DNA of 64,000 bases from an uncultured Candidatus Saccharibacteria bacterium (lineage in GTDB: Bacteria > Patescibacteriota > Saccharimonadia > Saccharimonadales > CAZVRA01), in assembly GCA_964630055.1 (NCBI GenBank), contig CAZVRA010000001.1:174483-238482 (forward strand), written 5' to 3'. A model generated the notes under the pieces. The model was not told the DNA's origin and did not search any database. It worked only from the letters and a program-made list of their open reading frames with translations. Positions 1 to 64,000 of this stretch are shown here, one piece after another. The position numbers were made by a program, and so were the translations under genes. How positions within the stretch are numbered: the first letter of the stretch is position 1; every line of letters begins with the position of its first letter.

Positions 1-362
1 CCGTACAGCGAGGTAATCACATTACCACAGATGCCTTTGCTGGGTACCATGACCTAGAGTTCTATGGCTACTCTCATGAACGCTGTAACCATAGCAATGG
101 CCATTTTGGTCCCACCAACATGATCGAGAACTTCTGGGGCGTACTGAAACGCTCACTCAGAAGACTGTACGGCAAGCTAATGCTTGCCGACCTACCAAAC
201 ATACTAAAGGAATGGGAACAAAGTGTTAGACCGCTCGATGTCTATCTCCGACCACTTCCGAAATTTTTTGGTTGGCTGCAGCACGAGCCTATTTTTAGTG
301 GCTGGAATTATTATTGTACGTTACAGATTTTTAAAGTTTTTGATAAGCCTTTAAGCAGGTGA
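1..362 (+). mobile_element. Truncated IS1595-family (ISXO2-like) DDE transposase, C-terminal fragment; the 5' part lies outside the window
   Basis: The frame of the 120..362 ORF is open back to nt 3. The translation ...TDAFAGYHDLEFYGYSHERCNHSNGHFGPTNMIENFWGVLKRSLRRLYG matches the conserved C-terminal part of ISXO2-like transposases (HxxVNHS ... NxIExFWSxLKR). No terminal inverted repeat was identified. Confidence 0.45.
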
Positions 363-381
363 GCAACCAGTGGCCGGTAGT

Positions 382-1227
382 TTAACTCTTCCTCCGATTG
401 CTCCAGAGCTCGGCGGCCATTGAAACGGCTGCCACACCCAGCCACAAGCGGCTATCGCCTACAAAGTTTTGAACATCTAGGGCTAGTTCTGGGTGCCCAG
501 AGCTGGCTAGCTGCATTACGGATTCAGCTGCGCCTCCTGCTACCACTGCAGCTAGTGCTCCACCGTCAGCAGAGGCCACGGCGTTAATTTTTAAAACATC
601 TTTAGGGGTGTGGCCATTAACGGCCGCGGTGCCTGCGTAAGCCGTAGTGCCTATCCCCATCACAGAAAAAGATCGCCTTATGTGAGTCATAAAACGCCCA
701 AACCGAGACGATTTTTGATCAAAGGTTTGGTCTATAGGGTCAATAATTTTCTGCTCTTGAGCAGGCTTTTCCATACCAGGGAGGGCATTGTTAAAAGTAT
801 CTATCAAGCGAGGGAAACTTTCGGTAACAGTTTGGTTGGTGCGAGGAAAACGCGATATGCCTTGACCAAATGCCGAACCTACAACTACGTTCCAGGCTGT
901 AAATGCTGCGCCCGTGACAGCAGCTGTGGCCAGGCTGTTGTGAGTTTGCTCCATAACCTCAACTGCCATGGGGGGTATCAATACAACACCTAGACGTAAC
1001 CTGTCTATGATCTGTGTACCGGCAGTAAGTGCGCCCCAGCTAGCCGTACCAATCTTGCTATATTCGTCGCTTCTGTAATCTGCAGCCACTGAGCCGCATA
1101 AAAGTCGGCCAGTTTGTTTGAGCCTGCTAAGTCTAGAACTGCTCAAGCTGCCCACATGGGGCGTAGACTTATCTGTTACTTCAGTTAAATCTACAGATTC
1201 TTTGCCAGAATTAATGATTTTCATCAT
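382..1227 (-). CDS. Hypothetical Ala/Gly-rich protein (281 aa)
   Basis: Long ORF with an AT-rich promoter-like region upstream (1228-1347). No recognisable motifs. Confidence 0.3.
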   Translation of the reverse strand: MMKIINSGKESVDLTEVTDKSTPHVGSLSSSRLSRLKQTGRLLCGSVAADYRSDEYSKIGTASWGALTAGTQIIDRLRLGVVLIPPMAVEVMEQTHNSLATAAVTGAAFTAWNVVVGSAFGQGISRFPRTNQTVTESFPRLIDTFNNALPGMEKPAQEQKIIDPIDQTFDQKSSRFGRFMTHIRRSFSVMGIGTTAYAGTAAVNGHTPKDVLKINAVASADGGALAAVVAGGAAESVMQLASSGHPELALDVQNFVGDSRLWLGVAAVSMAAELWSNRRKS

Positions 1228-1347
1228 ATAATTATAGCATAATTTAGTATATTATACAATATTTAAATTTATCTAGATCTACTATAAACTAATAGCGCAG
1301 CGCTATAATGGACAGTATAATCTAAATTTAGTGGTTAATATAAAATT

Positions 1348-1839
1348 ATGAAGAAATTTACTCAAAAATATACCATTGTTCAGTTTTTCGATCCCATTGA
1401 CGAAGGGTACGAGTATTCATCAGACAGTTGGCCGCTTCACTCTACAATTGTTGATACATTTGCGATTGATTGGTCTGTTGATGAGATGGTTGCAAAACTA
1501 AGAGAGCAGTTAGGTAGTCACGCACCAGCTGAGTCGGTAGCGGAAGACGATAGATTCTTCGGTGAAAATGGACAAGTTCAAGTAGTTCTTCTTAACCGAT
1601 CAGAGAGCCTAGTTAACCTGCACCTCGATGTATTAACAGCGCTAGTGGACGGCGGGCTTACACTCAATGATCCACAATTTGCGCGTAATGGATTTCTGCC
1701 ACATGCAACCGTACAGAAGCACTCACGCCTCAATAAAGGTGACGAGGTTAAATTCACGGCTCTAAGTATCGTAGACATGTTCCCAGACGAGGATGCATAC
1801 AAGCGGAAGGTACTTAAGACCATCAAGATCGGCGTCTAG
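1348..1839 (+). CDS. 2H phosphoesterase superfamily protein (LigT / 2'-5' RNA ligase-like)
   Basis: Two H-x-T/S-x motifs (PLHSTIV and LPHATVQ) about 80 aa apart in a 163-aa protein, as is typical of the 2H fold. Confidence 0.4.
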   Translation: MKKFTQKYTIVQFFDPIDEGYEYSSDSWPLHSTIVDTFAIDWSVDEMVAKLREQLGSHAPAESVAEDDRFFGENGQVQVVLLNRSESLVNLHLDVLTALVDGGLTLNDPQFARNGFLPHATVQKHSRLNKGDEVKFTALSIVDMFPDEDAYKRKVLKTIKIGV

Positions 1840-1843
1840 AAAA

Positions 1844-2789
1844 CTATAGTTCTTTTTGACCTCGAGAAGTAAGCATTGTAGCAGTTGAACGATGCGCCGA
1901 GCATACTGACTGTTCTGGTGACACTCCTTCAGATAGCTTGATCGTAAACTCTGCACTGAACATATCCCCAGCCCCTAAGGGGTTAATGATCTCTCTATCA
2001 CTCAATGGTCTATCTGTTGGTATGTCTGTGGATTCTCCATCCTGAACTAGAGTGGCTCCATGCTTTGCTCTCGTAACAGCAACTGCCGTGTTTGGACATT
2101 GTTTACTCCAAGACACAGTCGTCTCTAGAGCGTCATCGATATCCTCATCTGAAATAATGACCGCATCAAACAAGTTCAGGATATTCGGATTAGTTAATGT
2201 TCCCCGTGTGATACGAGCATCGTCCATCTTCCTTAGCAATCCTTGTGGTATAAGTATCTTTTTACATTCCATACTTGTGTGACTCACCGTTTCACTGATA
2301 TATGCGTCCGAATAATTAGGAATGTCGGGTGCTACAATAAGAATGTCAGCACTCGCTATAAGTGCACTTATAGTCCTGTCTATATGAACGGGTAGGCTGT
2401 TCTTAGGGTTTGGACATAGGGTTTGGACAGTATTGCGTGCGATGGCCATTCTCGACGATATTTCTGTAGATAAGGGTACTATCGCCTCTAGGCCTAGTCG
2501 CCATCACTGTAAGGTCACGAATATACTCTAAAAAATCTGTGCCGTGTTCAGTGATGATACGAGTCTTCAACCTGTACTGACGGGCGCAGTACGTCGCAAT
2601 ATATATCGGAGGAGGTCCCATGAGCGATGCGGCACACCCTCTATTATGATTGTTATCGGTGTATACATGGCCAATAGTAACGACAGTAGGAGTGTGCGCT
2701 ACTTGCATCTGGTTACCAATGTCGTCCATCCTCCTCAATCTCTGCGATGACAACACGGTGATCTGAGACCTTGTCTTCAAGGCGAACAA
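1844..2789 (-). pseudogene. PfkB-family carbohydrate kinase split by a frameshift (ORFs 2403..2789 and 1844..2449 overlap by 47 nt in different frames)
   Basis: The downstream ORF carries the PfkB C-terminal signature (INPLGAGDMFSAEF, compare DTxGAGD). The upstream ORF has an N-terminal GG-type region (TIGHVYTDN...GCAAS). The two frames overlap at CPNP. Confidence 0.35.
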
Positions 2790-3414
2790 CTGACCTAAAA
2801 GAGAATTTTTTAGGTATAGCGATGTAATCTAGCGTGATATTATTTTTCGGAATTGATATACTCCAGTTCGTCTGAAGACAAGGCATAACTCTTCAGCAGC
2901 TAGCTTGAACATGCTGAAGTCACTCGTGATTACTGGCTAAACATCCTTCGCTATGCAAAGCTCGACCAGCTCCCCTGAGTGCTCGCTCGACTCTTGATCG
3001 ATGTTACCAAAGTGTATATTACATACACTCGTTATCTGGCCATCAATATCGATGACTGCGAATAGTGCAAAACATGGCTCACTGAAGTTAGTTCCTTGCG
3101 AAAGAAGGTATAATTCACTTGAGACTACAGGATGTCTGGATAGTAAGGCTAGTCCATGTGAGTGGCCTTTTGTTAAGGTTCGTCGTCTTGGGTGTCGATC
3201 TTTTCGAAACGAAGGCGTGTATATTATATAAGGAAAGCTACCTTCTCTTGTTAAGTAAGTGGCTTGCGAGATAGGTGACCTCGCCACATCAAATTGGACC
3301 TCCTGTAGCGCAACGACATCTGGCGACTGTCTATCAAGGAGAGGGCCGCTTTTTTACAAGCACCCTATTGCTCGTACCCCCCAAAAAAAATTTAGCGTCA
3401 TCAATTTGGTCATG

Positions 3415-4770
3415 CTAGATGATTATCTCCTTGTCTCCGTAGTACTGAATGGCCTTACTCCTAGTCTCGGGGGATGTGTTGGTGTTACGTGTAACAAGTT
3501 TTGTAAGGTATGCCCCTTTTTCGTTTTCATACAACCAATCAGCCAATGATGACAGTATAGAGTCGAATACGTAAGGGCAGCAGGCAACCGCCATTAATGC
3601 GCCCCATGAGCGATCGAGCGATTGTTCCATCAACTCGTTGGCGATCTTCCTCATACCCTCCCCGTCTACTCGGCCTGTAGATGCATACCACACACAAAAG
3701 GAAGCTATGGAATGAGGATATTCAGACTCTCCGCGAATCAGTTCGAGGCAGAGTTCTGGCAATTCTTCGGGCGTAGCTTGTAAGACTTTATTAAAAGATG
3801 TTGCAGCAGGATGTTCAGAGAGCACCTTAGTTAACATAGTGTCGACGGTATATTCAAGCTCTTGTCGTGCAGCTGAGTATGCTTCGATAAACTGTTTACT
3901 ATCGTTGATACCCCACGCCTGGAACTTGTCTTTACAGAATTCGTAAATAGCCTCTAGGCTCACTGGGGATACGTACCGGTTGCGCACATCACCGGTCATA
4001 TCATAGACAGATATTGCCGCGTTCTTGACCGTAAATAGTAAATTAGTTGCCTCAAATGGAGCGCGCAGGCCATATCGCTCCTTGGCGTCCATCATGACTT
4101 CTGGCAGTTCTGGGCTTTCACCTCTTATGGCGGGAAAATTACCAGTACTCATGCGTGAGATCATATTAAAGAAAATAGTATCTCTGCTAGACCCAGTACT
4201 GTATTTTAGATTTGGCCCCATGTTTGTCGTTTTATTCGGAAAGTCAAAATAACGATAGAAGAAATATTCACTAATATTGTTTGCAAGCTGATGGTCAGCC
4301 GTATTCGCCTCAAGAATCATCTCGCTTATATCGTCAGCCGGAACATGCCCGACCATTCGTCCATCAATGAAGCGATTGGCATCTACGAGCGAGTAGTTTA
4401 ATAAATTGTGCAGCCGCTCCTTATTAATATGCCCCACCTCAAACTTATCAACGCCGTCAACTCTAATATCACTCTCAACATAATTATCGTCGTTATATAC
4501 AACAAAGAGGTCGATATCAGAATTCGGCAACATCTCACGACGCCCAAGTGAGCCTCCGACCCATAGCTTCAAGCCAGGATACTGATTTGAAAGCTTATTG
4601 ATATACTCTTCGGCTGCGGTAGACATCTCTGCCATTGCATCGAATGTCGTGTAAGACGGATCTTTAAAAAGGCGCTCAGCAACATCTCGCCGTATCTCGC
4701 CAAAATCACCCGGTACTTCCTGAGCGTGTTCAATATCAAAAGTAGTCGACGGTTTTTCAATTCCATTCAT
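3415..4770 (-). CDS. Pol-beta superfamily nucleotidyltransferase with a large C-terminal helical domain (451 aa)
   Basis: GSLGRREMLPNSDIDLFVV fits the GS-x9-DxD nucleotidyltransferase motif. Confidence 0.5.
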   Translation of the reverse strand: MNGIEKPSTTFDIEHAQEVPGDFGEIRRDVAERLFKDPSYTTFDAMAEMSTAAEEYINKLSNQYPGLKLWVGGSLGRREMLPNSDIDLFVVYNDDNYVESDIRVDGVDKFEVGHINKERLHNLLNYSLVDANRFIDGRMVGHVPADDISEMILEANTADHQLANNISEYFFYRYFDFPNKTTNMGPNLKYSTGSSRDTIFFNMISRMSTGNFPAIRGESPELPEVMMDAKERYGLRAPFEATNLLFTVKNAAISVYDMTGDVRNRYVSPVSLEAIYEFCKDKFQAWGINDSKQFIEAYSAARQELEYTVDTMLTKVLSEHPAATSFNKVLQATPEELPELCLELIRGESEYPHSIASFCVWYASTGRVDGEGMRKIANELMEQSLDRSWGALMAVACCPYVFDSILSSLADWLYENEKGAYLTKLVTRNTNTSPETRSKAIQYYGDKEIII

Positions 4771-5479
4771 TACAGAGCCTCTCTATAATGTTTTCATAAT
4801 CCGTAAGAAGATGAGCCATCTCTTCACGCGTGTAGTTTTTGTCATATTTAGTAATTTCTATCAGTGCAGCTCGCGAACCCTTACTGAAAGGATAAAGTCG
4901 TTTTATGTCATCCTGAGCAGACCTATTAGTGATGTGCGAGATGTTCTCGGCTTTTTCTTCACCAAGATAGACAAGAACGTCCTTGAATAATTTGAGACTG
5001 TACTTCTTGAACCCAAGCGTATCGTTCGTCTGCTGGATGGCCATTACGCGAAGTCTCGATAGGTATTCTCGTGTCGTAATTAGCAATGATGGACGTATGT
5101 CCTCTAGCTTCAGCCGACTTACGATATTTTCATAGACATTTTCCCCGTACAGAACCTCTCCAGCGGCGAGTACGTACATAAAGAAAAGGCTCTTCGTACC
5201 ATCATGGAATATAATGTCGCCATTCTGATTGTATATGTCTTGCATATACATAATGCTTAGGTCGAGACTTGGATAATCCTCTAGGATTGTGTTTATTGCA
5301 ACTGTGAGCGCATACGAGGGTTTATCAAGTACAATCTGCAAGTCGCAGTCTGAACGACTATGTACATCTTGATTATTCCTAACAGAGCCAAAATAAATAA
5401 CTGATTTAAGGCTTGCTTTAACAAGCGCATTAGCCGTTAGGCGAGACGTGATCTCTTTAGGGAGTCCTCTATTTGCCAT
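4757..5479 (-). CDS. Nucleotidyltransferase-domain protein (ANT/LinB-like, 240 aa)
   Basis: FGSVRNNQDVHSRSDCDLQIVLD fits the GS...SDxD NTase motif. The gene overlaps the upstream gene by 14 nt, so the two are probably co-transcribed. Confidence 0.45.
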   Translation of the reverse strand: MANRGLPKEITSRLTANALVKASLKSVIYFGSVRNNQDVHSRSDCDLQIVLDKPSYALTVAINTILEDYPSLDLSIMYMQDIYNQNGDIIFHDGTKSLFFMYVLAAGEVLYGENVYENIVSRLKLEDIRPSLLITTREYLSRLRVMAIQQTNDTLGFKKYSLKLFKDVLVYLGEEKAENISHITNRSAQDDIKRLYPFSKGSRAALIEITKYDKNYTREEMAHLLTDYENIIERLCNEWN

Positions 5480-6094
5480 TTAATTAATCTTCTCCACGTT
5501 TTTTCCTACATACTGCAATGCCCAGCCATCCCTGCTACGAGTAAACAAACTTATTGATGTATTATCAGGGCGTGTTTGATATGTCTGTGGGTGTGACCAA
5601 AATTCGATTTTTGATGCAAGGCAGCGTATAGCACCTCCATGTGTGAAAGCAAACACGCGCCCACTGTCTGATATTGAGTTAGCCCATTCATACATTCGAT
5701 TACCTACATCGTTAAACGACTCGCCGCCAGGAGACCTAAATTCTTTTCCTAGCCTGTCAATCTCGGCAACTTGTTCATCTGTAAACACCTCGGTCGCTAC
5801 GCGTCCGACCCATTCACCGACATGCTGTTCCTGTAGACGATCGTCTTCAGTGATTGGAATATCGGTCATCATAGCATCGAGTGTATAGCGAGCTGTCTGG
5901 GCGGCTCGTACTGCTGGCGAAGCATACACTACATCAGGGAGTAGCTCGGCTCTTAGCAAGGCCGCGCCTAGTCTGCGTGACTGTTCAACGCCTCTTTCTG
6001 TCAGTGGAAAGTGATTACTACGGCCCGCAATGTAGTTATGACGAACATTATTTGCCGCCTCTCCATGTCGTATGAGATATAGCTCCGTACCCAT
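5480..6094 (-). CDS. Histidine phosphatase (phosphoglycerate mutase family)
   Basis: N-terminal LYLIRHGEAANN carries the RHG catalytic motif. A second His lies in the C-terminal FTHGGAIR segment. Confidence 0.6.
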   Translation of the reverse strand: MGTELYLIRHGEAANNVRHNYIAGRSNHFPLTERGVEQSRRLGAALLRAELLPDVVYASPAVRAAQTARYTLDAMMTDIPITEDDRLQEQHVGEWVGRVATEVFTDEQVAEIDRLGKEFRSPGGESFNDVGNRMYEWANSISDSGRVFAFTHGGAIRCLASKIEFWSHPQTYQTRPDNTSISLFTRSRDGWALQYVGKNVEKIN

Positions 6095-6099
6095 GGTTG

Positions 6100-7104
6100 T
6101 TAGATAAGTCGTCCTAAATTAGTAACGCCCAGCACCTTGCGATCCTCGAAGGACTGTCGAGCTAGCAGGGCAAGATGAAGTGCGATTCGAGCATCTTCAA
6201 TATCTGGTGCTGGTTGAGTGTTGTTCTTGATGGCAAGCGCGAATGCATCTATCTCTGCGGCATATGAGTCGCGAAATATGTCGATCACCCCGGGTGCTAG
6301 CTTATTACGAAGTTTGAGCGTTACGCCATCATCTTGTCCATGACCTATTTGTATAATTCCATCAGTTCCAATAATCTCAGCGGCTATATCGTATCCGTAT
6401 GAAGCGTAGCGACTCCATTCGGTGATCGCCATAGTATCATTGGTCATATATAAGGTAGTAGAGCAAGTATCTATATCGCTATACTCTCTTAGGCCAGTGT
6501 GAACTAGCGCTGCACCCGTTGCAGAGATTTCCAAAACCTCTTGACCTAGCAAGAACCTAGCCGCATCATAATCATGAATAGCTGCGTTCAGGAAAAGGCC
6601 ACCATTCTTACCTAAGCCCCAGTTTGCTGCGTTCGATGCGTTCGGGTCGCGGCCGTGGGCCTTAAAAAGAACAGGCTTGCCAATCTTACCGTTGACAATA
6701 GCTTCTTTTGCAGCTAGGTAGCGAGGATCCCAGCGACGCTGGAAGCCAATCTGAAACTTAACTCCAGCATCTACGACATATTGCAATGCGTCATCAGTTT
6801 CTCGCATCGTGAGACCAATCGGCTTCTCGGTAAATATATGCTTACCTGCTCTAGCTACTGATTTTATATGCTCAACATGAAGGTAAGTGTTTGATGCAAT
6901 CACAACACCGTCAATTGGTTGGTTCAGGAAATTGTCCAAGTTGTCGCAAGTAAGTGTATCGTATTGTTCTTTAACGCTATTTAACGATTCAGGATTCGTG
7001 TCGCACACGGCAAAAAGTTCAGAGTACTTTGAATTGTTGATATTCTTCGCGTGGATGGAGCCAAGACGACCGTATCCAATTAACCCAAGACGAACCCCAC
7101 TCAT
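6100..7104 (-). CDS. Gfo/Idh/MocA-family NAD(P)-dependent oxidoreductase
   Basis: N-terminal Rossmann segment VRLGLIGYGRLGS and the family EKP motif (IFTEKPIGL). Confidence 0.65.
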   Translation of the reverse strand: MSGVRLGLIGYGRLGSIHAKNINNSKYSELFAVCDTNPESLNSVKEQYDTLTCDNLDNFLNQPIDGVVIASNTYLHVEHIKSVARAGKHIFTEKPIGLTMRETDDALQYVVDAGVKFQIGFQRRWDPRYLAAKEAIVNGKIGKPVLFKAHGRDPNASNAANWGLGKNGGLFLNAAIHDYDAARFLLGQEVLEISATGAALVHTGLREYSDIDTCSTTLYMTNDTMAITEWSRYASYGYDIAAEIIGTDGIIQIGHGQDDGVTLKLRNKLAPGVIDIFRDSYAAEIDAFALAIKNNTQPAPDIEDARIALHLALLARQSFEDRKVLGVTNLGRLI

Positions 7105-7215
7105 CTACCCGACCTCCGTACCATTAACTTTAATACTTGTTTCTGTGGACTTGATATTTTCGCTATTATAGCATATCATTGTACTATATACAACCCCTGA
7201 CAGAGAAGGAAAACT

Positions 7216-8433
7216 ATGGCTGGACCAGGTGCATACAGCTTTGGTGACGAAGAGCGAAAAGAAGTAATAGATGTCCTCGAAAGCGGACACTTATCTCGTT
7301 ATGGCAGCCTCGACGATCCAAAGTTTAAGCATAAGGTCTACTCTTTAGAGCAAGAGTTTGCCAGCTATATTGGCGTGCAACATGCTATAGCAAATAGCTC
7401 GGGGACGGGCTCGCTGTTCATATCACTACTTGCACTTGGACTACAGGAGGGTGACGAGGTACTGGTTCCTGGATATACATTTGTAGCATCGATCGGATCA
7501 ATAATTTATTCTCGTGCTACACCCGTATTGGTTGAAGTAGATGAATCACTCACAATGGATCCGATCGATCTCGAGGAGAAGATTACAGAGAGGACAAAGG
7601 CGATTATGCCCGTCCATATGCTCGGTAATCCTTGCGATATGAATGCTATTATGCATATTGCCGAGAAACATAATCTCTTTGTGATCGAAGATGGTTGCCA
7701 GGCTGCTGGAGGATCATTCAAAGGGAAGAAGCTTGGCACCTTTGGTGATATAGGCGCATTTTCTCTGAATCAGCACAAGAATATCGCTGCTGGCAGTGGA
7801 GGTATAATCGTTACCAACGACAATGCTCTGTACGAGAAGGCATTTGCCATTAGCGACCAAGGTCACATGCCAAACAGAAGTGGCAAGGAAGTTGGTAGCA
7901 GGAGTATTGTAGGTCTCAATTTCCAAATGAATGAACTATCTGGTGCAGTTGCGTTAGCTCAAGTAAGAAAACTAGACGGCATGCTTCAGGTTTTGCGCGA
8001 CAAGAAGTGCCAACTGAAAAATCTCATCAAGGAAGCAGACATCCCCGGCGTTGCCTTTAGAAAAATTAACGATATCAATGGTGAATGTGCGACAATGCTG
8101 ACTATAATTTTCGACACCAAAGAAATGGCGGATAGAGTCAGTAAACAGCTTGGCAGCATGCCCTTGTCAGAATCTGGCTGGCATGTCTATAGCAACATGG
8201 AGCAAATTAGCGGGCATAAAACACCTACAGATGGCTGGTCTTCTCGAGGAAGGTTTGTCAATGCAGGCGATCTGCCTAAAACAGATGATATTCTAAGTCG
8301 TAGCATTAATATTAGCGTAGGTGTTGTTGACGGAGGACTTGGATCAGCATTTGGCATCAATATTCATTCAAGTGATGACGATATAAGAAGTGTAGCAAAC
8401 AGCTTTATAGCCGCATGTCGGTATTCGTTATAA
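7216..8433 (+). CDS. DegT/DnrJ/EryC1/StrS-family PLP-dependent sugar aminotransferase
   Basis: Family-typical GDIGAFSLNQHKNIAAGSGGIIVTND segment with the PLP lysine. The overall length is about 405 aa. Confidence 0.7.
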   Translation: MAGPGAYSFGDEERKEVIDVLESGHLSRYGSLDDPKFKHKVYSLEQEFASYIGVQHAIANSSGTGSLFISLLALGLQEGDEVLVPGYTFVASIGSIIYSRATPVLVEVDESLTMDPIDLEEKITERTKAIMPVHMLGNPCDMNAIMHIAEKHNLFVIEDGCQAAGGSFKGKKLGTFGDIGAFSLNQHKNIAAGSGGIIVTNDNALYEKAFAISDQGHMPNRSGKEVGSRSIVGLNFQMNELSGAVALAQVRKLDGMLQVLRDKKCQLKNLIKEADIPGVAFRKINDINGECATMLTIIFDTKEMADRVSKQLGSMPLSESGWHVYSNMEQISGHKTPTDGWSSRGRFVNAGDLPKTDDILSRSINISVGVVDGGLGSAFGINIHSSDDDIRSVANSFIAACRYSL

Positions 8434-8472
8434 ATAGACTTAAGTGGGTGAGCTAGTTTATAATAATATCCA

Positions 8473-10167
8473 ATGGTAAATTTAATACAAATTGACAAAC
8501 TCTATAAGAAGTATATAGATACCTACTCGGATGATGCAAATAAACTGAACTTGTTAGCGGAACAACTTCAACAAGCCGATGAAGATATAGTGTCTCGCAA
8601 GAACTTTGTCGGACACGTTACTGCCAGTGCTTTTGTTGTCAATAAATACACTCGTCAAGTACTGTTACTTCGTCATAAATCACTTGGTAAATTACTACAG
8701 CCAGGAGGACATATTGATGAGAGTGATGGGTCGCCCCTCGAAGCAGCGTTACGTGAGGTTGAAGAAGAAACTGGTTTAAAGAGTGAAGATTTGGAACTAA
8801 GAACCGTTTTCAAACACTTTCCTAACGTGCCTTGTCACATTGACACGCATTTTATCCCCGAGAATCACCGCAAGAATGAGCCGGGGCATTATCATCATGA
8901 CTTTCGTTACTTATTTGTGACAGAAAAATCCGATATAACAGTAGATATTAGAGAGTCGAGTGGTTTTCGGTGGATTGATTGGGGTGTTTTTGTTGATGAC
9001 CCACATTTTACTACTGTTGTTGATAGGATTGAAGGATTGCTTGAGTCAAATCCTCGTGAATTTTTCAGATCAATAGTCGATAGAAGTGGTAAAAATATAT
9101 CTGTGATAGCCGTATCTCACATTATACCAAGCTCAGAGAACTACATCCTTGCTTTACAGGAAAATTTTAACCTCATAGGTATTATCCCGAAGCCAAATTC
9201 AATAAATAAAAAAACTTTATCTTTATTAAAAGATCATGATGTAGCTATACTAGATCAATTTACGCGTCAAAACATAGCTGATAACTCCGGGGAGCTAACA
9301 GACATGCTTATAAGTTACAATAATATATGCATGATAGATATTGGGGGGTATTTTAGTGAAAGTATTAGAGTGATCAAGAAGAGACTGGGCAAGAGGCTCA
9401 TTGGGATTGTGGAAGACACCGAGAATGGACATCAAAAGTATGAAAAGAGTATGACAGACGGTATTCGTATTATATCTGTTGCACGTAGCCCCCTGAAAAG
9501 CTTTGAAGACCAACTCGTTGGTAATGGAGTTGCTCATGCTGCTGAGACTGTCTTACGTAATCTAAACATCCTAATTAATTATAGAACCTGCGGTATCATA
9601 GGTTATGGTAAAATCGGAAGGGGCATATTTCAATACCTACAACAGCGTGGTATACGTCCTTATATATGCGAAATCAATCCGATGCGTGCCGTGCAAGCAT
9701 CTTGTGACGGTGCGATAGTGGTATCAATTCATCGCCTTTTGAGAAATAGTGATGTTGTTTTTTGCGCTACAGGATCTAGAGCCATCAATATCCTTAAATT
9801 TCGTGACTTGAAAAGGGGTGCATTCTTGGCATCAGTAACATCCTCGGATGATGAATTTGATTTACGATTTATTGATAGCGAATATGTTAATGAAAAGATA
9901 ACAAGTGATATCACAAAATATTCAAAACTTGGTCATCATTTTCATATCATTAATGACGGAAATGCTATAAATTTCTTGTATTCTGCGGCCGTTGACCAAT
10001 ATATTTATTTAGTTCAAGGTGAATTAGTCGCTAGTATAGTAAGTTTATTCCAGGATAAAAATAAAAAACCAAGGATAAAAAGTATCCTAACTAATCCTAT
10101 AGAAGTTCAGTATCATATAGCAGATAACTGGTTTAGTCATATCATCAAAGGAGACAAGGCATCTTAA
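8473..10167 (+). CDS. Fusion protein: N-terminal Nudix hydrolase plus C-terminal S-adenosylhomocysteine-hydrolase-like (NAD-binding) domain
   Basis: Nudix box GGHIDESDGSPLEAALREVEEETGL. The C-terminal GIIGYGKIGRGIFQYLQQRGIRPYICEINPMRAVQASCDGAIVV aligns with the AdoHcyase NAD domain (GYGDVGKG...ITEIDPINALQA). The mid-region IVEDTENGHQKYEK / SVARSPLKSFEDQLVGNGVAHAAE resembles AdoHcyase VSEETTTGVHRL / [21 protein letters not shown]. Confidence 0.5.
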   Translation: MVNLIQIDKLYKKYIDTYSDDANKLNLLAEQLQQADEDIVSRKNFVGHVTASAFVVNKYTRQVLLLRHKSLGKLLQPGGHIDESDGSPLEAALREVEEETGLKSEDLELRTVFKHFPNVPCHIDTHFIPENHRKNEPGHYHHDFRYLFVTEKSDITVDIRESSGFRWIDWGVFVDDPHFTTVVDRIEGLLESNPREFFRSIVDRSGKNISVIAVSHIIPSSENYILALQENFNLIGIIPKPNSINKKTLSLLKDHDVAILDQFTRQNIADNSGELTDMLISYNNICMIDIGGYFSESIRVIKKRLGKRLIGIVEDTENGHQKYEKSMTDGIRIISVARSPLKSFEDQLVGNGVAHAAETVLRNLNILINYRTCGIIGYGKIGRGIFQYLQQRGIRPYICEINPMRAVQASCDGAIVVSIHRLLRNSDVVFCATGSRAINILKFRDLKRGAFLASVTSSDDEFDLRFIDSEYVNEKITSDITKYSKLGHHFHIINDGNAINFLYSAAVDQYIYLVQGELVASIVSLFQDKNKKPRIKSILTNPIEVQYHIADNWFSHIIKGDKAS

Positions 10168-10248
10168 TGATAGTAGGCGGGATATCCCACAAATTATGCT
10201 CTAAAACCTTTCAAGCCATAAGAGTAAACCAATACCACAGTATAAAAT

Positions 10249-11328
10249 ATGAGTATAGATCAACACTACCGACCAACTCCCGAAAAAGAATTAGGTAAAT
10301 TTGACCAAGACCCACAGCTTCTAGGCCTTATAGACCAAGAGAGTCTTGAAGTATCTATGCAGGATCCGTCATCAATTCTTAATGAGCGCTCAGGTTTTCC
10401 TGCTATAGTCCCCCTGAAGTACGCTACTGAAGCCAACCAGGTTTTTTTGCAAGATGGCTATGAACCATTTTTTATCGACTTCTACAACTCTGGGCTTAGC
10501 GAAGACGCAGAAGGTTTGAAGGGGGTTTTGAGCAAAATTACTCCTAAATCATCAATTGCGATCGAACTTAGGCATGAAGACACCGGGAAAGTGGAAGAGA
10601 TAAAGCAGGCCATGATTAGTATGGATCGACGTGCTGTGGTGAGCCCGGGTGTTTACGATGCAGAGTACGGCACTTTGGCGTCGGTTACTCACTTTTTTAG
10701 CGATTTAAACTTTGAAGATAGGCCAGGTCCGGATTTCGAGAGCTTGGATCAATCTTATGAGCATTTAGGATCGTCTGGCGAATGGCAGAAAATGTTCGGT
10801 GACAGTGTTAAATATGTGAGCGGAGATAAGATTGATCCAGATCTGCTGGAAAAACTGTGGTATACATACGACAAAACATTCGATAAACTTACACAAAACC
10901 ATCCTTCGGCACAGAAGCAGCCTCGAGAATATTTTGATCAGCAGATCTTACTACCCGAGTCCAAGATCATATATGTAGAGAAGGAAGGACGAGTAGTTAG
11001 CGAGCTCTTTTTAATAGATGGCCTAGAAGTTTGCCCATGGTTAAATAAAGACTACTTCGACAAGCTAAACCCTAGAGGCAGGACAGTTTTTAGCCCAGGA
11101 ATATCTACAACCTTAGACATGCAAGGTATGAACTTTAGCGAACTTACCATTCGAGCCATGTCTGAACTTGGCCGCAGAGTACCAGGCTTGACGGGCTTTG
11201 CAACGCAATGCACTAATCGCTCAGAGAATTACGTACCCGTTTTAGCCAACAAATTCACTGAAGGAAGTGCCAACTTGCAACTTAAAGAGACGGCTTGCTA
11301 TGACTATCCAGTGCTACTTATTGACTGA
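10249..11328 (+). CDS. Hypothetical protein (359 aa)
   Basis: Long ORF with no recognisable motif. Confidence 0.3.
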   Translation: MSIDQHYRPTPEKELGKFDQDPQLLGLIDQESLEVSMQDPSSILNERSGFPAIVPLKYATEANQVFLQDGYEPFFIDFYNSGLSEDAEGLKGVLSKITPKSSIAIELRHEDTGKVEEIKQAMISMDRRAVVSPGVYDAEYGTLASVTHFFSDLNFEDRPGPDFESLDQSYEHLGSSGEWQKMFGDSVKYVSGDKIDPDLLEKLWYTYDKTFDKLTQNHPSAQKQPREYFDQQILLPESKIIYVEKEGRVVSELFLIDGLEVCPWLNKDYFDKLNPRGRTVFSPGISTTLDMQGMNFSELTIRAMSELGRRVPGLTGFATQCTNRSENYVPVLANKFTEGSANLQLKETACYDYPVLLID

Positions 11329-12262
11329 GATTAACAGTATACATTTTATGAATTTCTACTGGTTTCAATAGTTCTTTGTGCCTGCGTATACCAGGAATAT
11401 TCGCGTCACGCTCAAAGTTTATATAGTCAATTCCTTCTTTCTCCATCTCTTTAGAGAGCAAATGCCAAAAATAGTCACTTGCATTCTTAAACTTGTATCC
11501 TGATCGAGCATGGTGAATATTTATATACTTTTTACCACCGTTATTTAAGTATGAAAATATATAAATATATTGAGGTTCATCATCAATCTTTCCTATTAAT
11601 GCACTAACGTTATACTCTTCTGAGAAAGCTACAATGTTAGCAAGTACGTTACCTTCCGCCCGGTCTGGGTCATTACCAAATATAAAAGTACTATCCCACA
11701 GATGATGCGCGTTAATGATTTCTACTTTACCTCTATGTGAATGTATGTCAATCTTATCCAGTCTTATGTCTGTTTCAGGGTTGTCGCGTTTAAACAGATT
11801 TATCTCACGTCTTATTCTGCGGTAGCTCGGGTCCGCAAGAGACGAATGTTCTTTAACGCTATAGATATAGTCACATAAACCCAAGTCATATTTTACTTGA
11901 GCATTATCCCCTAACATGGTTTGGATTTTATCCAAATGAGGCTCTGATATAACAAGCTGAGTTCTGGGTACGATTAGTAAATTTCTTACAAACAATAAGG
12001 CTTCAGGTGTTAATTCGCCTATGTTGCCAATAGTTGTTAGGTTGACAACATCGGTGTCACTACCGAGTATATCTCTGAAGTATACTAAAAGTAAATTTTT
12101 TGAAAGGGAACAAACTTTAGCTGGCTCCAAATAAGATAGCCATGTATTTAGTTCTGCAAAAGAATAGTCTGCACTAGGATGGGGATGCTTAGAATAATAA
12201 TGCATATACGCGTCATAATCATTCTTAGAAATATCTTTAAAATATGGATATTTTGGCAACAT
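11318..12262 (-). CDS. Hypothetical protein (314 aa)
   Basis: Long ORF that converges on the previous gene. No motif recognised. Confidence 0.3.
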   Translation of the reverse strand: MLPKYPYFKDISKNDYDAYMHYYSKHPHPSADYSFAELNTWLSYLEPAKVCSLSKNLLLVYFRDILGSDTDVVNLTTIGNIGELTPEALLFVRNLLIVPRTQLVISEPHLDKIQTMLGDNAQVKYDLGLCDYIYSVKEHSSLADPSYRRIRREINLFKRDNPETDIRLDKIDIHSHRGKVEIINAHHLWDSTFIFGNDPDRAEGNVLANIVAFSEEYNVSALIGKIDDEPQYIYIFSYLNNGGKKYINIHHARSGYKFKNASDYFWHLLSKEMEKEGIDYINFERDANIPGIRRHKELLKPVEIHKMYTVNLSQ

Positions 12263-12301
12263 CTTTGCTATGTTTAACTTTTAAGTTAAGCTAATAATAA
12301 C

Positions 12302-14500
12302 ATGATAAGTTTATTAATATACATTACCTCTATATTTCTGATACTCATTTTGAGTTTCTTCATATTTTCTAGACGTTACGATAAGTCAGGTTTTTACTTC
12401 AGTATAATGACGGCTCTATTAGCTGTCTGGCAAGCAATACAAATAATTGCTATAAAATTCCCAAATTTAGCCCATCAAGTTGTAGCAATGGGGCTAATTG
12501 TTTTTTCTATGCTACCTGTATTACTAGTGCTATTTGTTATCGAATTCATAAAATACCAGCCCAATAAAACTAAATTTAGACCAGTCTTTCTAAGTATTTT
12601 GTGGTCGATACTACTAATTCTAGGAATATTCCCTGGTACATTAAAAAGTGTCCGAGTAGTCGAAGGTAATCTAGCGATTAGTGCAGGCATTACCTATACC
12701 CTCCAATCAGTTCTAGCTGTAATAATCTCTATCTTTGCGTTAGGGCTATTAGTTGCCAATTATAGGTCATTAGATAGGTTAAAGCGTCAATCTGTAAGAT
12801 ATTTATTTTTAGGAATGGCCATAGTAATTGCTGTAGGCTTTGTCACAGGCTTTGTGTTCGCAAATAATCCTAATATTCAAGTTCTAGCCCCTATAAGTAT
12901 GCTTATTATGACTGCTCTGACTGCATATACAATAACTCGACATAAGCTGTTTGATATTAGGTTGCTAGCTGTGCGCTCCTTAGGTTACATTTTAACTCTA
13001 AGCGCTGTTGGTATGCTTTATTCTTTGGTGGTTTTTGGAGTCTTTGCTAGCAATTTAGGCACAAAAGATCTAAGTGGTGTACAGCGCATGAGCTATGCCG
13101 TTTTGGCGATTGGGTTTGGACTGAGCTTGACTCCTCTGAAACGCTTTTTTGATCGTCTAACCAACAAATTATTTTATAAAGACGCCTACGATGCCGCCAA
13201 CTTCCTAGACCATTTTAACAAAACTCTAGTTAGTAATATCCAAATTGAGCCGTTATTGCAGCAGTCCGCTGAACATATTAATAACACTTTAAAATCAGAA
13301 TATTGTTTATTTTCTATAAAAGAAACCGCCCATAATCCTAAAAGAACCTTTGGAACAAAAAACTTCAAATTTACAGAGGAAGATATTAGTAACGCTGCCT
13401 CACAGTCTCCAAAAATTCATCAAAAGTTGATAAAAGTCGACGAATTGGAAGATAGATATGCCAAGTTACGGGACAGTTTAAATATCAATGAGGTGGCTGT
13501 CTTAGGTAGACTAATATCGACTCTAGACCAAGAAAATGGGCAAGGTTATTTGATTCTGGGTCAAAAAAAGAGCGGTAACCCTTACAACAAACAGGACCTT
13601 CAGGTTTTAGAAATCGTTATTAATGAGCTGGTAATCGCCATCCAAAATGCCTTGCGGTTCGAGGAGATCCAGGCCTTCAATGTCACCCTGCAAAAGAAGG
13701 TCGACGACGCTACGCGGCAGCTGCGGGTGACCAACGACAAGTTGCGCAAGCTGGATGCTACCAAGGATGAGTTTATCAGCATGGCTAGCCATCAGTTGCG
13801 GACGCCGCTGACGGCGATTAAGGGTTACGTTAGCATGATGGCCGAGGGCGACGCTGGCAAGGTTACGCCGCAGCAGAAGGACATGCTGGGCCAGACCTAC
13901 GTTAGTACGCAGCGGATGGTTTACCTGATTGCCGACCTGCTCAATGTGTCGCGGCTGCGTAGCGGCAAGTTTGTGATCGAAAACAAGCCAACTCAGCTGG
14001 CTGCCGTCATAGAGGGCGAGGTGGCTCAGTTAACAGAGGCGGCAAGGGGCAAAAAGCAGACTCTAACCTACAAAAAACCGGCTAACTTCCCGATGCTTAT
14101 GCTAGACGAAAACAAAATCCGCCAAGTAATCATGAACTTCGCCGACAACGCCATTTACTACACGCCCCGCGGCGGCACAATTGACCTGATCCTAGAAGAC
14201 AAGGGCTCAAGCATCGAATTTAGGGTTGTAGACAACGGCATTGGCGTGCCCAAAACCGAGCGGCACCACATGTTTACCAAGTTTTACCGCGCCCGCAACG
14301 CCCAGCGCGCCCGCCCCGACGGCACCGGCCTGGGCCTGTTTATGGCCAAAAAGGTTATCATTGCCCAGGGTGGCTCGGTAATTTTCGACAGCACCGAAGG
14401 CAAGGGCAGCACCTTCGGCTTCACCTTCCCCAAAGCCAAACTGGCCGTGCTGGCCGGTAAGGCTTCTGTTGGCAAGGCCGCAAGCAAAGCCGCCAAATAG
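12302..14500 (+). CDS. Sensor histidine kinase with a multi-pass N-terminal membrane domain (orphan; no response regulator adjacent)
   Basis: Multiple hydrophobic helices across the N-terminal half. HisKA H-box ISMASHQLRTPLTAIKGY. HATPase G-boxes DNGIGVP and GTGLGLFMAKKV. Confidence 0.7.
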   Translation: MISLLIYITSIFLILILSFFIFSRRYDKSGFYFSIMTALLAVWQAIQIIAIKFPNLAHQVVAMGLIVFSMLPVLLVLFVIEFIKYQPNKTKFRPVFLSILWSILLILGIFPGTLKSVRVVEGNLAISAGITYTLQSVLAVIISIFALGLLVANYRSLDRLKRQSVRYLFLGMAIVIAVGFVTGFVFANNPNIQVLAPISMLIMTALTAYTITRHKLFDIRLLAVRSLGYILTLSAVGMLYSLVVFGVFASNLGTKDLSGVQRMSYAVLAIGFGLSLTPLKRFFDRLTNKLFYKDAYDAANFLDHFNKTLVSNIQIEPLLQQSAEHINNTLKSEYCLFSIKETAHNPKRTFGTKNFKFTEEDISNAASQSPKIHQKLIKVDELEDRYAKLRDSLNINEVAVLGRLISTLDQENGQGYLILGQKKSGNPYNKQDLQVLEIVINELVIAIQNALRFEEIQAFNVTLQKKVDDATRQLRVTNDKLRKLDATKDEFISMASHQLRTPLTAIKGYVSMMAEGDAGKVTPQQKDMLGQTYVSTQRMVYLIADLLNVSRLRSGKFVIENKPTQLAAVIEGEVAQLTEAARGKKQTLTYKKPANFPMLMLDENKIRQVIMNFADNAIYYTPRGGTIDLILEDKGSSIEFRVVDNGIGVPKTERHHMFTKFYRARNAQRARPDGTGLGLFMAKKVIIAQGGSVIFDSTEGKGSTFGFTFPKAKLAVLAGKASVGKAASKAAK

Positions 14501-14501
14501 C

Positions 14502-15185
14502 TTAGTCCTGAGACCGCATTTTTGGGGTGCAGATCAGAATGGCCAAATCATTATGCTCGGTAACTCTGAGATCAAGGTAGCGACTTATACGATCCGCCTC
14601 ACTGGACACATCAATGGCGGTATTGATTTTATTTTTGGCGACTCTATCTACTGTGGGGGTGACAATAATGAGCTTACCAGCGGGCTTTAGTAATTCTGCT
14701 ACGTCTTGTAAAAATGCGTCTTTATTTTTTACAAAAGCATATACCAGCCTGCATATGACCAGGTCATATTTTGCTGTTTTTGGCATATCTTCTGCACTGC
14801 AAACCCAAAATTCTGCTCCCGTCACTGGGGTTGACCGAGCTAAACTTATTGCTTCTATGCTCCAATCGATCCCGTCACTGCGAATTCCTTTAGATGCAAG
14901 TTTTTTGACTAATTGACCATCACCGCAGCCAATATCTAGAGCACAGCAAGTTTTCTTGCATCCAGGCTGCACATCTAGCGCCGTAAGGTATATCTGTAAT
15001 TCCTCGTTCGACACCGGCCTAAAGCGGCCACCTTTGGCGAAAAAGTCATCCCATTTTTCTTTCTTTATCACAAATACCATTGTATAGTAAAAATACATAA
15101 ATAAGGAGGTGCGCATGTCAAATATTGAGCGGCTAGGAGGCCTATCTAACAGATAGATTTGACCAAAAACTGAATAATTCGCCAC
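14502..15185 (-). CDS. Class I SAM-dependent methyltransferase (true start probably internal, near 15080)
   Basis: Motif I ALDIGCGDGQLV and post-motif LLKPAGKLII. Confidence 0.5.
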   Translation of the reverse strand: MANYSVFGQIYLLDRPPSRSIFDMRTSLFMYFYYTMVFVIKKEKWDDFFAKGGRFRPVSNEELQIYLTALDVQPGCKKTCCALDIGCGDGQLVKKLASKGIRSDGIDWSIEAISLARSTPVTGAEFWVCSAEDMPKTAKYDLVICRLVYAFVKNKDAFLQDVAELLKPAGKLIIVTPTVDRVAKNKINTAIDVSSEADRISRYLDLRVTEHNDLAILICTPKMRSQD

Positions 15186-15354
15186 ACAAAAATATCGTTA
15201 GCAATGAGAGTAGGAGAATTTGTACTACTAGACAATCGAAATGTTTTGCATGGGAGGACAGCTTTTTCTGACACTCAGAGAAAAATTCTACGCGTGCGCG
15301 CGTGGTAGAAGCTGATATACCTTATAAAAACCGAAATATTTTACTCACATATTA

Positions 15355-16179
15355 TTACTGTTTTTCCAATATTGTCTCCCACTGCGCCCAGTTGGTGCCA
15401 TTGGCTCTGGGTATAAATTCTTCACGCAGGGGTAGAATTACCCTATATTTACCTCTTGTTAGTGCACAGATTTCTTCGGCCGAATAGAAGTGTATACGCT
15501 GACCCTTTTTTGCCCCTGTGGAGTAGCAAATGTCAAAACCACCTTCCGGATTGGTCCGTTTGTCTTGGAACTCTTCGACCACTTGCGTGTGAATCGAATT
15601 TACCCTTAACGCAAAAATACCACCGGGCCTTAATAGATTAAAAGCATGATCAAATAGTTGCATGGGCGATTGACTGCCAATATGTTGGAAAAGCTGCAAA
15701 GAAATTAAAAAATCATACTGGTTACTTGCTGAATAAGCCAAAAAATCACCTTGCCATGCCTTTAAGCCCGAACATTTTGCGTGCAACTGTTGGATCGCCT
15801 CGGCCGATATGTCGATTGCCTCAATATTTAACCCTGTAGCCAGCAGGGGCAAGAGGTTACGGCCATTACCGCATCCAGGGTAAAAGCCGAGACCTTTGTG
15901 AAGCTTTTTGCTACGTAGGGTGTTGACAATATCACTAACAAAAGCCACCGGATCCTCCTGCTCGTACTTACCGCTCCGATAGGCCTTGTCCCAGTTGGAC
16001 CTAGCTATGTCGTAGTCGTAGCCATGGCCGTATTCGGTCATCTTTTGATCTGCAGAGCCTTGTCTCGAAGCTTGTTTCATATCTGTAATAATTGTAGCAC
16101 TTTCATTAAAACTCGACCCAGTAGCCATAAGCAAAATAATCTTGACAAAAGCACACTTTTGATGTATTATTGCACCCAT
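15355..16179 (-). CDS. Class I SAM-dependent methyltransferase (TehB-like)
   Basis: Motif I GFYPGCGNGRNL and LLRPGGIFAL. Confidence 0.5.
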   Translation of the reverse strand: MGAIIHQKCAFVKIILLMATGSSFNESATIITDMKQASRQGSADQKMTEYGHGYDYDIARSNWDKAYRSGKYEQEDPVAFVSDIVNTLRSKKLHKGLGFYPGCGNGRNLLPLLATGLNIEAIDISAEAIQQLHAKCSGLKAWQGDFLAYSASNQYDFLISLQLFQHIGSQSPMQLFDHAFNLLRPGGIFALRVNSIHTQVVEEFQDKRTNPEGGFDICYSTGAKKGQRIHFYSAEEICALTRGKYRVILPLREEFIPRANGTNWAQWETILEKQ

Positions 16180-17143
16180 GAATCAGATTGTTCAGACCAT
16201 TGGTGAAAATGCTTCTTACATCGGTGCAGCCGTCGGCTACACCGCTGGATTAGTGGCCGAATCGCGTGCTGCTGCTCAGGTGGCAGCCAACGAACAGCAG
16301 CTTGCTGCTGTTTGGGGCGCCGAAGTTGTTGGCCAAAGCACCCATCAGGCAAGTCGCTTGCGTCGCCTAGGCGTAGCAGCCGTTAGCGCATTGGCACTTG
16401 GTGGTGGCATTGCTGGCGCCCTAAACGGCGAAGCCTGGGCAACCCAAACAGAGCAGGCCGCTCCGCCTTTTGTTGGTGTGGTGGTCGACCGCTCAGGCGC
16501 AACTGCTTTTAGCGGCCCAGACGCCAATGCTCAAGCTCCAAACCAGCAAATTGATCGTATTGCCGGTATTTTTACCGAAGAAGATGGCATAAAGACCGAA
16601 GGTTTTGTGGCTGTTGCTGGCGAAGTTCGCCCAACACGCGTTGATCAGCTTAACAGTGTGTCACCCAGTGGCGATGCACCTATTGGCCAGGCACTAACCG
16701 TTGCTATGGGTCGAATAGGCGAGCAACGAGCCAAGGCTGGAGCGATTGCGCCTAAAAGCGCTATAGTTGTGACCACCAATGGCAACACATTGGGCGACCC
16801 GGCTACTATTGCCGCCGCTGCCAAAGCCAATAACACCCCTGTTTATGTGGTTAATGTCGAAGGCGCTAGCGACCCCACAGCCGTCACCCAGCTGCAAGAG
16901 GTGGCCAAGCAAACCGGTGGTCAGTATTGGGATGTGAATAGTCAGAATACAGATAAAATGCGCGGAACAATTCAGAAAAAGCTAGAAGATAGCGAAGTTT
17001 TTGATACTGGTAACAGCCGGAGTTCATGGCCAAAGCGAGTAGCTTATGCTGCCGCGAGCGCCGCCTTCTTGGGCGTTGGCTACCAGGGCCGCCGCAAAAT
17101 GACCTTGCGCCACACAAGCACCAGCCGTAAGGCACAGGGCTAA
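16178..17143 (+). CDS. vWA-domain protein with a C-terminal membrane anchor
   Basis: VVVDRSGAT (MIDAS DxSxS-like), SGDAPIGQAL, VVTTNGNTLGD and VYVVNVEG follow the vWA strand pattern. Ala-rich. Confidence 0.4.
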   Translation: MNQIVQTIGENASYIGAAVGYTAGLVAESRAAAQVAANEQQLAAVWGAEVVGQSTHQASRLRRLGVAAVSALALGGGIAGALNGEAWATQTEQAAPPFVGVVVDRSGATAFSGPDANAQAPNQQIDRIAGIFTEEDGIKTEGFVAVAGEVRPTRVDQLNSVSPSGDAPIGQALTVAMGRIGEQRAKAGAIAPKSAIVVTTNGNTLGDPATIAAAAKANNTPVYVVNVEGASDPTAVTQLQEVAKQTGGQYWDVNSQNTDKMRGTIQKKLEDSEVFDTGNSRSSWPKRVAYAAASAAFLGVGYQGRRKMTLRHTSTSRKAQG

Positions 17144-17174
17144 TCAGGAATTTTAGGAGTTAAAGGAGATAATT

Positions 17175-18167
17175 ATGAGTGAATTTGCATACGGACGAGA
17201 ATTTACCAACGAAGCCATGCACCAGTTAAACGGTGTTATTGCCGGCCGAGAAGACGCCAAAATTGCCGCCATTACTGGTATGGTTGCTGGCGTAAACACT
17301 GTTTTTAGCGGTGGTACTGGTCGTGGTAAGACCGAGCTTATGCAGGCATTGCCTCGCTTGGTTCATGACATTTACCCCGAAAACGTGGCTAACGTGCCAA
17401 TTATGAACGACCTCACCGGCATGCAGTTAATTGGTGGTTCGGCTTCTATAGAAAAAACTACTGTTAGCCCCGATGGCACAAGCACAACCGAGCGTACTCT
17501 AACACAGGTCCCCGGTATTGTTAAGCCAGATACCCAGGTTATTAATATAGACGAGTTTAACCGAATGCCACCCCAGGCTATGAACAGTTTGGTAGATGCG
17601 CTGGAGCACCGACGAGTAACTACTCTGGATGGCGCTAGGGAGCTGCCAAGCCTAGAATATGTTTTGGCTGGTATGAACGCCCGCGAAAGTTACGAATCGA
17701 CGCGCCCAGTGGCGCATGCCCTGATTTCTCGATTTGCTATTGGCGCTATATTTAACAGAGGTACAATCGAGCAACGGACCGACAGGCTAGCTGCTATACA
17801 AGCTATTCGACCAGGCAAGGTTGAACCAATTACCGATGTCAATGCTTTGCACGCCATGCGTAATGCTGCCGATCATAAGGCTATTCCAGCCTCTTTGGAC
17901 GACAAAATTGCTCGAATGACCATTGATGCTTCCGACCGTTTGTGGGAAATAGCTAAGCTGGACGACGGTGAAGAGCGTATGTTTAGCCAGGTGCGCCGAA
18001 TTGCTCGTGTATTAACTGTTTTGGCCAACGAACAATCTGTTAACGAAGTAGCTGTAAACAACGCTATGGCGATGGTGGTGAGTGCTCGTATTGGTATGGC
18101 CGACGCCGATGCCGTTAACACCGGCCCAGCAACAGTTAAGCAGATATTGAGTGCCAACCAGGCCTAA
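17175..18167 (+). CDS. MoxR-like AAA+ ATPase
   Basis: Walker A FSGGTGRGKTELM, with a Walker B-like INIDEFNRMP. Sits between a vWA protein and a DUF58-like protein, as is usual for MoxR operons. Confidence 0.5.
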   Translation: MSEFAYGREFTNEAMHQLNGVIAGREDAKIAAITGMVAGVNTVFSGGTGRGKTELMQALPRLVHDIYPENVANVPIMNDLTGMQLIGGSASIEKTTVSPDGTSTTERTLTQVPGIVKPDTQVINIDEFNRMPPQAMNSLVDALEHRRVTTLDGARELPSLEYVLAGMNARESYESTRPVAHALISRFAIGAIFNRGTIEQRTDRLAAIQAIRPGKVEPITDVNALHAMRNAADHKAIPASLDDKIARMTIDASDRLWEIAKLDDGEERMFSQVRRIARVLTVLANEQSVNEVAVNNAMAMVVSARIGMADADAVNTGPATVKQILSANQA

Positions 18168-18206
18168 TTTAGAGTCAAAAAGTAGTTAGCAGAGGTTGTT
18201 AGCACT

Positions 18207-19034
18207 ATGAACTATCCAAATACAATACAAGCATTTAAGACATTACCGCCCAATCGTGATTTTGGGTCTGGCGGTCACACCGATCGCCGAGAGCAGGCTG
18301 GTTGTAGTGGCTCTGTGGCCGAGGATGTGCGTTTTACCCCTGGCAGGCATACGGCGGCCGATGTTAATCCGTTGTCGTTCTTGGGTGCTATGATGGGTGA
18401 TGATTACGTCCGGCAGGTTCAGCCTGACCGGCCGCTGCACACTAATGTGGTGCTCGACTCGTTGGGTGAGGGCGATGGCCTAGCCTTGGCTCGTGTTAAG
18501 CGTGTAGCTGCTAATGCTTTGGCTTTTGGGCTGTTTAGCGACTTGGCGCAAACTTCTGGCTCGGTGCGAATGTTTACTATGAACGGAGCCGTTGAAACCA
18601 GCTTAACAGGGGTAGAACGAGCCTCTACTTTGTTTAGTAGTGGCGAAATGCTAGATATTTGCCGCAATGGCCTAACAGTAGTGGTTAGCGATTTTAAGGC
18701 TACGGCCGATGAGTTTGCTGCCGCTGGGCGCCTGGGCGGCGACGTGGTTGGCGTGAAGCTGTATCATCCTGCCGAACGACGCCTACCTGGCAATGTGGGA
18801 ACCATCAGCCTGGGCTCTGGAATAGAGGTCGACACCAACAATAGCCGCTTGTTAGCCTCTGTAAATAGTCGTTTAGAAGCTTGTCATCAGCGGATAGTAG
18901 GTGATTTAAGCGGTGTTGGTATGAGTTTGGCCGAAGTGGAATTGACCCCGCAAGTACAGGGTAATTGTGCGAGCATGCTACCCCAAGAGACTGCCGATGC
19001 CGTCATGGCTCAAGCAGTAAAAAGCTTACGCTAA
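18207..19034 (+). CDS. DUF58-like protein
   Basis: VVVSDFKAT resembles the DUF58 hallmark (L/V)xSDF. Genomic context supports the call. Confidence 0.35.
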   Translation: MNYPNTIQAFKTLPPNRDFGSGGHTDRREQAGCSGSVAEDVRFTPGRHTAADVNPLSFLGAMMGDDYVRQVQPDRPLHTNVVLDSLGEGDGLALARVKRVAANALAFGLFSDLAQTSGSVRMFTMNGAVETSLTGVERASTLFSSGEMLDICRNGLTVVVSDFKATADEFAAAGRLGGDVVGVKLYHPAERRLPGNVGTISLGSGIEVDTNNSRLLASVNSRLEACHQRIVGDLSGVGMSLAEVELTPQVQGNCASMLPQETADAVMAQAVKSLR

Positions 19035-19179
19035 AAACAAGCATAAAAACAATATTGACATTTTACGTAATTAGTGATATCATGTAGCGGTAATTATTGG
19101 AAGATCACTCTTCGGGTTAATTCATCAGAATTGACAGGGGTGGGGATCAACCAATAAGGAGTAATAAGGAGTTTATTTT

Positions 19180-20517
19180 ATGACAAATCCAGAAATGACT
19201 GCCGGTGTTATGCCTTCTATTGAGGCTGCTAACGCTCCAGAGCAGGCTGGTCGTAGCCACAAGCTGCGTGCAGCTCTTGCAGGAGTAGTAATATTGGCTA
19301 CTGGTGGTAGTGTTTACGCTTGCAGCGGCGACAGCGACAAGGCTGGCCGCGAAGCAGCAGCCAACGCTAACACTATCGAGATGTGTGCTAACAGCACATT
19401 TAGCGAAGTGTCTACCAATGCCGAGCATTACGCTACCGAGGCATTTTTGCCAAAGGGCGAAATTAAGGACGCTAAATCGGCCGATGCTTATGTTAACACT
19501 TTGTTCGACAAAGACGGCCCATTGGCTGGCGAACAAGACCAAGTAAGTTTGGGCGCCTTTATGGCAACAATTGTTAACCCTGCCCACGACGGCGCAGCTG
19601 TTAACCCCAACTACGACTACCTAGGCACTTTTAAGAGTAATGTTGCAGCTTATCGCGCACCTGGTGGTGACGCAAAAGCCAAAGAAGACTGTAAAACTGC
19701 TTTCCAGACTGCCAAGCAAACTGTTCAGTACAATGGTGACTGGGCCCAAGCTGGCGAGACTGTAACTCAGTTCACAGCAGTCCGCAACGAAGCTAACAAA
19801 ATTACTGGCATGAAGCTAGACCAAGTTGTTACTAACGACAAATTGGCCGGTGCAGCTATGGCTCTTCGAGCAACAGCTAAAGGCCTGGACGGCTTTACCG
19901 AAGTTTTGATTACCCCAGATGGCAAAATGTACGTCAAGGGTGTAACTGCCGGTAATGGTGGTTCGGTAAGTCTAGAGGGCGAAAACCCAGAGCAGGTTAA
20001 TCCTGATGCTCAAACTTCTATTGCTCCTACTCCTGAAGACCAGGCTCCTGCTGGTGGCGCAAATGCTGCCGAGGCGAATAGCCAGGACAGTAAAGATGGA
20101 CAAGCCCAAACTAACGACAACAAGGGTACTAACAAGAGCCAGGCCAGCGCAGGCGCTGGCGGCGGCTCGACTGGTGGTGCCAGCAATGGTGCTGCTAGCG
20201 GTTCGGGCAGCAGTAACGGTAACGGACCTAGCGGTTCGGCCGGTACTTGCGGCACGGCTGGTAGCGGCTGCGTAGGCACAACCCCTGGTGGTTCTGGTGC
20301 CGGCGGCGGTTCAGGTGGTGGCAGTAACGGTAACGGCGGTGGTAACGGCGGCGGCAGTGGTACAACTGCTCCAAAGCCAACCAATCCTCCTGTAACTCAG
20401 GCTCCAACAACTCGACCCCCACAGACTACTATTCCTGCAACAACTCGACCCCCACAGACTACTATTCCTCCAATTAAACCCCCCATTGAGTGCGATCCAG
20501 CGATCGATGCTTGTTGA
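19180..20517 (+). CDS. Secreted or membrane-anchored protein with a Gly/Ser/Asn low-complexity C-terminal region and Pro/Thr repeats
   Basis: N-terminal hydrophobic segment. C-terminal GGSGAGGGSGGGSNGNGGGNGGGSG, then TTRPPQTTIPATTRPPQTTIPP. Confidence 0.45.
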   Translation: MTNPEMTAGVMPSIEAANAPEQAGRSHKLRAALAGVVILATGGSVYACSGDSDKAGREAAANANTIEMCANSTFSEVSTNAEHYATEAFLPKGEIKDAKSADAYVNTLFDKDGPLAGEQDQVSLGAFMATIVNPAHDGAAVNPNYDYLGTFKSNVAAYRAPGGDAKAKEDCKTAFQTAKQTVQYNGDWAQAGETVTQFTAVRNEANKITGMKLDQVVTNDKLAGAAMALRATAKGLDGFTEVLITPDGKMYVKGVTAGNGGSVSLEGENPEQVNPDAQTSIAPTPEDQAPAGGANAAEANSQDSKDGQAQTNDNKGTNKSQASAGAGGGSTGGASNGAASGSGSSNGNGPSGSAGTCGTAGSGCVGTTPGGSGAGGGSGGGSNGNGGGNGGGSGTTAPKPTNPPVTQAPTTRPPQTTIPATTRPPQTTIPPIKPPIECDPAIDAC

Positions 20518-20546
20518 GTAAGAGAAAGTATTAAGGAGATAAGACA

Positions 20547-21683
20547 ATGAAATTTGCAAAATTCATCAAAAATACAGTACTTGCTCTTGCAGTAACTACT
20601 GTATCTATGGCGGCTATGACTGGCCGCGTTGCAGCCGGTGTGCCTTATGGTGCGAATGGTACTACAACTAGCGCTACGCCAATATTTAACAACTTCTATG
20701 ACGTGCCAAATGCTGTAGGTAACGAGGCTGACTTTGTTCGCGTTAAGCCAAAAGCTGGTGGTAACGCCGACTATGTAGACACACTAAATTCTGCTTGTAA
20801 CAACGGTGATTCGTACAACGTTCGTACTTATGTGCACAACAGTGCCAGTCCAGACTACAACAATAACGGTTCTGGTAGCGCTGTAGCGCACAACGTAGTT
20901 GTGGCTATGACTGCTCAGCTTGGTAGCGGTAGCACCTTCCGTTTTGGTAGCACAATTAGTGCTAGCAATGCTGGTAGCGTTAACGACAGCGGTTTCCTGA
21001 AATGTGGTGACAAAACCGTTAAGCTAACTCTAGTTCCAGGCACTGTTCAGACTTACAGCAAGCCAATTGGCTTTCAGACTGTGGCCGACAGTTCAGTTAA
21101 CGGCTCGCTAAAAGTTGGTAGCCGCGCACAAGGTAGTGGCGACCAGTGGGCCTGCTGGGAAGATCGCATAATTGTTGTTTACGAAGTAAAAGTTGAGGAA
21201 GTAAAAACACCTCCTCCTACACCAGTTAGCGAAGCTATTTGTAAAGTAGCAGATGGCGACATTGTGGCCAGCGATAACCGCACAATTAAGGTAACTGCCA
21301 AGGGAGAAACTACCAACGCAACGGTTATTGGCTACGAAATTAACTGGGGTGATGGTAGCAAGGTTAGCACCAAGCAGACCGATACTCACACCTATGCCAA
21401 GGATGGTAGCTACACTATAAAAGTTCGGGTTCAGGTCAAAATGGCCGACGGTACTACTAAGTGGGTAGACGGCGGTAGCTGTACTCGCCAGGTAACCTTT
21501 AAGCCAGGCGAGAAGCCAGAAATCCCCGTTACTCCAACAACACCTACTACTCCTAGCCAGCCAACACCAACTCGTTTGGTTAACACTGGTCCTGGTAACT
21601 TGTTTGGTATCTTTACAGTCGTAAGCGTTTTGGGTGCAATTTTGCATCGTCGTTTTGCAGCTGTTCGTAACCTAATCGGTTAA
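20547..21683 (+). CDS. Cell-surface protein with a PKD-like domain and an LPXTG-type (LVNTG) sortase sorting signal
   Basis: Signal peptide. INWGDGSKVSTKQTDTHTYAKDGSYTIKVRV matches the PKD pattern WxxGDG...HxY..GxYxV. C-terminal LVNTG, then a hydrophobic stretch, then HRRF. Confidence 0.55.
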   Translation: MKFAKFIKNTVLALAVTTVSMAAMTGRVAAGVPYGANGTTTSATPIFNNFYDVPNAVGNEADFVRVKPKAGGNADYVDTLNSACNNGDSYNVRTYVHNSASPDYNNNGSGSAVAHNVVVAMTAQLGSGSTFRFGSTISASNAGSVNDSGFLKCGDKTVKLTLVPGTVQTYSKPIGFQTVADSSVNGSLKVGSRAQGSGDQWACWEDRIIVVYEVKVEEVKTPPPTPVSEAICKVADGDIVASDNRTIKVTAKGETTNATVIGYEINWGDGSKVSTKQTDTHTYAKDGSYTIKVRVQVKMADGTTKWVDGGSCTRQVTFKPGEKPEIPVTPTTPTTPSQPTPTRLVNTGPGNLFGIFTVVSVLGAILHRRFAAVRNLIG

Positions 21684-21755
21684 CAATCCTAGCTGTGACG
21701 GCTGCATTGGCCCCGCTCTATACCTGCATAGGGTAAAAGGAGCGGGGCTTTTTGC

Positions 21756-23255
21756 TTGTCATTGCGCTGCCAAGCACGCATAATTAAAGGTATGGGCAAG
21801 GTTAAAAGAGGTGTGGCCTGGTTATTGGGGCGCTGTAAACACAGTGTTTGGCTGTGGCTGAGCGGCGTTTTGGTGGGCCTGTGCATGGTGTTGTACCGGA
21901 GCGAAGGGCTACTATTTTGGTGTTTGTGGCCCTGTTTTTGGTATTTGCTGCGGGTGTCGCGGAGTTGGCCCAAAAATCGTCATCGCTTGCCGGCCGATTT
22001 GTACGTTCTTGGACTTATCATTTGCTTTTTTGGTAATTTCTTTATTTTACAGGTTTCGGCTGGCAATTGGACCATGAATCTAAGCAGTTGGCTAGCAGTA
22101 TGGGCGCCCCGGCTGTCGCTGTTGCTGATTTGCTTGTTTTGCGCGCTTAGTTTTTGGCTGATAGGTTGGTTGTTGCAACATATTAACAACTCATGGCACA
22201 GAATTGCTAGCTTAGTTTTTTTGTGGCCGTTGGCCGAGCTGCTACGTAGTTATTTGTTTGCCATCATGGCTTATGCGCCGCATGGCAGCCTAAGTCCAAA
22301 TTTTAATTGGGGTGCTTTGGCAGTTCCGGCCGCTGGCACTGATCTGGTTTATGCTTCGACCTTGGTTGGATTTTTTGGTTTGTCGGCAGTGGTCGTAGCT
22401 GTTAACCTGGGACTTTGGATTTTTTTGCAATCAGCTGTTGGCTGGGTGTGGCACAGGTTTAGGCCAGCTGTAAAAAATGAATCAACACCTTTAGGTCCTG
22501 TATCCCGCGTTTACATATTGAAGCTGGGCATGGTACTTTTGGCCACCAGTGGTCTGCTGACGCTTGGCGGACGGAGCCTTTTCCGCCATAGATTTCCGGC
22601 CAAAACCAACGACCTAAAAATTGTGGTGGTGCCGCTAAACGAGGACCAGGCTCTAAACGACTGGCCAGAATCGGACTGGCCGCCTGTGGGCACTGATCTG
22701 TTGGTGACGCCGGAGTATTCGGAGCTAATGTCCAATCCTCGCTACAAAGAAATTTTGAGCCGTTTGTCCGAAAACGGGGTTGCCATAACCACTATTCGAG
22801 CTGGCCGTTCGCCGGGTGGTACTAACCAGCTGGTATTTTTGAACCGCCAGGGCGAGGTGGTCGAGCGACAAGACAAAACCTTTTTAATACCCACCGGCGA
22901 GACATTACCGTATAGCTTGCAGATTAGTTTTAGAGCGCTGCACAAATCTCATACGAGCCAGAGTTTTCGCTACATCCAGCAAGTGACGGCTGGCAAGCAG
23001 CCCGAGCGGCCCTACGATACCGGCAAGTTTAAGGTGGGCGCTTTGGCCTGCAGTGGTGTTAGTGCACTGAGCGAATATAGTCGTTTAACAAAAGAAGGCG
23101 CTGATGTTTTGGTCAACAGCGCCTCTTTGTCCTTTTTGCAGCCCGACAGTTTTTACCATGTTTATGCCGGCAACATGGCCCGCTTTCAGGCGGTGTCGAA
23201 CAGCCGGCCACTAGCTCAGGCCAGCCGCAGCGGCCAGAGCTATGTTATCTACTAG
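21756..23255 (+). CDS. lnt: Apolipoprotein N-acyltransferase-like protein (CN-hydrolase domain, multi-pass N-terminus); true start may be the internal Met near 21792
   Basis: N-terminal TM helices. LLVTPE, DKTFLIPTGE and GALACSG correspond to the Lnt Glu/Lys/Cys triad motifs (LVIWPE, KxxLVPFGE, ICYE). Confidence 0.45.
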   Translation: MSLRCQARIIKGMGKVKRGVAWLLGRCKHSVWLWLSGVLVGLCMVLYRSEGLLFWCLWPCFWYLLRVSRSWPKNRHRLPADLYVLGLIICFFGNFFILQVSAGNWTMNLSSWLAVWAPRLSLLLICLFCALSFWLIGWLLQHINNSWHRIASLVFLWPLAELLRSYLFAIMAYAPHGSLSPNFNWGALAVPAAGTDLVYASTLVGFFGLSAVVVAVNLGLWIFLQSAVGWVWHRFRPAVKNESTPLGPVSRVYILKLGMVLLATSGLLTLGGRSLFRHRFPAKTNDLKIVVVPLNEDQALNDWPESDWPPVGTDLLVTPEYSELMSNPRYKEILSRLSENGVAITTIRAGRSPGGTNQLVFLNRQGEVVERQDKTFLIPTGETLPYSLQISFRALHKSHTSQSFRYIQQVTAGKQPERPYDTGKFKVGALACSGVSALSEYSRLTKEGADVLVNSASLSFLQPDSFYHVYAGNMARFQAVSNSRPLAQASRSGQSYVIY

Positions 23256-23261
23256 GCTGTT

Positions 23262-24845
23262 TTATCTAATTTGTTTGCCGTCCCATTTTGCATGGTAATT
23301 GGTTGCCTCCGCTTCGAAAAATCCTCTTTTAACGTACATAGATTGATTTGTGAAATAAGTATTGCACTCACTTAATGTTGTGTTGTGGTATATGGTTGAT
23401 CTATTGCCACCACCTCCTAGTGCGTTATAGAGACCTGCATCTTGTTTCCAGCTTATCACGCAATCAGCTCTTTTTTCTGGCGCCTTGACTACGCCGTTAT
23501 TAATCTCACCAGTTGACACGGTAGTGCTTGTTCGGCCACTAACACTATCGGCATTTAATGCGCCTGGAGCGCCGTTCTTGGCTTTAACACGTCGCTCATT
23601 TGCTGCACTGGTTCTTTCTTTCTCCGCTGCTTGAGCAGGGGCGCTGTTATTATCGGCATTTTGGAAGCCTGGAGGGCCGTTATTTTTAGCGTTGATTCGG
23701 CGTAGGGCAGCTCCGCCGTCGTTGGCTGGAGGCGCAATCGTGGTTTTAGGCGCGACCGTGGGATTTACTGGCTTAGCCGTGGCAGAACTAGCTGCTTTTG
23801 CGGCTGCTGCGGGGTCGTTTGGGTTAGCCTTAACGGCTGCTTGAGCGGCAATTATTTTAGCATTTTCGTTAGCTTTAGCCTGTCTTTCGGCCACACAGGT
23901 CGGTCGGTTCATGATTTCTGGTGCGGAACAGTCACGCATGTAGGCGTTCCATCTATCGTTACAGGCTTGGTCAAACTGTGATGGCTGGGCTTTTTGGTAA
24001 TCTGTTAGGTTGTTAGGGCAGGTGGGACCAACAGGCATGCCGTTAGCGATGGATTTATTGAGGTTTGCCCACTGGGCGGTGCATCTTGAGGCGTTCTCTA
24101 ATAAAGAGCAGTCATAGAGATCAGGCTTGGGCTGTTCGTTTGGAGGGGTCTTGACCTGGTAGTTAGGCGGGTATGCCCAAAAAGCTATACCAGGCATGAC
24201 GGCATCTATTCTCCAGCCATCAGGCTCGGTGGCGCCTTCGGCCAACCTTTGATCAATCCAGGTTTTATCTACAGAATAGATAGACTTAGACTTTGCGCCG
24301 CCCGAAGTTATTCGATAAACTGGTACAGTACCGGGGCGGTGGCCATCGGTCCAGGCAAAGAAGGCAACTCCTTCTTGCTGTATGTCGCCATTACCGTTAT
24401 ATTTGGCTTCTTTTTGGCTTTTTTGGTCGGCGGTTGCCCATTCATGCCAAGTAAGCTTGGCATTGTACAGTCTGTAAACCGGCACTGCGCCATCTAACGG
24501 AGTGGTCGGTGCTTTAAAAATAGCGCCATATGCTTCACCCCATCCCTGCTCGCCAAGCGCCTTGTACTCGCCATCAACACTCAGAACTGAATCATAGGCT
24601 TGGTAGACGAGGTTGACATGGCAAATATTGGCTCCATCTTCCACTTGACAGTAATTTGGCTCTGCTCCGGCAAAAAACATAAAGTAGGCACCAATGCCGG
24701 CAACCAGGGCAGCGGCAATTAGTATAACTTTTTTGCTAAATTTGGGACGCGATGACAAGAGTGTCCCAATACCGCCACTACGCACAGCTGGGCTGGACGA
24801 CACCTTGCGGACGGGCTTATTTTTTATTGGGCGAGATGAAGGCAT
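23262..24845 (-). CDS. Membrane-anchored extracytoplasmic protein of unknown function (527 aa)
   Basis: N-terminal basic region plus a TM helix. Repeated VPVYR(L/I) motifs. Ala/Pro-rich linker. Confidence 0.4.
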   Translation of the reverse strand: MPSSRPIKNKPVRKVSSSPAVRSGGIGTLLSSRPKFSKKVILIAAALVAGIGAYFMFFAGAEPNYCQVEDGANICHVNLVYQAYDSVLSVDGEYKALGEQGWGEAYGAIFKAPTTPLDGAVPVYRLYNAKLTWHEWATADQKSQKEAKYNGNGDIQQEGVAFFAWTDGHRPGTVPVYRITSGGAKSKSIYSVDKTWIDQRLAEGATEPDGWRIDAVMPGIAFWAYPPNYQVKTPPNEQPKPDLYDCSLLENASRCTAQWANLNKSIANGMPVGPTCPNNLTDYQKAQPSQFDQACNDRWNAYMRDCSAPEIMNRPTCVAERQAKANENAKIIAAQAAVKANPNDPAAAAKAASSATAKPVNPTVAPKTTIAPPANDGGAALRRINAKNNGPPGFQNADNNSAPAQAAEKERTSAANERRVKAKNGAPGALNADSVSGRTSTTVSTGEINNGVVKAPEKRADCVISWKQDAGLYNALGGGGNRSTIYHNTTLSECNTYFTNQSMYVKRGFFEAEATNYHAKWDGKQIR

Positions 24846-25121
24846 ATTAATTACCTGCGATTCTTTCGTATTTATCTTTTAGTTTATGTTAATAATTTAA
24901 GCGTAAGCGGGGGGGTGACTTTGTCAATAGCTAACCTTACGAAAAAGCGCGCAAAAGCTTGCAAAAAGCAGAGAAAACACAGATTAGCTGTGGATAACTG
25001 CTGGTAAAATGTTAGTGTTTGTGCTAGAGTGCCTGTAGAGTTATCGTGACTGACCGCTCGCATGTTTAAATAAAAAAACAAAAGTTGACACCATTACGAT
25101 TAACTGATCAACGGGTGTTAA

Positions 25122-25754
25122 TTATTCTGTTGCCAGATTATATAGCTGGTCTAATATTTCTTTGGTGACTTTTGCTACGCTGCCGGAGCCGTCGACCTCT
25201 AATAGTAGGCCTTTGCTGCGATAGTAATCTATAACTGGACCGGTGCCATTTTGGAATTCTTGTAGTCTGGTGCTAAGAGTTTCTGGCGTGTCATCGGTCC
25301 GGCTGCCGCGTGAATTGTTGCCAGCTGCCGCTCGCAGCCTTTTTAAAGCCTCTTGGTGATTGATCTTGATTAATATAGCTGACTTAATAGGGTGGTTGGA
25401 TTTTTGAGCGGCTTCTGTAACGGCGTCTTCTTCGCCACTTAAGCGCCCGATAGAGCTCAGTATAAGAGGCTGCTTATTAAATTTACTCTGCGAAAAATAG
25501 GGCAAAACGGCTTGTAAATAATATTCGGTAGGAATAAGTTTTCCCTGACCTTGAACAGCAGATATTTCTGTAGGAACTGCCTGATTACGCAGAATGTCGC
25601 CGCCACTAATTAGCGGCCCATTAAACATTGCCGCCAGTATGGCCCCCTGGGTATCCTTGCCCGCTAGCGGCATACCAAACAGGTTAATCGAACCGGTCCC
25701 AAGCCATTTTTTAATCACCTCAATGGCCTTTTTTTGCTCCGCGGACTCTTCCAT
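25122..25754 (-). CDS. Adenylate kinase-family protein with a deviant P-loop
   Basis: GMPLAGKDTQG (compare GxPGxGKGTQ), LISGGDILR (NMP-binding ISTGDxLR) and GKLIPTEYYL. Confidence 0.5.
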   Translation of the reverse strand: MEESAEQKKAIEVIKKWLGTGSINLFGMPLAGKDTQGAILAAMFNGPLISGGDILRNQAVPTEISAVQGQGKLIPTEYYLQAVLPYFSQSKFNKQPLILSSIGRLSGEEDAVTEAAQKSNHPIKSAILIKINHQEALKRLRAAAGNNSRGSRTDDTPETLSTRLQEFQNGTGPVIDYYRSKGLLLEVDGSGSVAKVTKEILDQLYNLATE

Positions 25755-25921
25755 GTGCGGATTATAACATATTTACATCAGCCAAACTTGAATGTTGGTG
25801 GCTTGCCCCAAAATCACTGATAGTAACTAACCATAACTAGTATGTTAATATATACAAGAACAACAGGATCTAATTTTGTTGAGGTAAATGGCAATAGAAT
25901 TATCATAGGGAGGGGCAAAAA

Positions 25922-28291
25922 ATGTATAAGTACTTAAGGTTTTTTGATGAGGTAACTATAAAGGATATTCCTCAGGTGGGTGGCAAAAATGCTTCGCTCG
26001 GTGAGATGCGCCGTACTCTGGCGCCGAAGGGCGTTAACTTGCCTGATGGTGTGGCCACAACTGCCGATGCCTATAGGTATTTTTTACAACATACCGGTTT
26101 AGACCAACGTATTCGCGAAACTATTGAGGGTCTAGATGTTAAAGATGTGCGCGAGCTAGCGCGGCGCGGGGAGATTATCCGCGATATGATCACTGACGCC
26201 GAATTTCCCGACGATTTTAGGGACGAAATTTTGCGAGGCTACCATGAACTTAGCGAGCGTTGCGGTCGCAAAAACCTGGTTGTGGCTGTTCGATCTAGCG
26301 CTACTGCCGAGGACTTGCCTGATGCCTCGTTTGCTGGCCAACAGGCGACCTTCCTAAATATTAAGGGTGACCACGACGTTTTGATGGCCACCAAAGAATG
26401 TATCGCCTCACTTTTTACCGACCGAGCAATTGTTTATAGGGACCAAAATGGTTTTGACCACATGAAGGTGGCCTTGAGCGTGGGGATTCAGCAGATGGTG
26501 GCGGTTCGCAGCGAATGCGCTGGCGTAATGTTTACTATCGACACCGAAAGCGGCTTTAATAACGCCGTTGTAGTCAGCTCTATTTATGGACTGGGCGAAA
26601 ATATTGTGCAGGGCCACGTTAGCCCAGACGAATTTATTGTTTTTAAGCCTACAATGGCTATTTTAAAGCGCAAAATAGGCACTAAAAAGCTTAAAATGGT
26701 GCCAATTTCGGGCAGCCGCACCAAAAACATGCCGGTATCACCCGGCGACCAGAAGCGGTTTTCTATAACTGACGATCAGGTAAAAACACTGGCCAGCTGG
26801 GGCATAGCAATCGAAAAACACTACGGTCATCCGATGGATATAGAATGGGCCCTGGACGAAGACGACGGCAAGCTGTATATCGTGCAGGCGCGCGCCGAAA
26901 CGGTGCAATCGCGCCGCGACACCAATGTCATAGAAGAATACAAGCTGACCGAGACCGGCGATTTGTTGGCCACGGGAACCAGCGTGGGCAGCAAAATTGG
27001 TGTTGGCCGAGCCAACAAAATTATGAGCGTCAAAGACATCCACGACTTTAAAAAGGGCCAAGTATTGGTAACCGAAATGACCGACCCGGACTGGGTACCA
27101 ATCATGAAGCTAGCCAGCGCTATTGTGACCGACAAAGGTGGCCGCACATGCCACGCCGCTATTGTGTCGCGCGAGCTGGGAATTCCTTGCGTGGTTGGCA
27201 CGGGCGACGCTAGCGAGCATATAGACGATGGAGCGCCGTTGACTGTCCACTGTAGTGGTAGCGACGAAGGCTATGTTTACGCCGGAGAATTAAAATACGA
27301 ACTAAAGACCACCAATATTAGCAACCTTGAACGACCCAAAACCAAAATAATGCTCAACGTTGGCTCGCCTGATCAGGCTTTTGCGTATTCGCACCTGCCT
27401 AACGACGGTGTTGGCCTGGCCCGCGAGGAGTTCATTATTAATGAGCACATCAAGATTCATCCTTTGGCGCTGCTGCACTTTGACAAGGTCAAGGACAAAA
27501 AGACGCGCGCTGCCATTTTGGACCTAACAACTGGTTACAGCCAAAAAGACCTGGGGCAATATTTTGTCGACAAGTTGGCCGAAGGCATCGCCATGATTGG
27601 CGCCGCCTTTTACCCCAACGACGTGATTATTCGTTTTAGCGACTTTAAAACCAACGAGTACGCCAACCTAATTGGTGGCAAGCAGTTTGAGCCAAGCGAG
27701 GAAAACCCGATGATTGGCTGGCGCGGCGCCAGCCGCTACTACAGTGATGCCTACAAGGAAGCCTTTGCGCTCGAATGTCAGGCGTTTAAAAAGGTCCGCG
27801 ACGAAATGGGCATTGTTAATGTCAAGGCAATGGTGCCATTTTGCCGAACCCTGGAAGAGGCGCACAAGGTGCTTAGCATTATGTCCCAAAACGGCCTCAA
27901 GCGCGGGCATAACGGTTTTGAGGTTTATGTCATGGCCGAAATACCATCTAACATTATTTTGGCCGAGCAATTTGCCGACTTGTTCGACGGCTTTTCGATT
28001 GGCAGTAACGACCTGACCCAGTTGATGCTGGGTGTTGACCGCGACAACTACATGGTGGCCCACGACTACAACGAAAACAACGACGCCGTGAAAGCCATGA
28101 TTAGTCATCTAATACATATAGGCAAGCGTAAGCGTGTTAAGGTTGGCATTTGCGGCCAAGCACCATCCGACTACCCTGAGTTTGCCCGATTTTTGGTTGA
28201 ACAGGGTATAGACAGCGTATCGCTGGCGCCCGATACCATCATTAAAACCACAATTGACCTAAAAAAGACCGAAGACAAACTGGGGCGATAA
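25922..28291 (+). CDS. ppsA: Phosphoenolpyruvate synthase (pyruvate, water dikinase)
   Basis: N-terminal VGGKNASLGEM. PEP-utilising phospho-His domain GGRTCHAAIVSRELGIPCVVG. C-terminal PEP/pyruvate domain. 789 aa. Confidence 0.9.
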   Translation: MYKYLRFFDEVTIKDIPQVGGKNASLGEMRRTLAPKGVNLPDGVATTADAYRYFLQHTGLDQRIRETIEGLDVKDVRELARRGEIIRDMITDAEFPDDFRDEILRGYHELSERCGRKNLVVAVRSSATAEDLPDASFAGQQATFLNIKGDHDVLMATKECIASLFTDRAIVYRDQNGFDHMKVALSVGIQQMVAVRSECAGVMFTIDTESGFNNAVVVSSIYGLGENIVQGHVSPDEFIVFKPTMAILKRKIGTKKLKMVPISGSRTKNMPVSPGDQKRFSITDDQVKTLASWGIAIEKHYGHPMDIEWALDEDDGKLYIVQARAETVQSRRDTNVIEEYKLTETGDLLATGTSVGSKIGVGRANKIMSVKDIHDFKKGQVLVTEMTDPDWVPIMKLASAIVTDKGGRTCHAAIVSRELGIPCVVGTGDASEHIDDGAPLTVHCSGSDEGYVYAGELKYELKTTNISNLERPKTKIMLNVGSPDQAFAYSHLPNDGVGLAREEFIINEHIKIHPLALLHFDKVKDKKTRAAILDLTTGYSQKDLGQYFVDKLAEGIAMIGAAFYPNDVIIRFSDFKTNEYANLIGGKQFEPSEENPMIGWRGASRYYSDAYKEAFALECQAFKKVRDEMGIVNVKAMVPFCRTLEEAHKVLSIMSQNGLKRGHNGFEVYVMAEIPSNIILAEQFADLFDGFSIGSNDLTQLMLGVDRDNYMVAHDYNENNDAVKAMISHLIHIGKRKRVKVGICGQAPSDYPEFARFLVEQGIDSVSLAPDTIIKTTIDLKKTEDKLGR

Positions 28292-28358
28292 ATTGGTGCG
28301 CTAGCCTGGTATTGACGGCCATAATGTGTTAAAATTATACCTGTTTTTTAGCATTTAT

Positions 28359-28433
28359 GGCCTCATCGTCTAACGGTTAGGACACCAGGTTTTCATCCTG
28401 GCAATCGGGGTTCGATTCCCCGTGAGGTCACCA
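28359..28433 (+). tRNA. tRNA-Glu (anticodon TTC), CCA encoded
   Basis: Cloverleaf folded by hand. Acceptor stem 7 bp with one G-T pair, D-stem 4 bp, anticodon stem CCAGG/CCTGG, loop TTTTCAT, T-arm CGGGGTTCGATTCCCCG, discriminator A then CCA. Confidence 0.85.
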
Positions 28434-30126
28434 TAAGGTCTTTATGACCGGCCATCAAGTCTAGCAGCGAATTCACCCCTGTAAAAAGGGGTGTTTTCGT
28501 GTTTCCAGTTTTTAAATCTTCGTAAGTTGGCATTTTGTTGAAAAGTGCTCGGAATAACAGCGATTTTTTAACCTGTGACCCCTGTTTTAACAGTAGTTCA
28601 TCGAGGTTTTCCAGGAAATATTGGACTCTGGTTATCGCACGCTCAATTTTTTGGTCCTTTTCGTCTTCTGTACCAGCGACTTTTTTGGCCTCCAGCGCCA
28701 GTACTTGTTTTTCTATACGCTCCAGATCCTGCTCTAAATATGTCAGTGCTGTTCGGTTTGTTAGGACTTTGAGTTTGTTAATAACCATCTCTGCCTCGGT
28801 ACGTAATGCAGCTATTCGGTCATCTGTGTTCTGTATTTCTTCCAAGGCCTCTTCGCGGTGTTTCTCGTACAGTTTTCTAACCAGCGCCATAACGTTCTCT
28901 ACGTGCTCCTTGGGTACAGTGAACTGTTTTATAAACGCATCGACACTGTCCTCAAGCTCGTTTTTCGACACCCTAAAGTAGTGGCCGTGGTTACTGCAGT
29001 GGTAGGCTGGGTAATACTTACCGTTACGACCTTTTGATGCACTGCCCAGCAGGGGTCGCTCACACTCAGGACACAAAACAAAGCGTCTGAACGCGAATTC
29101 ATCCGACTTCTTGCCACGATTTATGACATTCTGTGGAGCTTTGGCCTTGGAGATGACATAATCTCCTTGCTCGTCCACTGCAATAATTTTTTTGCCACGA
29201 TTAGCCTTATTGAATAGAGATATGCTGACCAGGCTATCGAAGGCACTTTTTATAGGTTTGCCATCAGTCCACTTCTCACAAAGTATCCCAGCATATAAGG
29301 GGTTATTGAGCAGTTTATGCATAGCTTTAATGGTAAGGGGATCACCACCTATATGCCTGACTATTTTTGTCTTGTCGTGTTTGTCACGAATGTTCCGAGT
29401 GCGCGTCTTGAAGCCCAGGTTGTTTAGTTTGTCCACAATTTGCTGGTCAGTTAGGTAGTTCTCGGCACGCATTGTAAACATCTTTGTTATAAACTTCGCC
29501 TCATCTGGATGTGGTCTGAGCACCGTTCGTTTGCCGTGCTGCGTATCTACTTTTTCACTAGTAAAACCATAGGGCGATTGGCGCATCCAATAACCAAGTT
29601 GGGTGTAGCGTATTTCTGCACCTATGACTCGGCTCAATATGTCTCTGAGCTCATCCTTAGACCGCTCAGCCTCCAGTATCTCCGACTTCTTGGTGGGAGA
29701 ATACACGCTCCAGTTGTACTCAAAGCCCAAGTGGTCTAGGGTATTTACCTTCTGGTTACTTATGACTCCATAGATGTCTACCAGCGATACGCCGGCACGC
29801 TCCAATTGCAGTTTGAGCGGGTTATACGTATCCGAGCCGCCACGCGTGAACCTGTCGATTGATTTGATGATAAATAGGTTTATACCGTTCTTTGGGTTCT
29901 TGCAGTAATCTATAGCCTGCTGTATGGGTTGCTGTTCTTTGCTGGCCGACTCCAGGAACACGAAATACTGCTTAATGGTAATGCCGCGGCTTTCAGCAAA
30001 ACGTTCTATCTGCTCACGTTGGGCCTCGGGCGAGTCTCCATCGGTGCCTTGTTTGGTGGTTGAAACTCGGATTGCCGCTACCGCGTTTACGTTAGCCTTC
30101 TGCAACATGCCCAGCCTCCAGTTCAT
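28393..30126 (-). CDS. Large serine recombinase (integrase); the last 13 codons lie inside tRNA-Glu
   Basis: N-terminal resolvase catalytic motif AIRVSTTKQ...SPEAQ. About 577 aa with a Cys-rich zinc-ribbon segment (CPECERP...CSNHGH) and a C-terminal coiled coil. The C-terminal ...MVTSRGIEPRLPG* is the reverse translation of the tRNA T-arm and acceptor region. Confidence 0.8.
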   Translation of the reverse strand: MNWRLGMLQKANVNAVAAIRVSTTKQGTDGDSPEAQREQIERFAESRGITIKQYFVFLESASKEQQPIQQAIDYCKNPKNGINLFIIKSIDRFTRGGSDTYNPLKLQLERAGVSLVDIYGVISNQKVNTLDHLGFEYNWSVYSPTKKSEILEAERSKDELRDILSRVIGAEIRYTQLGYWMRQSPYGFTSEKVDTQHGKRTVLRPHPDEAKFITKMFTMRAENYLTDQQIVDKLNNLGFKTRTRNIRDKHDKTKIVRHIGGDPLTIKAMHKLLNNPLYAGILCEKWTDGKPIKSAFDSLVSISLFNKANRGKKIIAVDEQGDYVISKAKAPQNVINRGKKSDEFAFRRFVLCPECERPLLGSASKGRNGKYYPAYHCSNHGHYFRVSKNELEDSVDAFIKQFTVPKEHVENVMALVRKLYEKHREEALEEIQNTDDRIAALRTEAEMVINKLKVLTNRTALTYLEQDLERIEKQVLALEAKKVAGTEDEKDQKIERAITRVQYFLENLDELLLKQGSQVKKSLLFRALFNKMPTYEDLKTGNTKTPLFTGVNSLLDLMAGHKDLMVTSRGIEPRLPG

Positions 30127-30358
30127 TTTCTATGGTTTCAATTAGGAGTTCGGCCAGTATATTAAGTCGCTCTTCTAGCGAAAGCTCTGGTGGCGGCTGG
30201 TTGATTGACCCTTTTTTACGACCCATTTTATCCTCAATATACCTACCTATATAAGTATAGTTTACTACCTTGTGTAGTATTGTTTCAAGGATAATATGTT
30301 GTAGTTTTTTATAATTACGAAATTATAAGTTTTTATATATTTTCTATCTGTTAATGCT

Positions 30359-31099
30359 TTGTTTTACTGTTCTCTCTTTATATACTACGTAGAGAGTATG
30401 AGTGGAAGAAGACTAAATAAGAAACAAACTGACCTACTCGCTATTGTGTGTAAGTTTAGATATGTCACGACAGATAATGTAGCCAAACAAAAAAGTATAA
30501 CTAGTAATGCAGCTTACAGTGCCTTAGAGATTCTACATAGTAATGGTTATCTGGGTAAAATTCATAAAAAGAGCTATCGGTTACAGAACAAATCAGCTCG
30601 TTATTATTTGGATCCCAAGGCCATTAAATATATCAAACAGGCTATGCCAGATATTGACCCAGAAAGCCTACAAAACCGCGCAAGGGACAGGCAGAAGTCA
30701 GAAGACTTCATAGACCAGCAGGTGGCCATACACGCGGCCTACATCGCCCTGCAGGGCAAGTATGGGGCTAAGGCAGCTATTATGACCGGTGCCGAGATGC
30801 AGAGCATGGAGGGCATTATTAAGCCGCTGCCAAGCCTATACATAAAACCTGCGGGCAAGAAACATTTCTTTGTCGAGCTGACTGACGGACAGCACCTGTT
30901 TATTGTTAAAAAGCGCATTAGAAAATACATAGATAATCACGAAGCCGGTGAATGGGATTGGGAACACTACCCGGATGTCCATATTGTTCGCAGCTCCAAG
31001 GCCGATAGACACAAGTTAGAGGCCTATGTGGAAGAAAAAATGGACGATGCTTACCTGGATAATGATGATTTTTCTTTTAAGATGTTAGATGAGTTGTAG
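30359..31099 (+). CDS. Replication-relaxation-family-like winged-helix protein (hypothetical)
   Basis: KKQTDLLAIVCKFRYVTTDNV and AAYSALEILHSNGYLGKIHKKSYRLQNKSARYYL fit the pattern of the replication-relaxation family found on plasmids and ICEs. The similarity is weak. Confidence 0.35.
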   Translation: MFYCSLFIYYVESMSGRRLNKKQTDLLAIVCKFRYVTTDNVAKQKSITSNAAYSALEILHSNGYLGKIHKKSYRLQNKSARYYLDPKAIKYIKQAMPDIDPESLQNRARDRQKSEDFIDQQVAIHAAYIALQGKYGAKAAIMTGAEMQSMEGIIKPLPSLYIKPAGKKHFFVELTDGQHLFIVKKRIRKYIDNHEAGEWDWEHYPDVHIVRSSKADRHKLEAYVEEKMDDAYLDNDDFSFKMLDEL

Positions 31100-31130
31100 A
31101 GCAGTTTTTAGTCTTACTCAGGACTGACGC

Positions 31131-31346
31131 CTACTCGGTGTCCAGTATCCAGTCTTGGGTTAGGCCCTCATACGAAATGCTATCCGCGACTTCACCGTCC
31201 TGGTCAACCCAGACCTGAATGAAAAACGGCTGGGTGTACCAGCCGTGTTCTTTTGCGATTTTCGCCCACCATTTCCGGTGTTCCTCGATTTGTATTTCTG
31301 TCGGAACGCTTTCGGCAGTTGCTACCGCTGGTGCTGTTGGGTTCAT
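31131..31346 (-). CDS. Small hypothetical acidic protein (71 aa)
   Basis: ORF that starts 1 nt after the upstream ORF ends, so the two are co-directional. Confidence 0.25.
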   Translation of the reverse strand: MNPTAPAVATAESVPTEIQIEEHRKWWAKIAKEHGWYTQPFFIQVWVDQDGEVADSISYEGLTQDWILDTE

Positions 31347-31347
31347 G

Positions 31348-31641
31348 TCAGACCTCCTGATCTGCTACGTGACTAGTTACTATTGCGATCCAGTCAATAC
31401 GGTCAAAAGCCGTACCAAGTAAGTCCTGCCAGATGCTGGCGGTGTCTATCTCGTCCTCAAGCTGCCACCTGAGTTCCTGCTCGATGTATTGAGCTGTCTC
31501 CCAGATGGTGTTGTTCTCTTTGATGGCACGACAGAGCAGATCGTACATACCCTCATCGTTGTTAAGCCAGAGATTGCCTAACCACGTTTCACGGTTTGTC
31601 CAACCGTTGTACGTTTGAGTTTGTATTGTTGCTTCAGACAT
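31348..31641 (-). CDS. Small hypothetical protein (97 aa)
   Basis: ORF abutting the previous one on the same strand. Confidence 0.25.
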   Translation of the reverse strand: MSEATIQTQTYNGWTNRETWLGNLWLNNDEGMYDLLCRAIKENNTIWETAQYIEQELRWQLEDEIDTASIWQDLLGTAFDRIDWIAIVTSHVADQEV

Positions 31642-31867
31642 ATGCTGTCCTCCTCTTTACTTTTAGTAACGAGGTTCAAGCACGGAGCCGCACGGCCGGG
31701 CTGTCAGGGTGGAGATTCCCCTTAAGAGTTCCTTTAGAAGATTTTTATTTCTTAAGGGCGAATACTACCTTGATAGTTCGGCTCGGCTCGTACACTTAAG
31801 AACCTACGGAAAGTAAAGCCCTCCAATCCTGCGTGTCTTTTGTCTTTTACAGGGATATAATGTACCT

Positions 31868-32365
31868 ATGGGCGTTAGATATTCGTTTGACGACTTCTCT
31901 ACAAAAGGACACGGCGTTATTGAGTACGCCGATCCGCATTATTACGAAGACGGCCAGAAACCTAAGCGCCGCACTAAATCCAAATCAAAGTTCGCTACTC
32001 GCTGGCCCGGTCCAGCACCGATGAAGTTTAAGGCTTCAAAGAGTAAGGCCGAATCAAAATTATTAGCACAGGCAGAGGCGCAGAAAATCTTTAAGCGGCG
32101 TTATCCAGGCCAGAAGCCGAAAAAGGGTCAGATTAAAGAAATTATGCGCGAACTGCAAGCGAAACCTCAAAAGCAAAAGGTCAAAAAGACCAAAACAGGT
32201 AGCATAACCAGTGTCAAAGTGAAAAAGCCCAACCCTAACCAGAAGATTGATGAGCTGACACTAGCAGTCTTTAAGCGGCGTTACCCTGGACAACAACCCC
32301 AAGCTGGACAGATCCAAGAAATCAAACAAGAGGTTATTAACGCAAGAAACAAATTGGGCGTATAA
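31868..32365 (+). CDS. Lys-rich basic protein with an internal duplicated motif (probably nucleic-acid binding)
   Basis: Two copies of (I/V)FKRRYPGQ-P--GQI-EI. A high K/R/Q content. Confidence 0.35.
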   Translation: MGVRYSFDDFSTKGHGVIEYADPHYYEDGQKPKRRTKSKSKFATRWPGPAPMKFKASKSKAESKLLAQAEAQKIFKRRYPGQKPKKGQIKEIMRELQAKPQKQKVKKTKTGSITSVKVKKPNPNQKIDELTLAVFKRRYPGQQPQAGQIQEIKQEVINARNKLGV

Positions 32366-32486
32366 TTTGGCTTAAGAGGTTTGTGTCGGGAGTCGCCGTT
32401 TGCGAGAGGACGCAAGCCTCTTTAATGTTTATAATGTTTATGCATATCTTGTAACTTTATATACTTTGTGATAACATTATAAAGTT

Positions 32487-33407
32487 ATGACAGTAAAGCA
32501 GCGCCTTAATGCTATTCAGAAAGCCTCTGGTTGGTCACAAGAACAGCTAGCATCCAAGCTAGGGGTTAGCTTTGCTACGCTCAACGCCTGGATAAACGAA
32601 CGCTCAGAACCACGCACCAAAGCTGAGCAGAACATAGAGCGTTTATACCTGGATATTGTTGGCGTAGACGCAGTAGATGCCGAGGTGCTTAAGAAGTCTA
32701 AGCAAGCAGCCCTGAAACTAAAAGCCAGTGCCAAAACAATCGCCAAAAATAAAGAACAACTTGACGCACTGACTTTGCACCTGACGTACCACACCAATAC
32801 CATTGAGGGCAGTACCATGACCCTGTCGGACGTTGAAGAGGTACTGTTTGACCACAAGGTACTAAGTAACCGTACCGCCATAGAGCAAGCTGAGGCACGT
32901 AATCACCAAGCGACACTGTATTGGCTACTAGACGAACTAGCCAGCAAGGGCAAAGACTTCGTTATAGATGAGCAACTTATTTTAGGTATCCACCTGCGTC
33001 TTATGAACGGCATTATTGGTACTGCCGGACAATACCGCACGCACTCAGTACGGATCATGGGTGCGAACGTGCCGCTCGTAAACTGGCAAAAAGTACCAGA
33101 ACGAGTAAAAGAGCTGGTAGGACACATAGCTAATCAATCTGACGATACTATTGCTGACATAGCCAAGATTCATGCGGAGTTTGAACAGATTCACCCATTC
33201 GCCGACGGCAACGGCCGTACCGGGCGGCTTATTATGCTAGCACAAGCACTAAAAGCCGGCATACTACCACCACTGGTAGTCAAGGAGCGCAAATATGCTT
33301 ATTACAAATACCTGGAGCTGGCGCAGACCAAACGGGATTTTTCGCCACTGGAGCTATTCGTGGCTGAAAGCATTGAGTTCTCTGGCGAGCTATTCGCTGG
33401 CCCATAG
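32487..33407 (+). CDS. Fic/Doc-family protein with an N-terminal XRE-type HTH
   Basis: Fic motif HPFADGNGRTGR. N-terminal QEQLASKLGVSFATLNAWINERSEP is a helix-turn-helix. Confidence 0.75.
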   Translation: MTVKQRLNAIQKASGWSQEQLASKLGVSFATLNAWINERSEPRTKAEQNIERLYLDIVGVDAVDAEVLKKSKQAALKLKASAKTIAKNKEQLDALTLHLTYHTNTIEGSTMTLSDVEEVLFDHKVLSNRTAIEQAEARNHQATLYWLLDELASKGKDFVIDEQLILGIHLRLMNGIIGTAGQYRTHSVRIMGANVPLVNWQKVPERVKELVGHIANQSDDTIADIAKIHAEFEQIHPFADGNGRTGRLIMLAQALKAGILPPLVVKERKYAYYKYLELAQTKRDFSPLELFVAESIEFSGELFAGP

Positions 33408-33424
33408 GCTGAGTACGCGCATTG

Positions 33425-33461
33425 TTTTCGCGCCATATATGCGCCGCTTTTCGCGCCATAT
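33425..33461. repeat. Two 14-bp direct repeats, ttttcgcgccatat, at 33425-33438 and 33448-33461
   Basis: Read directly from the sequence. The repeats lie in the Fic / defence-operon intergenic region, 23 bp apart start to start. Confidence 0.6.
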
Positions 33462-33696
33462 TTTCAAATCCTGTTTCTGCCAGAAACGGAAGTTGGTTAC
33501 ATGTGCAGTTTTGGACTTATGTTGAATAGTTCTCAGTATATGGACCACGCCCAACCACTAAAGGTGTCTGGGGCTCAATAATATCGTAGCTGGTATTGCG
33601 TATGTAGGTTCATAACATAAGTTTTTTGACCGGTGTTAGATTTCTAATGATTGGTATTAACAGAGGTCAAGAATATACAAAACAGATGTAAAAAAG

Positions 33697-33702
33697 TATA
33701 AT
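33697..33702 (+). promoter_or_regulatory. Candidate -10 box (TATAAT) for the 33723-43211 operon
   Basis: Perfect TATAAT 21 nt upstream of the ATG. A weak -35 (tataca) lies 17 bp upstream. An AGGA RBS lies 8 nt before the ATG. Confidence 0.25.
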
Positions 33703-33722
33703 CTACCTTAGCAGGAACACAT

Positions 33723-36311
33723 ATGTCCATAGTAATAGACGATATCCGCACTGATTTTCGTGAGTTTTGGAATCTTCCTATTGTTAAGGGCGGCGTGAAT
33801 TATAAGAAATCCTACTTTGATGAACTAAACGCATCCTTGCTATTTGAGAGGCTGGCTGAATCATCCACGTCAGATGATCTGGCCATTGTGCTCCCTCAAG
33901 ACTCGACAACACTACCACTGGTAATAATAGAGAGCCTGCTATCGCTATTCAAATACGATTTAATGAGTTCTAGTGGGTCACTAGACAACCTAGAGCCTGA
34001 AGAATCGGTAGGCCTAATGCGTGATCGTACGATGACACCTGGCATTTACAAAGGCACCGAGTATAGGGATGGCAAGAAGTTCTATCGAGTTTGGGATATT
34101 TCTGAAAAGGGTCATGTGCTAATACCTGAGGAGAGAAAATGGAGGATACAGCCGTATAACACAGAAATCTCAGCTAAGCGCAAGCTGACGACTGAAGTAC
34201 GCGGAAAAGTTTTAGAGGAACTGGCAGGAGTGGAAGCTGGGGGTCTGTTTGCATATCAGAATACAAAAGGGCTACTAGTCACATCTAACAAAGGTAAGCT
34301 CAAGGACGACATACAGGAAATATCCTTGGGTGGTGACCCTATAGAATCTATATTCCCAATAGCAGACTATTCAGATGTAGAAAACTATAAACCTTTGCTT
34401 ACAGACAGCCTACGAAGAGACTTTGTGCTTGGCTTGGTCTCTTATGCCGACACAGCGGTTGATATAGCCCTACGAGATCCAAAATATAGGCTCTTAATTA
34501 TAGAAGGTGCAGCTAAGGTACGCTCTGCGTATGGCAGTATAGAGCGTCTCAATGCAGATAATAATCCACGTAAAATAATCTGCGTCCTAAATAGTTCAGA
34601 TGAAGAAGAAATAAGTACACTTTCCCGTATGGGCTTCCGTTGCTGGGTGTGGAAGAGAGATGACTTCAAGCGCATGCACATTGACGATACGCTCGATAGT
34701 GAATTGTCCGGTAACAATTTTGAACTACACGACTCAATCATTAGCGCATTGTCTGAATCCAATTCCGTTACTCACACAATTGATGGTAGCGAAGAACTTG
34801 ATGGGCTATTCACCGTGCTATTCCAGAGCATACGTAAAATTGCTAAAGCCACGCCCGTGAATGAAGACGCCGGTATTATCATCCGAAGGCTATACGCATA
34901 CTTAAAATTCTTTATGCAGCTACCTGTGACCGTAAAGGAGTATGAGCAGTATTTGTTTCTTAACCAGCGCACATTACTTACTGATCAAATTGATGAACTC
35001 GCAGCCAGGATGCAAGCTGGGTACGGTGTTATATTCCCGCGCGATATACAGCAGGACTGCACAAAAATAATAGAAACAATAAAAAGCATCTACTCTTACC
35101 TTGAGCAGAGTAATCCGAGGAAAAATCAATTAATGCAGCTCCTGGGTGACAAGACGCATAAAAAGACAACGATAGTCTGCTCACGTTCCGAGTTCGCCGA
35201 AATACTACGGGAACAAAAGTCCATATCCCAAAACACTACTATTATCAGTGCTAACGAGATAAAGTGGGTTCCAAGCGACAGGGTCATAGTTTGCGGCCAC
35301 TTTACTAAACTCTTTGTGTCAAAGACTTTTCTAGCACCTTTCAAAAGCTTGGAGTTCCAGCTGTATAAAGATGAAAAACGTGCGTATGAGTATGTGCTTG
35401 CAAGGCACCCAGCCTCCCCACGCAGTAGGATAGACACAAGCTTACGCAAACAATACATACCGGAACAGGATCAAGTAGTCGATCCTAGTGCTGTCACCAA
35501 AGATAACTCCACGGGCGATGATCTCGAGAATCTTATTAAGTCTGTGAATGAGCGTTTTGGCGAGACCACAGATTTTAGCGGCACATTCTCTAGCGGTTAC
35601 AGACCCTCCGCTGATTATGTGGATGCCAGGAGAATCATATTTGATAACGAATCGTTCACATATTTGAACTCCGGTCACCAAGTCAACAGAATAGACCGTA
35701 TTAAGAACGAGATCGAACGTTGTTCTATTGGTGAGCTTGAGACTGGTGATGAGCTAATTTTTACACATAACTCAAGAGATCTTTTCGATGACTTAATGAA
35801 TAGTATGAAGGAAGCTGACACGTATAAGCTACTCGAGCAAGAGTCTTCAGTATGGTGGAGGGCACTCAGGGACTACGCAAGGGACAACAATATGGATGAG
35901 GATAAGCTTGCAGAAAAACTTGAAGATCTTGGCTGTAAACGACATCCCTTTACCATTAAGCAATGGACTAACGGCAAGATGATAAGTCCGACCCATATTT
36001 CCGAAACGCTTACTGCCATAGCATCACTAACTGGGGACAAAAGACTTGAGGGCGACCATGCCTCTATTATTGCCGCCTGTAAGACGCTTTTCGCTCTTCA
36101 TATCCAGACCGGACGACTGCTCATTAGAAGAATAGTTAGCTCAGCCGTGACCACAGAAGAGGACGAGGAAATCGATGAAGAAACCAAAGGTAGAATAGAT
36201 GCTTATGCGAAGCAGGCAATACTTGTGAATGTCGCGTATATATCTGATAACACTGCATCTGTACCTGACAATGCTATTGGACAGCTTTTTACGGCACAGG
36301 GGCAGCTATGA
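33723..36311 (+). CDS. Large protein of unknown function (862 aa), first gene of the defence-like operon (possible DrmE analogue)
   Basis: Long ORF. Its stop overlaps the next gene's ATG (ATGA). No motif recognised. Confidence 0.45.
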   Translation: MSIVIDDIRTDFREFWNLPIVKGGVNYKKSYFDELNASLLFERLAESSTSDDLAIVLPQDSTTLPLVIIESLLSLFKYDLMSSSGSLDNLEPEESVGLMRDRTMTPGIYKGTEYRDGKKFYRVWDISEKGHVLIPEERKWRIQPYNTEISAKRKLTTEVRGKVLEELAGVEAGGLFAYQNTKGLLVTSNKGKLKDDIQEISLGGDPIESIFPIADYSDVENYKPLLTDSLRRDFVLGLVSYADTAVDIALRDPKYRLLIIEGAAKVRSAYGSIERLNADNNPRKIICVLNSSDEEEISTLSRMGFRCWVWKRDDFKRMHIDDTLDSELSGNNFELHDSIISALSESNSVTHTIDGSEELDGLFTVLFQSIRKIAKATPVNEDAGIIIRRLYAYLKFFMQLPVTVKEYEQYLFLNQRTLLTDQIDELAARMQAGYGVIFPRDIQQDCTKIIETIKSIYSYLEQSNPRKNQLMQLLGDKTHKKTTIVCSRSEFAEILREQKSISQNTTIISANEIKWVPSDRVIVCGHFTKLFVSKTFLAPFKSLEFQLYKDEKRAYEYVLARHPASPRSRIDTSLRKQYIPEQDQVVDPSAVTKDNSTGDDLENLIKSVNERFGETTDFSGTFSSGYRPSADYVDARRIIFDNESFTYLNSGHQVNRIDRIKNEIERCSIGELETGDELIFTHNSRDLFDDLMNSMKEADTYKLLEQESSVWWRALRDYARDNNMDEDKLAEKLEDLGCKRHPFTIKQWTNGKMISPTHISETLTAIASLTGDKRLEGDHASIIAACKTLFALHIQTGRLLIRRIVSSAVTTEEDEEIDEETKGRIDAYAKQAILVNVAYISDNTASVPDNAIGQLFTAQGQL

Positions 36312-38029
36312 GACTTATACCGAATTACATAGATGAAAAGAACTCTAGTAACGCCGAGAAAAAACTGTTTAAGCTGTTTTCTAAGACAGACAGGCTGAAT
36401 GACTGGGTATGTCTACATTCATTGGGTGTTAGCCAACATATAAACAAACGAGAAGGTGAAATAGACTTTTTATTGATCGGCCCAGCGGGTATCTTTGCTT
36501 TAGAGGTGAAGGGCGGACGAGTTGAGAGACGCAATGGCATCTGGTACTTCACCGACAGATTTAGCAGGGTTAGCAAAAAGCACGAATCTCCATTCACTCA
36601 AGCAAAAACTGCGCTTTACTCAATCAGATCTGATGTTACAGAGCGATTCGGTAAAACATTATACAGTTCGGTATTCGGATATGGGGCTATGTTTCCAGAT
36701 ATTCAATTTGGAGTAGAGTCCCCCGAGTGGCATGCTGATATGGTTTTTGACCATAATGATATGCAGTCAGATATTGCTGACTATGTAGAACGATTGAGTG
36801 AGTATTGGACGTTACAGCAGCGGTCTAGGAGACAGTTAACTCGCCGAGAGATCAGTGAGGTCGTTAATTATCTACGCGGTGACTTTGAGATCATTAGACC
36901 ACTCTCTGAAACTATAGAGGAAACCGAGGACTCTATTATACGACTCACTGAAGAACAATATACTTGCTTGGACGCAATGGAACTCAACCCAAGAACCATT
37001 TTCTTTGGCGCTGCAGGAACCGGTAAGACACTGTTGGCAGTAGAGAAGGCTAGGCGAAATAAAATCAAAGGAATCCCTACACTATTCCTATGTTTCAATC
37101 GCTTACTAGCGGATTATGTTAATGATTTACTCTCGCGTGAACCTGGTAGCGGAGTGCAAGTATATTCACTGCATAGTTTTCTAAATAAGTTGATTAAACA
37201 GGCCGATCTTGAAGGTGGCTTAAACACTGGCGTATCTAGTCAGAGTGAGTTATATGAACGTATCTATCCCCATCTAGCATTACAAATAAAGGAGTTGCCG
37301 AAGTTTGAAGAACTCATCATAGACGAGGCTCAGGACGTGTTGTCGGAGCAGTACCTAAAGGTTCTGGATCGTCTAGTCGACGGTGGTGTTGATCATGGTA
37401 AGTGGCTTATGTGTATGGATCCAGAAAACCAAGACATATATCAAAAAGCTGACAGTAAGATGCTGGGCGATGTAAAAAGCCTCGCTTCATCATATGTGCT
37501 GACGATAAACTGTAGAAACACCAAACCTATCGCTATTCAGACTGAACTCATCACCGGTATATCAGCCGGTGCTACAACTAGGATCGAAGGAGTACCCGTT
37601 AATTACATATGGTACGAAGACCAGCAAGACCAAGCCAGACAACTTAGCGACAAGATAAATGTCATGCTCAAAGAAGGTGTAGAGCCTGACGATATTACTA
37701 TACTGTCGCACAAAAGTGGAACCCCATCCTTAGCAGGTAGTGGCAGGTTGCGTATCGATGCACCTACTCATCTCATAGATACAAGGAGCGGTTCCATAAA
37801 GATTAACGGGCATATAGGATACTGCACCATATCATCATTCAAAGGATTGGAAAGCAAGGTCATTGTCATTACTGATACGGCTGAGCTAGAAGGAGATGCG
37901 TACAGGTTGCTAAACTATGTGGGCTTCACGAGGGCACGCGCCCTACTTGTCGTGTGCATGAACAAAGAGCTGAAGAAGCAGTACAAAGCAAAAATTGCTA
38001 AACTTACTATAGCCGACGGTAAACTATGA
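36308..38029 (+). CDS. NERD-domain plus UvrD/PcrA-like SF1 helicase
   Basis: N-terminal ...HSLGVSQHINKREGEIDFLLIGPAGIFALEVKGG matches the NERD pattern. Walker A FFGAAGTGKT, Walker B LIIDEAQD. C-terminal ...LNYVGFTRARALLVV is UvrD_C-like. Both junctions with its neighbours are ATGA overlaps. Confidence 0.6.
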   Translation: MRLIPNYIDEKNSSNAEKKLFKLFSKTDRLNDWVCLHSLGVSQHINKREGEIDFLLIGPAGIFALEVKGGRVERRNGIWYFTDRFSRVSKKHESPFTQAKTALYSIRSDVTERFGKTLYSSVFGYGAMFPDIQFGVESPEWHADMVFDHNDMQSDIADYVERLSEYWTLQQRSRRQLTRREISEVVNYLRGDFEIIRPLSETIEETEDSIIRLTEEQYTCLDAMELNPRTIFFGAAGTGKTLLAVEKARRNKIKGIPTLFLCFNRLLADYVNDLLSREPGSGVQVYSLHSFLNKLIKQADLEGGLNTGVSSQSELYERIYPHLALQIKELPKFEELIIDEAQDVLSEQYLKVLDRLVDGGVDHGKWLMCMDPENQDIYQKADSKMLGDVKSLASSYVLTINCRNTKPIAIQTELITGISAGATTRIEGVPVNYIWYEDQQDQARQLSDKINVMLKEGVEPDDITILSHKSGTPSLAGSGRLRIDAPTHLIDTRSGSIKINGHIGYCTISSFKGLESKVIVITDTAELEGDAYRLLNYVGFTRARALLVVCMNKELKKQYKAKIAKLTIADGKL

Positions 38030-41000
38030 GCGATATTAAGACAAAAGATTATATTGAGTTCCGAACCCAAATCCTGGACTTTGTGCGAAGAGATCTTCAG
38101 GGTCCTTATGAAGAATCCGAACTTATAGACGAGTCTCCAGCGTCCAAGTACTCCACGGGGATAATTTTCCCTCAGATTTCTCTAGAAGTGCCAGACGACG
38201 GCTCTCTTGATACGCGCGAACAAGACGACGAGGAAGTCGGTGCCATTGAGCAGGCGTCTTCCTTCTATCCATCGGCAACCGGCCTTAGCTTCGCGGTAAG
38301 TAATGGTGTAAATACGATAAATATAAAGCTTCGCTATGGTAAGTATAGGAAGATCACTGCGAAAGACTACGGTGATGTGGTGGTCAAAGTGTCCGGTTTT
38401 GAAGCAACATATCAAGGAAACCTTACAGTACAGAGCTTCTTTGATTTAGGCGACGGGTACCTTACTTTAAAGCGACCTATGGAAATGCACGACAGGGACA
38501 CACTGCTATCTATGGCCGAGGACAATCAGCAGTTCAAAGATGTTATTTATAGAGCCTTTAAGTTATGTAAATCTGGGTGGATTCGAACTCAGCACGAACA
38601 AGATATAAAACTCAGCCCAGATAGCGATTTAAAAGAACAGATTATTGAGGGCGAAACACTAAAGTTGGTTCTGGCAGTAAAAAATATACCAAAATCACAG
38701 AAGAAAATCTGTACTATCTCTGTAGTCAACACTTCGAAAACAACCAAACCTCAAAGCGACTCAGATAAGGCATACTACCAACTACATCTAGCCTTAACGT
38801 TAGATAACGGCAGACCGTTTGAAGATTTAAACGACAAATCTTTTGAGGAATCATGGTTTGACGATTTCGAGGAGGAGTCTCTTCATCTCTTATACCATAA
38901 GAGGAAACTCTATGGTGTGGGGCATGGTATCTCCGTGGACTGGAAAACCAATACGGAGTCAGATGATGCCGTGGAAGTTTATACCACAACTCTGCCAAGC
39001 TATATTGTCCCGCAAATGGAATTTACCCTTGCGGGTTCTAGCCAGAAACCAGATCTTTCCATTGCGACATATGCATATAAAGAGAGAGGCGAGATTATCG
39101 ATAACCTGCGGCTTCTCACCAGTAGCTACAGTGAGTGGATTGAAGCGATTGAGCAAGAATCTAAAGCTCTGCCAAGCAATTTACAGAATATAGCCGCCAA
39201 GCACGTAGAAAAGTGCAAGGACTCACTGACAAGAATGCTAAATGGTATAGAGATTGTGTCTAAGAATGACGATGTGTTTAGAGCATTTCAGCATGCAAAT
39301 GAAGCGATGTTAATGCAAAGAAGTCATACACGACTTCAAAACACAAAATCATTTGCTGATGAGAATGTATCCATGCCAGAAAGCTATAGAAATGAGAAAG
39401 ATGAATGGCGACCATTTCAGATTGCATTCATCATCATGAATTTGGTCTCCATGTCAGACACCGATTCATCAGAGAGGGACATAGTAGACTTAATTTGGTT
39501 CCCTACGGGTGGCGGAAAGACGGAGGCATATCTCGGGCTAACTGCGTTCACCATATTTTTTAGGCGTATCAAATACAAAGACAGAGCTGGAGGCACCACT
39601 GTTATTATGCGCTATACCCTCCGACTGCTTACGTCACAACAGTTTCAGCGAGCATGCACACTTATATGTGCATGCGAAAATATCAGAAAGTCTACGAGTC
39701 TATACGGAGACGAGCCCATAACTGTTGGGCTTTGGCTAGGTAGCGCATCAACTCCTAATACGCTTGAGGATGCAAAATATCGTGTTGGCGAACTCCACAG
39801 GGGAGGTAGTCAGGCAGAAAATCCGTTCCAAGTTATTGATTGCCCGTGGTGTGGCACCCACATGACGAAGGTTGATAGAAGAGGCATCTTTTGCTACGAA
39901 ATTAAGAGTAGGCCTAAACAATTCTATATGTGGTGTCCCAATGGTAACTGCACCTTTTCGGATAAACAAGGCGGGCTTCCTATAATTGTAGTGGATGATG
40001 ATATCTATAACAGACCGCCAACTCTATTGTTTGGAACCGTAGATAAGTTTGCTATGTTGCCGTGGAAGAAGGAGGCATCCTCTCTATTCGCCCTGAATAA
40101 TGGTAACCAGAATATATCCCCCTCGCTTATTATTCAGGATGAGTTACATCTTATATCTGGGTCTCTGGGTACGGTTGTAGGGCTTTATGAAACAGCTATA
40201 GATATCTTATGTTCCGCCAAGAGCATTAAGCCAAAAATTATAGCTTCAACGGCAACTATTAGAAAGGCACAGGAGCAATGCAAATCACTATATGCAAGGG
40301 ACGTTGCACAGTTTCCATCGCCTGGCATAGATGCCTCTGACTCATTCTTTGCCAGAGAAGCCCCAGTGGACGACAACACGCCGGGACGTTTATACGTCGG
40401 TGTAATGCCATCAGGTAAAACATCTACTACCATGCAGGTACGCCTCATGGCTGACGTTATTCAGGGGGTAGAAATATTAGATACAGATGACGCAGTGAAA
40501 GATACGTACTGGACGCAGGTCGTTTATTGTAACAGCATTAGGGAGTTGGGTTCATCAAAAAGCATAGTCTTTGACGACGTAAAGGAATACTCGAAGTCAC
40601 TGGCCAAGTATTATGGCAAAAAACCAAGATTCTATGGTGACCGTAACGTTCAAGAACTGACATCCAGAATTAGTGCCGAAAATATACCAGAGATACTTAG
40701 GATGCTTGAGAATAGTTATCCAAGTAAAGATGCTGTGGATGTTTTGCTGGCAACGAATATGATATCGGTCGGCGTGGACATAAACCGTTTTGGCATCATG
40801 ACAGTTCTTGGTCAACCCAAAACTACCTCGGAGTACATACAGGCGTCTAGTCGTGTCGGTCGTAAAAACCCGGGGCTAGTACTTACTCTGTATAGTCCAG
40901 TGAAAAGCCGTGACCGATCACACTATGAGCAATTCTTGAGATATCACCAGTCTCTTTATAGATTTGTTGAGCCTACGAGCGTTACCCCATTCTCCGCACC

Positions 41001-41391
41001 CGTGCGTGACAAGGCACTACATGCGGTAGTTATCATACTCATAAGACATTACCTCGGCCTACATGATAGTGAGGACTTAGAGAGTATAGATATAAATTCG
41101 CCGGAAGTCAGACAAGTAGTTGGGCTTATTCTTGATAGAACCAGGATAGTGGATTCTGTGGAGGCAAACAGTACGGATGAAGAGATTAACAAGATTTTGG
41201 CCAGAATAGACGAATTGAAGCGAGAGACTGCCGGTATAACCTATGGAACACAATCGCACGTAAAATCTGCAACGGATAAGCTTCCATTAATGCGACCTGC
41301 GCAAGACAAAAAAGGCCTTGGGGAGTACCCCACACTACAGTCGATGAGAAGTACTGACTCTGAATGCTATGTAACTTTGGATCACTCGTAA
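38026..41391 (+). CDS. Large SF2 DEAH-box helicase with an inserted Zn ribbon (DrmA-like)
   Basis: Motif I FPTGGGKTEAY, motif II IIQDELHLISG, motif III IIASTAT, motif VI QASSRVGRKNPG. The Zn-ribbon insert is CPWCGTH...CPNGNC. 1121 aa. Confidence 0.6.
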   Translation: MSDIKTKDYIEFRTQILDFVRRDLQGPYEESELIDESPASKYSTGIIFPQISLEVPDDGSLDTREQDDEEVGAIEQASSFYPSATGLSFAVSNGVNTINIKLRYGKYRKITAKDYGDVVVKVSGFEATYQGNLTVQSFFDLGDGYLTLKRPMEMHDRDTLLSMAEDNQQFKDVIYRAFKLCKSGWIRTQHEQDIKLSPDSDLKEQIIEGETLKLVLAVKNIPKSQKKICTISVVNTSKTTKPQSDSDKAYYQLHLALTLDNGRPFEDLNDKSFEESWFDDFEEESLHLLYHKRKLYGVGHGISVDWKTNTESDDAVEVYTTTLPSYIVPQMEFTLAGSSQKPDLSIATYAYKERGEIIDNLRLLTSSYSEWIEAIEQESKALPSNLQNIAAKHVEKCKDSLTRMLNGIEIVSKNDDVFRAFQHANEAMLMQRSHTRLQNTKSFADENVSMPESYRNEKDEWRPFQIAFIIMNLVSMSDTDSSERDIVDLIWFPTGGGKTEAYLGLTAFTIFFRRIKYKDRAGGTTVIMRYTLRLLTSQQFQRACTLICACENIRKSTSLYGDEPITVGLWLGSASTPNTLEDAKYRVGELHRGGSQAENPFQVIDCPWCGTHMTKVDRRGIFCYEIKSRPKQFYMWCPNGNCTFSDKQGGLPIIVVDDDIYNRPPTLLFGTVDKFAMLPWKKEASSLFALNNGNQNISPSLIIQDELHLISGSLGTVVGLYETAIDILCSAKSIKPKIIASTATIRKAQEQCKSLYARDVAQFPSPGIDASDSFFAREAPVDDNTPGRLYVGVMPSGKTSTTMQVRLMADVIQGVEILDTDDAVKDTYWTQVVYCNSIRELGSSKSIVFDDVKEYSKSLAKYYGKKPRFYGDRNVQELTSRISAENIPEILRMLENSYPSKDAVDVLLATNMISVGVDINRFGIMTVLGQPKTTSEYIQASSRVGRKNPGLVLTLYSPVKSRDRSHYEQFLRYHQSLYRFVEPTSVTPFSAPVRDKALHAVVIILIRHYLGLHDSEDLESIDINSPEVRQVVGLILDRTRIVDSVEANSTDEEINKILARIDELKRETAGITYGTQSHVKSATDKLPLMRPAQDKKGLGEYPTLQSMRSTDSECYVTLDHS

Positions 41392-43211
41392 TGGCGTACA
41401 GCTCTGACAAAAAACCAACTCTAAGACGTAGTCAAACCATAACCACATTTGGCGTGGGCGCAATAGTAGACTTGCCCGATGCATCTGCGATGGTATGTGG
41501 AATTGAGAAATGGAATACTAAAGGTTGCATACCCCTGCACGATGCTCGGCTAGAAACAAAACTTAATGCCAGCCATTTTTATATGCCTCCTAGCACAGAG
41601 GAGTCGGCAGAGGGTGTTATAGCTGTAAGATTCCCGAGATATTTGAGATGCCGCAAATGTAACTACATTAGAGATATAAATGTATGGCGTGATAGAGCCG
41701 CTGCCGGTAATTTCTACAAAGACTTTGACGTACAACCTTACTGTGACATAGATAAGATACAGCTCATACCTTCCAGGTTTGTTGTTGCCTGTCGTAGGGG
41801 TCATATAGACGATTTTCCTTATGAACAGTGGGTTCATGGTGATGCCTTATGTAACAACCCATCTCTAAAATACATCGAAACAGCTAGCACAGTTGGGCTT
41901 GGCGGTATCCTAATAAAATGTGACTGTGGGAAGAGCCAAAGCATGGCAGCTTCATTTAATAAGGATAAGTTGGCTAACATAGCCTCTTGTAGAGGCGCAA
42001 AACCTTGGGTTATGGAATGGAGTTCGCAGTGTGGGGAGCAGCTGGTTGCGCTACAGCGTGGTGGCACTAACGTACACTTCCCCATACTCCGTAGTTCAAT
42101 ACTCATCCCACCCTACAGTTCTGAGGGGTTGAGGAAGAAGATAGTATCATCAGATTTATGGGGCGTATATGAATCCCAAAGCGGAGGCATAGAGATAGAT
42201 ACTTTGATACCTGCAATTGCCCAGGAAATAGGCGAATCCACTGAAGATGTGCGGACAGAAATTGGTTCTATGCTCAATACAGAAGAACAAGACGATAAGG
42301 CGATACCTGAAGAAGAGTATAGATTTGAAGAGTATGAAGCGTTTACCGGTAATGTGACGATAGACAAACAATACGAAAAAGATTTTCTTATTGAGAAAGT
42401 TCCGACAGAGGGATACAAGATACCACTGATAAAGAACGTGGTTCTTGCTAAGCGTCTGAGGGAGGTCAGGGTGCAGGTTGGGTTTTCGCGCATTAAACCT
42501 CCTACATCTCACGATGAGACGGGGCAAGCTATCCCAGACGAAGAAAAGATTGATGCTGTACCAGTATCACAAAACCGAAGGATTCGTTGGTATCCAGGCT
42601 ATGAGGTTCGTGGGGAAGGTATATTCTTGGAGTTTGATACAAAGGAGTTAAAATCGTGGGCTGCAACAGCCCCAGTGCAGAAACGCCTAAAAGATATGCT
42701 AGACAGGAGCAGCAAGCACCCAGACTCTTTTGGCGTATTAGATACCCTAACTCCAGAGTATCTTGCCCTACACACACTATCTCATTTGCTCATAAAACAA
42801 CTTAGTTTTGAGTGTGGCTACTCGAGTTCTGCACTTAGAGAGCGAATATACGCATCATCGCCACGTAACAGTAGTGTGAAACCTATGTCTGCAATTCTGA
42901 TATACACAGCCGAGGGGGACTCTGACGGTACTCTTGGTGGACTCGTGCGTCAGGGTAAAGCTGATTTATTTAATGACACTTTCAGAAAGGCCATACACCA
43001 AGCCGAATGGTGTGCATCAGATCCATTGTGCATTGAGTCCGATGGTCAGGGTTATCTAGGTATGAACCTTGCAGCATGTCATGCATGCACTATGTTACCC
43101 GAAACCTCATGCGAGATGCTGAACAGATATCTAGACCGAGGTACTATCGTTGGCACCCTAACTTACCCCAATACTGGGCTGTTTTCTGGAATGACACGTG
43201 GCGCAAAGTGA
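41391..43211 (+). CDS. DUF1998-like protein with Cys clusters (DrmB-like); start taken at the TAATG overlap (the ORF track gives 41364)
   Basis: C-terminal WCASDPLC...LAACHACTMLPETSCEM four-Cys cluster as in DUF1998 / MrfB-like domains. A second cluster in the middle, CRKCNY...CDC. Genetically linked to the upstream helicase. Confidence 0.45.
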   Translation: MAYSSDKKPTLRRSQTITTFGVGAIVDLPDASAMVCGIEKWNTKGCIPLHDARLETKLNASHFYMPPSTEESAEGVIAVRFPRYLRCRKCNYIRDINVWRDRAAAGNFYKDFDVQPYCDIDKIQLIPSRFVVACRRGHIDDFPYEQWVHGDALCNNPSLKYIETASTVGLGGILIKCDCGKSQSMAASFNKDKLANIASCRGAKPWVMEWSSQCGEQLVALQRGGTNVHFPILRSSILIPPYSSEGLRKKIVSSDLWGVYESQSGGIEIDTLIPAIAQEIGESTEDVRTEIGSMLNTEEQDDKAIPEEEYRFEEYEAFTGNVTIDKQYEKDFLIEKVPTEGYKIPLIKNVVLAKRLREVRVQVGFSRIKPPTSHDETGQAIPDEEKIDAVPVSQNRRIRWYPGYEVRGEGIFLEFDTKELKSWAATAPVQKRLKDMLDRSSKHPDSFGVLDTLTPEYLALHTLSHLLIKQLSFECGYSSSALRERIYASSPRNSSVKPMSAILIYTAEGDSDGTLGGLVRQGKADLFNDTFRKAIHQAEWCASDPLCIESDGQGYLGMNLAACHACTMLPETSCEMLNRYLDRGTIVGTLTYPNTGLFSGMTRGAK

Positions 43212-44197
43212 GAGAATGATTCTTCCTCGCTAATTGTAGGAACTCGCGGAATCTGCGTCATCAGTGCTTTAGCCATTTCGTTCACTAGCGGCACACATAC
43301 AGAATTGCCGAACTGCCTATAAGCAGGCGTTTTAGTATCTGGGAGGATGAAGGTTTCAGGGAAGCCCATCAACCTGGCGCACTCCCTAGGTGTAAGCATG
43401 CGAGGATTTTTACCCTTCTGCTCTATGAGGTTCTCCCTACCATCCTTACCGTAACGTGACGTGAGTGTACTTGCAATACCGTTGATATCAACAATATGAT
43501 GTCTAAATCCATTGCCTTTTAGTCTATTACGTTCAGAGCGGGCTTTATGCGACTCCCAAAGTCGATCACTAATCGTGTATTGTTCGTCAGGCTTATCTTC
43601 AAGGATATCTTTTAGCCTATGCTTTCTCTGCTTTACCATAGGGAATTTGAAAACAATATCATCACGCATAGCTACCATGAATATTCTTTTTCTTCTGTGG
43701 GGTACCATTAGGGATGCATCAAACACCTGTGAGTTAAACGAATATCCAAGTTTTGTTAGCTCGTCTTTTACTATGGCGAGACTTCTACCCCCGTCATGCC
43801 GTTCGAAGTTGGCTACATTTTCAAGAAATATAACTTTTGGTTTGTGGTACTTAGCTATCCTAACTATCTCGTAGAATAGGTTGCCCTGTTTTTCATCCTG
43901 GAAACCATGTTTTCTTCCAAGTCCTGAGCGTGCCGACACCCCAGCCCTTGAGAATGGCTGACAAGGAAACCCAGCACATAGTATGTCGTGCGAAGGTATC
44001 TCGCTGGCTTTTACCTGCCTTATGTCGCGTGTATCTATTTCATTGCCGTGGTTGCGGCGGTAAGTAGCGACAGCAGAACTATCCACTTCGTTTGTGTACA
44101 CACAGTTAAAACCAGCCTGTTCAAATCCCAGTCTAATACCGCCTATGCCGGCGAATAGATCTATAAAGGTCAGCTTTTGGTCGTCGTCCTGTGTCAT
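43163..44197 (-). CDS. DNA cytosine-5 methyltransferase
   Basis: Motif I FIDLFAGIGG, motif IV GFPCQPFS, motif VI FLENV, motif VIII PHRRKRIF, motif X QFGNSV. Converges on the DUF1998 gene and overlaps it by 49 nt. Confidence 0.85.
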   Translation of the reverse strand: MTQDDDQKLTFIDLFAGIGGIRLGFEQAGFNCVYTNEVDSSAVATYRRNHGNEIDTRDIRQVKASEIPSHDILCAGFPCQPFSRAGVSARSGLGRKHGFQDEKQGNLFYEIVRIAKYHKPKVIFLENVANFERHDGGRSLAIVKDELTKLGYSFNSQVFDASLMVPHRRKRIFMVAMRDDIVFKFPMVKQRKHRLKDILEDKPDEQYTISDRLWESHKARSERNRLKGNGFRHHIVDINGIASTLTSRYGKDGRENLIEQKGKNPRMLTPRECARLMGFPETFILPDTKTPAYRQFGNSVCVPLVNEMAKALMTQIPRVPTISEEESFSHFAPRVIPENSPVLG

Positions 44198-44297
44198 ATG
44201 TGTTTAGGTCTTAAACCATTCTAGCATTAGTAGCGGCTCTCATGGAACATAAGCTCTACCAATTTTTAATAGCCGTAAATAGTTATAAAATTGGGCT

Positions 44298-45068
44298 ATG
44301 AAGCAAGGGCAACGGGCTTGGACGCGTGAAGAACTGATTCTGGTAGTAAACCTATATCTAAAACTACCCTTTGGGAGACTACATAAGCTTAATCCGGAAG
44401 TTGTCGAACTTGCTAGCCTCCTCAACAGAACAACCAATTCAATTGCGCTCAAGTTAGTTAATTTTGCCAGCCTTGACCCCAGTATCAAGGCTCGTGGTTT
44501 CAGCGGTATGAAAAACGCAAGCAAGCTTGATGTCCAGGTATGGCATGAATTCTTCGATAACTGGGAATCCCTTCCTTTCGAAAGCGAAGAACTTCTCGCT
44601 AAACATAGACACACTACTGTTGAGGAGCTGAATCACATCTCGGAGGAAGAATTGCCGAAAGAAGGAATTGATAGAGAACGAATTGTTAAGACTAGGGTCA
44701 ACCAATCACTCTTCAGAAGTTCAATTCTAGCCGCCTACAACAATACATGCTGTATCACCGGTATTAACAAGCCTGAGCTGTTAGTGGCTGGGCATATACG
44801 ACCGTGGGGCATTGATGAAAAAAACAGATTAAATCCGCGAAACGGTTTGGCAATTAACGCACTTCACGACAGGGCATTTGAGTCTGGGCTTCTTACGGTA
44901 ACTCCAGACTATAGAGTACATATATCCTCCGCACTCCTTAAACAGAAAGATGAATTTATTAAAGAATACTTTGGCAGGTACGATAATCAACCAATTATTC
45001 TTCCATCAAGATTCTTACCAGACATCAAGTTCCTTGAATACCATAACAAAGAGAGGTTTATTGCCTAA
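44298..45068 (+). CDS. HNH endonuclease-family protein (HNH_2-like putative restriction endonuclease)
   Basis: CCITGINKPELLVAGHIRPW...NGLAINALHDRAFESGLLTV is the HNH core. Divergent from the C5-MTase. Confidence 0.6.
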   Translation: MKQGQRAWTREELILVVNLYLKLPFGRLHKLNPEVVELASLLNRTTNSIALKLVNFASLDPSIKARGFSGMKNASKLDVQVWHEFFDNWESLPFESEELLAKHRHTTVEELNHISEEELPKEGIDRERIVKTRVNQSLFRSSILAAYNNTCCITGINKPELLVAGHIRPWGIDEKNRLNPRNGLAINALHDRAFESGLLTVTPDYRVHISSALLKQKDEFIKEYFGRYDNQPIILPSRFLPDIKFLEYHNKERFIA

Positions 45069-45148
45069 AGTTTTCCATAAGTTTATACAGAAAAGTCATC
45101 TTATCATCTAGTTCCGGCGAGGTTTGATGAACCAAAAACAAGGGTAGC

Positions 45149-47524
45149 TCAGAGAACTAACGTCTCACCACTCGTTGGTTCGCTAATTTTGGTGCCAGAG
45201 ATACGGCAGTAGAAGTTGTAGGCAGGCAGGTTGCTAATCTCGCCCTTTTCTATGTACGGCTCAAACAATGGTAGCAGCAACTCCTCGTCCTTAGGACTAC
45301 CAGTCCTAAAGGTAACAATTGTCCCTACATTAGCTAGGATGATATCAATCAACTTTTGATTATCCTGTTGCTGGGTGCTTTGTTCTGCCATGGTGACGTA
45401 AACCTTATATTTTCTGGCCTCGCTGAGCATCTGAGTAAACGAAACCGTCGCAAAGTTCTGGAACTCATCTACGTACAGGTGGAACGGCTTGCGCGTAGTC
45501 TGTTTTTGTTCTGAACGCTTCAATGCCGCTAGCTGGAGCTTGGCTAGTATGGTCGTTCCAAATAATGACGATGTGTCCTCTCCCAGGCGTCCTTTAGAAA
45601 AGTTGCACACCAGTATCTTGCCGTCCAACACCTCGCTGAAGTCTATGTCTGATTTTTCTTTCTCTAACATAGTGCGTGCACTGGCTGAGAACAGGAATCG
45701 ACCTATTTTGGCCGTGATACCAGCCGCCATCTTTACCTTCTGCATACTACCAGCCTTGCCCAGCTCGTTCTTCCAAAATGCCTTGAGGTCTTCATTCTTG
45801 AGATCTTTGATGACCTTCTTGGCATACTTGCCGTCGTTTAGTAACCGGAAAATAGTAAACAGTGTAGGATTATCAGTAGTGAATGCCGTATGTATGGTGT
45901 TGCGCAGTATGTACTCTATCCTGTGACCGCCGGTGTCATCATCTGAAAACACTTTGCGCATAACAGATATAACCGACTCCGTAACCCTATCTTTCTCGCG
46001 CAGTAGGTCGTTGCCGCTCAAGCCCTCTGGTAACTCCAGTAGGTTCACACCAATGGGGTGGTCTAGGTCGTCGGGGTTGAGGTAGATTAAATCTTTTTCG
46101 CGCTCTTTTGGAACATACTCGAGCAATTCTTCTGCCAGATCACCGTGTGGATCAATAATAGCCACGCCTTTGCCAGCACGTATATCCTGTACAATCTGGT
46201 ATTTGAGCATAGTGGTCTTGCCGCTGCCGGTGCCACCGACTATGTACATGTGCCGTTCTCGCTCTGCCGCAGTTAGCCCAATGGGTGTTTCTTCTTCGTG
46301 ATGTTTGTTTACCCCAATGATTACATCAAAGTTTTGATTGCTCCTCAGGCTCATAGGAGCCGCTAGCGTCTTGTTGTGCGAGCGCACCATACCCTCTACC
46401 TTCATAACACCGTGCGGAAAATGGTATAGACTGCCCAACTCCGCGGCACTAAGTATCAGGGAGTTTTTGTTAATGATTGCTGACAGGCGACTATTGAACA
46501 GTTTGTTTTTGTAGTTTTGCCAACCATTACCACCAAACGGGTTGAACAAGATAATTGACTGAAAACCAGGCCTGTCTAGGACCTTAAGTGATCCGACAAA
46601 GTCATCGACTATTTCCTGGCTATCTCGGGCATTTATGCTCAAGCGCATGTCTACCTTAGCCAGTGGCTGGTCAAGCTTCTGGATAATCTCTTCGTATAGC
46701 TTCTCTTCTGCCTGAGTCAAAGGTGCTGGCGGTTCGTTATTGCTAAAATAGCCAATCGCTCCAATAACCAGCGCTGATATAAGTCCTAGAGCCCAGTTCT
46801 TTGCCAAAATACCAATAATTGCACCAGGCAACCACACCCATGCATACGCCAGCAGATAATACTTAATGCCGCCTCCTACGTGGGTGCGACCATCTTTGAG
46901 AAGCCTGTTATACAGGCGACCAACACCCCTTGAGCCAAACGGCCTCACTACAAGCTGGAGCGACACATTGTCCTTACCGCCAAGCCGAGTGAAGGTGCTG
47001 GCGATAAAGCCTATGGGGTCGGTTTTGGCAGCGTCAGTGTAAGTCTTGAGCGGATATGCAAAGTGCTGCCTAAGCTTGAATGTGTAGACTCGTGAGTTGG
47101 TGTTTATCTGCGGAACCTCTGTGGTAGATATCCTAACCTCGGGCATATATGAACTGATTTGTTTCTTGATGCCCTTAGCCGAGTGCTTTTCGGCAATTAT
47201 CAGATACCTGACACCTTTAGACTTGTTGCTGGTTATCTCTAGCGATAGACGCTCTTTTGCGTATATGCGCTGTAATACGCGCATAAAGTTCTGGGTATGC
47301 TCGGGATCGACCTGATTCTTATGAGGCGGCGTTATTTCTATGCAGACTAGCTCACGCCCTTTGAATAATGCCAGAATGTCTTGGAGCAAAGAGTAGGTTG
47401 GTATCAGTACGTATTTGTACAAAATATACGCCAGAATAGATATCACTACCGCATTCACGATAACCTCGGTGGTCGTATCACCGAATATTCTAGTGAATAG
47501 TGAGGTAGAAAATATGCCGTACAT
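45149..47524 (-). CDS. Membrane-anchored FtsK/HerA/TraD-superfamily P-loop ATPase (type IV coupling protein-like)
   Basis: N-terminal TM helices. Walker A YIVGGTGSGKTT, then IIDPHGD. Walker B LYVDEFQNF. 791 aa. Confidence 0.5.
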   Translation of the reverse strand: MYGIFSTSLFTRIFGDTTTEVIVNAVVISILAYILYKYVLIPTYSLLQDILALFKGRELVCIEITPPHKNQVDPEHTQNFMRVLQRIYAKERLSLEITSNKSKGVRYLIIAEKHSAKGIKKQISSYMPEVRISTTEVPQINTNSRVYTFKLRQHFAYPLKTYTDAAKTDPIGFIASTFTRLGGKDNVSLQLVVRPFGSRGVGRLYNRLLKDGRTHVGGGIKYYLLAYAWVWLPGAIIGILAKNWALGLISALVIGAIGYFSNNEPPAPLTQAEEKLYEEIIQKLDQPLAKVDMRLSINARDSQEIVDDFVGSLKVLDRPGFQSIILFNPFGGNGWQNYKNKLFNSRLSAIINKNSLILSAAELGSLYHFPHGVMKVEGMVRSHNKTLAAPMSLRSNQNFDVIIGVNKHHEEETPIGLTAAERERHMYIVGGTGSGKTTMLKYQIVQDIRAGKGVAIIDPHGDLAEELLEYVPKEREKDLIYLNPDDLDHPIGVNLLELPEGLSGNDLLREKDRVTESVISVMRKVFSDDDTGGHRIEYILRNTIHTAFTTDNPTLFTIFRLLNDGKYAKKVIKDLKNEDLKAFWKNELGKAGSMQKVKMAAGITAKIGRFLFSASARTMLEKEKSDIDFSEVLDGKILVCNFSKGRLGEDTSSLFGTTILAKLQLAALKRSEQKQTTRKPFHLYVDEFQNFATVSFTQMLSEARKYKVYVTMAEQSTQQQDNQKLIDIILANVGTIVTFRTGSPKDEELLLPLFEPYIEKGEISNLPAYNFYCRISGTKISEPTSGETLVL

Positions 47525-47631
47525 TTTTGTCCTCTAGTCTCATTTTATGCCACCCCTGTAACAATTACGAGCATGAGCAATATGAGGCCCGGAAATCTCC
47601 TATACTTTTCTTGAGGTAACAAGGAGTTTTT

Positions 47632-49080
47632 ATGGCAAAAATTAACACCAATGCAGTGATACTTGCGAGAGTATCCAGTAAAGCCCAGGAAGACGGTTAT
47701 TCGTTGGACGCCCAGACCAAACTGATACGTGCTTACTGTGCGAGAAACAAACTAGACATAATCAAAGAGTTTCGTATATCCGAAACAGCCTCTAAAAATG
47801 AGCAGAGGAACATATTCAGAGAGATGCTGGCCGAGATTAACCGCAGGGGCATAAACCACCTTGTAGTGGAGAAAACTGACCGCCTAACACGTAACTTCAA
47901 AGACGCTGTCGTGGTAGATGACTGGCTGGAACAGGACGAGAATCGGCGGCTACATATGGTCAAGGAGAGCCTGATCATCCATAAACACGCCAAGTCTGAC
48001 ACGAAGCTAATGTGGAACATATTCTTAGCCATCGCCAAGAAATACACTGATAATCTCAGAGAAGAAGTCATGAAAGGCTGGGATGAAAAGCTGGCGCAAG
48101 GATGGATGCCAGCAGTGCCTCCGCCTGGCTATAAAACTATCACAGAGAATGGTAGGAAGATTCACGTTATAGATGAAGACACAGCGTTTATGGTCGAGAG
48201 GGCCTTTAAGTATTTTCTGTTGCCCGAGGGTTGCGTACGAACTGTTGCAGAAGAATTAAGGAGGTGCGGCTTAACAACTGGCAAGGGTAATCCGCACTCC
48301 AAAAGTGCCGTACACAAAATACTTACCAATAAGTTTTATGTGGGGACAATACAATTCAACGGCAATGAGTATCCGGGTGCTCACGAGCCACTGATAGATA
48401 AAGCTCTTTTCAGCAGGGTGCAGAAAAAGATGAATAGAAGAAACGGCATTAAATCTAGTGACTTAAAGTTCTTGTTCAAGGGGTTTATAAGATGTTCAAC
48501 ATGCGGTGCTTTAGTGACTTGGCAGAGGCAAAAAGGACGCCACTACGGCTCCTGCCAGCGCAGAAGTGAGGCATGCAAAAAAGGCTTCATGAGAGAAGAT
48601 CGGGTCGAAGAAATCATCATAGATAGGCTGGGCAAAATTGACGACAAAGACGGTGTACTGTTTGAATCTGTAAAGACAACGTTACTCGAGTACAGGAATC
48701 CATTCTCGGGTACTGATGTGACCAAAATGGAGAGGCTACTCACTGCTCAACTAAGGCGGCTCAAGATGATGGATACAGCCTTGTATGACGATAAGCTTAC
48801 GGGGCTAATTGACCAATCTGTCTACGTGCAAAAAGCTGAGCGCATCAAGCTAAGGGTAGATAGAGTCGAGGCAAGGCTCAGCGAGCTAGAGCTACATGTA
48901 AAAAATATTGAGGACATAACAACGCGCAAAAAATCCAGGTATGCGATGAGAAAACTATATATGCAGTCTGGTTTTGCCGAAAAGCGGCTGATTATCGATA
49001 ATCTGCTCCGTCTAACCTCAAAAGACAATGAAGTGCATATTGACTTGCTACCTATGACAAAGGCCGCCTCTGGAGTATAA
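47632..49080 (+). CDS. Large serine recombinase
   Basis: N-terminal AVILARVSSKAQEDGYSLDAQ catalytic Ser motif. Recombinase domain, Cys-rich zinc ribbon (CSTCGAL...CQRRSEAC) and a C-terminal coiled coil. 482 aa. Confidence 0.8.
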   Translation: MAKINTNAVILARVSSKAQEDGYSLDAQTKLIRAYCARNKLDIIKEFRISETASKNEQRNIFREMLAEINRRGINHLVVEKTDRLTRNFKDAVVVDDWLEQDENRRLHMVKESLIIHKHAKSDTKLMWNIFLAIAKKYTDNLREEVMKGWDEKLAQGWMPAVPPPGYKTITENGRKIHVIDEDTAFMVERAFKYFLLPEGCVRTVAEELRRCGLTTGKGNPHSKSAVHKILTNKFYVGTIQFNGNEYPGAHEPLIDKALFSRVQKKMNRRNGIKSSDLKFLFKGFIRCSTCGALVTWQRQKGRHYGSCQRRSEACKKGFMREDRVEEIIIDRLGKIDDKDGVLFESVKTTLLEYRNPFSGTDVTKMERLLTAQLRRLKMMDTALYDDKLTGLIDQSVYVQKAERIKLRVDRVEARLSELELHVKNIEDITTRKKSRYAMRKLYMQSGFAEKRLIIDNLLRLTSKDNEVHIDLLPMTKAASGV

Positions 49081-49089
49081 TATTAGACA

Positions 49090-49305
49090 ATGATTGATAA
49101 GGAAATTAAAGCTTCGCTGAAAACGACACTCCGCAAGGCGCGTAGAATTGTTGACATGAGCCAGCGTGAAGTTGCCGAAAAGATTGGCACAAGCGAAGTT
49201 TATTACGCCAAGATAGAACGTGGCGAGGCTGTGCCATCACTAAGAATGCTTGGTAAGATCGTGCGTGCCATTGGCGTATCGTCAAAAGATGTACTGCCGT
49301 TTTAG
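49090..49305 (+). CDS. XRE-family HTH transcriptional regulator (71 aa)
   Basis: MSQREVAEKIGTSEVYYAKIERGEAVPS is a helix-turn-helix. Confidence 0.55.
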   Translation: MIDKEIKASLKTTLRKARRIVDMSQREVAEKIGTSEVYYAKIERGEAVPSLRMLGKIVRAIGVSSKDVLPF

Positions 49306-49306
49306 G

Positions 49307-49504
49307 CTATTCTTCAGTTTCTTTGTGTAGATTTTCCAGCATATTTTCCAGCTGGTCGGGGTCGGTTTGAGCTAGCTCACGGACTTCCATTTTGGTCTTG
49401 AGTAGCAGGTTGATTGCATCCTCACGGGTTGCATCAGGCTGTACGCGCTGGAGGCTCTCCAGCACGGTTTCTATATCTTTGTCGTTCAACTCATATCCAC
49501 TCAT
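49307..49504 (-). CDS. Small acidic hypothetical protein (65 aa)
   Basis: ORF converging on the XRE gene. Confidence 0.3.
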   Translation of the reverse strand: MSGYELNDKDIETVLESLQRVQPDATREDAINLLLKTKMEVRELAQTDPDQLENMLENLHKETEE

Positions 49505-49646
49505 GTATGCTCCACGATATACTTACGGTTCAAAATTTCCCCTGTTAGTATAGCAGTCCTCGATGCGTAAACCAGCATCCTCAAGCAACCTGTCCATTTC
49601 CTCTATAGAAGACGCAAGATGTTTCCAGTATAATCCCCTAGAGCTC

Positions 49647-49689
49647 ACCAAATTAAGATACCCACCATAGGTGGGTATCTTAATTTGGT
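49647..49689. repeat. Perfect 20-bp inverted repeat (accaaattaagatacccacc / ggtgggtatcttaatttggt) with a 3-nt spacer
   Basis: Read directly from the sequence. Three further hairpins follow (49691-49710, 49715-49728, 49781-49806). Confidence 0.75.
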
Positions 49690-49780
49690 AGGTTTCGCTC
49701 TGGCGAAACCAAAGCGAACTCCGGTTCGAAGAACAAGGCAGCGCGCAGGAGCTTGCTGCGAGCACTGCTGAAGTTCGCAA

Positions 49781-49806
49781 GCCCAAAATACTAAAGTATT
49801 TTGGGC
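49781..49806 (+). terminator. Terminator-like hairpin gcccaaaatact-aa-agtattttgggc followed by TTATT
   Basis: 12-bp perfect stem. The T-rich tail is only on the + strand. Confidence 0.35.
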
Positions 49807-49837
49807 TTATTCCCATCCCGTGGCTGGCTATTAATTT

Positions 49838-50959
49838 TTAGCCGCTGCAGGTGCCGGTGCTGATGAGTTCCATGTAGACATTGCGGTCGGCGCCGGTGTC
49901 GGAATCGGCTCCGCTGGGCCTTGGTGCTTGTAGATCAATTTTGGCTGCTGGGGTGCCTTGGGCTAGTAGCTGATCGTAAATTAACTTGGCGCGGGCTACC
50001 GACAGTTTGTAGCCGCTGGCTGTTGGTGTGACGTCTCGGGCTTTGCCAGATATTGTGATTTTAAAATCTTTGCTAGCAAAATTTTTGGCAAACCTGGAGT
50101 ACTTGGCGGTTATATCTGCTGTTTGACTGGGGTACGAGTCCTTGGTGCTGTCTGGCTCAAAAAAGAATGTCTGATGGTCGTATACTTTGTAGCCGCTTAA
50201 GTTTTTACTGTCCGAAAAACCTAAACTTTGGGAGCTGGTGTCGGCCTGAGCCACGCAGTTGCCGGCCGGCGTGCTGGCCACTGATGGGGCTGATTGGGGC
50301 TGCGGGGTTGTTTTGGTATCGGTGCTGGCGCCAGCGCCGGGCACTAAAGCTAGCTCGTTTTGGCTATAAACTATGTTGGTGACTCTGTATTTGCCGTCCT
50401 TTTTTTCGACTATTGTGCGGGCAAACTTGGATTTGGCACCACTTAGGGTATACAAATAGTAGTATTTACTGTCTTTTAAGGTCGAATCTTTTTGCTGGAA
50501 GTTGCCTTTGAGGTTGTCGGCCACATCTTTCATGAATGATTTGTCTTCTTCGGTCGAGGATTCGTTCAGTTTATTAAGCGTGTTGGTGTCGCCGGCAGCG
50601 GCTGCGTTCATGAAGGTTCGTGACGCTCCATTGGCCTGAAGACCGGGCAAAGCCGTAAGCACGATAAAGCCAATGATTGCCAGCAAACAGGCCACGGCAA
50701 TGCCAATAAATAGCGGCGCTTTTGATTTTTTAACTGTTGCCGGTGGCACGACTTGGCTATTAAGCGGTGCGCCTGGCTGCTGCATGGTTGGTCCAGCTGG
50801 GCTGGGCTCTGTGCCAAAACCAGTGCCTGCAGTGTTTGTATTGCCTGGCTGGCTATTTATGCCGCTGGGGTTGTTGGTGTCTGCCGGCCTTGTTTGCTCG
50901 TCCATAAAATTCCTTAATAATTGCTTAGCGTTTATGTTTATAAGATAAATATAGCACAT
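49838..50959 (-). CDS. Membrane-anchored extracytoplasmic protein, possibly with an OmpA-like C-terminus (true start probably the internal Met near 50905)
   Basis: Pro/Gly/Thr-rich N-terminal region, then a TM helix. C-terminal LSVARAKLIYDQLLAQG weakly resembles the OmpA/MotB motif. Confidence 0.35.
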   Translation of the reverse strand: MCYIYLININAKQLLRNFMDEQTRPADTNNPSGINSQPGNTNTAGTGFGTEPSPAGPTMQQPGAPLNSQVVPPATVKKSKAPLFIGIAVACLLAIIGFIVLTALPGLQANGASRTFMNAAAAGDTNTLNKLNESSTEEDKSFMKDVADNLKGNFQQKDSTLKDSKYYYLYTLSGAKSKFARTIVEKKDGKYRVTNIVYSQNELALVPGAGASTDTKTTPQPQSAPSVASTPAGNCVAQADTSSQSLGFSDSKNLSGYKVYDHQTFFFEPDSTKDSYPSQTADITAKYSRFAKNFASKDFKITISGKARDVTPTASGYKLSVARAKLIYDQLLAQGTPAAKIDLQAPRPSGADSDTGADRNVYMELISTGTCSG

Positions 50960-51014
50960 TCAGACTTGTTTTGTTGGTTTGCTATGGCGCCATTAGTAGT
51001 GGTATAGTAATGAA

Positions 51015-51257
51015 ATGAGTATTCCTATTATCCACGGTGCGATTGGTTTGGTAAGCTTGTCGGCTGCTTTTGGCACTTATAAGATTAAGTCCTCGTCATA
51101 TTATTGGCTGGCTGTGGTGCTGACGGCACTAATGGTAATTAGTGGTTTTGCGATTAAATTTATTGGCAAAACGACTTGGTTGCGAATTGCTATGGAAACC
51201 ACGGCCACGGCTTTGGTGTATGGTCTAATTTTGTACAAAAACGCACCAAAAGCATAG
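51015..51257 (+). CDS. Small membrane protein (80 aa, two helices)
   Basis: Hydrophobic ORF. Confidence 0.3.
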   Translation: MSIPIIHGAIGLVSLSAAFGTYKIKSSSYYWLAVVLTALMVISGFAIKFIGKTTWLRIAMETTATALVYGLILYKNAPKA

Positions 51258-51423
51258 CAGCTTTTGGTTAGGCAAACAGTAGTGCGCCCTAATGGTGTCG
51301 AGATTTAGCTGACTGATTTTTTTGGAAATCAGCGATATTCTTGACTTAATCCGTGAACTTATGTTAGGTTCAGGATAGGATATTATTAAAAATAAAAACA
51401 ATCATAAAAATAAAACAATCACA

Positions 51424-53130
51424 ATGAAAAAAATAAATACAAAAAATGAAAACTTTGCTCAAAAATATTTAAAACCAAAAATAATTTTTCCGGTATTGTT
51501 TGCGGTTATTGGGGTCGGCTTGCTTGTGAAAAGTTTTGCCGCCACATCAATATTTTCGGACAATTTCAACAGCTATGCTGCCAACTCTTGCCCTGGCTAC
51601 TCCGATGGCAAAACATTCAATAAGTGGCAGACGGTTTTTTCTAGTTATGGTTGTGTTAATATTAAGCGTTCATCTACCAATCGCTGGCTAAATTTGGCAC
51701 CCAGAGCTGCAACTAGTGATAACGATACGGCATCGGCGCTGGTTGTTGGCCCCAGCTTTACTCAGCCGTTTAGCTTTAGCGCCAAAACTTATACCAATAA
51801 ACAGTTGCGCCAAAATTCAGCGCCAAACGCTTGGGAGACGTCGTGGTTTGTTTGGAACTATACCGACAACGAACATTTTTATTATTTTATACCCAAGGCC
51901 AACGGCTGGGAGCTAGGCAAGCGTGATCCGGCCTATCCTGGTGGGCAGCGGTTTTTAGCTACGTCTGATGTGCAAAAGTATGGTTTGAACACATGGAAAA
52001 AGTTTAAGGTTGACCAACTCGTCGATAACACCATGAAGGTTTATGTTAATGGCGCTTTATTGACCACATTTAAGGATACAGAGCGCCCATACTCGGGCGG
52101 CCGGATCGGCTTTTACACCGAGGATGCCGATGTGCGATTCGACGATGTTGACGTGTCGATTCCTGACGCTACTCCTGCGCTAACTCCCCCCCCGACCCCA
52201 ACTTCTAGACCAGCACCAACGCCTACTCCAACTCCATCGCCAACGACATTTAACACCGCTCCGGGCCGCGCGCTGCCCGACACCTTGTACGGTGTTACCA
52301 CCGAGTCGGTAGGAAATTTGACTTCACTCAGCGATTCTCTAACCAGGCACGCCAAGCGGCCAACGACACGCATCGTTTTTCAACAGGGGACAAATCCTGC
52401 CGACTACACATCGGCCATCAGTAATCTTAGGAACACTAGTTACGTAATGGGCGAAATTTTGGACTCGACTGCGCTCAAAAACACATCGGTCGATAACTAC
52501 CGAACCAGGACTCGCAGCTTTGTTAACCAGTTCAAAAACAACATCGATATTTACGAAATCGGCAACGAGCTCAACGGTGAATGGGTGGGCACGCCGGCTG
52601 ATATTAACGCCAAGGTTCAGGCGGCCTACGATGTTGTCGAGAAAGAAAACGCCTCACTTAACTTAAAGTCGGCGGTGACGCTGAACTATTGGCCCAGCAG
52701 CAATTGCTATTCTTACCCCTGGGAGGCGACCGAAAGTTTTGCGCAGCAGATGCCTGCCGAGGTTAGAAACGGCGTCGATTACGCGCTACTTAGTTTCTAT
52801 GAAACGGCTTGTTCGCCGCGCGCCAAGCCTACCGATCAGCAGTTTATCGACATTTTTAGCAAGCTAAAGACGATTTTCCCAAATGCCAAGATTGGCATGG
52901 GCGAGGTTGGAGCCCAGGGCAAAGCCGATGGTCTGCCTGCCGACCCAACATTGGCCGAAAAGCAACAGCTAATTAGCCGATATTACGGTATGCACAACAG
53001 CCTTAAAAGCGCTCTAGGCCCACGCTATGTTGGTGGCTACTTCTGGTGGTATTACTACCAGGATGCGGTTCCATACAACCGATCGGGCTCTATCTGGCCA
53101 GCGCTAGAAGACGCCTTCAACAAGTACTAA
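51424..53130 (+). CDS. Secreted protein: lectin-like (DUF1080/LamG-like) domain, Pro/Thr linker, clan GH-A (GH5-like) glycoside hydrolase domain
   Basis: Signal peptide. GRIGFYTEDADVRFDDVDV resembles the C-terminal strand of DUF1080. Linker PTPTSRPAPTPTPTPSP. YEIGNELNGEW (NE acid/base) and IGMGEVGA (nucleophile-like). Confidence 0.4.
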   Translation: MKKINTKNENFAQKYLKPKIIFPVLFAVIGVGLLVKSFAATSIFSDNFNSYAANSCPGYSDGKTFNKWQTVFSSYGCVNIKRSSTNRWLNLAPRAATSDNDTASALVVGPSFTQPFSFSAKTYTNKQLRQNSAPNAWETSWFVWNYTDNEHFYYFIPKANGWELGKRDPAYPGGQRFLATSDVQKYGLNTWKKFKVDQLVDNTMKVYVNGALLTTFKDTERPYSGGRIGFYTEDADVRFDDVDVSIPDATPALTPPPTPTSRPAPTPTPTPSPTTFNTAPGRALPDTLYGVTTESVGNLTSLSDSLTRHAKRPTTRIVFQQGTNPADYTSAISNLRNTSYVMGEILDSTALKNTSVDNYRTRTRSFVNQFKNNIDIYEIGNELNGEWVGTPADINAKVQAAYDVVEKENASLNLKSAVTLNYWPSSNCYSYPWEATESFAQQMPAEVRNGVDYALLSFYETACSPRAKPTDQQFIDIFSKLKTIFPNAKIGMGEVGAQGKADGLPADPTLAEKQQLISRYYGMHNSLKSALGPRYVGGYFWWYYYQDAVPYNRSGSIWPALEDAFNKY

Positions 53131-53142
53131 CAAACGACCAAA

Positions 53143-53625
53143 CTACTGTTTTTGAGCCGGGTTCTTGATGGCCTTAACAACCTGAGAATCGTCCTTGAGA
53201 TTTTCCCAGAATAGAACTTGTTTGCTTTCTATATACATAGCATTTTCGGGGCCATGAAGTTCGTTGCCTAGCTTGGCCAAAGACAAACTTTGCGGTTGAT
53301 TTTGGTTCTGATTTTGAGCTTGGTTTTTGTTGGTGTCGGGTTGTACGCTTTGTTGAACTTGCAAATAATAGATGTCGCTCAGCTTGTAGCCATTGCCGGT
53401 AATGGCATTGATTTTGCCAAAATAAACCTGGCCGTTTGTTAGGAATACAGCCTGGTATCTGTCTGCCTGAACGGCGCTGGCAAAGCTGCTTTGGCGCTGC
53501 ATGAAATATCGCGTAACGGCCAACCCCAGCAGGGCAGCTATAAGTAGCATTATTAGGATGGTTCGCCCAGAGGCAGCGGTTAGGGCATTGCGCCTTCGAT
53601 TGGTACGAATATTAGCTTGATCCAT
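53143..53625 (-). CDS. Membrane protein with a Q/N-rich segment (160 aa)
   Basis: One TM helix. QNQNQNQPQ low-complexity stretch. Confidence 0.3.
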   Translation of the reverse strand: MDQANIRTNRRRNALTAASGRTILIMLLIAALLGLAVTRYFMQRQSSFASAVQADRYQAVFLTNGQVYFGKINAITGNGYKLSDIYYLQVQQSVQPDTNKNQAQNQNQNQPQSLSLAKLGNELHGPENAMYIESKQVLFWENLKDDSQVVKAIKNPAQKQ

Positions 53626-53835
53626 AGTTATAAAATCCCCTCTCTTATTGTGTCTTATTTTGTTTACAAAACCCCTAATGGTCAGAGTTTAGTTTACCCG
53701 ACGAGGCCGACTAATGCAACCAAAGTAAGTTAAAAAAAGGTGCGCCGTTTCCTTTATTAGTCGGCAACAATTATGGTATATTTATGAGCATAAGCATCAT
53801 GTTTTCAGATAGAAGAAGGGCGTGCAAAAAAGCAA

Positions 53836-54666
53836 ATGAAATTTTTAACTAAGCGTCTATGGTTATATGCAGTAGTCGCCACAGCTTTTATTTTTGCTTT
53901 GTCGCCAGTGGCGCTAGCTCGTCAGCAAACATCTCAGGGCTATGTTGCCACCGAAAAGCTTAAGGACGGCTCTTTGGTCAGCCTTGGTCAGGGTAGTAGC
54001 CAAAATGTTGAGCATAGTACCGTAGACAATCGAGGCCGTCTGTTGGGAGTTGTTGTAAATCCTACACAGACTGTTGTAAATTTTGCTGAAGGCCAAAATA
54101 AGGTACAAGTTGCAACAACGGGCGAAGCGCCGCTCTATGTTTCGGATGTAAATGGTGTTATTAATGCCGATGACCCGCTGACGGTGTCGCCAGTTAGCGG
54201 AGTGGCCATGAGAGCGAGCACTGCCGGTAAGATTATTGGTTTTGCGCGGCAAAATTTTGATAGCACCAAAGCAAACAATATTCAAGATGTTGAACTGATG
54301 TCCAATGATGGCCAAAAAAAGACCACCAAAGTAGGCCTGATTCAGGCTCAAATAAATGTCCAAGATTGGGTGCCAAGCGGTACTCAAAACAGTGCTATAT
54401 TGAACGGTCTGCGGGGTGTGGTTGGCAACATGGCTGGCCGACCGGTGTCTAATATTCAGGCTACAGCAGTAGTGGTTATGGTGCTTTTTGCGCTCATTGC
54501 GTCAAGTATTATTTTGTATAGCTCAGTATCGTCTAGTATTCATTCTATTGGTCGCAATCCGCTGTCCAAGGGTATTATCCGCCGCAGCTTGGTGCTTATG
54601 GTTGGGCTTGCTATTATGTTATGGATAGGTACTGCATTAGCAGTTTATGCAATTTTAGGAGGGTAA
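53836..54666 (+). CDS. Membrane protein: secreted N-terminal domain plus a C-terminal two-helix hairpin resembling ATP-synthase subunit c but lacking the carboxylate; first gene of the atp operon
   Basis: Signal peptide. C-terminal ...SIGRNPLSKG (compare the c-subunit RQP loop), then LMVGLAIMLWIGTALAVYAILGG, which aligns with E. coli c helix 2 ([22 protein letters not shown]) with Ala at the Asp61 position. Lies 5 nt upstream of atpF. Confidence 0.35.
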   Translation: MKFLTKRLWLYAVVATAFIFALSPVALARQQTSQGYVATEKLKDGSLVSLGQGSSQNVEHSTVDNRGRLLGVVVNPTQTVVNFAEGQNKVQVATTGEAPLYVSDVNGVINADDPLTVSPVSGVAMRASTAGKIIGFARQNFDSTKANNIQDVELMSNDGQKKTTKVGLIQAQINVQDWVPSGTQNSAILNGLRGVVGNMAGRPVSNIQATAVVVMVLFALIASSIILYSSVSSSIHSIGRNPLSKGIIRRSLVLMVGLAIMLWIGTALAVYAILGG

Positions 54667-54671
54667 GGTAA

Positions 54672-55292
54672 ATGTATTTTGAAATGTTGGTTTTGGTGGC
54701 ACTGTTACTGCTTAACTCTGGTTTGCTTGTTGTGTGGTTGTCTGTGCGTTCGCATAAGTCCAAGTTAGAAGCCGACTACAAGCGGCAGTTGGAGGCAGCC
54801 ATCCTTAAACCAGAGTTTGTAGCTGGTTTGCGCCGCGAGCTAGAACAACAAATGCAAGATAAATTCACTACTGCACTTAAGCCTATCGACACCGAGACCA
54901 AACGATTTATCGAGGCAGTCAACAAAGAAGCGGCTTCGTCGCTTAAAACATCGACCGAATCGAACCGCAGTTTAATAGAACAGTCTTTGCAGAAATATAC
55001 TCAAGAAATACAGGCATTGCTCAAAGAGGATATTGCTAGTTTGCAAGCCGGTGTTAGCAACGCCCAAAATTCCTTAAACGGCATAGAGCGCGATTACAAA
55101 ACGGCGTTGGACCAGCAGCGGCAGGTTTTGGTGGCGCGGGCGCAAACATTGGCCAGGGATCAATTGGCTGATCTTTTGGTAGAATATTTGCACGCCAGTG
55201 TAGCCGGGCTAGAAATTGGTGATCAACAGGAGTTTATACTAAGTAAGCTCGAAGAAAACAAACAGACGCTACTACAGGAGCTAGCACAGTGA
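54672..55292 (+). CDS. atpF: F-type ATP synthase subunit b-like (N-terminal TM plus a long coiled coil)
   Basis: Single N-terminal TM helix, Q/L/E-rich helical remainder. Positioned ahead of the delta gene. Confidence 0.45.
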   Translation: MYFEMLVLVALLLLNSGLLVVWLSVRSHKSKLEADYKRQLEAAILKPEFVAGLRRELEQQMQDKFTTALKPIDTETKRFIEAVNKEAASSLKTSTESNRSLIEQSLQKYTQEIQALLKEDIASLQAGVSNAQNSLNGIERDYKTALDQQRQVLVARAQTLARDQLADLLVEYLHASVAGLEIGDQQEFILSKLEENKQTLLQELAQ

Positions 55293-55753
55293 AAAAGAGT
55301 GAGTCTAGAGCTGACTGCAATCTGCCTTGGCAGCTAGCTAGTCGGGAGACATGCAGTCGCTTGTTGTTAGAAATCGACGAGAGGCTGGCGGGCATAGTAG
55401 ATAGCGATACACCTGTTAGCGATGAAATGTTGCAACTGCTAAGCGCCAACGGTCTAGCATCTAGCGCTAAAACTAATTTAACAGAACTGAGCCGATGCTT
55501 GTCGCAAACCACACGCCATCGCAGTTATCTAAAAATAACAACAGCAACGCCCTTAACAGTTGAATCCCAGCAATCAATTTTGCAATGGGTGGATCGTAAT
55601 ATCGGCAACAACCAAATTTTAGTAAGCTTTATAACCGATAGTAGCGTCATTGGCGGAGCCATCATACAAACCCCAACTAAACGGCTTGACTATACTATAG
55701 ACGGCAATAGCTCTAGTGGGCGGCAGCGTATTGCGGCAATGGTGGCGGCATGA
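55289..55753 (+). CDS. atpH: F-type ATP synthase subunit delta (OSCP), GTG start
   Basis: C-terminal VIGGAIIQTPTKRLDYTIDGN resembles the delta LIGGVVIRIGDRVIDGS. Coupled to its neighbours by GTGA/ATGA overlaps. Confidence 0.5.
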   Translation: MKKSESRADCNLPWQLASRETCSRLLLEIDERLAGIVDSDTPVSDEMLQLLSANGLASSAKTNLTELSRCLSQTTRHRSYLKITTATPLTVESQQSILQWVDRNIGNNQILVSFITDSSVIGGAIIQTPTKRLDYTIDGNSSSGRQRIAAMVAA

Positions 55754-57165
55754 GTCAGTTATTTAAGACTTTGGCCAAACAGAACAACCAAGTCGGCGAA
55801 GTTCGGCTAGTAAAAAGTTTTTTGATAACAGTAGTTGGTTTGGGCAATGCTCAGGTAAGAGCTCGAGTTTTGTTTGATAACGGCGCCATAGGCATGGTCC
55901 GCTCATTTAGTGGTGACGAAACAATTGTTTACTTGCTATCATCCGACGATGACACCATAACTGTTGGTCAGCAGGCGGTCATACAATCTGATGATATGAC
56001 TATTCATCCTAGTACTAAGTTAAAGGGCAGAGTTGTAGACCCGCTGCTAAGGCCCCTAGATGATGGCCCGGAGATTGTTGCTAAGTCTAGTCAGCAGATT
56101 TTTGGCGAGGCTCCGCGGTTTGACCAGCGCCTGCTATTAGACCAGCAGCTGGAAACTGGTGTGACTATTATCGATACGCTATTTCCAATTGTAATGGGTC
56201 AGCGTATTGCGCTAATGGGGGACCCTAAGTCGGGTAAAACAACCTTTGCTGCTCAGTTGGCAATTCATCAGGCAAAATTTGGCCGAACAGTTGTGTTTGT
56301 GCTGATTGCCAAGCGCCGTACCGATGTTGAACGACTAATTGGTATTTTGACTAGGGCTGGCACTATGGACAAAGTGGTTCTAGTAGTGGCAGATAGTTTT
56401 GCAGCTTTGCCAATGGCCTATCTGGCACCGTACAGCGGTTGTTCGGTGGCCGAGTATTTTTGGCAGCATGGAGAAGACGTGGTAATAATTTACGATGATC
56501 TAACCAACCATGCCAAAATTTACCGAGAAATGTCATTGCTGGAAGGTGCTTCGCCGGGCCGAGAGTCTTACCCAGGAGACATGTTCTATCGGCATTCGTC
56601 ACTTTTGGAACGAGCCGGAAGGCTAGCGTCCAATCAGCGAACCCTGACGGCTTTACCTATTATAACTATTGCCAACAACGATATAACTAGCTTTTTGTCT
56701 ACTAGTATTATATCGATTACTGACGGGCAATTGGTGTTCGATACCGAAGAAATGCAGCGTGGAGCTGCGCCGCCGATTAATACGGGTATATCGGTATCGC
56801 GTGTTGGTGGGCGGGCTCAGCAGATGCTGCAAAAACAGATGGCCCAGGATATTTTTAAGGCTTTGGCCGACTACCGACAAGCCAGCCAATTTTCGCACTT
56901 CGGCCAAGAGCTACCCGAGCATTACCGTGAAGCGCTGCGTTTGGGCGAGCGTTTGCAGCAGATGTTTAACCAGGAACCGAACGAATTTTTCTCGCTGGCT
57001 GAACAGCAAATCATACTCAAAACGGCCTTTTTGGCTGGCGAGTCTTCGCTGGATATACCCGAAATTAAGAGGCGGGTGCGGGCAACTATGGATGCGGCCT
57101 TGGCCACTCAGACTCACGAAGATATGGCTAACGAATTAATAAAAATGCAACGAGGTAAAAAATAA
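55750..57165 (+). CDS. atpA: F-type ATP synthase subunit alpha (divergent P-loop GDPKSGKT)
   Basis: N-terminal beta-barrel region, P-loop, and overall alpha-like length and topology (471 aa). Confidence 0.75.
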   Translation: MSQLFKTLAKQNNQVGEVRLVKSFLITVVGLGNAQVRARVLFDNGAIGMVRSFSGDETIVYLLSSDDDTITVGQQAVIQSDDMTIHPSTKLKGRVVDPLLRPLDDGPEIVAKSSQQIFGEAPRFDQRLLLDQQLETGVTIIDTLFPIVMGQRIALMGDPKSGKTTFAAQLAIHQAKFGRTVVFVLIAKRRTDVERLIGILTRAGTMDKVVLVVADSFAALPMAYLAPYSGCSVAEYFWQHGEDVVIIYDDLTNHAKIYREMSLLEGASPGRESYPGDMFYRHSSLLERAGRLASNQRTLTALPIITIANNDITSFLSTSIISITDGQLVFDTEEMQRGAAPPINTGISVSRVGGRAQQMLQKQMAQDIFKALADYRQASQFSHFGQELPEHYREALRLGERLQQMFNQEPNEFFSLAEQQIILKTAFLAGESSLDIPEIKRRVRATMDAALATQTHEDMANELIKMQRGKK

Positions 57166-58028
57166 TGTTTAATGATCCGCGGGTTTTAAAACGCGAGCTA
57201 CAAACTATCCGCGATATCAGTACTTTAACAGAGGTATTCGAACACACTGCTAGTATAAAAATTAAAGCTGTGCGTCAGCGAGTTTTGAGCGCAAAAGTGT
57301 TTTTTAATGATTTGTGGCAAATTTATAGTCAGCTTCGGGTTGATGTACCGCACGGTTTGCATGACCGAGTAAATCGCAAAGATCTATTGATTTTTATTGC
57401 TTCGCCGGCGGGGCTGTCGGGACAACTGGACCAGCAAAACTTTGAAGAAATGATGCGAGTTTACAAACAGGATGAGCACGACGTGCTGGTGATTGGCTCG
57501 CATGGGGCGCAGCTGCTTAGGCAGGCTGGCATAAAACCAGTGCGAGCTTTTGAGACGCCCGATACGGCTGGCGCCTTTACGGTTCAGCCCATAGTGGAGG
57601 CAATTGCTAACTATAACTTTGCAACTGCTTTTTACCAGTCTTATGTGTCGCTAACAGTTCAGCACGGCGCAAAGTTACAGCTACTGCTTAACGCGCTAGA
57701 ACTAAGCCAAGAAGAACGAGACATGCTCGATAGGGGAGATGTAGAGATAATCTCGCCAGAAAACTTTTTGTTTGAGCCGTCAATTGGCGAGGTGGTTAGG
57801 GCCATGGAGCGTGTTATGCTCAACACCTCGATTGATCATTTGCTTCAGGAGTCGCGTCTTGCTCAACTGGCTGGTAGATTTACGACCATGACACTGGCTA
57901 ATCAGCGAGCCGAGGAGGCCACAAAGCGCACGTTCTTGCGTTATCTGAGCGCTAAAAGGTCTAAACGCGATGAAATGACTCGCCAAATTATGGCCGCAAC
58001 TATGGCCACAAAAGGAGCCGCAGCATGA
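57165..58028 (+). CDS. atpG: F-type ATP synthase subunit gamma
   Basis: N-terminal LKRELQTIRDISTLTEVFEHTASIKIKAVRQR matches the gamma N-helix pattern. C-terminal ...MTRQIMAATMATKGAAA matches the gamma C-helix. Confidence 0.6.
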   Translation: MFNDPRVLKRELQTIRDISTLTEVFEHTASIKIKAVRQRVLSAKVFFNDLWQIYSQLRVDVPHGLHDRVNRKDLLIFIASPAGLSGQLDQQNFEEMMRVYKQDEHDVLVIGSHGAQLLRQAGIKPVRAFETPDTAGAFTVQPIVEAIANYNFATAFYQSYVSLTVQHGAKLQLLLNALELSQEERDMLDRGDVEIISPENFLFEPSIGEVVRAMERVMLNTSIDHLLQESRLAQLAGRFTTMTLANQRAEEATKRTFLRYLSAKRSKRDEMTRQIMAATMATKGAAA

Positions 58029-59344
58029 GCACCACCAAAGCCATCAATGCTAATCAACTTGGATTTGTCATAGCCGTAAATGGCCTAGTGGTGACTGTTC
58101 GGCTGTCTGGGCGTCAACCAGCCGTTGGCGAAATGCTTACCATCAACGAAAAACCGGGCGTAGTACTTTTTGTGGAATCGGTCAATGATACCGAAGCCGA
58201 ATGCCTGAATATCCGCGGCAGTAACAGCATCTGCCGTGGAGACAAAATTTCTGGTCAGGGCATCAGCCTAGGCCTGCCTGCTGGCAAGCCGGTTCTGGGG
58301 CGAGTTTTTAATGCGCTTGGTGAAGTTATGGATGGCCAAGCCACACTTAAAAAAACCGACTTAGTGCCATACAATGCGCCAATTCAGCAAAAGCTGCGCA
58401 AACTGCATAAGCCAGAAGTTTTAGAGACTGGTATTAAGGTGATCGATTTTTTGGCACCTTTTGTAAAAGGCCGCCGAATAGGCATTATTGGTGGTGCCGG
58501 TGTTGGCAAGACTGTTCTGACAACCGAAATGATCCACAACGTAGCCGACAAAAAAACCGCACTCAACTTTTTTGTTGGTATTGGTGAGCGTATCCGCGAA
58601 GGTCACGAGTTATTTCATGCTCTGCAAAAACGAGGTCTAGTCGACAACACGGTTATGTATATGGGTCAAATGAACGACAATGCTGCGCTGCGTTCTATGG
58701 TTGGCCCTTCTGCGGCGACAGTGGCGCGTAGTTTTAGCGACGAAGGCAAAGATATTTTGTTTTTCATAGACAATATTTTTCGTTTTGTTCAGGCTCGCAA
58801 TGAGCTGGCCGCTATGCGTGGTGGTATCCCGTCGGAGGGTGGTTACCAGGCGAGCATGTTTTCGGATCTGCATTGCTTTGAGGACTCGTTAGTCAGTAGC
58901 GGCAAGGGATCTATTACGAGCATTCAGTCTATTTACATTCCGGCCGATGATTTAGGCGACCCAGCCGTGGTTGAAATTAGTCAGCAGTTAGATTCGACCA
59001 TTGTGCTGTCGCGCGATATTTTTGAGCGAGGTGTCTTCCCGGCAGTTGATTTGCTGGCTACTACTAGCACACTGATTACTCCGGAGGTTTTGGGTGAGCG
59101 GCACTATCGACTAGTGGGCAGAGTTAAGGCAATTATGCGCAAATATTACAATTTACGAACCATTACGGCCATTGTTGGCGAAAATGAATTATCGCCAGAG
59201 GATCGTGCCGACTTCTTGCATGCTCAGGAAATAACCAAGTTTTTCTCGCAGGATATGTTTGTAACCGAAGATCTAACTGGCAAAAAAGGCCAGTATTTTA
59301 CCCGAGAGCAAACACTAAAAGGTCTCGAAGCAATTTTGCAGTAG
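58025..59344 (+). CDS. atpD: F-type ATP synthase subunit beta
   Basis: P-loop GGAGVGKT. Catalytic GIGERIREG. DELSEED-like ENELSPEDR. 439 aa. Confidence 0.85.
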   Translation: MSTTKAINANQLGFVIAVNGLVVTVRLSGRQPAVGEMLTINEKPGVVLFVESVNDTEAECLNIRGSNSICRGDKISGQGISLGLPAGKPVLGRVFNALGEVMDGQATLKKTDLVPYNAPIQQKLRKLHKPEVLETGIKVIDFLAPFVKGRRIGIIGGAGVGKTVLTTEMIHNVADKKTALNFFVGIGERIREGHELFHALQKRGLVDNTVMYMGQMNDNAALRSMVGPSAATVARSFSDEGKDILFFIDNIFRFVQARNELAAMRGGIPSEGGYQASMFSDLHCFEDSLVSSGKGSITSIQSIYIPADDLGDPAVVEISQQLDSTIVLSRDIFERGVFPAVDLLATTSTLITPEVLGERHYRLVGRVKAIMRKYYNLRTITAIVGENELSPEDRADFLHAQEITKFFSQDMFVTEDLTGKKGQYFTREQTLKGLEAILQ

Positions 59345-59355
59345 GATAGACCAAA

Positions 59356-59625
59356 GTGAAGCATTTTACCGCAACGCCAGAATTGACCGTCCGGGCTCAT
59401 AGTATGAGGGGTATGCTGTACGAAGGCCAGGCTTTTTCGGTTTCGGCCAAAAACAAGCTGGGACCCTTTGATATACTGCCCGGACATGCAAATTTGATAT
59501 CTATTCTGCTAGATTGCAGTATAAATATAGAAACCCCAACCGGCTCTAAGCAATTTGCTATTGACAGCGGGCTGATTAAAGTTTCGGATAATGCTATCGA
59601 TTTGTTTGTTGATACCACCGTTTAA
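59356..59625 (+). CDS. atpC: F-type ATP synthase subunit epsilon (short form, beta-sandwich only)
   Basis: GPFDILPGHANLISIL matches the epsilon GIYPGHAPLLTAI. 89 aa, lacking the C-terminal helical hairpin. Confidence 0.6.
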   Translation: MKHFTATPELTVRAHSMRGMLYEGQAFSVSAKNKLGPFDILPGHANLISILLDCSINIETPTGSKQFAIDSGLIKVSDNAIDLFVDTTV

Positions 59626-59716
59626 ACTGTGGATAACTGCTTGCTACATAAGCGTATTGTAGCTACAATAAGCGTAAGCTAACTAGAGCTAACTTGGCCG
59701 AACATTGGGAAAATAA

Positions 59717-62700
59717 ATGGATATCAAAAAAAGTGGGGCCGATAAAGGCACCGATAACTACGGTTTAGAAAGTCTACAGGTCACGCCCAATCAGTCAGGG
59801 CGCTCTTTTACTTCTACTCCAGATAGCGAAGCCTTTATACCTAGGCGACCGCCGGTTTGGAAAAATCGGCTATTTTTGGGCGCGCTGTTGCTGCTGATAG
59901 TTTTATTTTTTTTGCTTGGCTTGTGGCTATTTGGTCGCCGTATCAAGCAGGGTGGCACTCAGTCGGGCGATATACTAGGCACATATAAGCAAACTTCTGC
60001 ACCTGTTTTGGGCGATACCGCTAACAAACCAGCCCAATCTTTGCTAGACGACAAAGTGTCTATTAACGGCAGTTTGTTACTAAATGGCGATTTAGCGTTA
60101 TCGAACCAGGCGGTTCAAAGCCTGGCTAACCGTCTGCGACCAGTTTTGTTGGGGCCGCCGGCTGGTGGAGCGCAGCAAGTTGGTAGTATTAATTTGTCTG
60201 GACGGATTGTCGCTAACAATTTTCAGGGCAATGGTTCGGCGTTGACTAGCCTAAACGCCAACAATATAAATTCCGGTACGCTTAGCAATGATCGGCTTGA
60301 TCCAAGTGTTACGCGGCTAGGCCAGAACATTCCGGTTGCGGCTATTCAGGGTAACGTACTGGGGTCAATTAATAATATTACGTCTAATTCGGGCGGGAAT
60401 GTCAATGTAGTTGGTGGCTTTGGCATAGATATACTGAACGATTCTGCTACCAAAACCATTACCATTTCTAACTCAAGCACCGGGGGCGATATAACAGCGG
60501 TTATCGCCGGCACGGGCTTAACGGGTGGCGGGACGTCTGGCGACGTGACGCTTAGCATGGATGCTTCCACGGTCACCTTGCAAGGTAACAATTTTAATGG
60601 CGCCAATCAGCTGGTTCAGCTAGATGGTTCGAACAAGCTGCCGGTGGCCGATGGCTCTAATTTAACCAATCTAAATGCTAGCAACATTTCTGCTGGCACC
60701 TTGGCTGATGCTCGGTTGAGCAGCAATGTCGCCAGGTTAAATGCTAGCCAAACCTTTACTGGCAACAATACATATTCTGGAAATACTAAGTACCAAAACA
60801 GCGCTAATTCCACATCAGCCTTCCAAATCCAAAATGCCACTGGCACTAGCAACCTGTTTGTGGCCGACACTACCAACACTCGCATTGGCATTGGCACGGC
60901 TGCACCGGCTTACGCCCTAGATGTGGCGGGCGACATAAATTCCAGTACCGCCCTTAAGGTGGGCGGCAACACTGTTTGTACCTCTAGCGGCTGTGCCGTG
61001 GCGAGCGGATCTAGCTATTATATTCAGAATGGCACAGGCGTGCAGTCTAATGCCAACTTAAATATTCAGTCGGCCGCTGCTGGCAGCACGGTGGCCGTGC
61101 TCCAAGGTGCGGCTGGCCAAACCGCCGACATCTTAGAGGCTAAAAATTCTACGGGTACGGTTATGGCCAGTATCGACGCCGCTGGCAACATCAACACCAC
61201 TGGCCAGTACCGAGTTAATGGCAGCCAAATATCCAGCGCTAATCTTAGTAATAACTCTAATTTGGCTAAACTGAACGGTAACGAAACCTACACCGGCAAC
61301 AACACTTTTACTGGTACTGTAAAACAACAAAACGCTACCAACTCTACCTCGGCATTCCAGATCCAAAACGCTGCTGGTACCGGCACAGCACTAGTAGTTG
61401 ACACCACCAATCTTAGGCTTGGCGTTGGCAACAATACTCCCGCCTATGCCCTAGACGTTACCGGAGATGTTAACGCTAGCACTAGCCTTAAGGTTGGTGG
61501 TACTACTGTTTGTACCTCCACTGGCTGTACTATTAGCAGTGGCTCTGGCTACTATATCCAGAACGGCACTACCAAACAAGCGGCTAACTTTAACATTCAA
61601 AGTGCGGCGGCGAGTAGCGTGGCTGGCGTGCTGCAAGGCGCCACCAGCCAAACCGCCGACCTGCTCCAAGCCAAGAACGCCTCTGGCACGACTCTGGCTA
61701 GTATCGACGCTGCTGGCAACATTAATACCACTGGCCAGTACAAAGTCAACGGTAGTCAAATCGCTTCTAGTAACCTGTCAGATAGTTCTAATCTAGCTAA
61801 ACTGGATGCTAACCAAACCTTCACTGGCAACAATGCTTTCACTGGCACTGTAAAACAACAAAATACTACCAACTCTACATCAGCCTTCCAAATCCAAAAC
61901 GCTGCTGGCACTAGCAACCTCTTCGTGGCTGACACCACCAACACTCGCATTGGTATCGGCACGGCTGCTCCCGCCTACGCTCTGGACGTAACCGGAGACA
62001 TCAACGCTAGCAATAGTCTTAAGGTTGGTGGCACAACTGTTTGTACCTCCACTGGCTGTACTGCTGCTGGTGGTTCTGGCAGCTACATCCAAAACGGCAC
62101 TGCTAGCCAAACGGCTAACTTTAACATTAAATCTGCTGCCGCCGCCAGCACAGTAGCTGTACTGCAAGGTGCCACTAGCCAAACCGCCGACCTGCTTCAA
62201 GCCAAGAACTCTACCGGCACAACCCTAGCTAGCATTGATGCTGCTGGCAACATAAACACCACTGGTCAGTACAAAGTCAACGGCAGCCAAATTAGCTCAT
62301 CTGCCCTAAGCAACGACAGTAACCTAGCCAAGCTAAATGCTAGCCAGACGTTTAGTGGTGTCAATACGTTTAGCGGCGGAATCGTGACCAACAGTTTAAC
62401 GCCAACTGCGGCCTTAACAATTGGCGACAGCAGCCAGTCGTTTACTTTGCAGGGCACAGCGGCCTCTACTTTGACCGCCGCAGCCAGCGGCTTTAGTACT
62501 ACGGTTGGTTTTGCCGGAACCCCCGTAGCCAACTTGCAGTACAACTTTGACATGGCGGCGCCCTCGGGAACATACACTATTTGTACTACTTATGGTAACT
62601 GTGCTGGCACCGGTGGAGGCGTGACCACTACCGGCGGAACGGCCAACAAAGTGGCTAAATTCCAAAATGGCTCCGGTATAACCGACTCCAACATTACAGA

Positions 62701-64000
62701 TACTGGCAGTTTGATCACTCTTGGGTCGCGGTCGTTGGTCCAGCCGTCGGCCAACTCGACAACCGCCTTCCAAATCCAAAACGCTGCTGGCACTAGCAAT
62801 CTGTTTGTGGCTGACACCACCAATAACCGTGTTGGCATTGGCACGGCCAGCCCCGGCTACACGCTGGACGTTAATGGCACGGTCAATGCCAGCACCAACA
62901 TTTATGTTAACGGTACGGCTGTTTGTACGGTAACGGTCTGCGCCTCGTCGGTTGGCTCCGGCAATTATATTCAAAACAGTACGACTACTCAGACGGCCAA
63001 TCTGAGTATTCAGTCAGCCAACAACGCTTATGTTGCAGCTACTTTGCAAGGCGCCACCAGCCAAACCGCCGACCTGCTCCAAGCCAAGAACGCCTCTGGC
63101 ACGACTCTGGCTAGTATCGACGCTGCTGGCAACATTAATACCACTGGCCAGTACAAAGTCAACGGTAGTCAAATCGCTTCTAGTAACCTGTCAGATAGTT
63201 CTAATCTAGCTAAACTGGATGCTAACCAAACCTTCACTGGCAACAATGCTTTCACTGGCACTGTAAAACAACAAAATACTACCAACTCTACATCAGCCTT
63301 CCAAATCCAAAACGCTGCTGGCACTAGCAACCTCTTCGTGGCTGACACCACCAACACTCGCATTGGTATCGGCACGGCTGCTCCCGCCTACGCTCTGGAC
63401 GTAACCGGAGACATCAACGCTAGCAATAGTCTTAAGGTTGGTGGCACAACTGTTTGTACCTCCACTGGCTGTACTGCTGCTGGTGGTTCTGGCAGCTACA
63501 TCCAAAACGGCACTGCTAGCCAAACGGCTAACTTTAACATTAAATCTGCTGCCGCCGCCAGCACAGTAGCTGTACTGCAAGGTGCCACTAGCCAAACCGC
63601 CGACCTGCTTCAAGCCAAGAACTCTACCGGCACAACCCTAGCTAGCATTGATGCTGCTGGCAACATAAACACCACTGGTCAGTACAAAGTCAACGGCAGC
63701 CAAATTAGCTCATCTGCCCTAAGCAACGACAGTAACCTAGCCAAGCTAAATGCTAGCCAGACGTTTAGTGGTGTCAATACGTTTACGGGCACAGTCTTGC
63801 AGCAAAACGCCACCAACTCCACCAGCGCCTTCCAGATCCAGAATGCCACTGGCACTAGCAACCTGTTTGTGGCCGACACCACCAACACCCGAATTGGCAT
63901 TGGCACGGCTGCACCGGCTTACACCTTGGATGTGGCAGGCGATTTAAATGTGTCTAGCGGCTCAACTATCAGGATTGGTGGCACGGCTATTTGTGGCCCA
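59717..64000 (+). CDS. Giant repetitive Asn/Thr/Gly/Ala-rich surface protein, partial (runs off the window); absent from the ORF track because no stop falls within the window
   Basis: ATG at 59717, then an open frame to 64000. N-terminal TM helix (LFLGALLLLIVLFFLLGLWLF). Repeating roughly 140-aa units containing STSAFQIQNAAGTSNLFVADTTNTRIGIGTAAPAYALDV-GDINAS, LKVGGTTVCTSTGC, and VLQGATSQTADLLQAKN-SGTTLASIDAAGNINTTGQYKVNGSQI. Confidence 0.7.
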   Translation, partial: MDIKKSGADKGTDNYGLESLQVTPNQSGRSFTSTPDSEAFIPRRPPVWKNRLFLGALLLLIVLFFLLGLWLFGRRIKQGGTQSGDILGTYKQTSAPVLGDTANKPAQSLLDDKVSINGSLLLNGDLALSNQAVQSLANRLRPVLLGPPAGGAQQVGSINLSGRIVANNFQGNGSALTSLNANNINSGTLSNDRLDPSVTRLGQNIPVAAIQGNVLGSINNITSNSGGNVNVVGGFGIDILNDSATKTITISNSSTGGDITAVIAGTGLTGGGTSGDVTLSMDASTVTLQGNNFNGANQLVQLDGSNKLPVADGSNLTNLNASNISAGTLADARLSSNVARLNASQTFTGNNTYSGNTKYQNSANSTSAFQIQNATGTSNLFVADTTNTRIGIGTAAPAYALDVAGDINSSTALKVGGNTVCTSSGCAVASGSSYYIQNGTGVQSNANLNIQSAAAGSTVAVLQGAAGQTADILEAKNSTGTVMASIDAAGNINTTGQYRVNGSQISSANLSNNSNLAKLNGNETYTGNNTFTGTVKQQNATNSTSAFQIQNAAGTGTALVVDTTNLRLGVGNNTPAYALDVTGDVNASTSLKVGGTTVCTSTGCTISSGSGYYIQNGTTKQAANFNIQSAAASSVAGVLQGATSQTADLLQAKNASGTTLASIDAAGNINTTGQYKVNGSQIASSNLSDSSNLAKLDANQTFTGNNAFTGTVKQQNTTNSTSAFQIQNAAGTSNLFVADTTNTRIGIGTAAPAYALDVTGDINASNSLKVGGTTVCTSTGCTAAGGSGSYIQNGTASQTANFNIKSAAAASTVAVLQGATSQTADLLQAKNSTGTTLASIDAAGNINTTGQYKVNGSQISSSALSNDSNLAKLNASQTFSGVNTFSGGIVTNSLTPTAALTIGDSSQSFTLQGTAASTLTAAASGFSTTVGFAGTPVANLQYNFDMAAPSGTYTICTTYGNCAGTGGGVTTTGGTANKVAKFQNGSGITDSNITDTGSLITLGSRSLVQPSANSTTAFQIQNAAGTSNLFVADTTNNRVGIGTASPGYTLDVNGTVNASTNIYVNGTAVCTVTVCASSVGSGNYIQNSTTTQTANLSIQSANNAYVAATLQGATSQTADLLQAKNASGTTLASIDAAGNINTTGQYKVNGSQIASSNLSDSSNLAKLDANQTFTGNNAFTGTVKQQNTTNSTSAFQIQNAAGTSNLFVADTTNTRIGIGTAAPAYALDVTGDINASNSLKVGGTTVCTSTGCTAAGGSGSYIQNGTASQTANFNIKSAAAASTVAVLQGATSQTADLLQAKNSTGTTLASIDAAGNINTTGQYKVNGSQISSSALSNDSNLAKLNASQTFSGVNTFTGTVLQQNATNSTSAFQIQNATGTSNLFVADTTNTRIGIGTAAPAYTLDVAGDLNVSSGSTIRIGGTAICGP
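61632..62372 (+). repeat. 741-bp direct repeat copy 1 (identical at every position compared by eye to 63045-63785)
   Basis: A base-by-base comparison at several points shows identity from tgcaaggcgccaccagcc to gtgtcaatacgttta. Divergence follows immediately after. The offset is 1413 bp, which keeps the reading frame. Confidence 0.8.
63045..63785 (+). repeat. 741-bp direct repeat copy 2
   Basis: See copy 1. Identical minus-strand shadow ORFs at 61756..61962 / 63169..63375 and 61880..62200 / 63293..63613 confirm the match. Confidence 0.8.

What the first reader, a model, noticed from the sequence alone, without database searches (positions are those of the whole stretch)
59717..64000. Giant repeat protein with an exact 741-bp in-frame duplication
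An open + strand frame of more than 1420 codons encodes an N-terminally anchored protein. It is built from Asn/Thr/Gly-rich units of about 140 aa (IGIGTAAPAYALDV-GD, LKVGGTTVCTSTGC and NINTTGQYKVNGSQI motifs, reminiscent of fibre or adhesin beta-helical repeats). Two copies (61632-62372 and 63045-63785) appeared identical at every position I compared, whereas older repeat copies have diverged. This indicates very recent duplication or gene conversion. Such loci are typical sites of phase or antigenic variation and of assembly collapse.
Basis: seen in the sequence. Interest (0 to 1): 0.55.

Follow-up and report, generated by a model that had tools for sequence, protein, structure and literature searches.

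The report
Recent in-frame copy in fibre gene
A giant, membrane-anchored, fibre-like surface protein gene of a Saccharibacteria-type (CPR) bacterium carries a truly exact 741-bp in-frame internal copy, the mark of a very recent recombination between its own repeats; this is an ordinary behaviour for repeat-rich surface proteins, in a protein family that nobody has yet characterised.

Summary
Window 61632-62372 and 63045-63785 are identical at all 741 positions, offset by 1413 bp (471 codons, in frame). This is the only exact repeat of 60 bp or more in the 64 kb. The open frame starts at ATG 59717 and runs off the window (1428 codons). It encodes one N-terminal membrane helix, a conserved 255-aa module, and at least 5.4 repeat units of 177 aa (not about 140). 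A conserved 117-aa module sits between units 3 and 4. Other unit pairs are only 62-75% identical in DNA, with saturated synonymous sites, so the exact tract is very young. Unit 4 is a chimera of an old front half and a back half identical to unit 2. That points to non-reciprocal intragenic recombination rather than simple tandem duplication. Homologues are 1-2.5 kaa proteins of Saccharibacteria MAGs. Positional orthologues sit directly after the ATP synthase operon and carry variable C-terminal tips (CBM_4_9, Kelch, S74 chaperone with YadA-head repeats, phage collar). Two strains with 98.65% identical flanks differ completely in the middle of the gene. My best reading is a mosaic, probably trimeric, host-adhesion fibre whose length can change by recombination. 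Phase variation is not supported. Copy number cannot be verified without reads.

The parts
59717..64000 (+). 5' part (1428 codons) of the giant surface-protein gene. It runs off the window end, so the C-terminal tip is unknown.
   Evidence: Open frame with no stop, and ATG directly after TAA. 361 homologues of 1-2.5 kaa. Positional orthologues lie right after atpC in three other assemblies.
59867..59935 (+). The single N-terminal transmembrane helix or signal anchor (aa 51-73), preceded by about 50 cytoplasmic residues.
   Evidence: It is the only Kyte-Doolittle peak above 1.6 in 1428 aa. The sequence is RRPPVWKNR-LFLGALLLLIVLFFLLGLWLFG-RRIKQ.
60017..60781 (+). Conserved membrane-proximal module (aa 101-355) with G-x-LT-x-LNA-x-NI-x-GTL-x-x-RL sub-repeats.
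   Evidence: It aligns at 40-57% identity to the same N-proximal position in 115 of 120 homologues. No Pfam or PDB match.
60782..61315 (+). Repeat unit u1 (178 aa).
   Evidence: Unit alignment and HMM.
61316..61846 (+). Repeat unit u2 (177 aa). Its last 72 codons lie inside exact copy A.
61847..62377 (+). Repeat unit u3 (177 aa), almost wholly inside exact copy A.
61632..62372 (+). Exact copy A (741 bp), made of the back of u2 plus u3. It is the probable donor.
   Evidence: Identical to 63045-63785. The u1-u3 front halves and back halves each form one clade.
62373..63044 (+). Unique 672-bp spacer between the two copies. It holds the conserved 117-aa module (62378-62728, with a C-x5-C pair) and the old front half of u4.
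   Evidence: The module is conserved in 85 of 120 homologues, where it normally lies directly before the first unit. The u4 front half is as distant from u1-u3 as it is from the homologues.
62729..63259 (+). Repeat unit u4, a chimera: the front 105 codons are old (59-64% nt identity to u2) and the back 72 codons are identical to u2.
63045..63785 (+). Exact copy A' (741 bp), made of the back of u4 plus u5. It is the probable recipient.
63260..63790 (+). Repeat unit u5 (177 aa), which equals u3 except for its last 2 codons.
63791..64000 (+). Start of unit u6 (70 codons, diverged), cut by the window end.
53836..59625 (+). F-type ATP synthase operon directly upstream. It serves as the conserved synteny anchor for this gene.
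   Evidence: Pfam OSCP, ATP-synt_ab (twice) and ATP-synt. The same order is seen in L002, L003 and L006.

Best explanation
The gene encodes a very long surface protein of a Saccharibacteria-type (Patescibacteria/CPR) bacterium, held in the membrane by one N-terminal helix. A conserved base module is followed by a stalk built from 177-aa beta-rich units and then, beyond the window, by a tip domain. By analogy with its homologues and with phage and Bdellovibrio fibres, I infer that it forms an extended, probably trimeric, fibre that binds the surface of the host bacterium, most likely glycans. In this lineage the stalk units were amplified within the gene: at least 5 full units, against one full unit plus shorter ones in the positional orthologues. 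The last step was a non-reciprocal recombination, either gene conversion or segmental copy. It placed a 741-bp tract (back of u2 plus u3) over the homologous position (back of u4 plus u5) so recently that no substitution has occurred since. The two exact copies lie 1413 bp apart in frame. They are therefore a substrate for homologous recombination that would delete or re-duplicate 471 aa, changing fibre length but not expression. What is shown: the exact identity, the unit architecture, the chimeric u4, the old age of the other copies, the membrane anchor, the conserved synteny, and the mosaic tips and within-species cassette replacement in homologues. What is inferred: trimeric fibre structure, adhesin function, direction of the transfer, and future instability.
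For: The exact 741-bp pair is the only long repeat in the window. Other unit pairs are 62-75% identical in nucleotides, with pS 0.40-0.79 and dN/dS about 0.1-0.4, so they are old copies under purifying selection. Front halves of u1, u2 and u3 cluster together (distance 0.21-0.30). The u4 front half is as far from them (0.39-0.42) as from homologues, while the u4 back half equals the u2 back half. A simple tandem duplication would give adjacent copies, not the A-B-A arrangement seen here. There is a single TM helix at aa 51-73. 361 homologues come from Saccharibacteria/Saccharimonadales/Patescibacteria MAGs. The atpD relatives that carry names are Saccharimonadales. Positional orthologues follow atpC in GCA_964391595.1, GCA_013558375.1 and SRR12762297. 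Homologue tips include Peptidase_S74 plus YadA_head, phage Collar, collagen, CBM_4_9 and Kelch. S74 is a chaperone specific to trimeric fibres (PMC10769870, section 10). Each unit carries [IVL]G[IV]G[TN]xxPxYxL, matching the published capping-loop consensus of trimeric beta-helix fibres. It occurs in 6 of 6 units and 0 times in 119,396 six-frame residues of the rest of the window (PMC10769870, section 11). The only PDB sequence hit of the unit profile is Bdellovibrio fibre Bd3182, on that loop (GINTAAPAYNIHVTG against GIGTAAPAYALDVTG), at E=0.91. Foldseek top hits are tailspikes, HylP and the Bd3182/Bd1334 fibres, and in BFVD tail fibres and YadA-like proteins at E about 1e-4. Strains L003 and L006 have flanks 98.65% identical. 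Their genes are about 100% identical for the first 790 aa or so and the last 220 aa or so, but only 20-58% identical, with large indels, over the middle 1500 aa or so. Another family member (P0053, L005) has about 3 near-exact tandem 405-bp copies.
Against: There are no reads, so the copy number of the 1413-bp period is unverified. The C-terminus of this particular protein lies outside the window and could not be retrieved. AlphaFold monomer models are of low confidence (pLDDT 70.7 and 62.5; pTM 0.39 and 0.29). All PDB matches, by structure and by sequence, are statistically insignificant. No Pfam, NCBIfam or PDB family covers the unit, and tblastn of the unit against 50,697 phage records finds nothing. 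Recombination between partners that are only 60-65% identical in the flanks is not easy for RecA, so the exact mechanism and direction remain open. No experiment links any member of this family to adhesion.
Confidence: 0.6

Rival explanations
1. Assembly artefact. The repeat array was mis-resolved, and the true locus has a different number of the 1413-bp period (more copies collapsed, or a mixture of strain variants joined through the shared tract).
For: A 741-bp exact repeat is longer than short reads. The source appears to be a MAG contig of 292,339 bp. A short-read Logan assembly of run SRR12404947 holds the same strain only as a 1114-bp fragment that ends inside this gene.
Against: By inference from the sequence, both junction types exist: u2-front into the tract and u4-front into the tract, and the tract into the 117-aa module and into u6. 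The unique 672-bp spacer is entered from the tract and leaves into it. Any genome containing the spacer therefore needs at least two copies of the tract, so collapse (more copies) is more plausible than a false duplication. The window has no Ns or scaffolding gaps. The frame is preserved perfectly. Similar near-exact internal copies occur in an independent family member.
Confidence: 0.15
2. The duplication is real, but the protein is a general structural surface coat (S-layer-like or fibrillar envelope component) and not a specific host-recognition adhesin. Repeat number would then simply set coat thickness.
For: The gene keeps a conserved position next to a housekeeping operon across genera whose atpD is only 61-70% identical. 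The unit is extremely widespread, with 11,923 representative proteins. CPR surfaces are described as fibrous and rich in giant membrane proteins (PMC8080830).
Against: Homologue tips are ligand-binding or receptor-binding domains (CBM_4_9, Kelch, collar, S74-type spikes), and they are swapped between near-identical strains. That pattern is typical of receptor-binding proteins, not of structural layers.
Confidence: 0.15
3. A programmed variation system (phase or antigenic variation, or a diversity-generating retroelement) uses the identical tract as a cassette or template.
For: Surface proteins with identical repeats are classic variation loci. CPR genomes are known to be rich in DGRs, which is general knowledge rather than a test made here.
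Against: The tract has 0 mismatches, whereas DGR template and variable repeats differ at adenines and are about 100-150 bp long. No reverse transcriptase, invertase or silent copy lies within the window upstream, and tblastn finds no other copy of any part of the protein in the other 59.7 kb. The copies are in frame, so recombination cannot switch expression off.
Confidence: 0.05

Closest known systems
Bdellovibrio bacteriovorus MAT (mosaic adhesive trimer) fibre proteins, e.g. Bd3182, Bd2133, Bd1334 (Caulton et al. 2024, PMC10769870)
   Same: Both are long (about 1-2.5 kaa) surface proteins of a bacterium that lives on other bacteria. Both have a conserved cell-proximal end and diversified C-terminal tips (S74 or lectin-like domains in homologues). 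Both have a beta-rich stalk with the same capping-loop motif (V/I-G-x-G/N-T-x-x-P-x-x-x-L). Bd3182 is the only PDB sequence hit of the unit profile and a top Foldseek hit, although both matches are insignificant.
   Different: MATs have a cleaved signal peptide and a specific ~130-aa N-terminal domain in a diderm. Here there is an uncleaved-looking N-terminal TM helix and an unrelated 255-aa module in a presumably monoderm CPR cell. The 177-aa unit has no significant sequence or structure match to MAT stalks. Trimerisation is not shown. The tip of this particular protein is unknown.
Phage tail fibres and tailspikes with a C-terminal S74 intramolecular chaperone (K1F endosialidase, T5 L-shaped tail fibre pb1)
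   Same: Homologues of the window protein end in Peptidase_S74 or carry a phage tail collar domain, and NCBI names one 'tail fiber domain-containing protein'. The viral Foldseek hits are tail fibres. Modular tip exchange between close strains mirrors the evolution of phage receptor-binding proteins.
   Different: This is a chromosomal gene next to the ATP synthase operon, not part of a prophage. It has a membrane anchor. Neither tblastn of the unit nor PHROGs gives a meaningful match to phage proteins.
Gram-positive surface proteins with identical repeats (group B streptococcal alpha C and Rib, staphylococcal SasG/Aap), where recombination between identical repeats changes protein size. This comparison rests on my own knowledge and was not checked in the library.
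   Same: Both show DNA-identical in-frame repeats inside a surface-protein gene. In both, the expected outcome is size polymorphism by homologous recombination.
   Different: Those repeats are many and strictly tandem, and the proteins are LPXTG-anchored at the C-terminus. Here only one pair is identical, the two copies are separated by 672 bp of unique sequence, and the anchor is N-terminal.
Trimeric autotransporter adhesins (YadA family)
   Same: YadA-head repeats occur in some homologues, and the overall appearance is that of a fibrous adhesin.
   Different: No YadA C-terminal beta-barrel anchor was found in the homologues scanned. The window protein has no YadA Pfam match and is anchored at its N-terminus.

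Membership tests
MAT superfamily (Bdellovibrio chimeric fibres) | Signal peptide followed by the conserved ~130-aa beta-rich N-terminal domain | not testable with these tools
   No MAT N-domain sequence or structure is available here, and the paper states it has no PDB homologue. The window protein instead has a TM helix (aa 51-73) and a 255-aa module with no PDB or Pfam match.
MAT superfamily (Bdellovibrio chimeric fibres) | Capping-loop motif V-G-G/N-pi-x-x-P-x-x-x-L on the beta-helix | tested here: met
   There is one match per unit, 6 of 6, and 0 in 119,396 six-frame residues of the rest of the window. The profile aligns to both Bd3182 loops, but at E=0.91.
MAT superfamily (Bdellovibrio chimeric fibres) | Trimeric intertwined fibre along the whole length | not testable with these tools
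   Only monomer AlphaFold was available. The models show beta-hairpins without a compact fold, with pLDDT 70.7 and 62.5. This is compatible with a trimeric fibre but is not evidence for it.
MAT superfamily (Bdellovibrio chimeric fibres) | Diversified C-terminal tip (S74 or another adhesive fold) | tested here: inconclusive
   The C-terminus of the window protein lies beyond base 64000 and could not be fetched. Homologues do carry S74, collar, CBM_4_9 and Kelch tips.
S74-type phage tail fibre or tailspike | C-terminal Peptidase_S74 chaperone domain with an SDxxxK motif | not testable with these tools
   That part of the gene is outside the window. PF13884 is present in homologues P0008, P0011 and P0055.
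Trimeric autotransporter adhesin (YadA) | C-terminal YadA beta-barrel membrane anchor | tested here: not met
   There is no YadA_anchor hit in the homologues that carry YadA_head repeats and no YadA hit at all in the window protein. The anchor is N-terminal.
Diversity-generating retroelement target | Template and variable repeat pair differing at adenines, with a reverse transcriptase nearby | tested here: not met
   The tract has 0 mismatches in 741 bp. Upstream genes are ATP synthase subunits and no RT was found in the ORFs scanned. Downstream sequence was not visible.
Phase-variable (on/off) surface gene | A frame-shifting simple repeat, an invertible promoter, or out-of-frame recombination | tested here: not met
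   The offset of 1413 bp is a multiple of 3. Tandem Repeats Finder found no arrays in 59000-64000. There are no inverted 60-mers in the window.

The most novel reading that the evidence does not exclude
This gene and its positional orthologues, always directly after the ATP synthase operon, may be the Saccharibacterial counterpart of phage receptor-binding proteins and Bdellovibrio MAT fibres. On this reading they are membrane-anchored trimeric host-recognition fibres. Their tips are exchanged between strains, and their stalk length is tuned by recombination among 177-aa units. They would then be a main determinant of which host bacterium a CPR epibiont can attach to.
Probability: 0.35. Interest if true: 0.65.

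Novelty: new member of a known kind. Interest (0 to 1): 0.35.

Why it matters
How ultrasmall CPR epibionts recognise their host bacteria is largely unknown. So far type IV pili and a few adhesins have been implicated (PMC10633639, PMC12206443). A conserved-locus, mosaic, fibre-like giant protein with within-species tip replacement and ongoing stalk recombination is a concrete candidate for a host-range determinant. The duplication itself is ordinary repeat dynamics. It matters mainly as a warning for assembly and annotation, and as evidence that the stalk is still evolving by recombination.

Tried and rejected
- Retrieving the rest of the gene or the source contig failed. The exact-protein look-up of atpD found nothing. 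The search for related loci and a 25-mer search in genome contigs found nothing. A 33-mer search in metagenome contigs found nothing. Only a 1114-bp Logan fragment, identical to 59270-60383, came back.
- Pfam, NCBIfam, PHROGs and PDB sequence searches of the protein gave only sub-threshold or summed repeat noise: bpX1 and DUF2572 had no single stretch passing.
- Both AlphaFold monomer models were of low confidence, so the Foldseek hits are only thematic.
- Profiles of the insert-plus-unit segment and of the N-proximal module found nothing in the PDB.
- tblastn of the unit against phage genomes found nothing. The N-proximal module gave only a marginal 48-aa match to a cyanophage hypothetical protein.
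- Tandem Repeats Finder found no array, because the period is above 500 bp and the copies are diverged.
- I rejected a simple tandem duplication because the copies are separated by 672 bp of unique sequence and u4 is chimeric.
- I rejected a DGR, an invertible element, and an IS or other mobile element, because the tract is in-frame coding sequence homologous to its neighbouring units.
- The promoter-like and terminator-like hits around the gene start are no more frequent than in shuffled sequence.


Full report
OBSERVATION. Identity ends exactly at those coordinates. The offset is 1413 bp, or 471 codons, so the copy is in frame. A k-mer scan shows that this is the only exact repeat of 60 bp or more in the 64-kb window, on either strand, and that the window has no Ns. 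The reading frame opens at ATG 59717, immediately after a TAA, and stays open to base 64000. That gives 1428 codons and a gene cut by the window end.

ANATOMY. The protein is rich in T, A, S, G and N. It has no His and only 4 Glu. It has one hydrophobic helix, at aa 51-73, flanked by basic residues, and no other hydrophobic segment.

The repeat period is 531 bp, or 177 aa, not about 140 aa. Units start at aa 356, 534, 711, 1005, 1182 and 1359 (u1-u6; u6 is cut by the window end). A 117-aa non-unit module at aa 888-1004 lies between u3 and u4. Each unit has an invariant C-x4-C pair and one IGIGTAAPAYALDV-type motif.

The exact tract covers the last 72 codons of u2 plus u3. Its twin covers the last 72 codons of u4 plus u5.

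AGE AND MECHANISM OF THE COPY. All other unit pairs are 62-75% identical in DNA. The proportion of synonymous differences is 0.40-0.79, mostly saturated, and dN/dS is about 0.1-0.4. They are therefore old copies kept by purifying selection. Against that background, zero changes in 741 bp marks a very recent event.

The event is not a simple tandem duplication. The copies are separated by 672 bp of unique sequence, giving an A-B-A arrangement. Identity between u2 and u4 also jumps from 59-64% to 100% in the middle of the unit.

Neighbour-joining trees of the unit halves show the same break. The front halves of u1, u2 and u3 form one clade (distance 0.21-0.30). The front half of u4 is as far from them (0.39-0.42) as from the first units of homologues. 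The back half of u4, however, equals that of u2 and sits inside the u1-u3 clade. So u4 is a chimera.

The simplest account is a non-reciprocal recombination (gene conversion or segmental copy) from u2-back plus u3 onto u4-back plus u5. An alternative is an earlier two-unit tandem duplication later interrupted by recombinational replacement of the spacer. I cannot exclude that, and the direction of transfer is an inference.

WHAT THE PROTEIN IS. No Pfam, NCBIfam, PHROGs or PDB family covers it convincingly. A search of 5.8 billion proteins found 361 homologues. Nearly all are 1-2.5 kaa proteins from metagenome-assembled genomes. Where they carry names, these are Candidatus Saccharibacteria, Saccharimonadales or Patescibacteria. 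The ATP synthase beta subunit next door has its named relatives in Saccharimonadales. Its only 100% match comes from a 292,339-bp NCBI contig that the tools would not return.

The family has a fixed order of parts:
- an N-terminal anchor;
- a conserved module corresponding to query aa 101-355, present at that position in 115 of 120 homologues;
- the 117-aa module, present in 85 of 120 homologues and normally directly before the first unit;
- one full unit and one or two shorter units;
- a variable C-terminal part.

In the whole-unit tree u1, u2 and u3 (=u5) form one clade, with u4 beside them inside the 'first full unit' group of the homologues. The front-half tree places the u4 front half apart, as an old lineage. 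The window gene thus has a lineage-specific amplification: at least 5 full units, three of them placed upstream of the 117-aa module.

The unit itself is widespread. Its profile finds 11,923 representative proteins at E<=1e-3 and 582 at E<=1e-30. Many of these are 2-6 kaa long, with up to 51 matched stretches.

CONTEXT AND COMPARISON AMONG STRAINS. The gene follows the F-type ATP synthase operon (53836-59625) after a 91-bp gap. The same arrangement, atpC followed by a giant homologue, occurs in GCA_964391595.1 (P0003, 1669 aa), GCA_013558375.1 (P0009, 2390 aa) and a Logan assembly of SRR12762297 (P0004, 2320 aa). The atpD of these genomes is only 61-70% identical to that of the window. These are therefore positional orthologues across deep divergence.

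Their C-terminal parts differ: CBM_4_9 in P0003 and P0001, and three CBM_4_9 plus a Kelch propeller in P0009. Other homologues end in YadA-head repeats plus a Peptidase_S74 chaperone (P0008, P0055, P0011), carry a phage tail collar domain (P0031), or carry a collagen repeat near the N-terminus (P0041). NCBI calls P0055 a 'tail fiber domain-containing protein'.

The loci of P0009 and P0004 have flanks that are 98.65% identical. Their proteins are about 100% identical over the first 790 aa or so and 99% over the last 220 aa or so. The middle 1500 aa or so is only 20-58% identical, with large indels and no megablast match. This is a within-species replacement of the distal cassette.

Another family member, P0053 at locus L005, has about three near-exact tandem copies of a 405-bp unit. 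Recent in-frame repeat turnover is therefore recurrent in the family.

STRUCTURE. AlphaFold monomer models of one unit (pLDDT 70.7, pTM 0.39) and of the 117-aa module plus u4 (pLDDT 62.5, pTM 0.29) show strings of beta-hairpins without a compact fold. That fits a chain that folds only as an oligomer, but it proves nothing.

Foldseek found no significant PDB match. The top hits are thematically consistent: an Acinetobacter phage tailspike, the Bdellovibrio Bd3182 and Bd1334 fibres, and streptococcal phage HylP triple-stranded beta-helices. In the viral library, YadA-like and tail-fibre proteins appear at E about 1e-4 with low TM-scores.

The unit profile's only PDB sequence hit is again Bd3182 (8ojn/8onb/8onc), at E=0.91. 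It aligns our GIGTAAPAYALDVTG to GINTAAPAYNIHVTG and RVGVGTTAPTSALHV. These are the two 'capping loops' of the trimeric beta-helix, for which Caulton et al. give the consensus V-G-G/N-pi-x-x-P-x-x-x-L (PMC10769870, section 11). The motif occurs once in each of the six units and not at all in 119,396 six-frame residues of the rest of the window.

S74 domains, present in the same polypeptides as the unit in several homologues, are chaperones of trimeric fibres (PMC10769870, section 10). I therefore infer a trimeric fibre, with moderate confidence.

FUNCTION. I infer a membrane-anchored fibre that projects a ligand-binding tip and mediates attachment to the host bacterium. Four points support this:
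- cultivated Saccharibacteria are obligate epibionts;
- their essential gene sets include several adhesins (PMC10633639);
- CPR surfaces are rich in giant membrane proteins thought to bind hosts (PMC8080830);
- the mosaic pattern of conserved base and variable tip is that of phage receptor-binding proteins and of the Bdellovibrio MAT fibres (PMC10769870, Discussion).

My searches of the paper library returned no paper describing this family in Saccharibacteria. That is not proof that none exists.

CONSEQUENCE OF THE EXACT COPY. Two 741-bp identical tracts lying 1413 bp apart are a good substrate for homologous recombination. The product would be an in-frame loss or gain of 471 aa: the back of one unit, a full unit, the 117-aa module and the front of u4. 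This changes stalk length and composition, not expression.

I found no support for phase variation or programmed antigenic variation. There is no frame-shifting repeat, no inverted repeat, no silent copy elsewhere in the window, and no invertase or reverse transcriptase next to the gene. A DGR is excluded for this tract, because its repeats would differ at adenines.

ARTEFACT QUESTION. No reads were available. By inference from the sequence, the unique spacer is entered from the tract and exits into the tract. Any genome that contains the spacer, u2-front and u6 therefore needs at least two copies of the tract. A collapsed higher copy number is thus more plausible than a false duplication. I put about 15% on a mis-resolved copy number.

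A Logan contig from run SRR12404947 is 100% identical to window 59270-60383. The reads of that run could therefore settle the question.

VERDICT. The unit size needs correcting, and the 'phase/antigenic variation' gloss should be dropped in favour of length polymorphism by intragenic recombination. The phenomenon is ordinary for repeat-rich surface proteins. The added value is the family context: a conserved-locus, mosaic, fibre-like giant protein of CPR epibionts. I rate it as a new member of a known kind, with interest 0.35.

Noticed in passing
window 28359-49080: This looks like an integrated mobile and defence island. tRNA-Glu (28359-28433) overlaps a serine recombinase gene (28393-30126, minus strand). 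A second large serine recombinase lies at 47632-49080, and a TraG/VirD4-like coupling ATPase at 45149-47524. A DISARM-like operon spans 33723-43211: DrmE_C, a NERD/UvrD-type helicase, a 1121-aa DEAD/Helicase_C protein and an MZB/DUF1998-like protein. A C5 DNA methylase (43163-44197) and an HNH protein (44298-45068) accompany it.
   Followed up: partly
L003 10335-14531 vs L006 10201-14187: Two Saccharibacteria strains have flanks 98.65% identical, yet they carry unrelated sequence over about 4 kb in the middle of the orthologous giant gene. The first ~2.3 kb and the last 641 bp of the gene are conserved. This is a within-species cassette replacement.
   Followed up: yes
L005 2118-3388: The family member P0053 (JGI metagenome 3300056789) contains about three near-exact tandem copies of a 405-bp (135-aa) unit, so recent in-frame repeat turnover recurs in the family.
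   Followed up: partly
L007 1-1114 (= window 59270-60383): A Logan short-read contig from run SRR12404947 is 100% identical to the window and ends inside the giant gene at a position with no repeated 31-mer in the window. The same strain is present in that public run.
   Followed up: partly
window 59717-64000, aa 421/426, 599/604, 776/781, 956/962, 1070/1075, 1247/1252: Invariant cysteine pairs occur in every unit (C-x4-C) and in the 117-aa module (C-x5-C), in a protein otherwise lacking Cys and His. These are possibly disulphide-stapled loops in an extracellular fibre.
   Followed up: no
window 60346-63906, minus strand: Many ORFs of 60-186 aa lie antisense to the giant gene (e.g. 62414-62974). 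They are probably by-products of the biased, repetitive composition and not genes.
   Followed up: no
C-terminal ~215 aa of P0004 and P0009: The last ~215 aa of P0004 and P0009 are about 99% identical to each other despite the swapped middle, and no Pfam family was reported there. This may be an uncharacterised terminal domain of the fibre.
   Followed up: no
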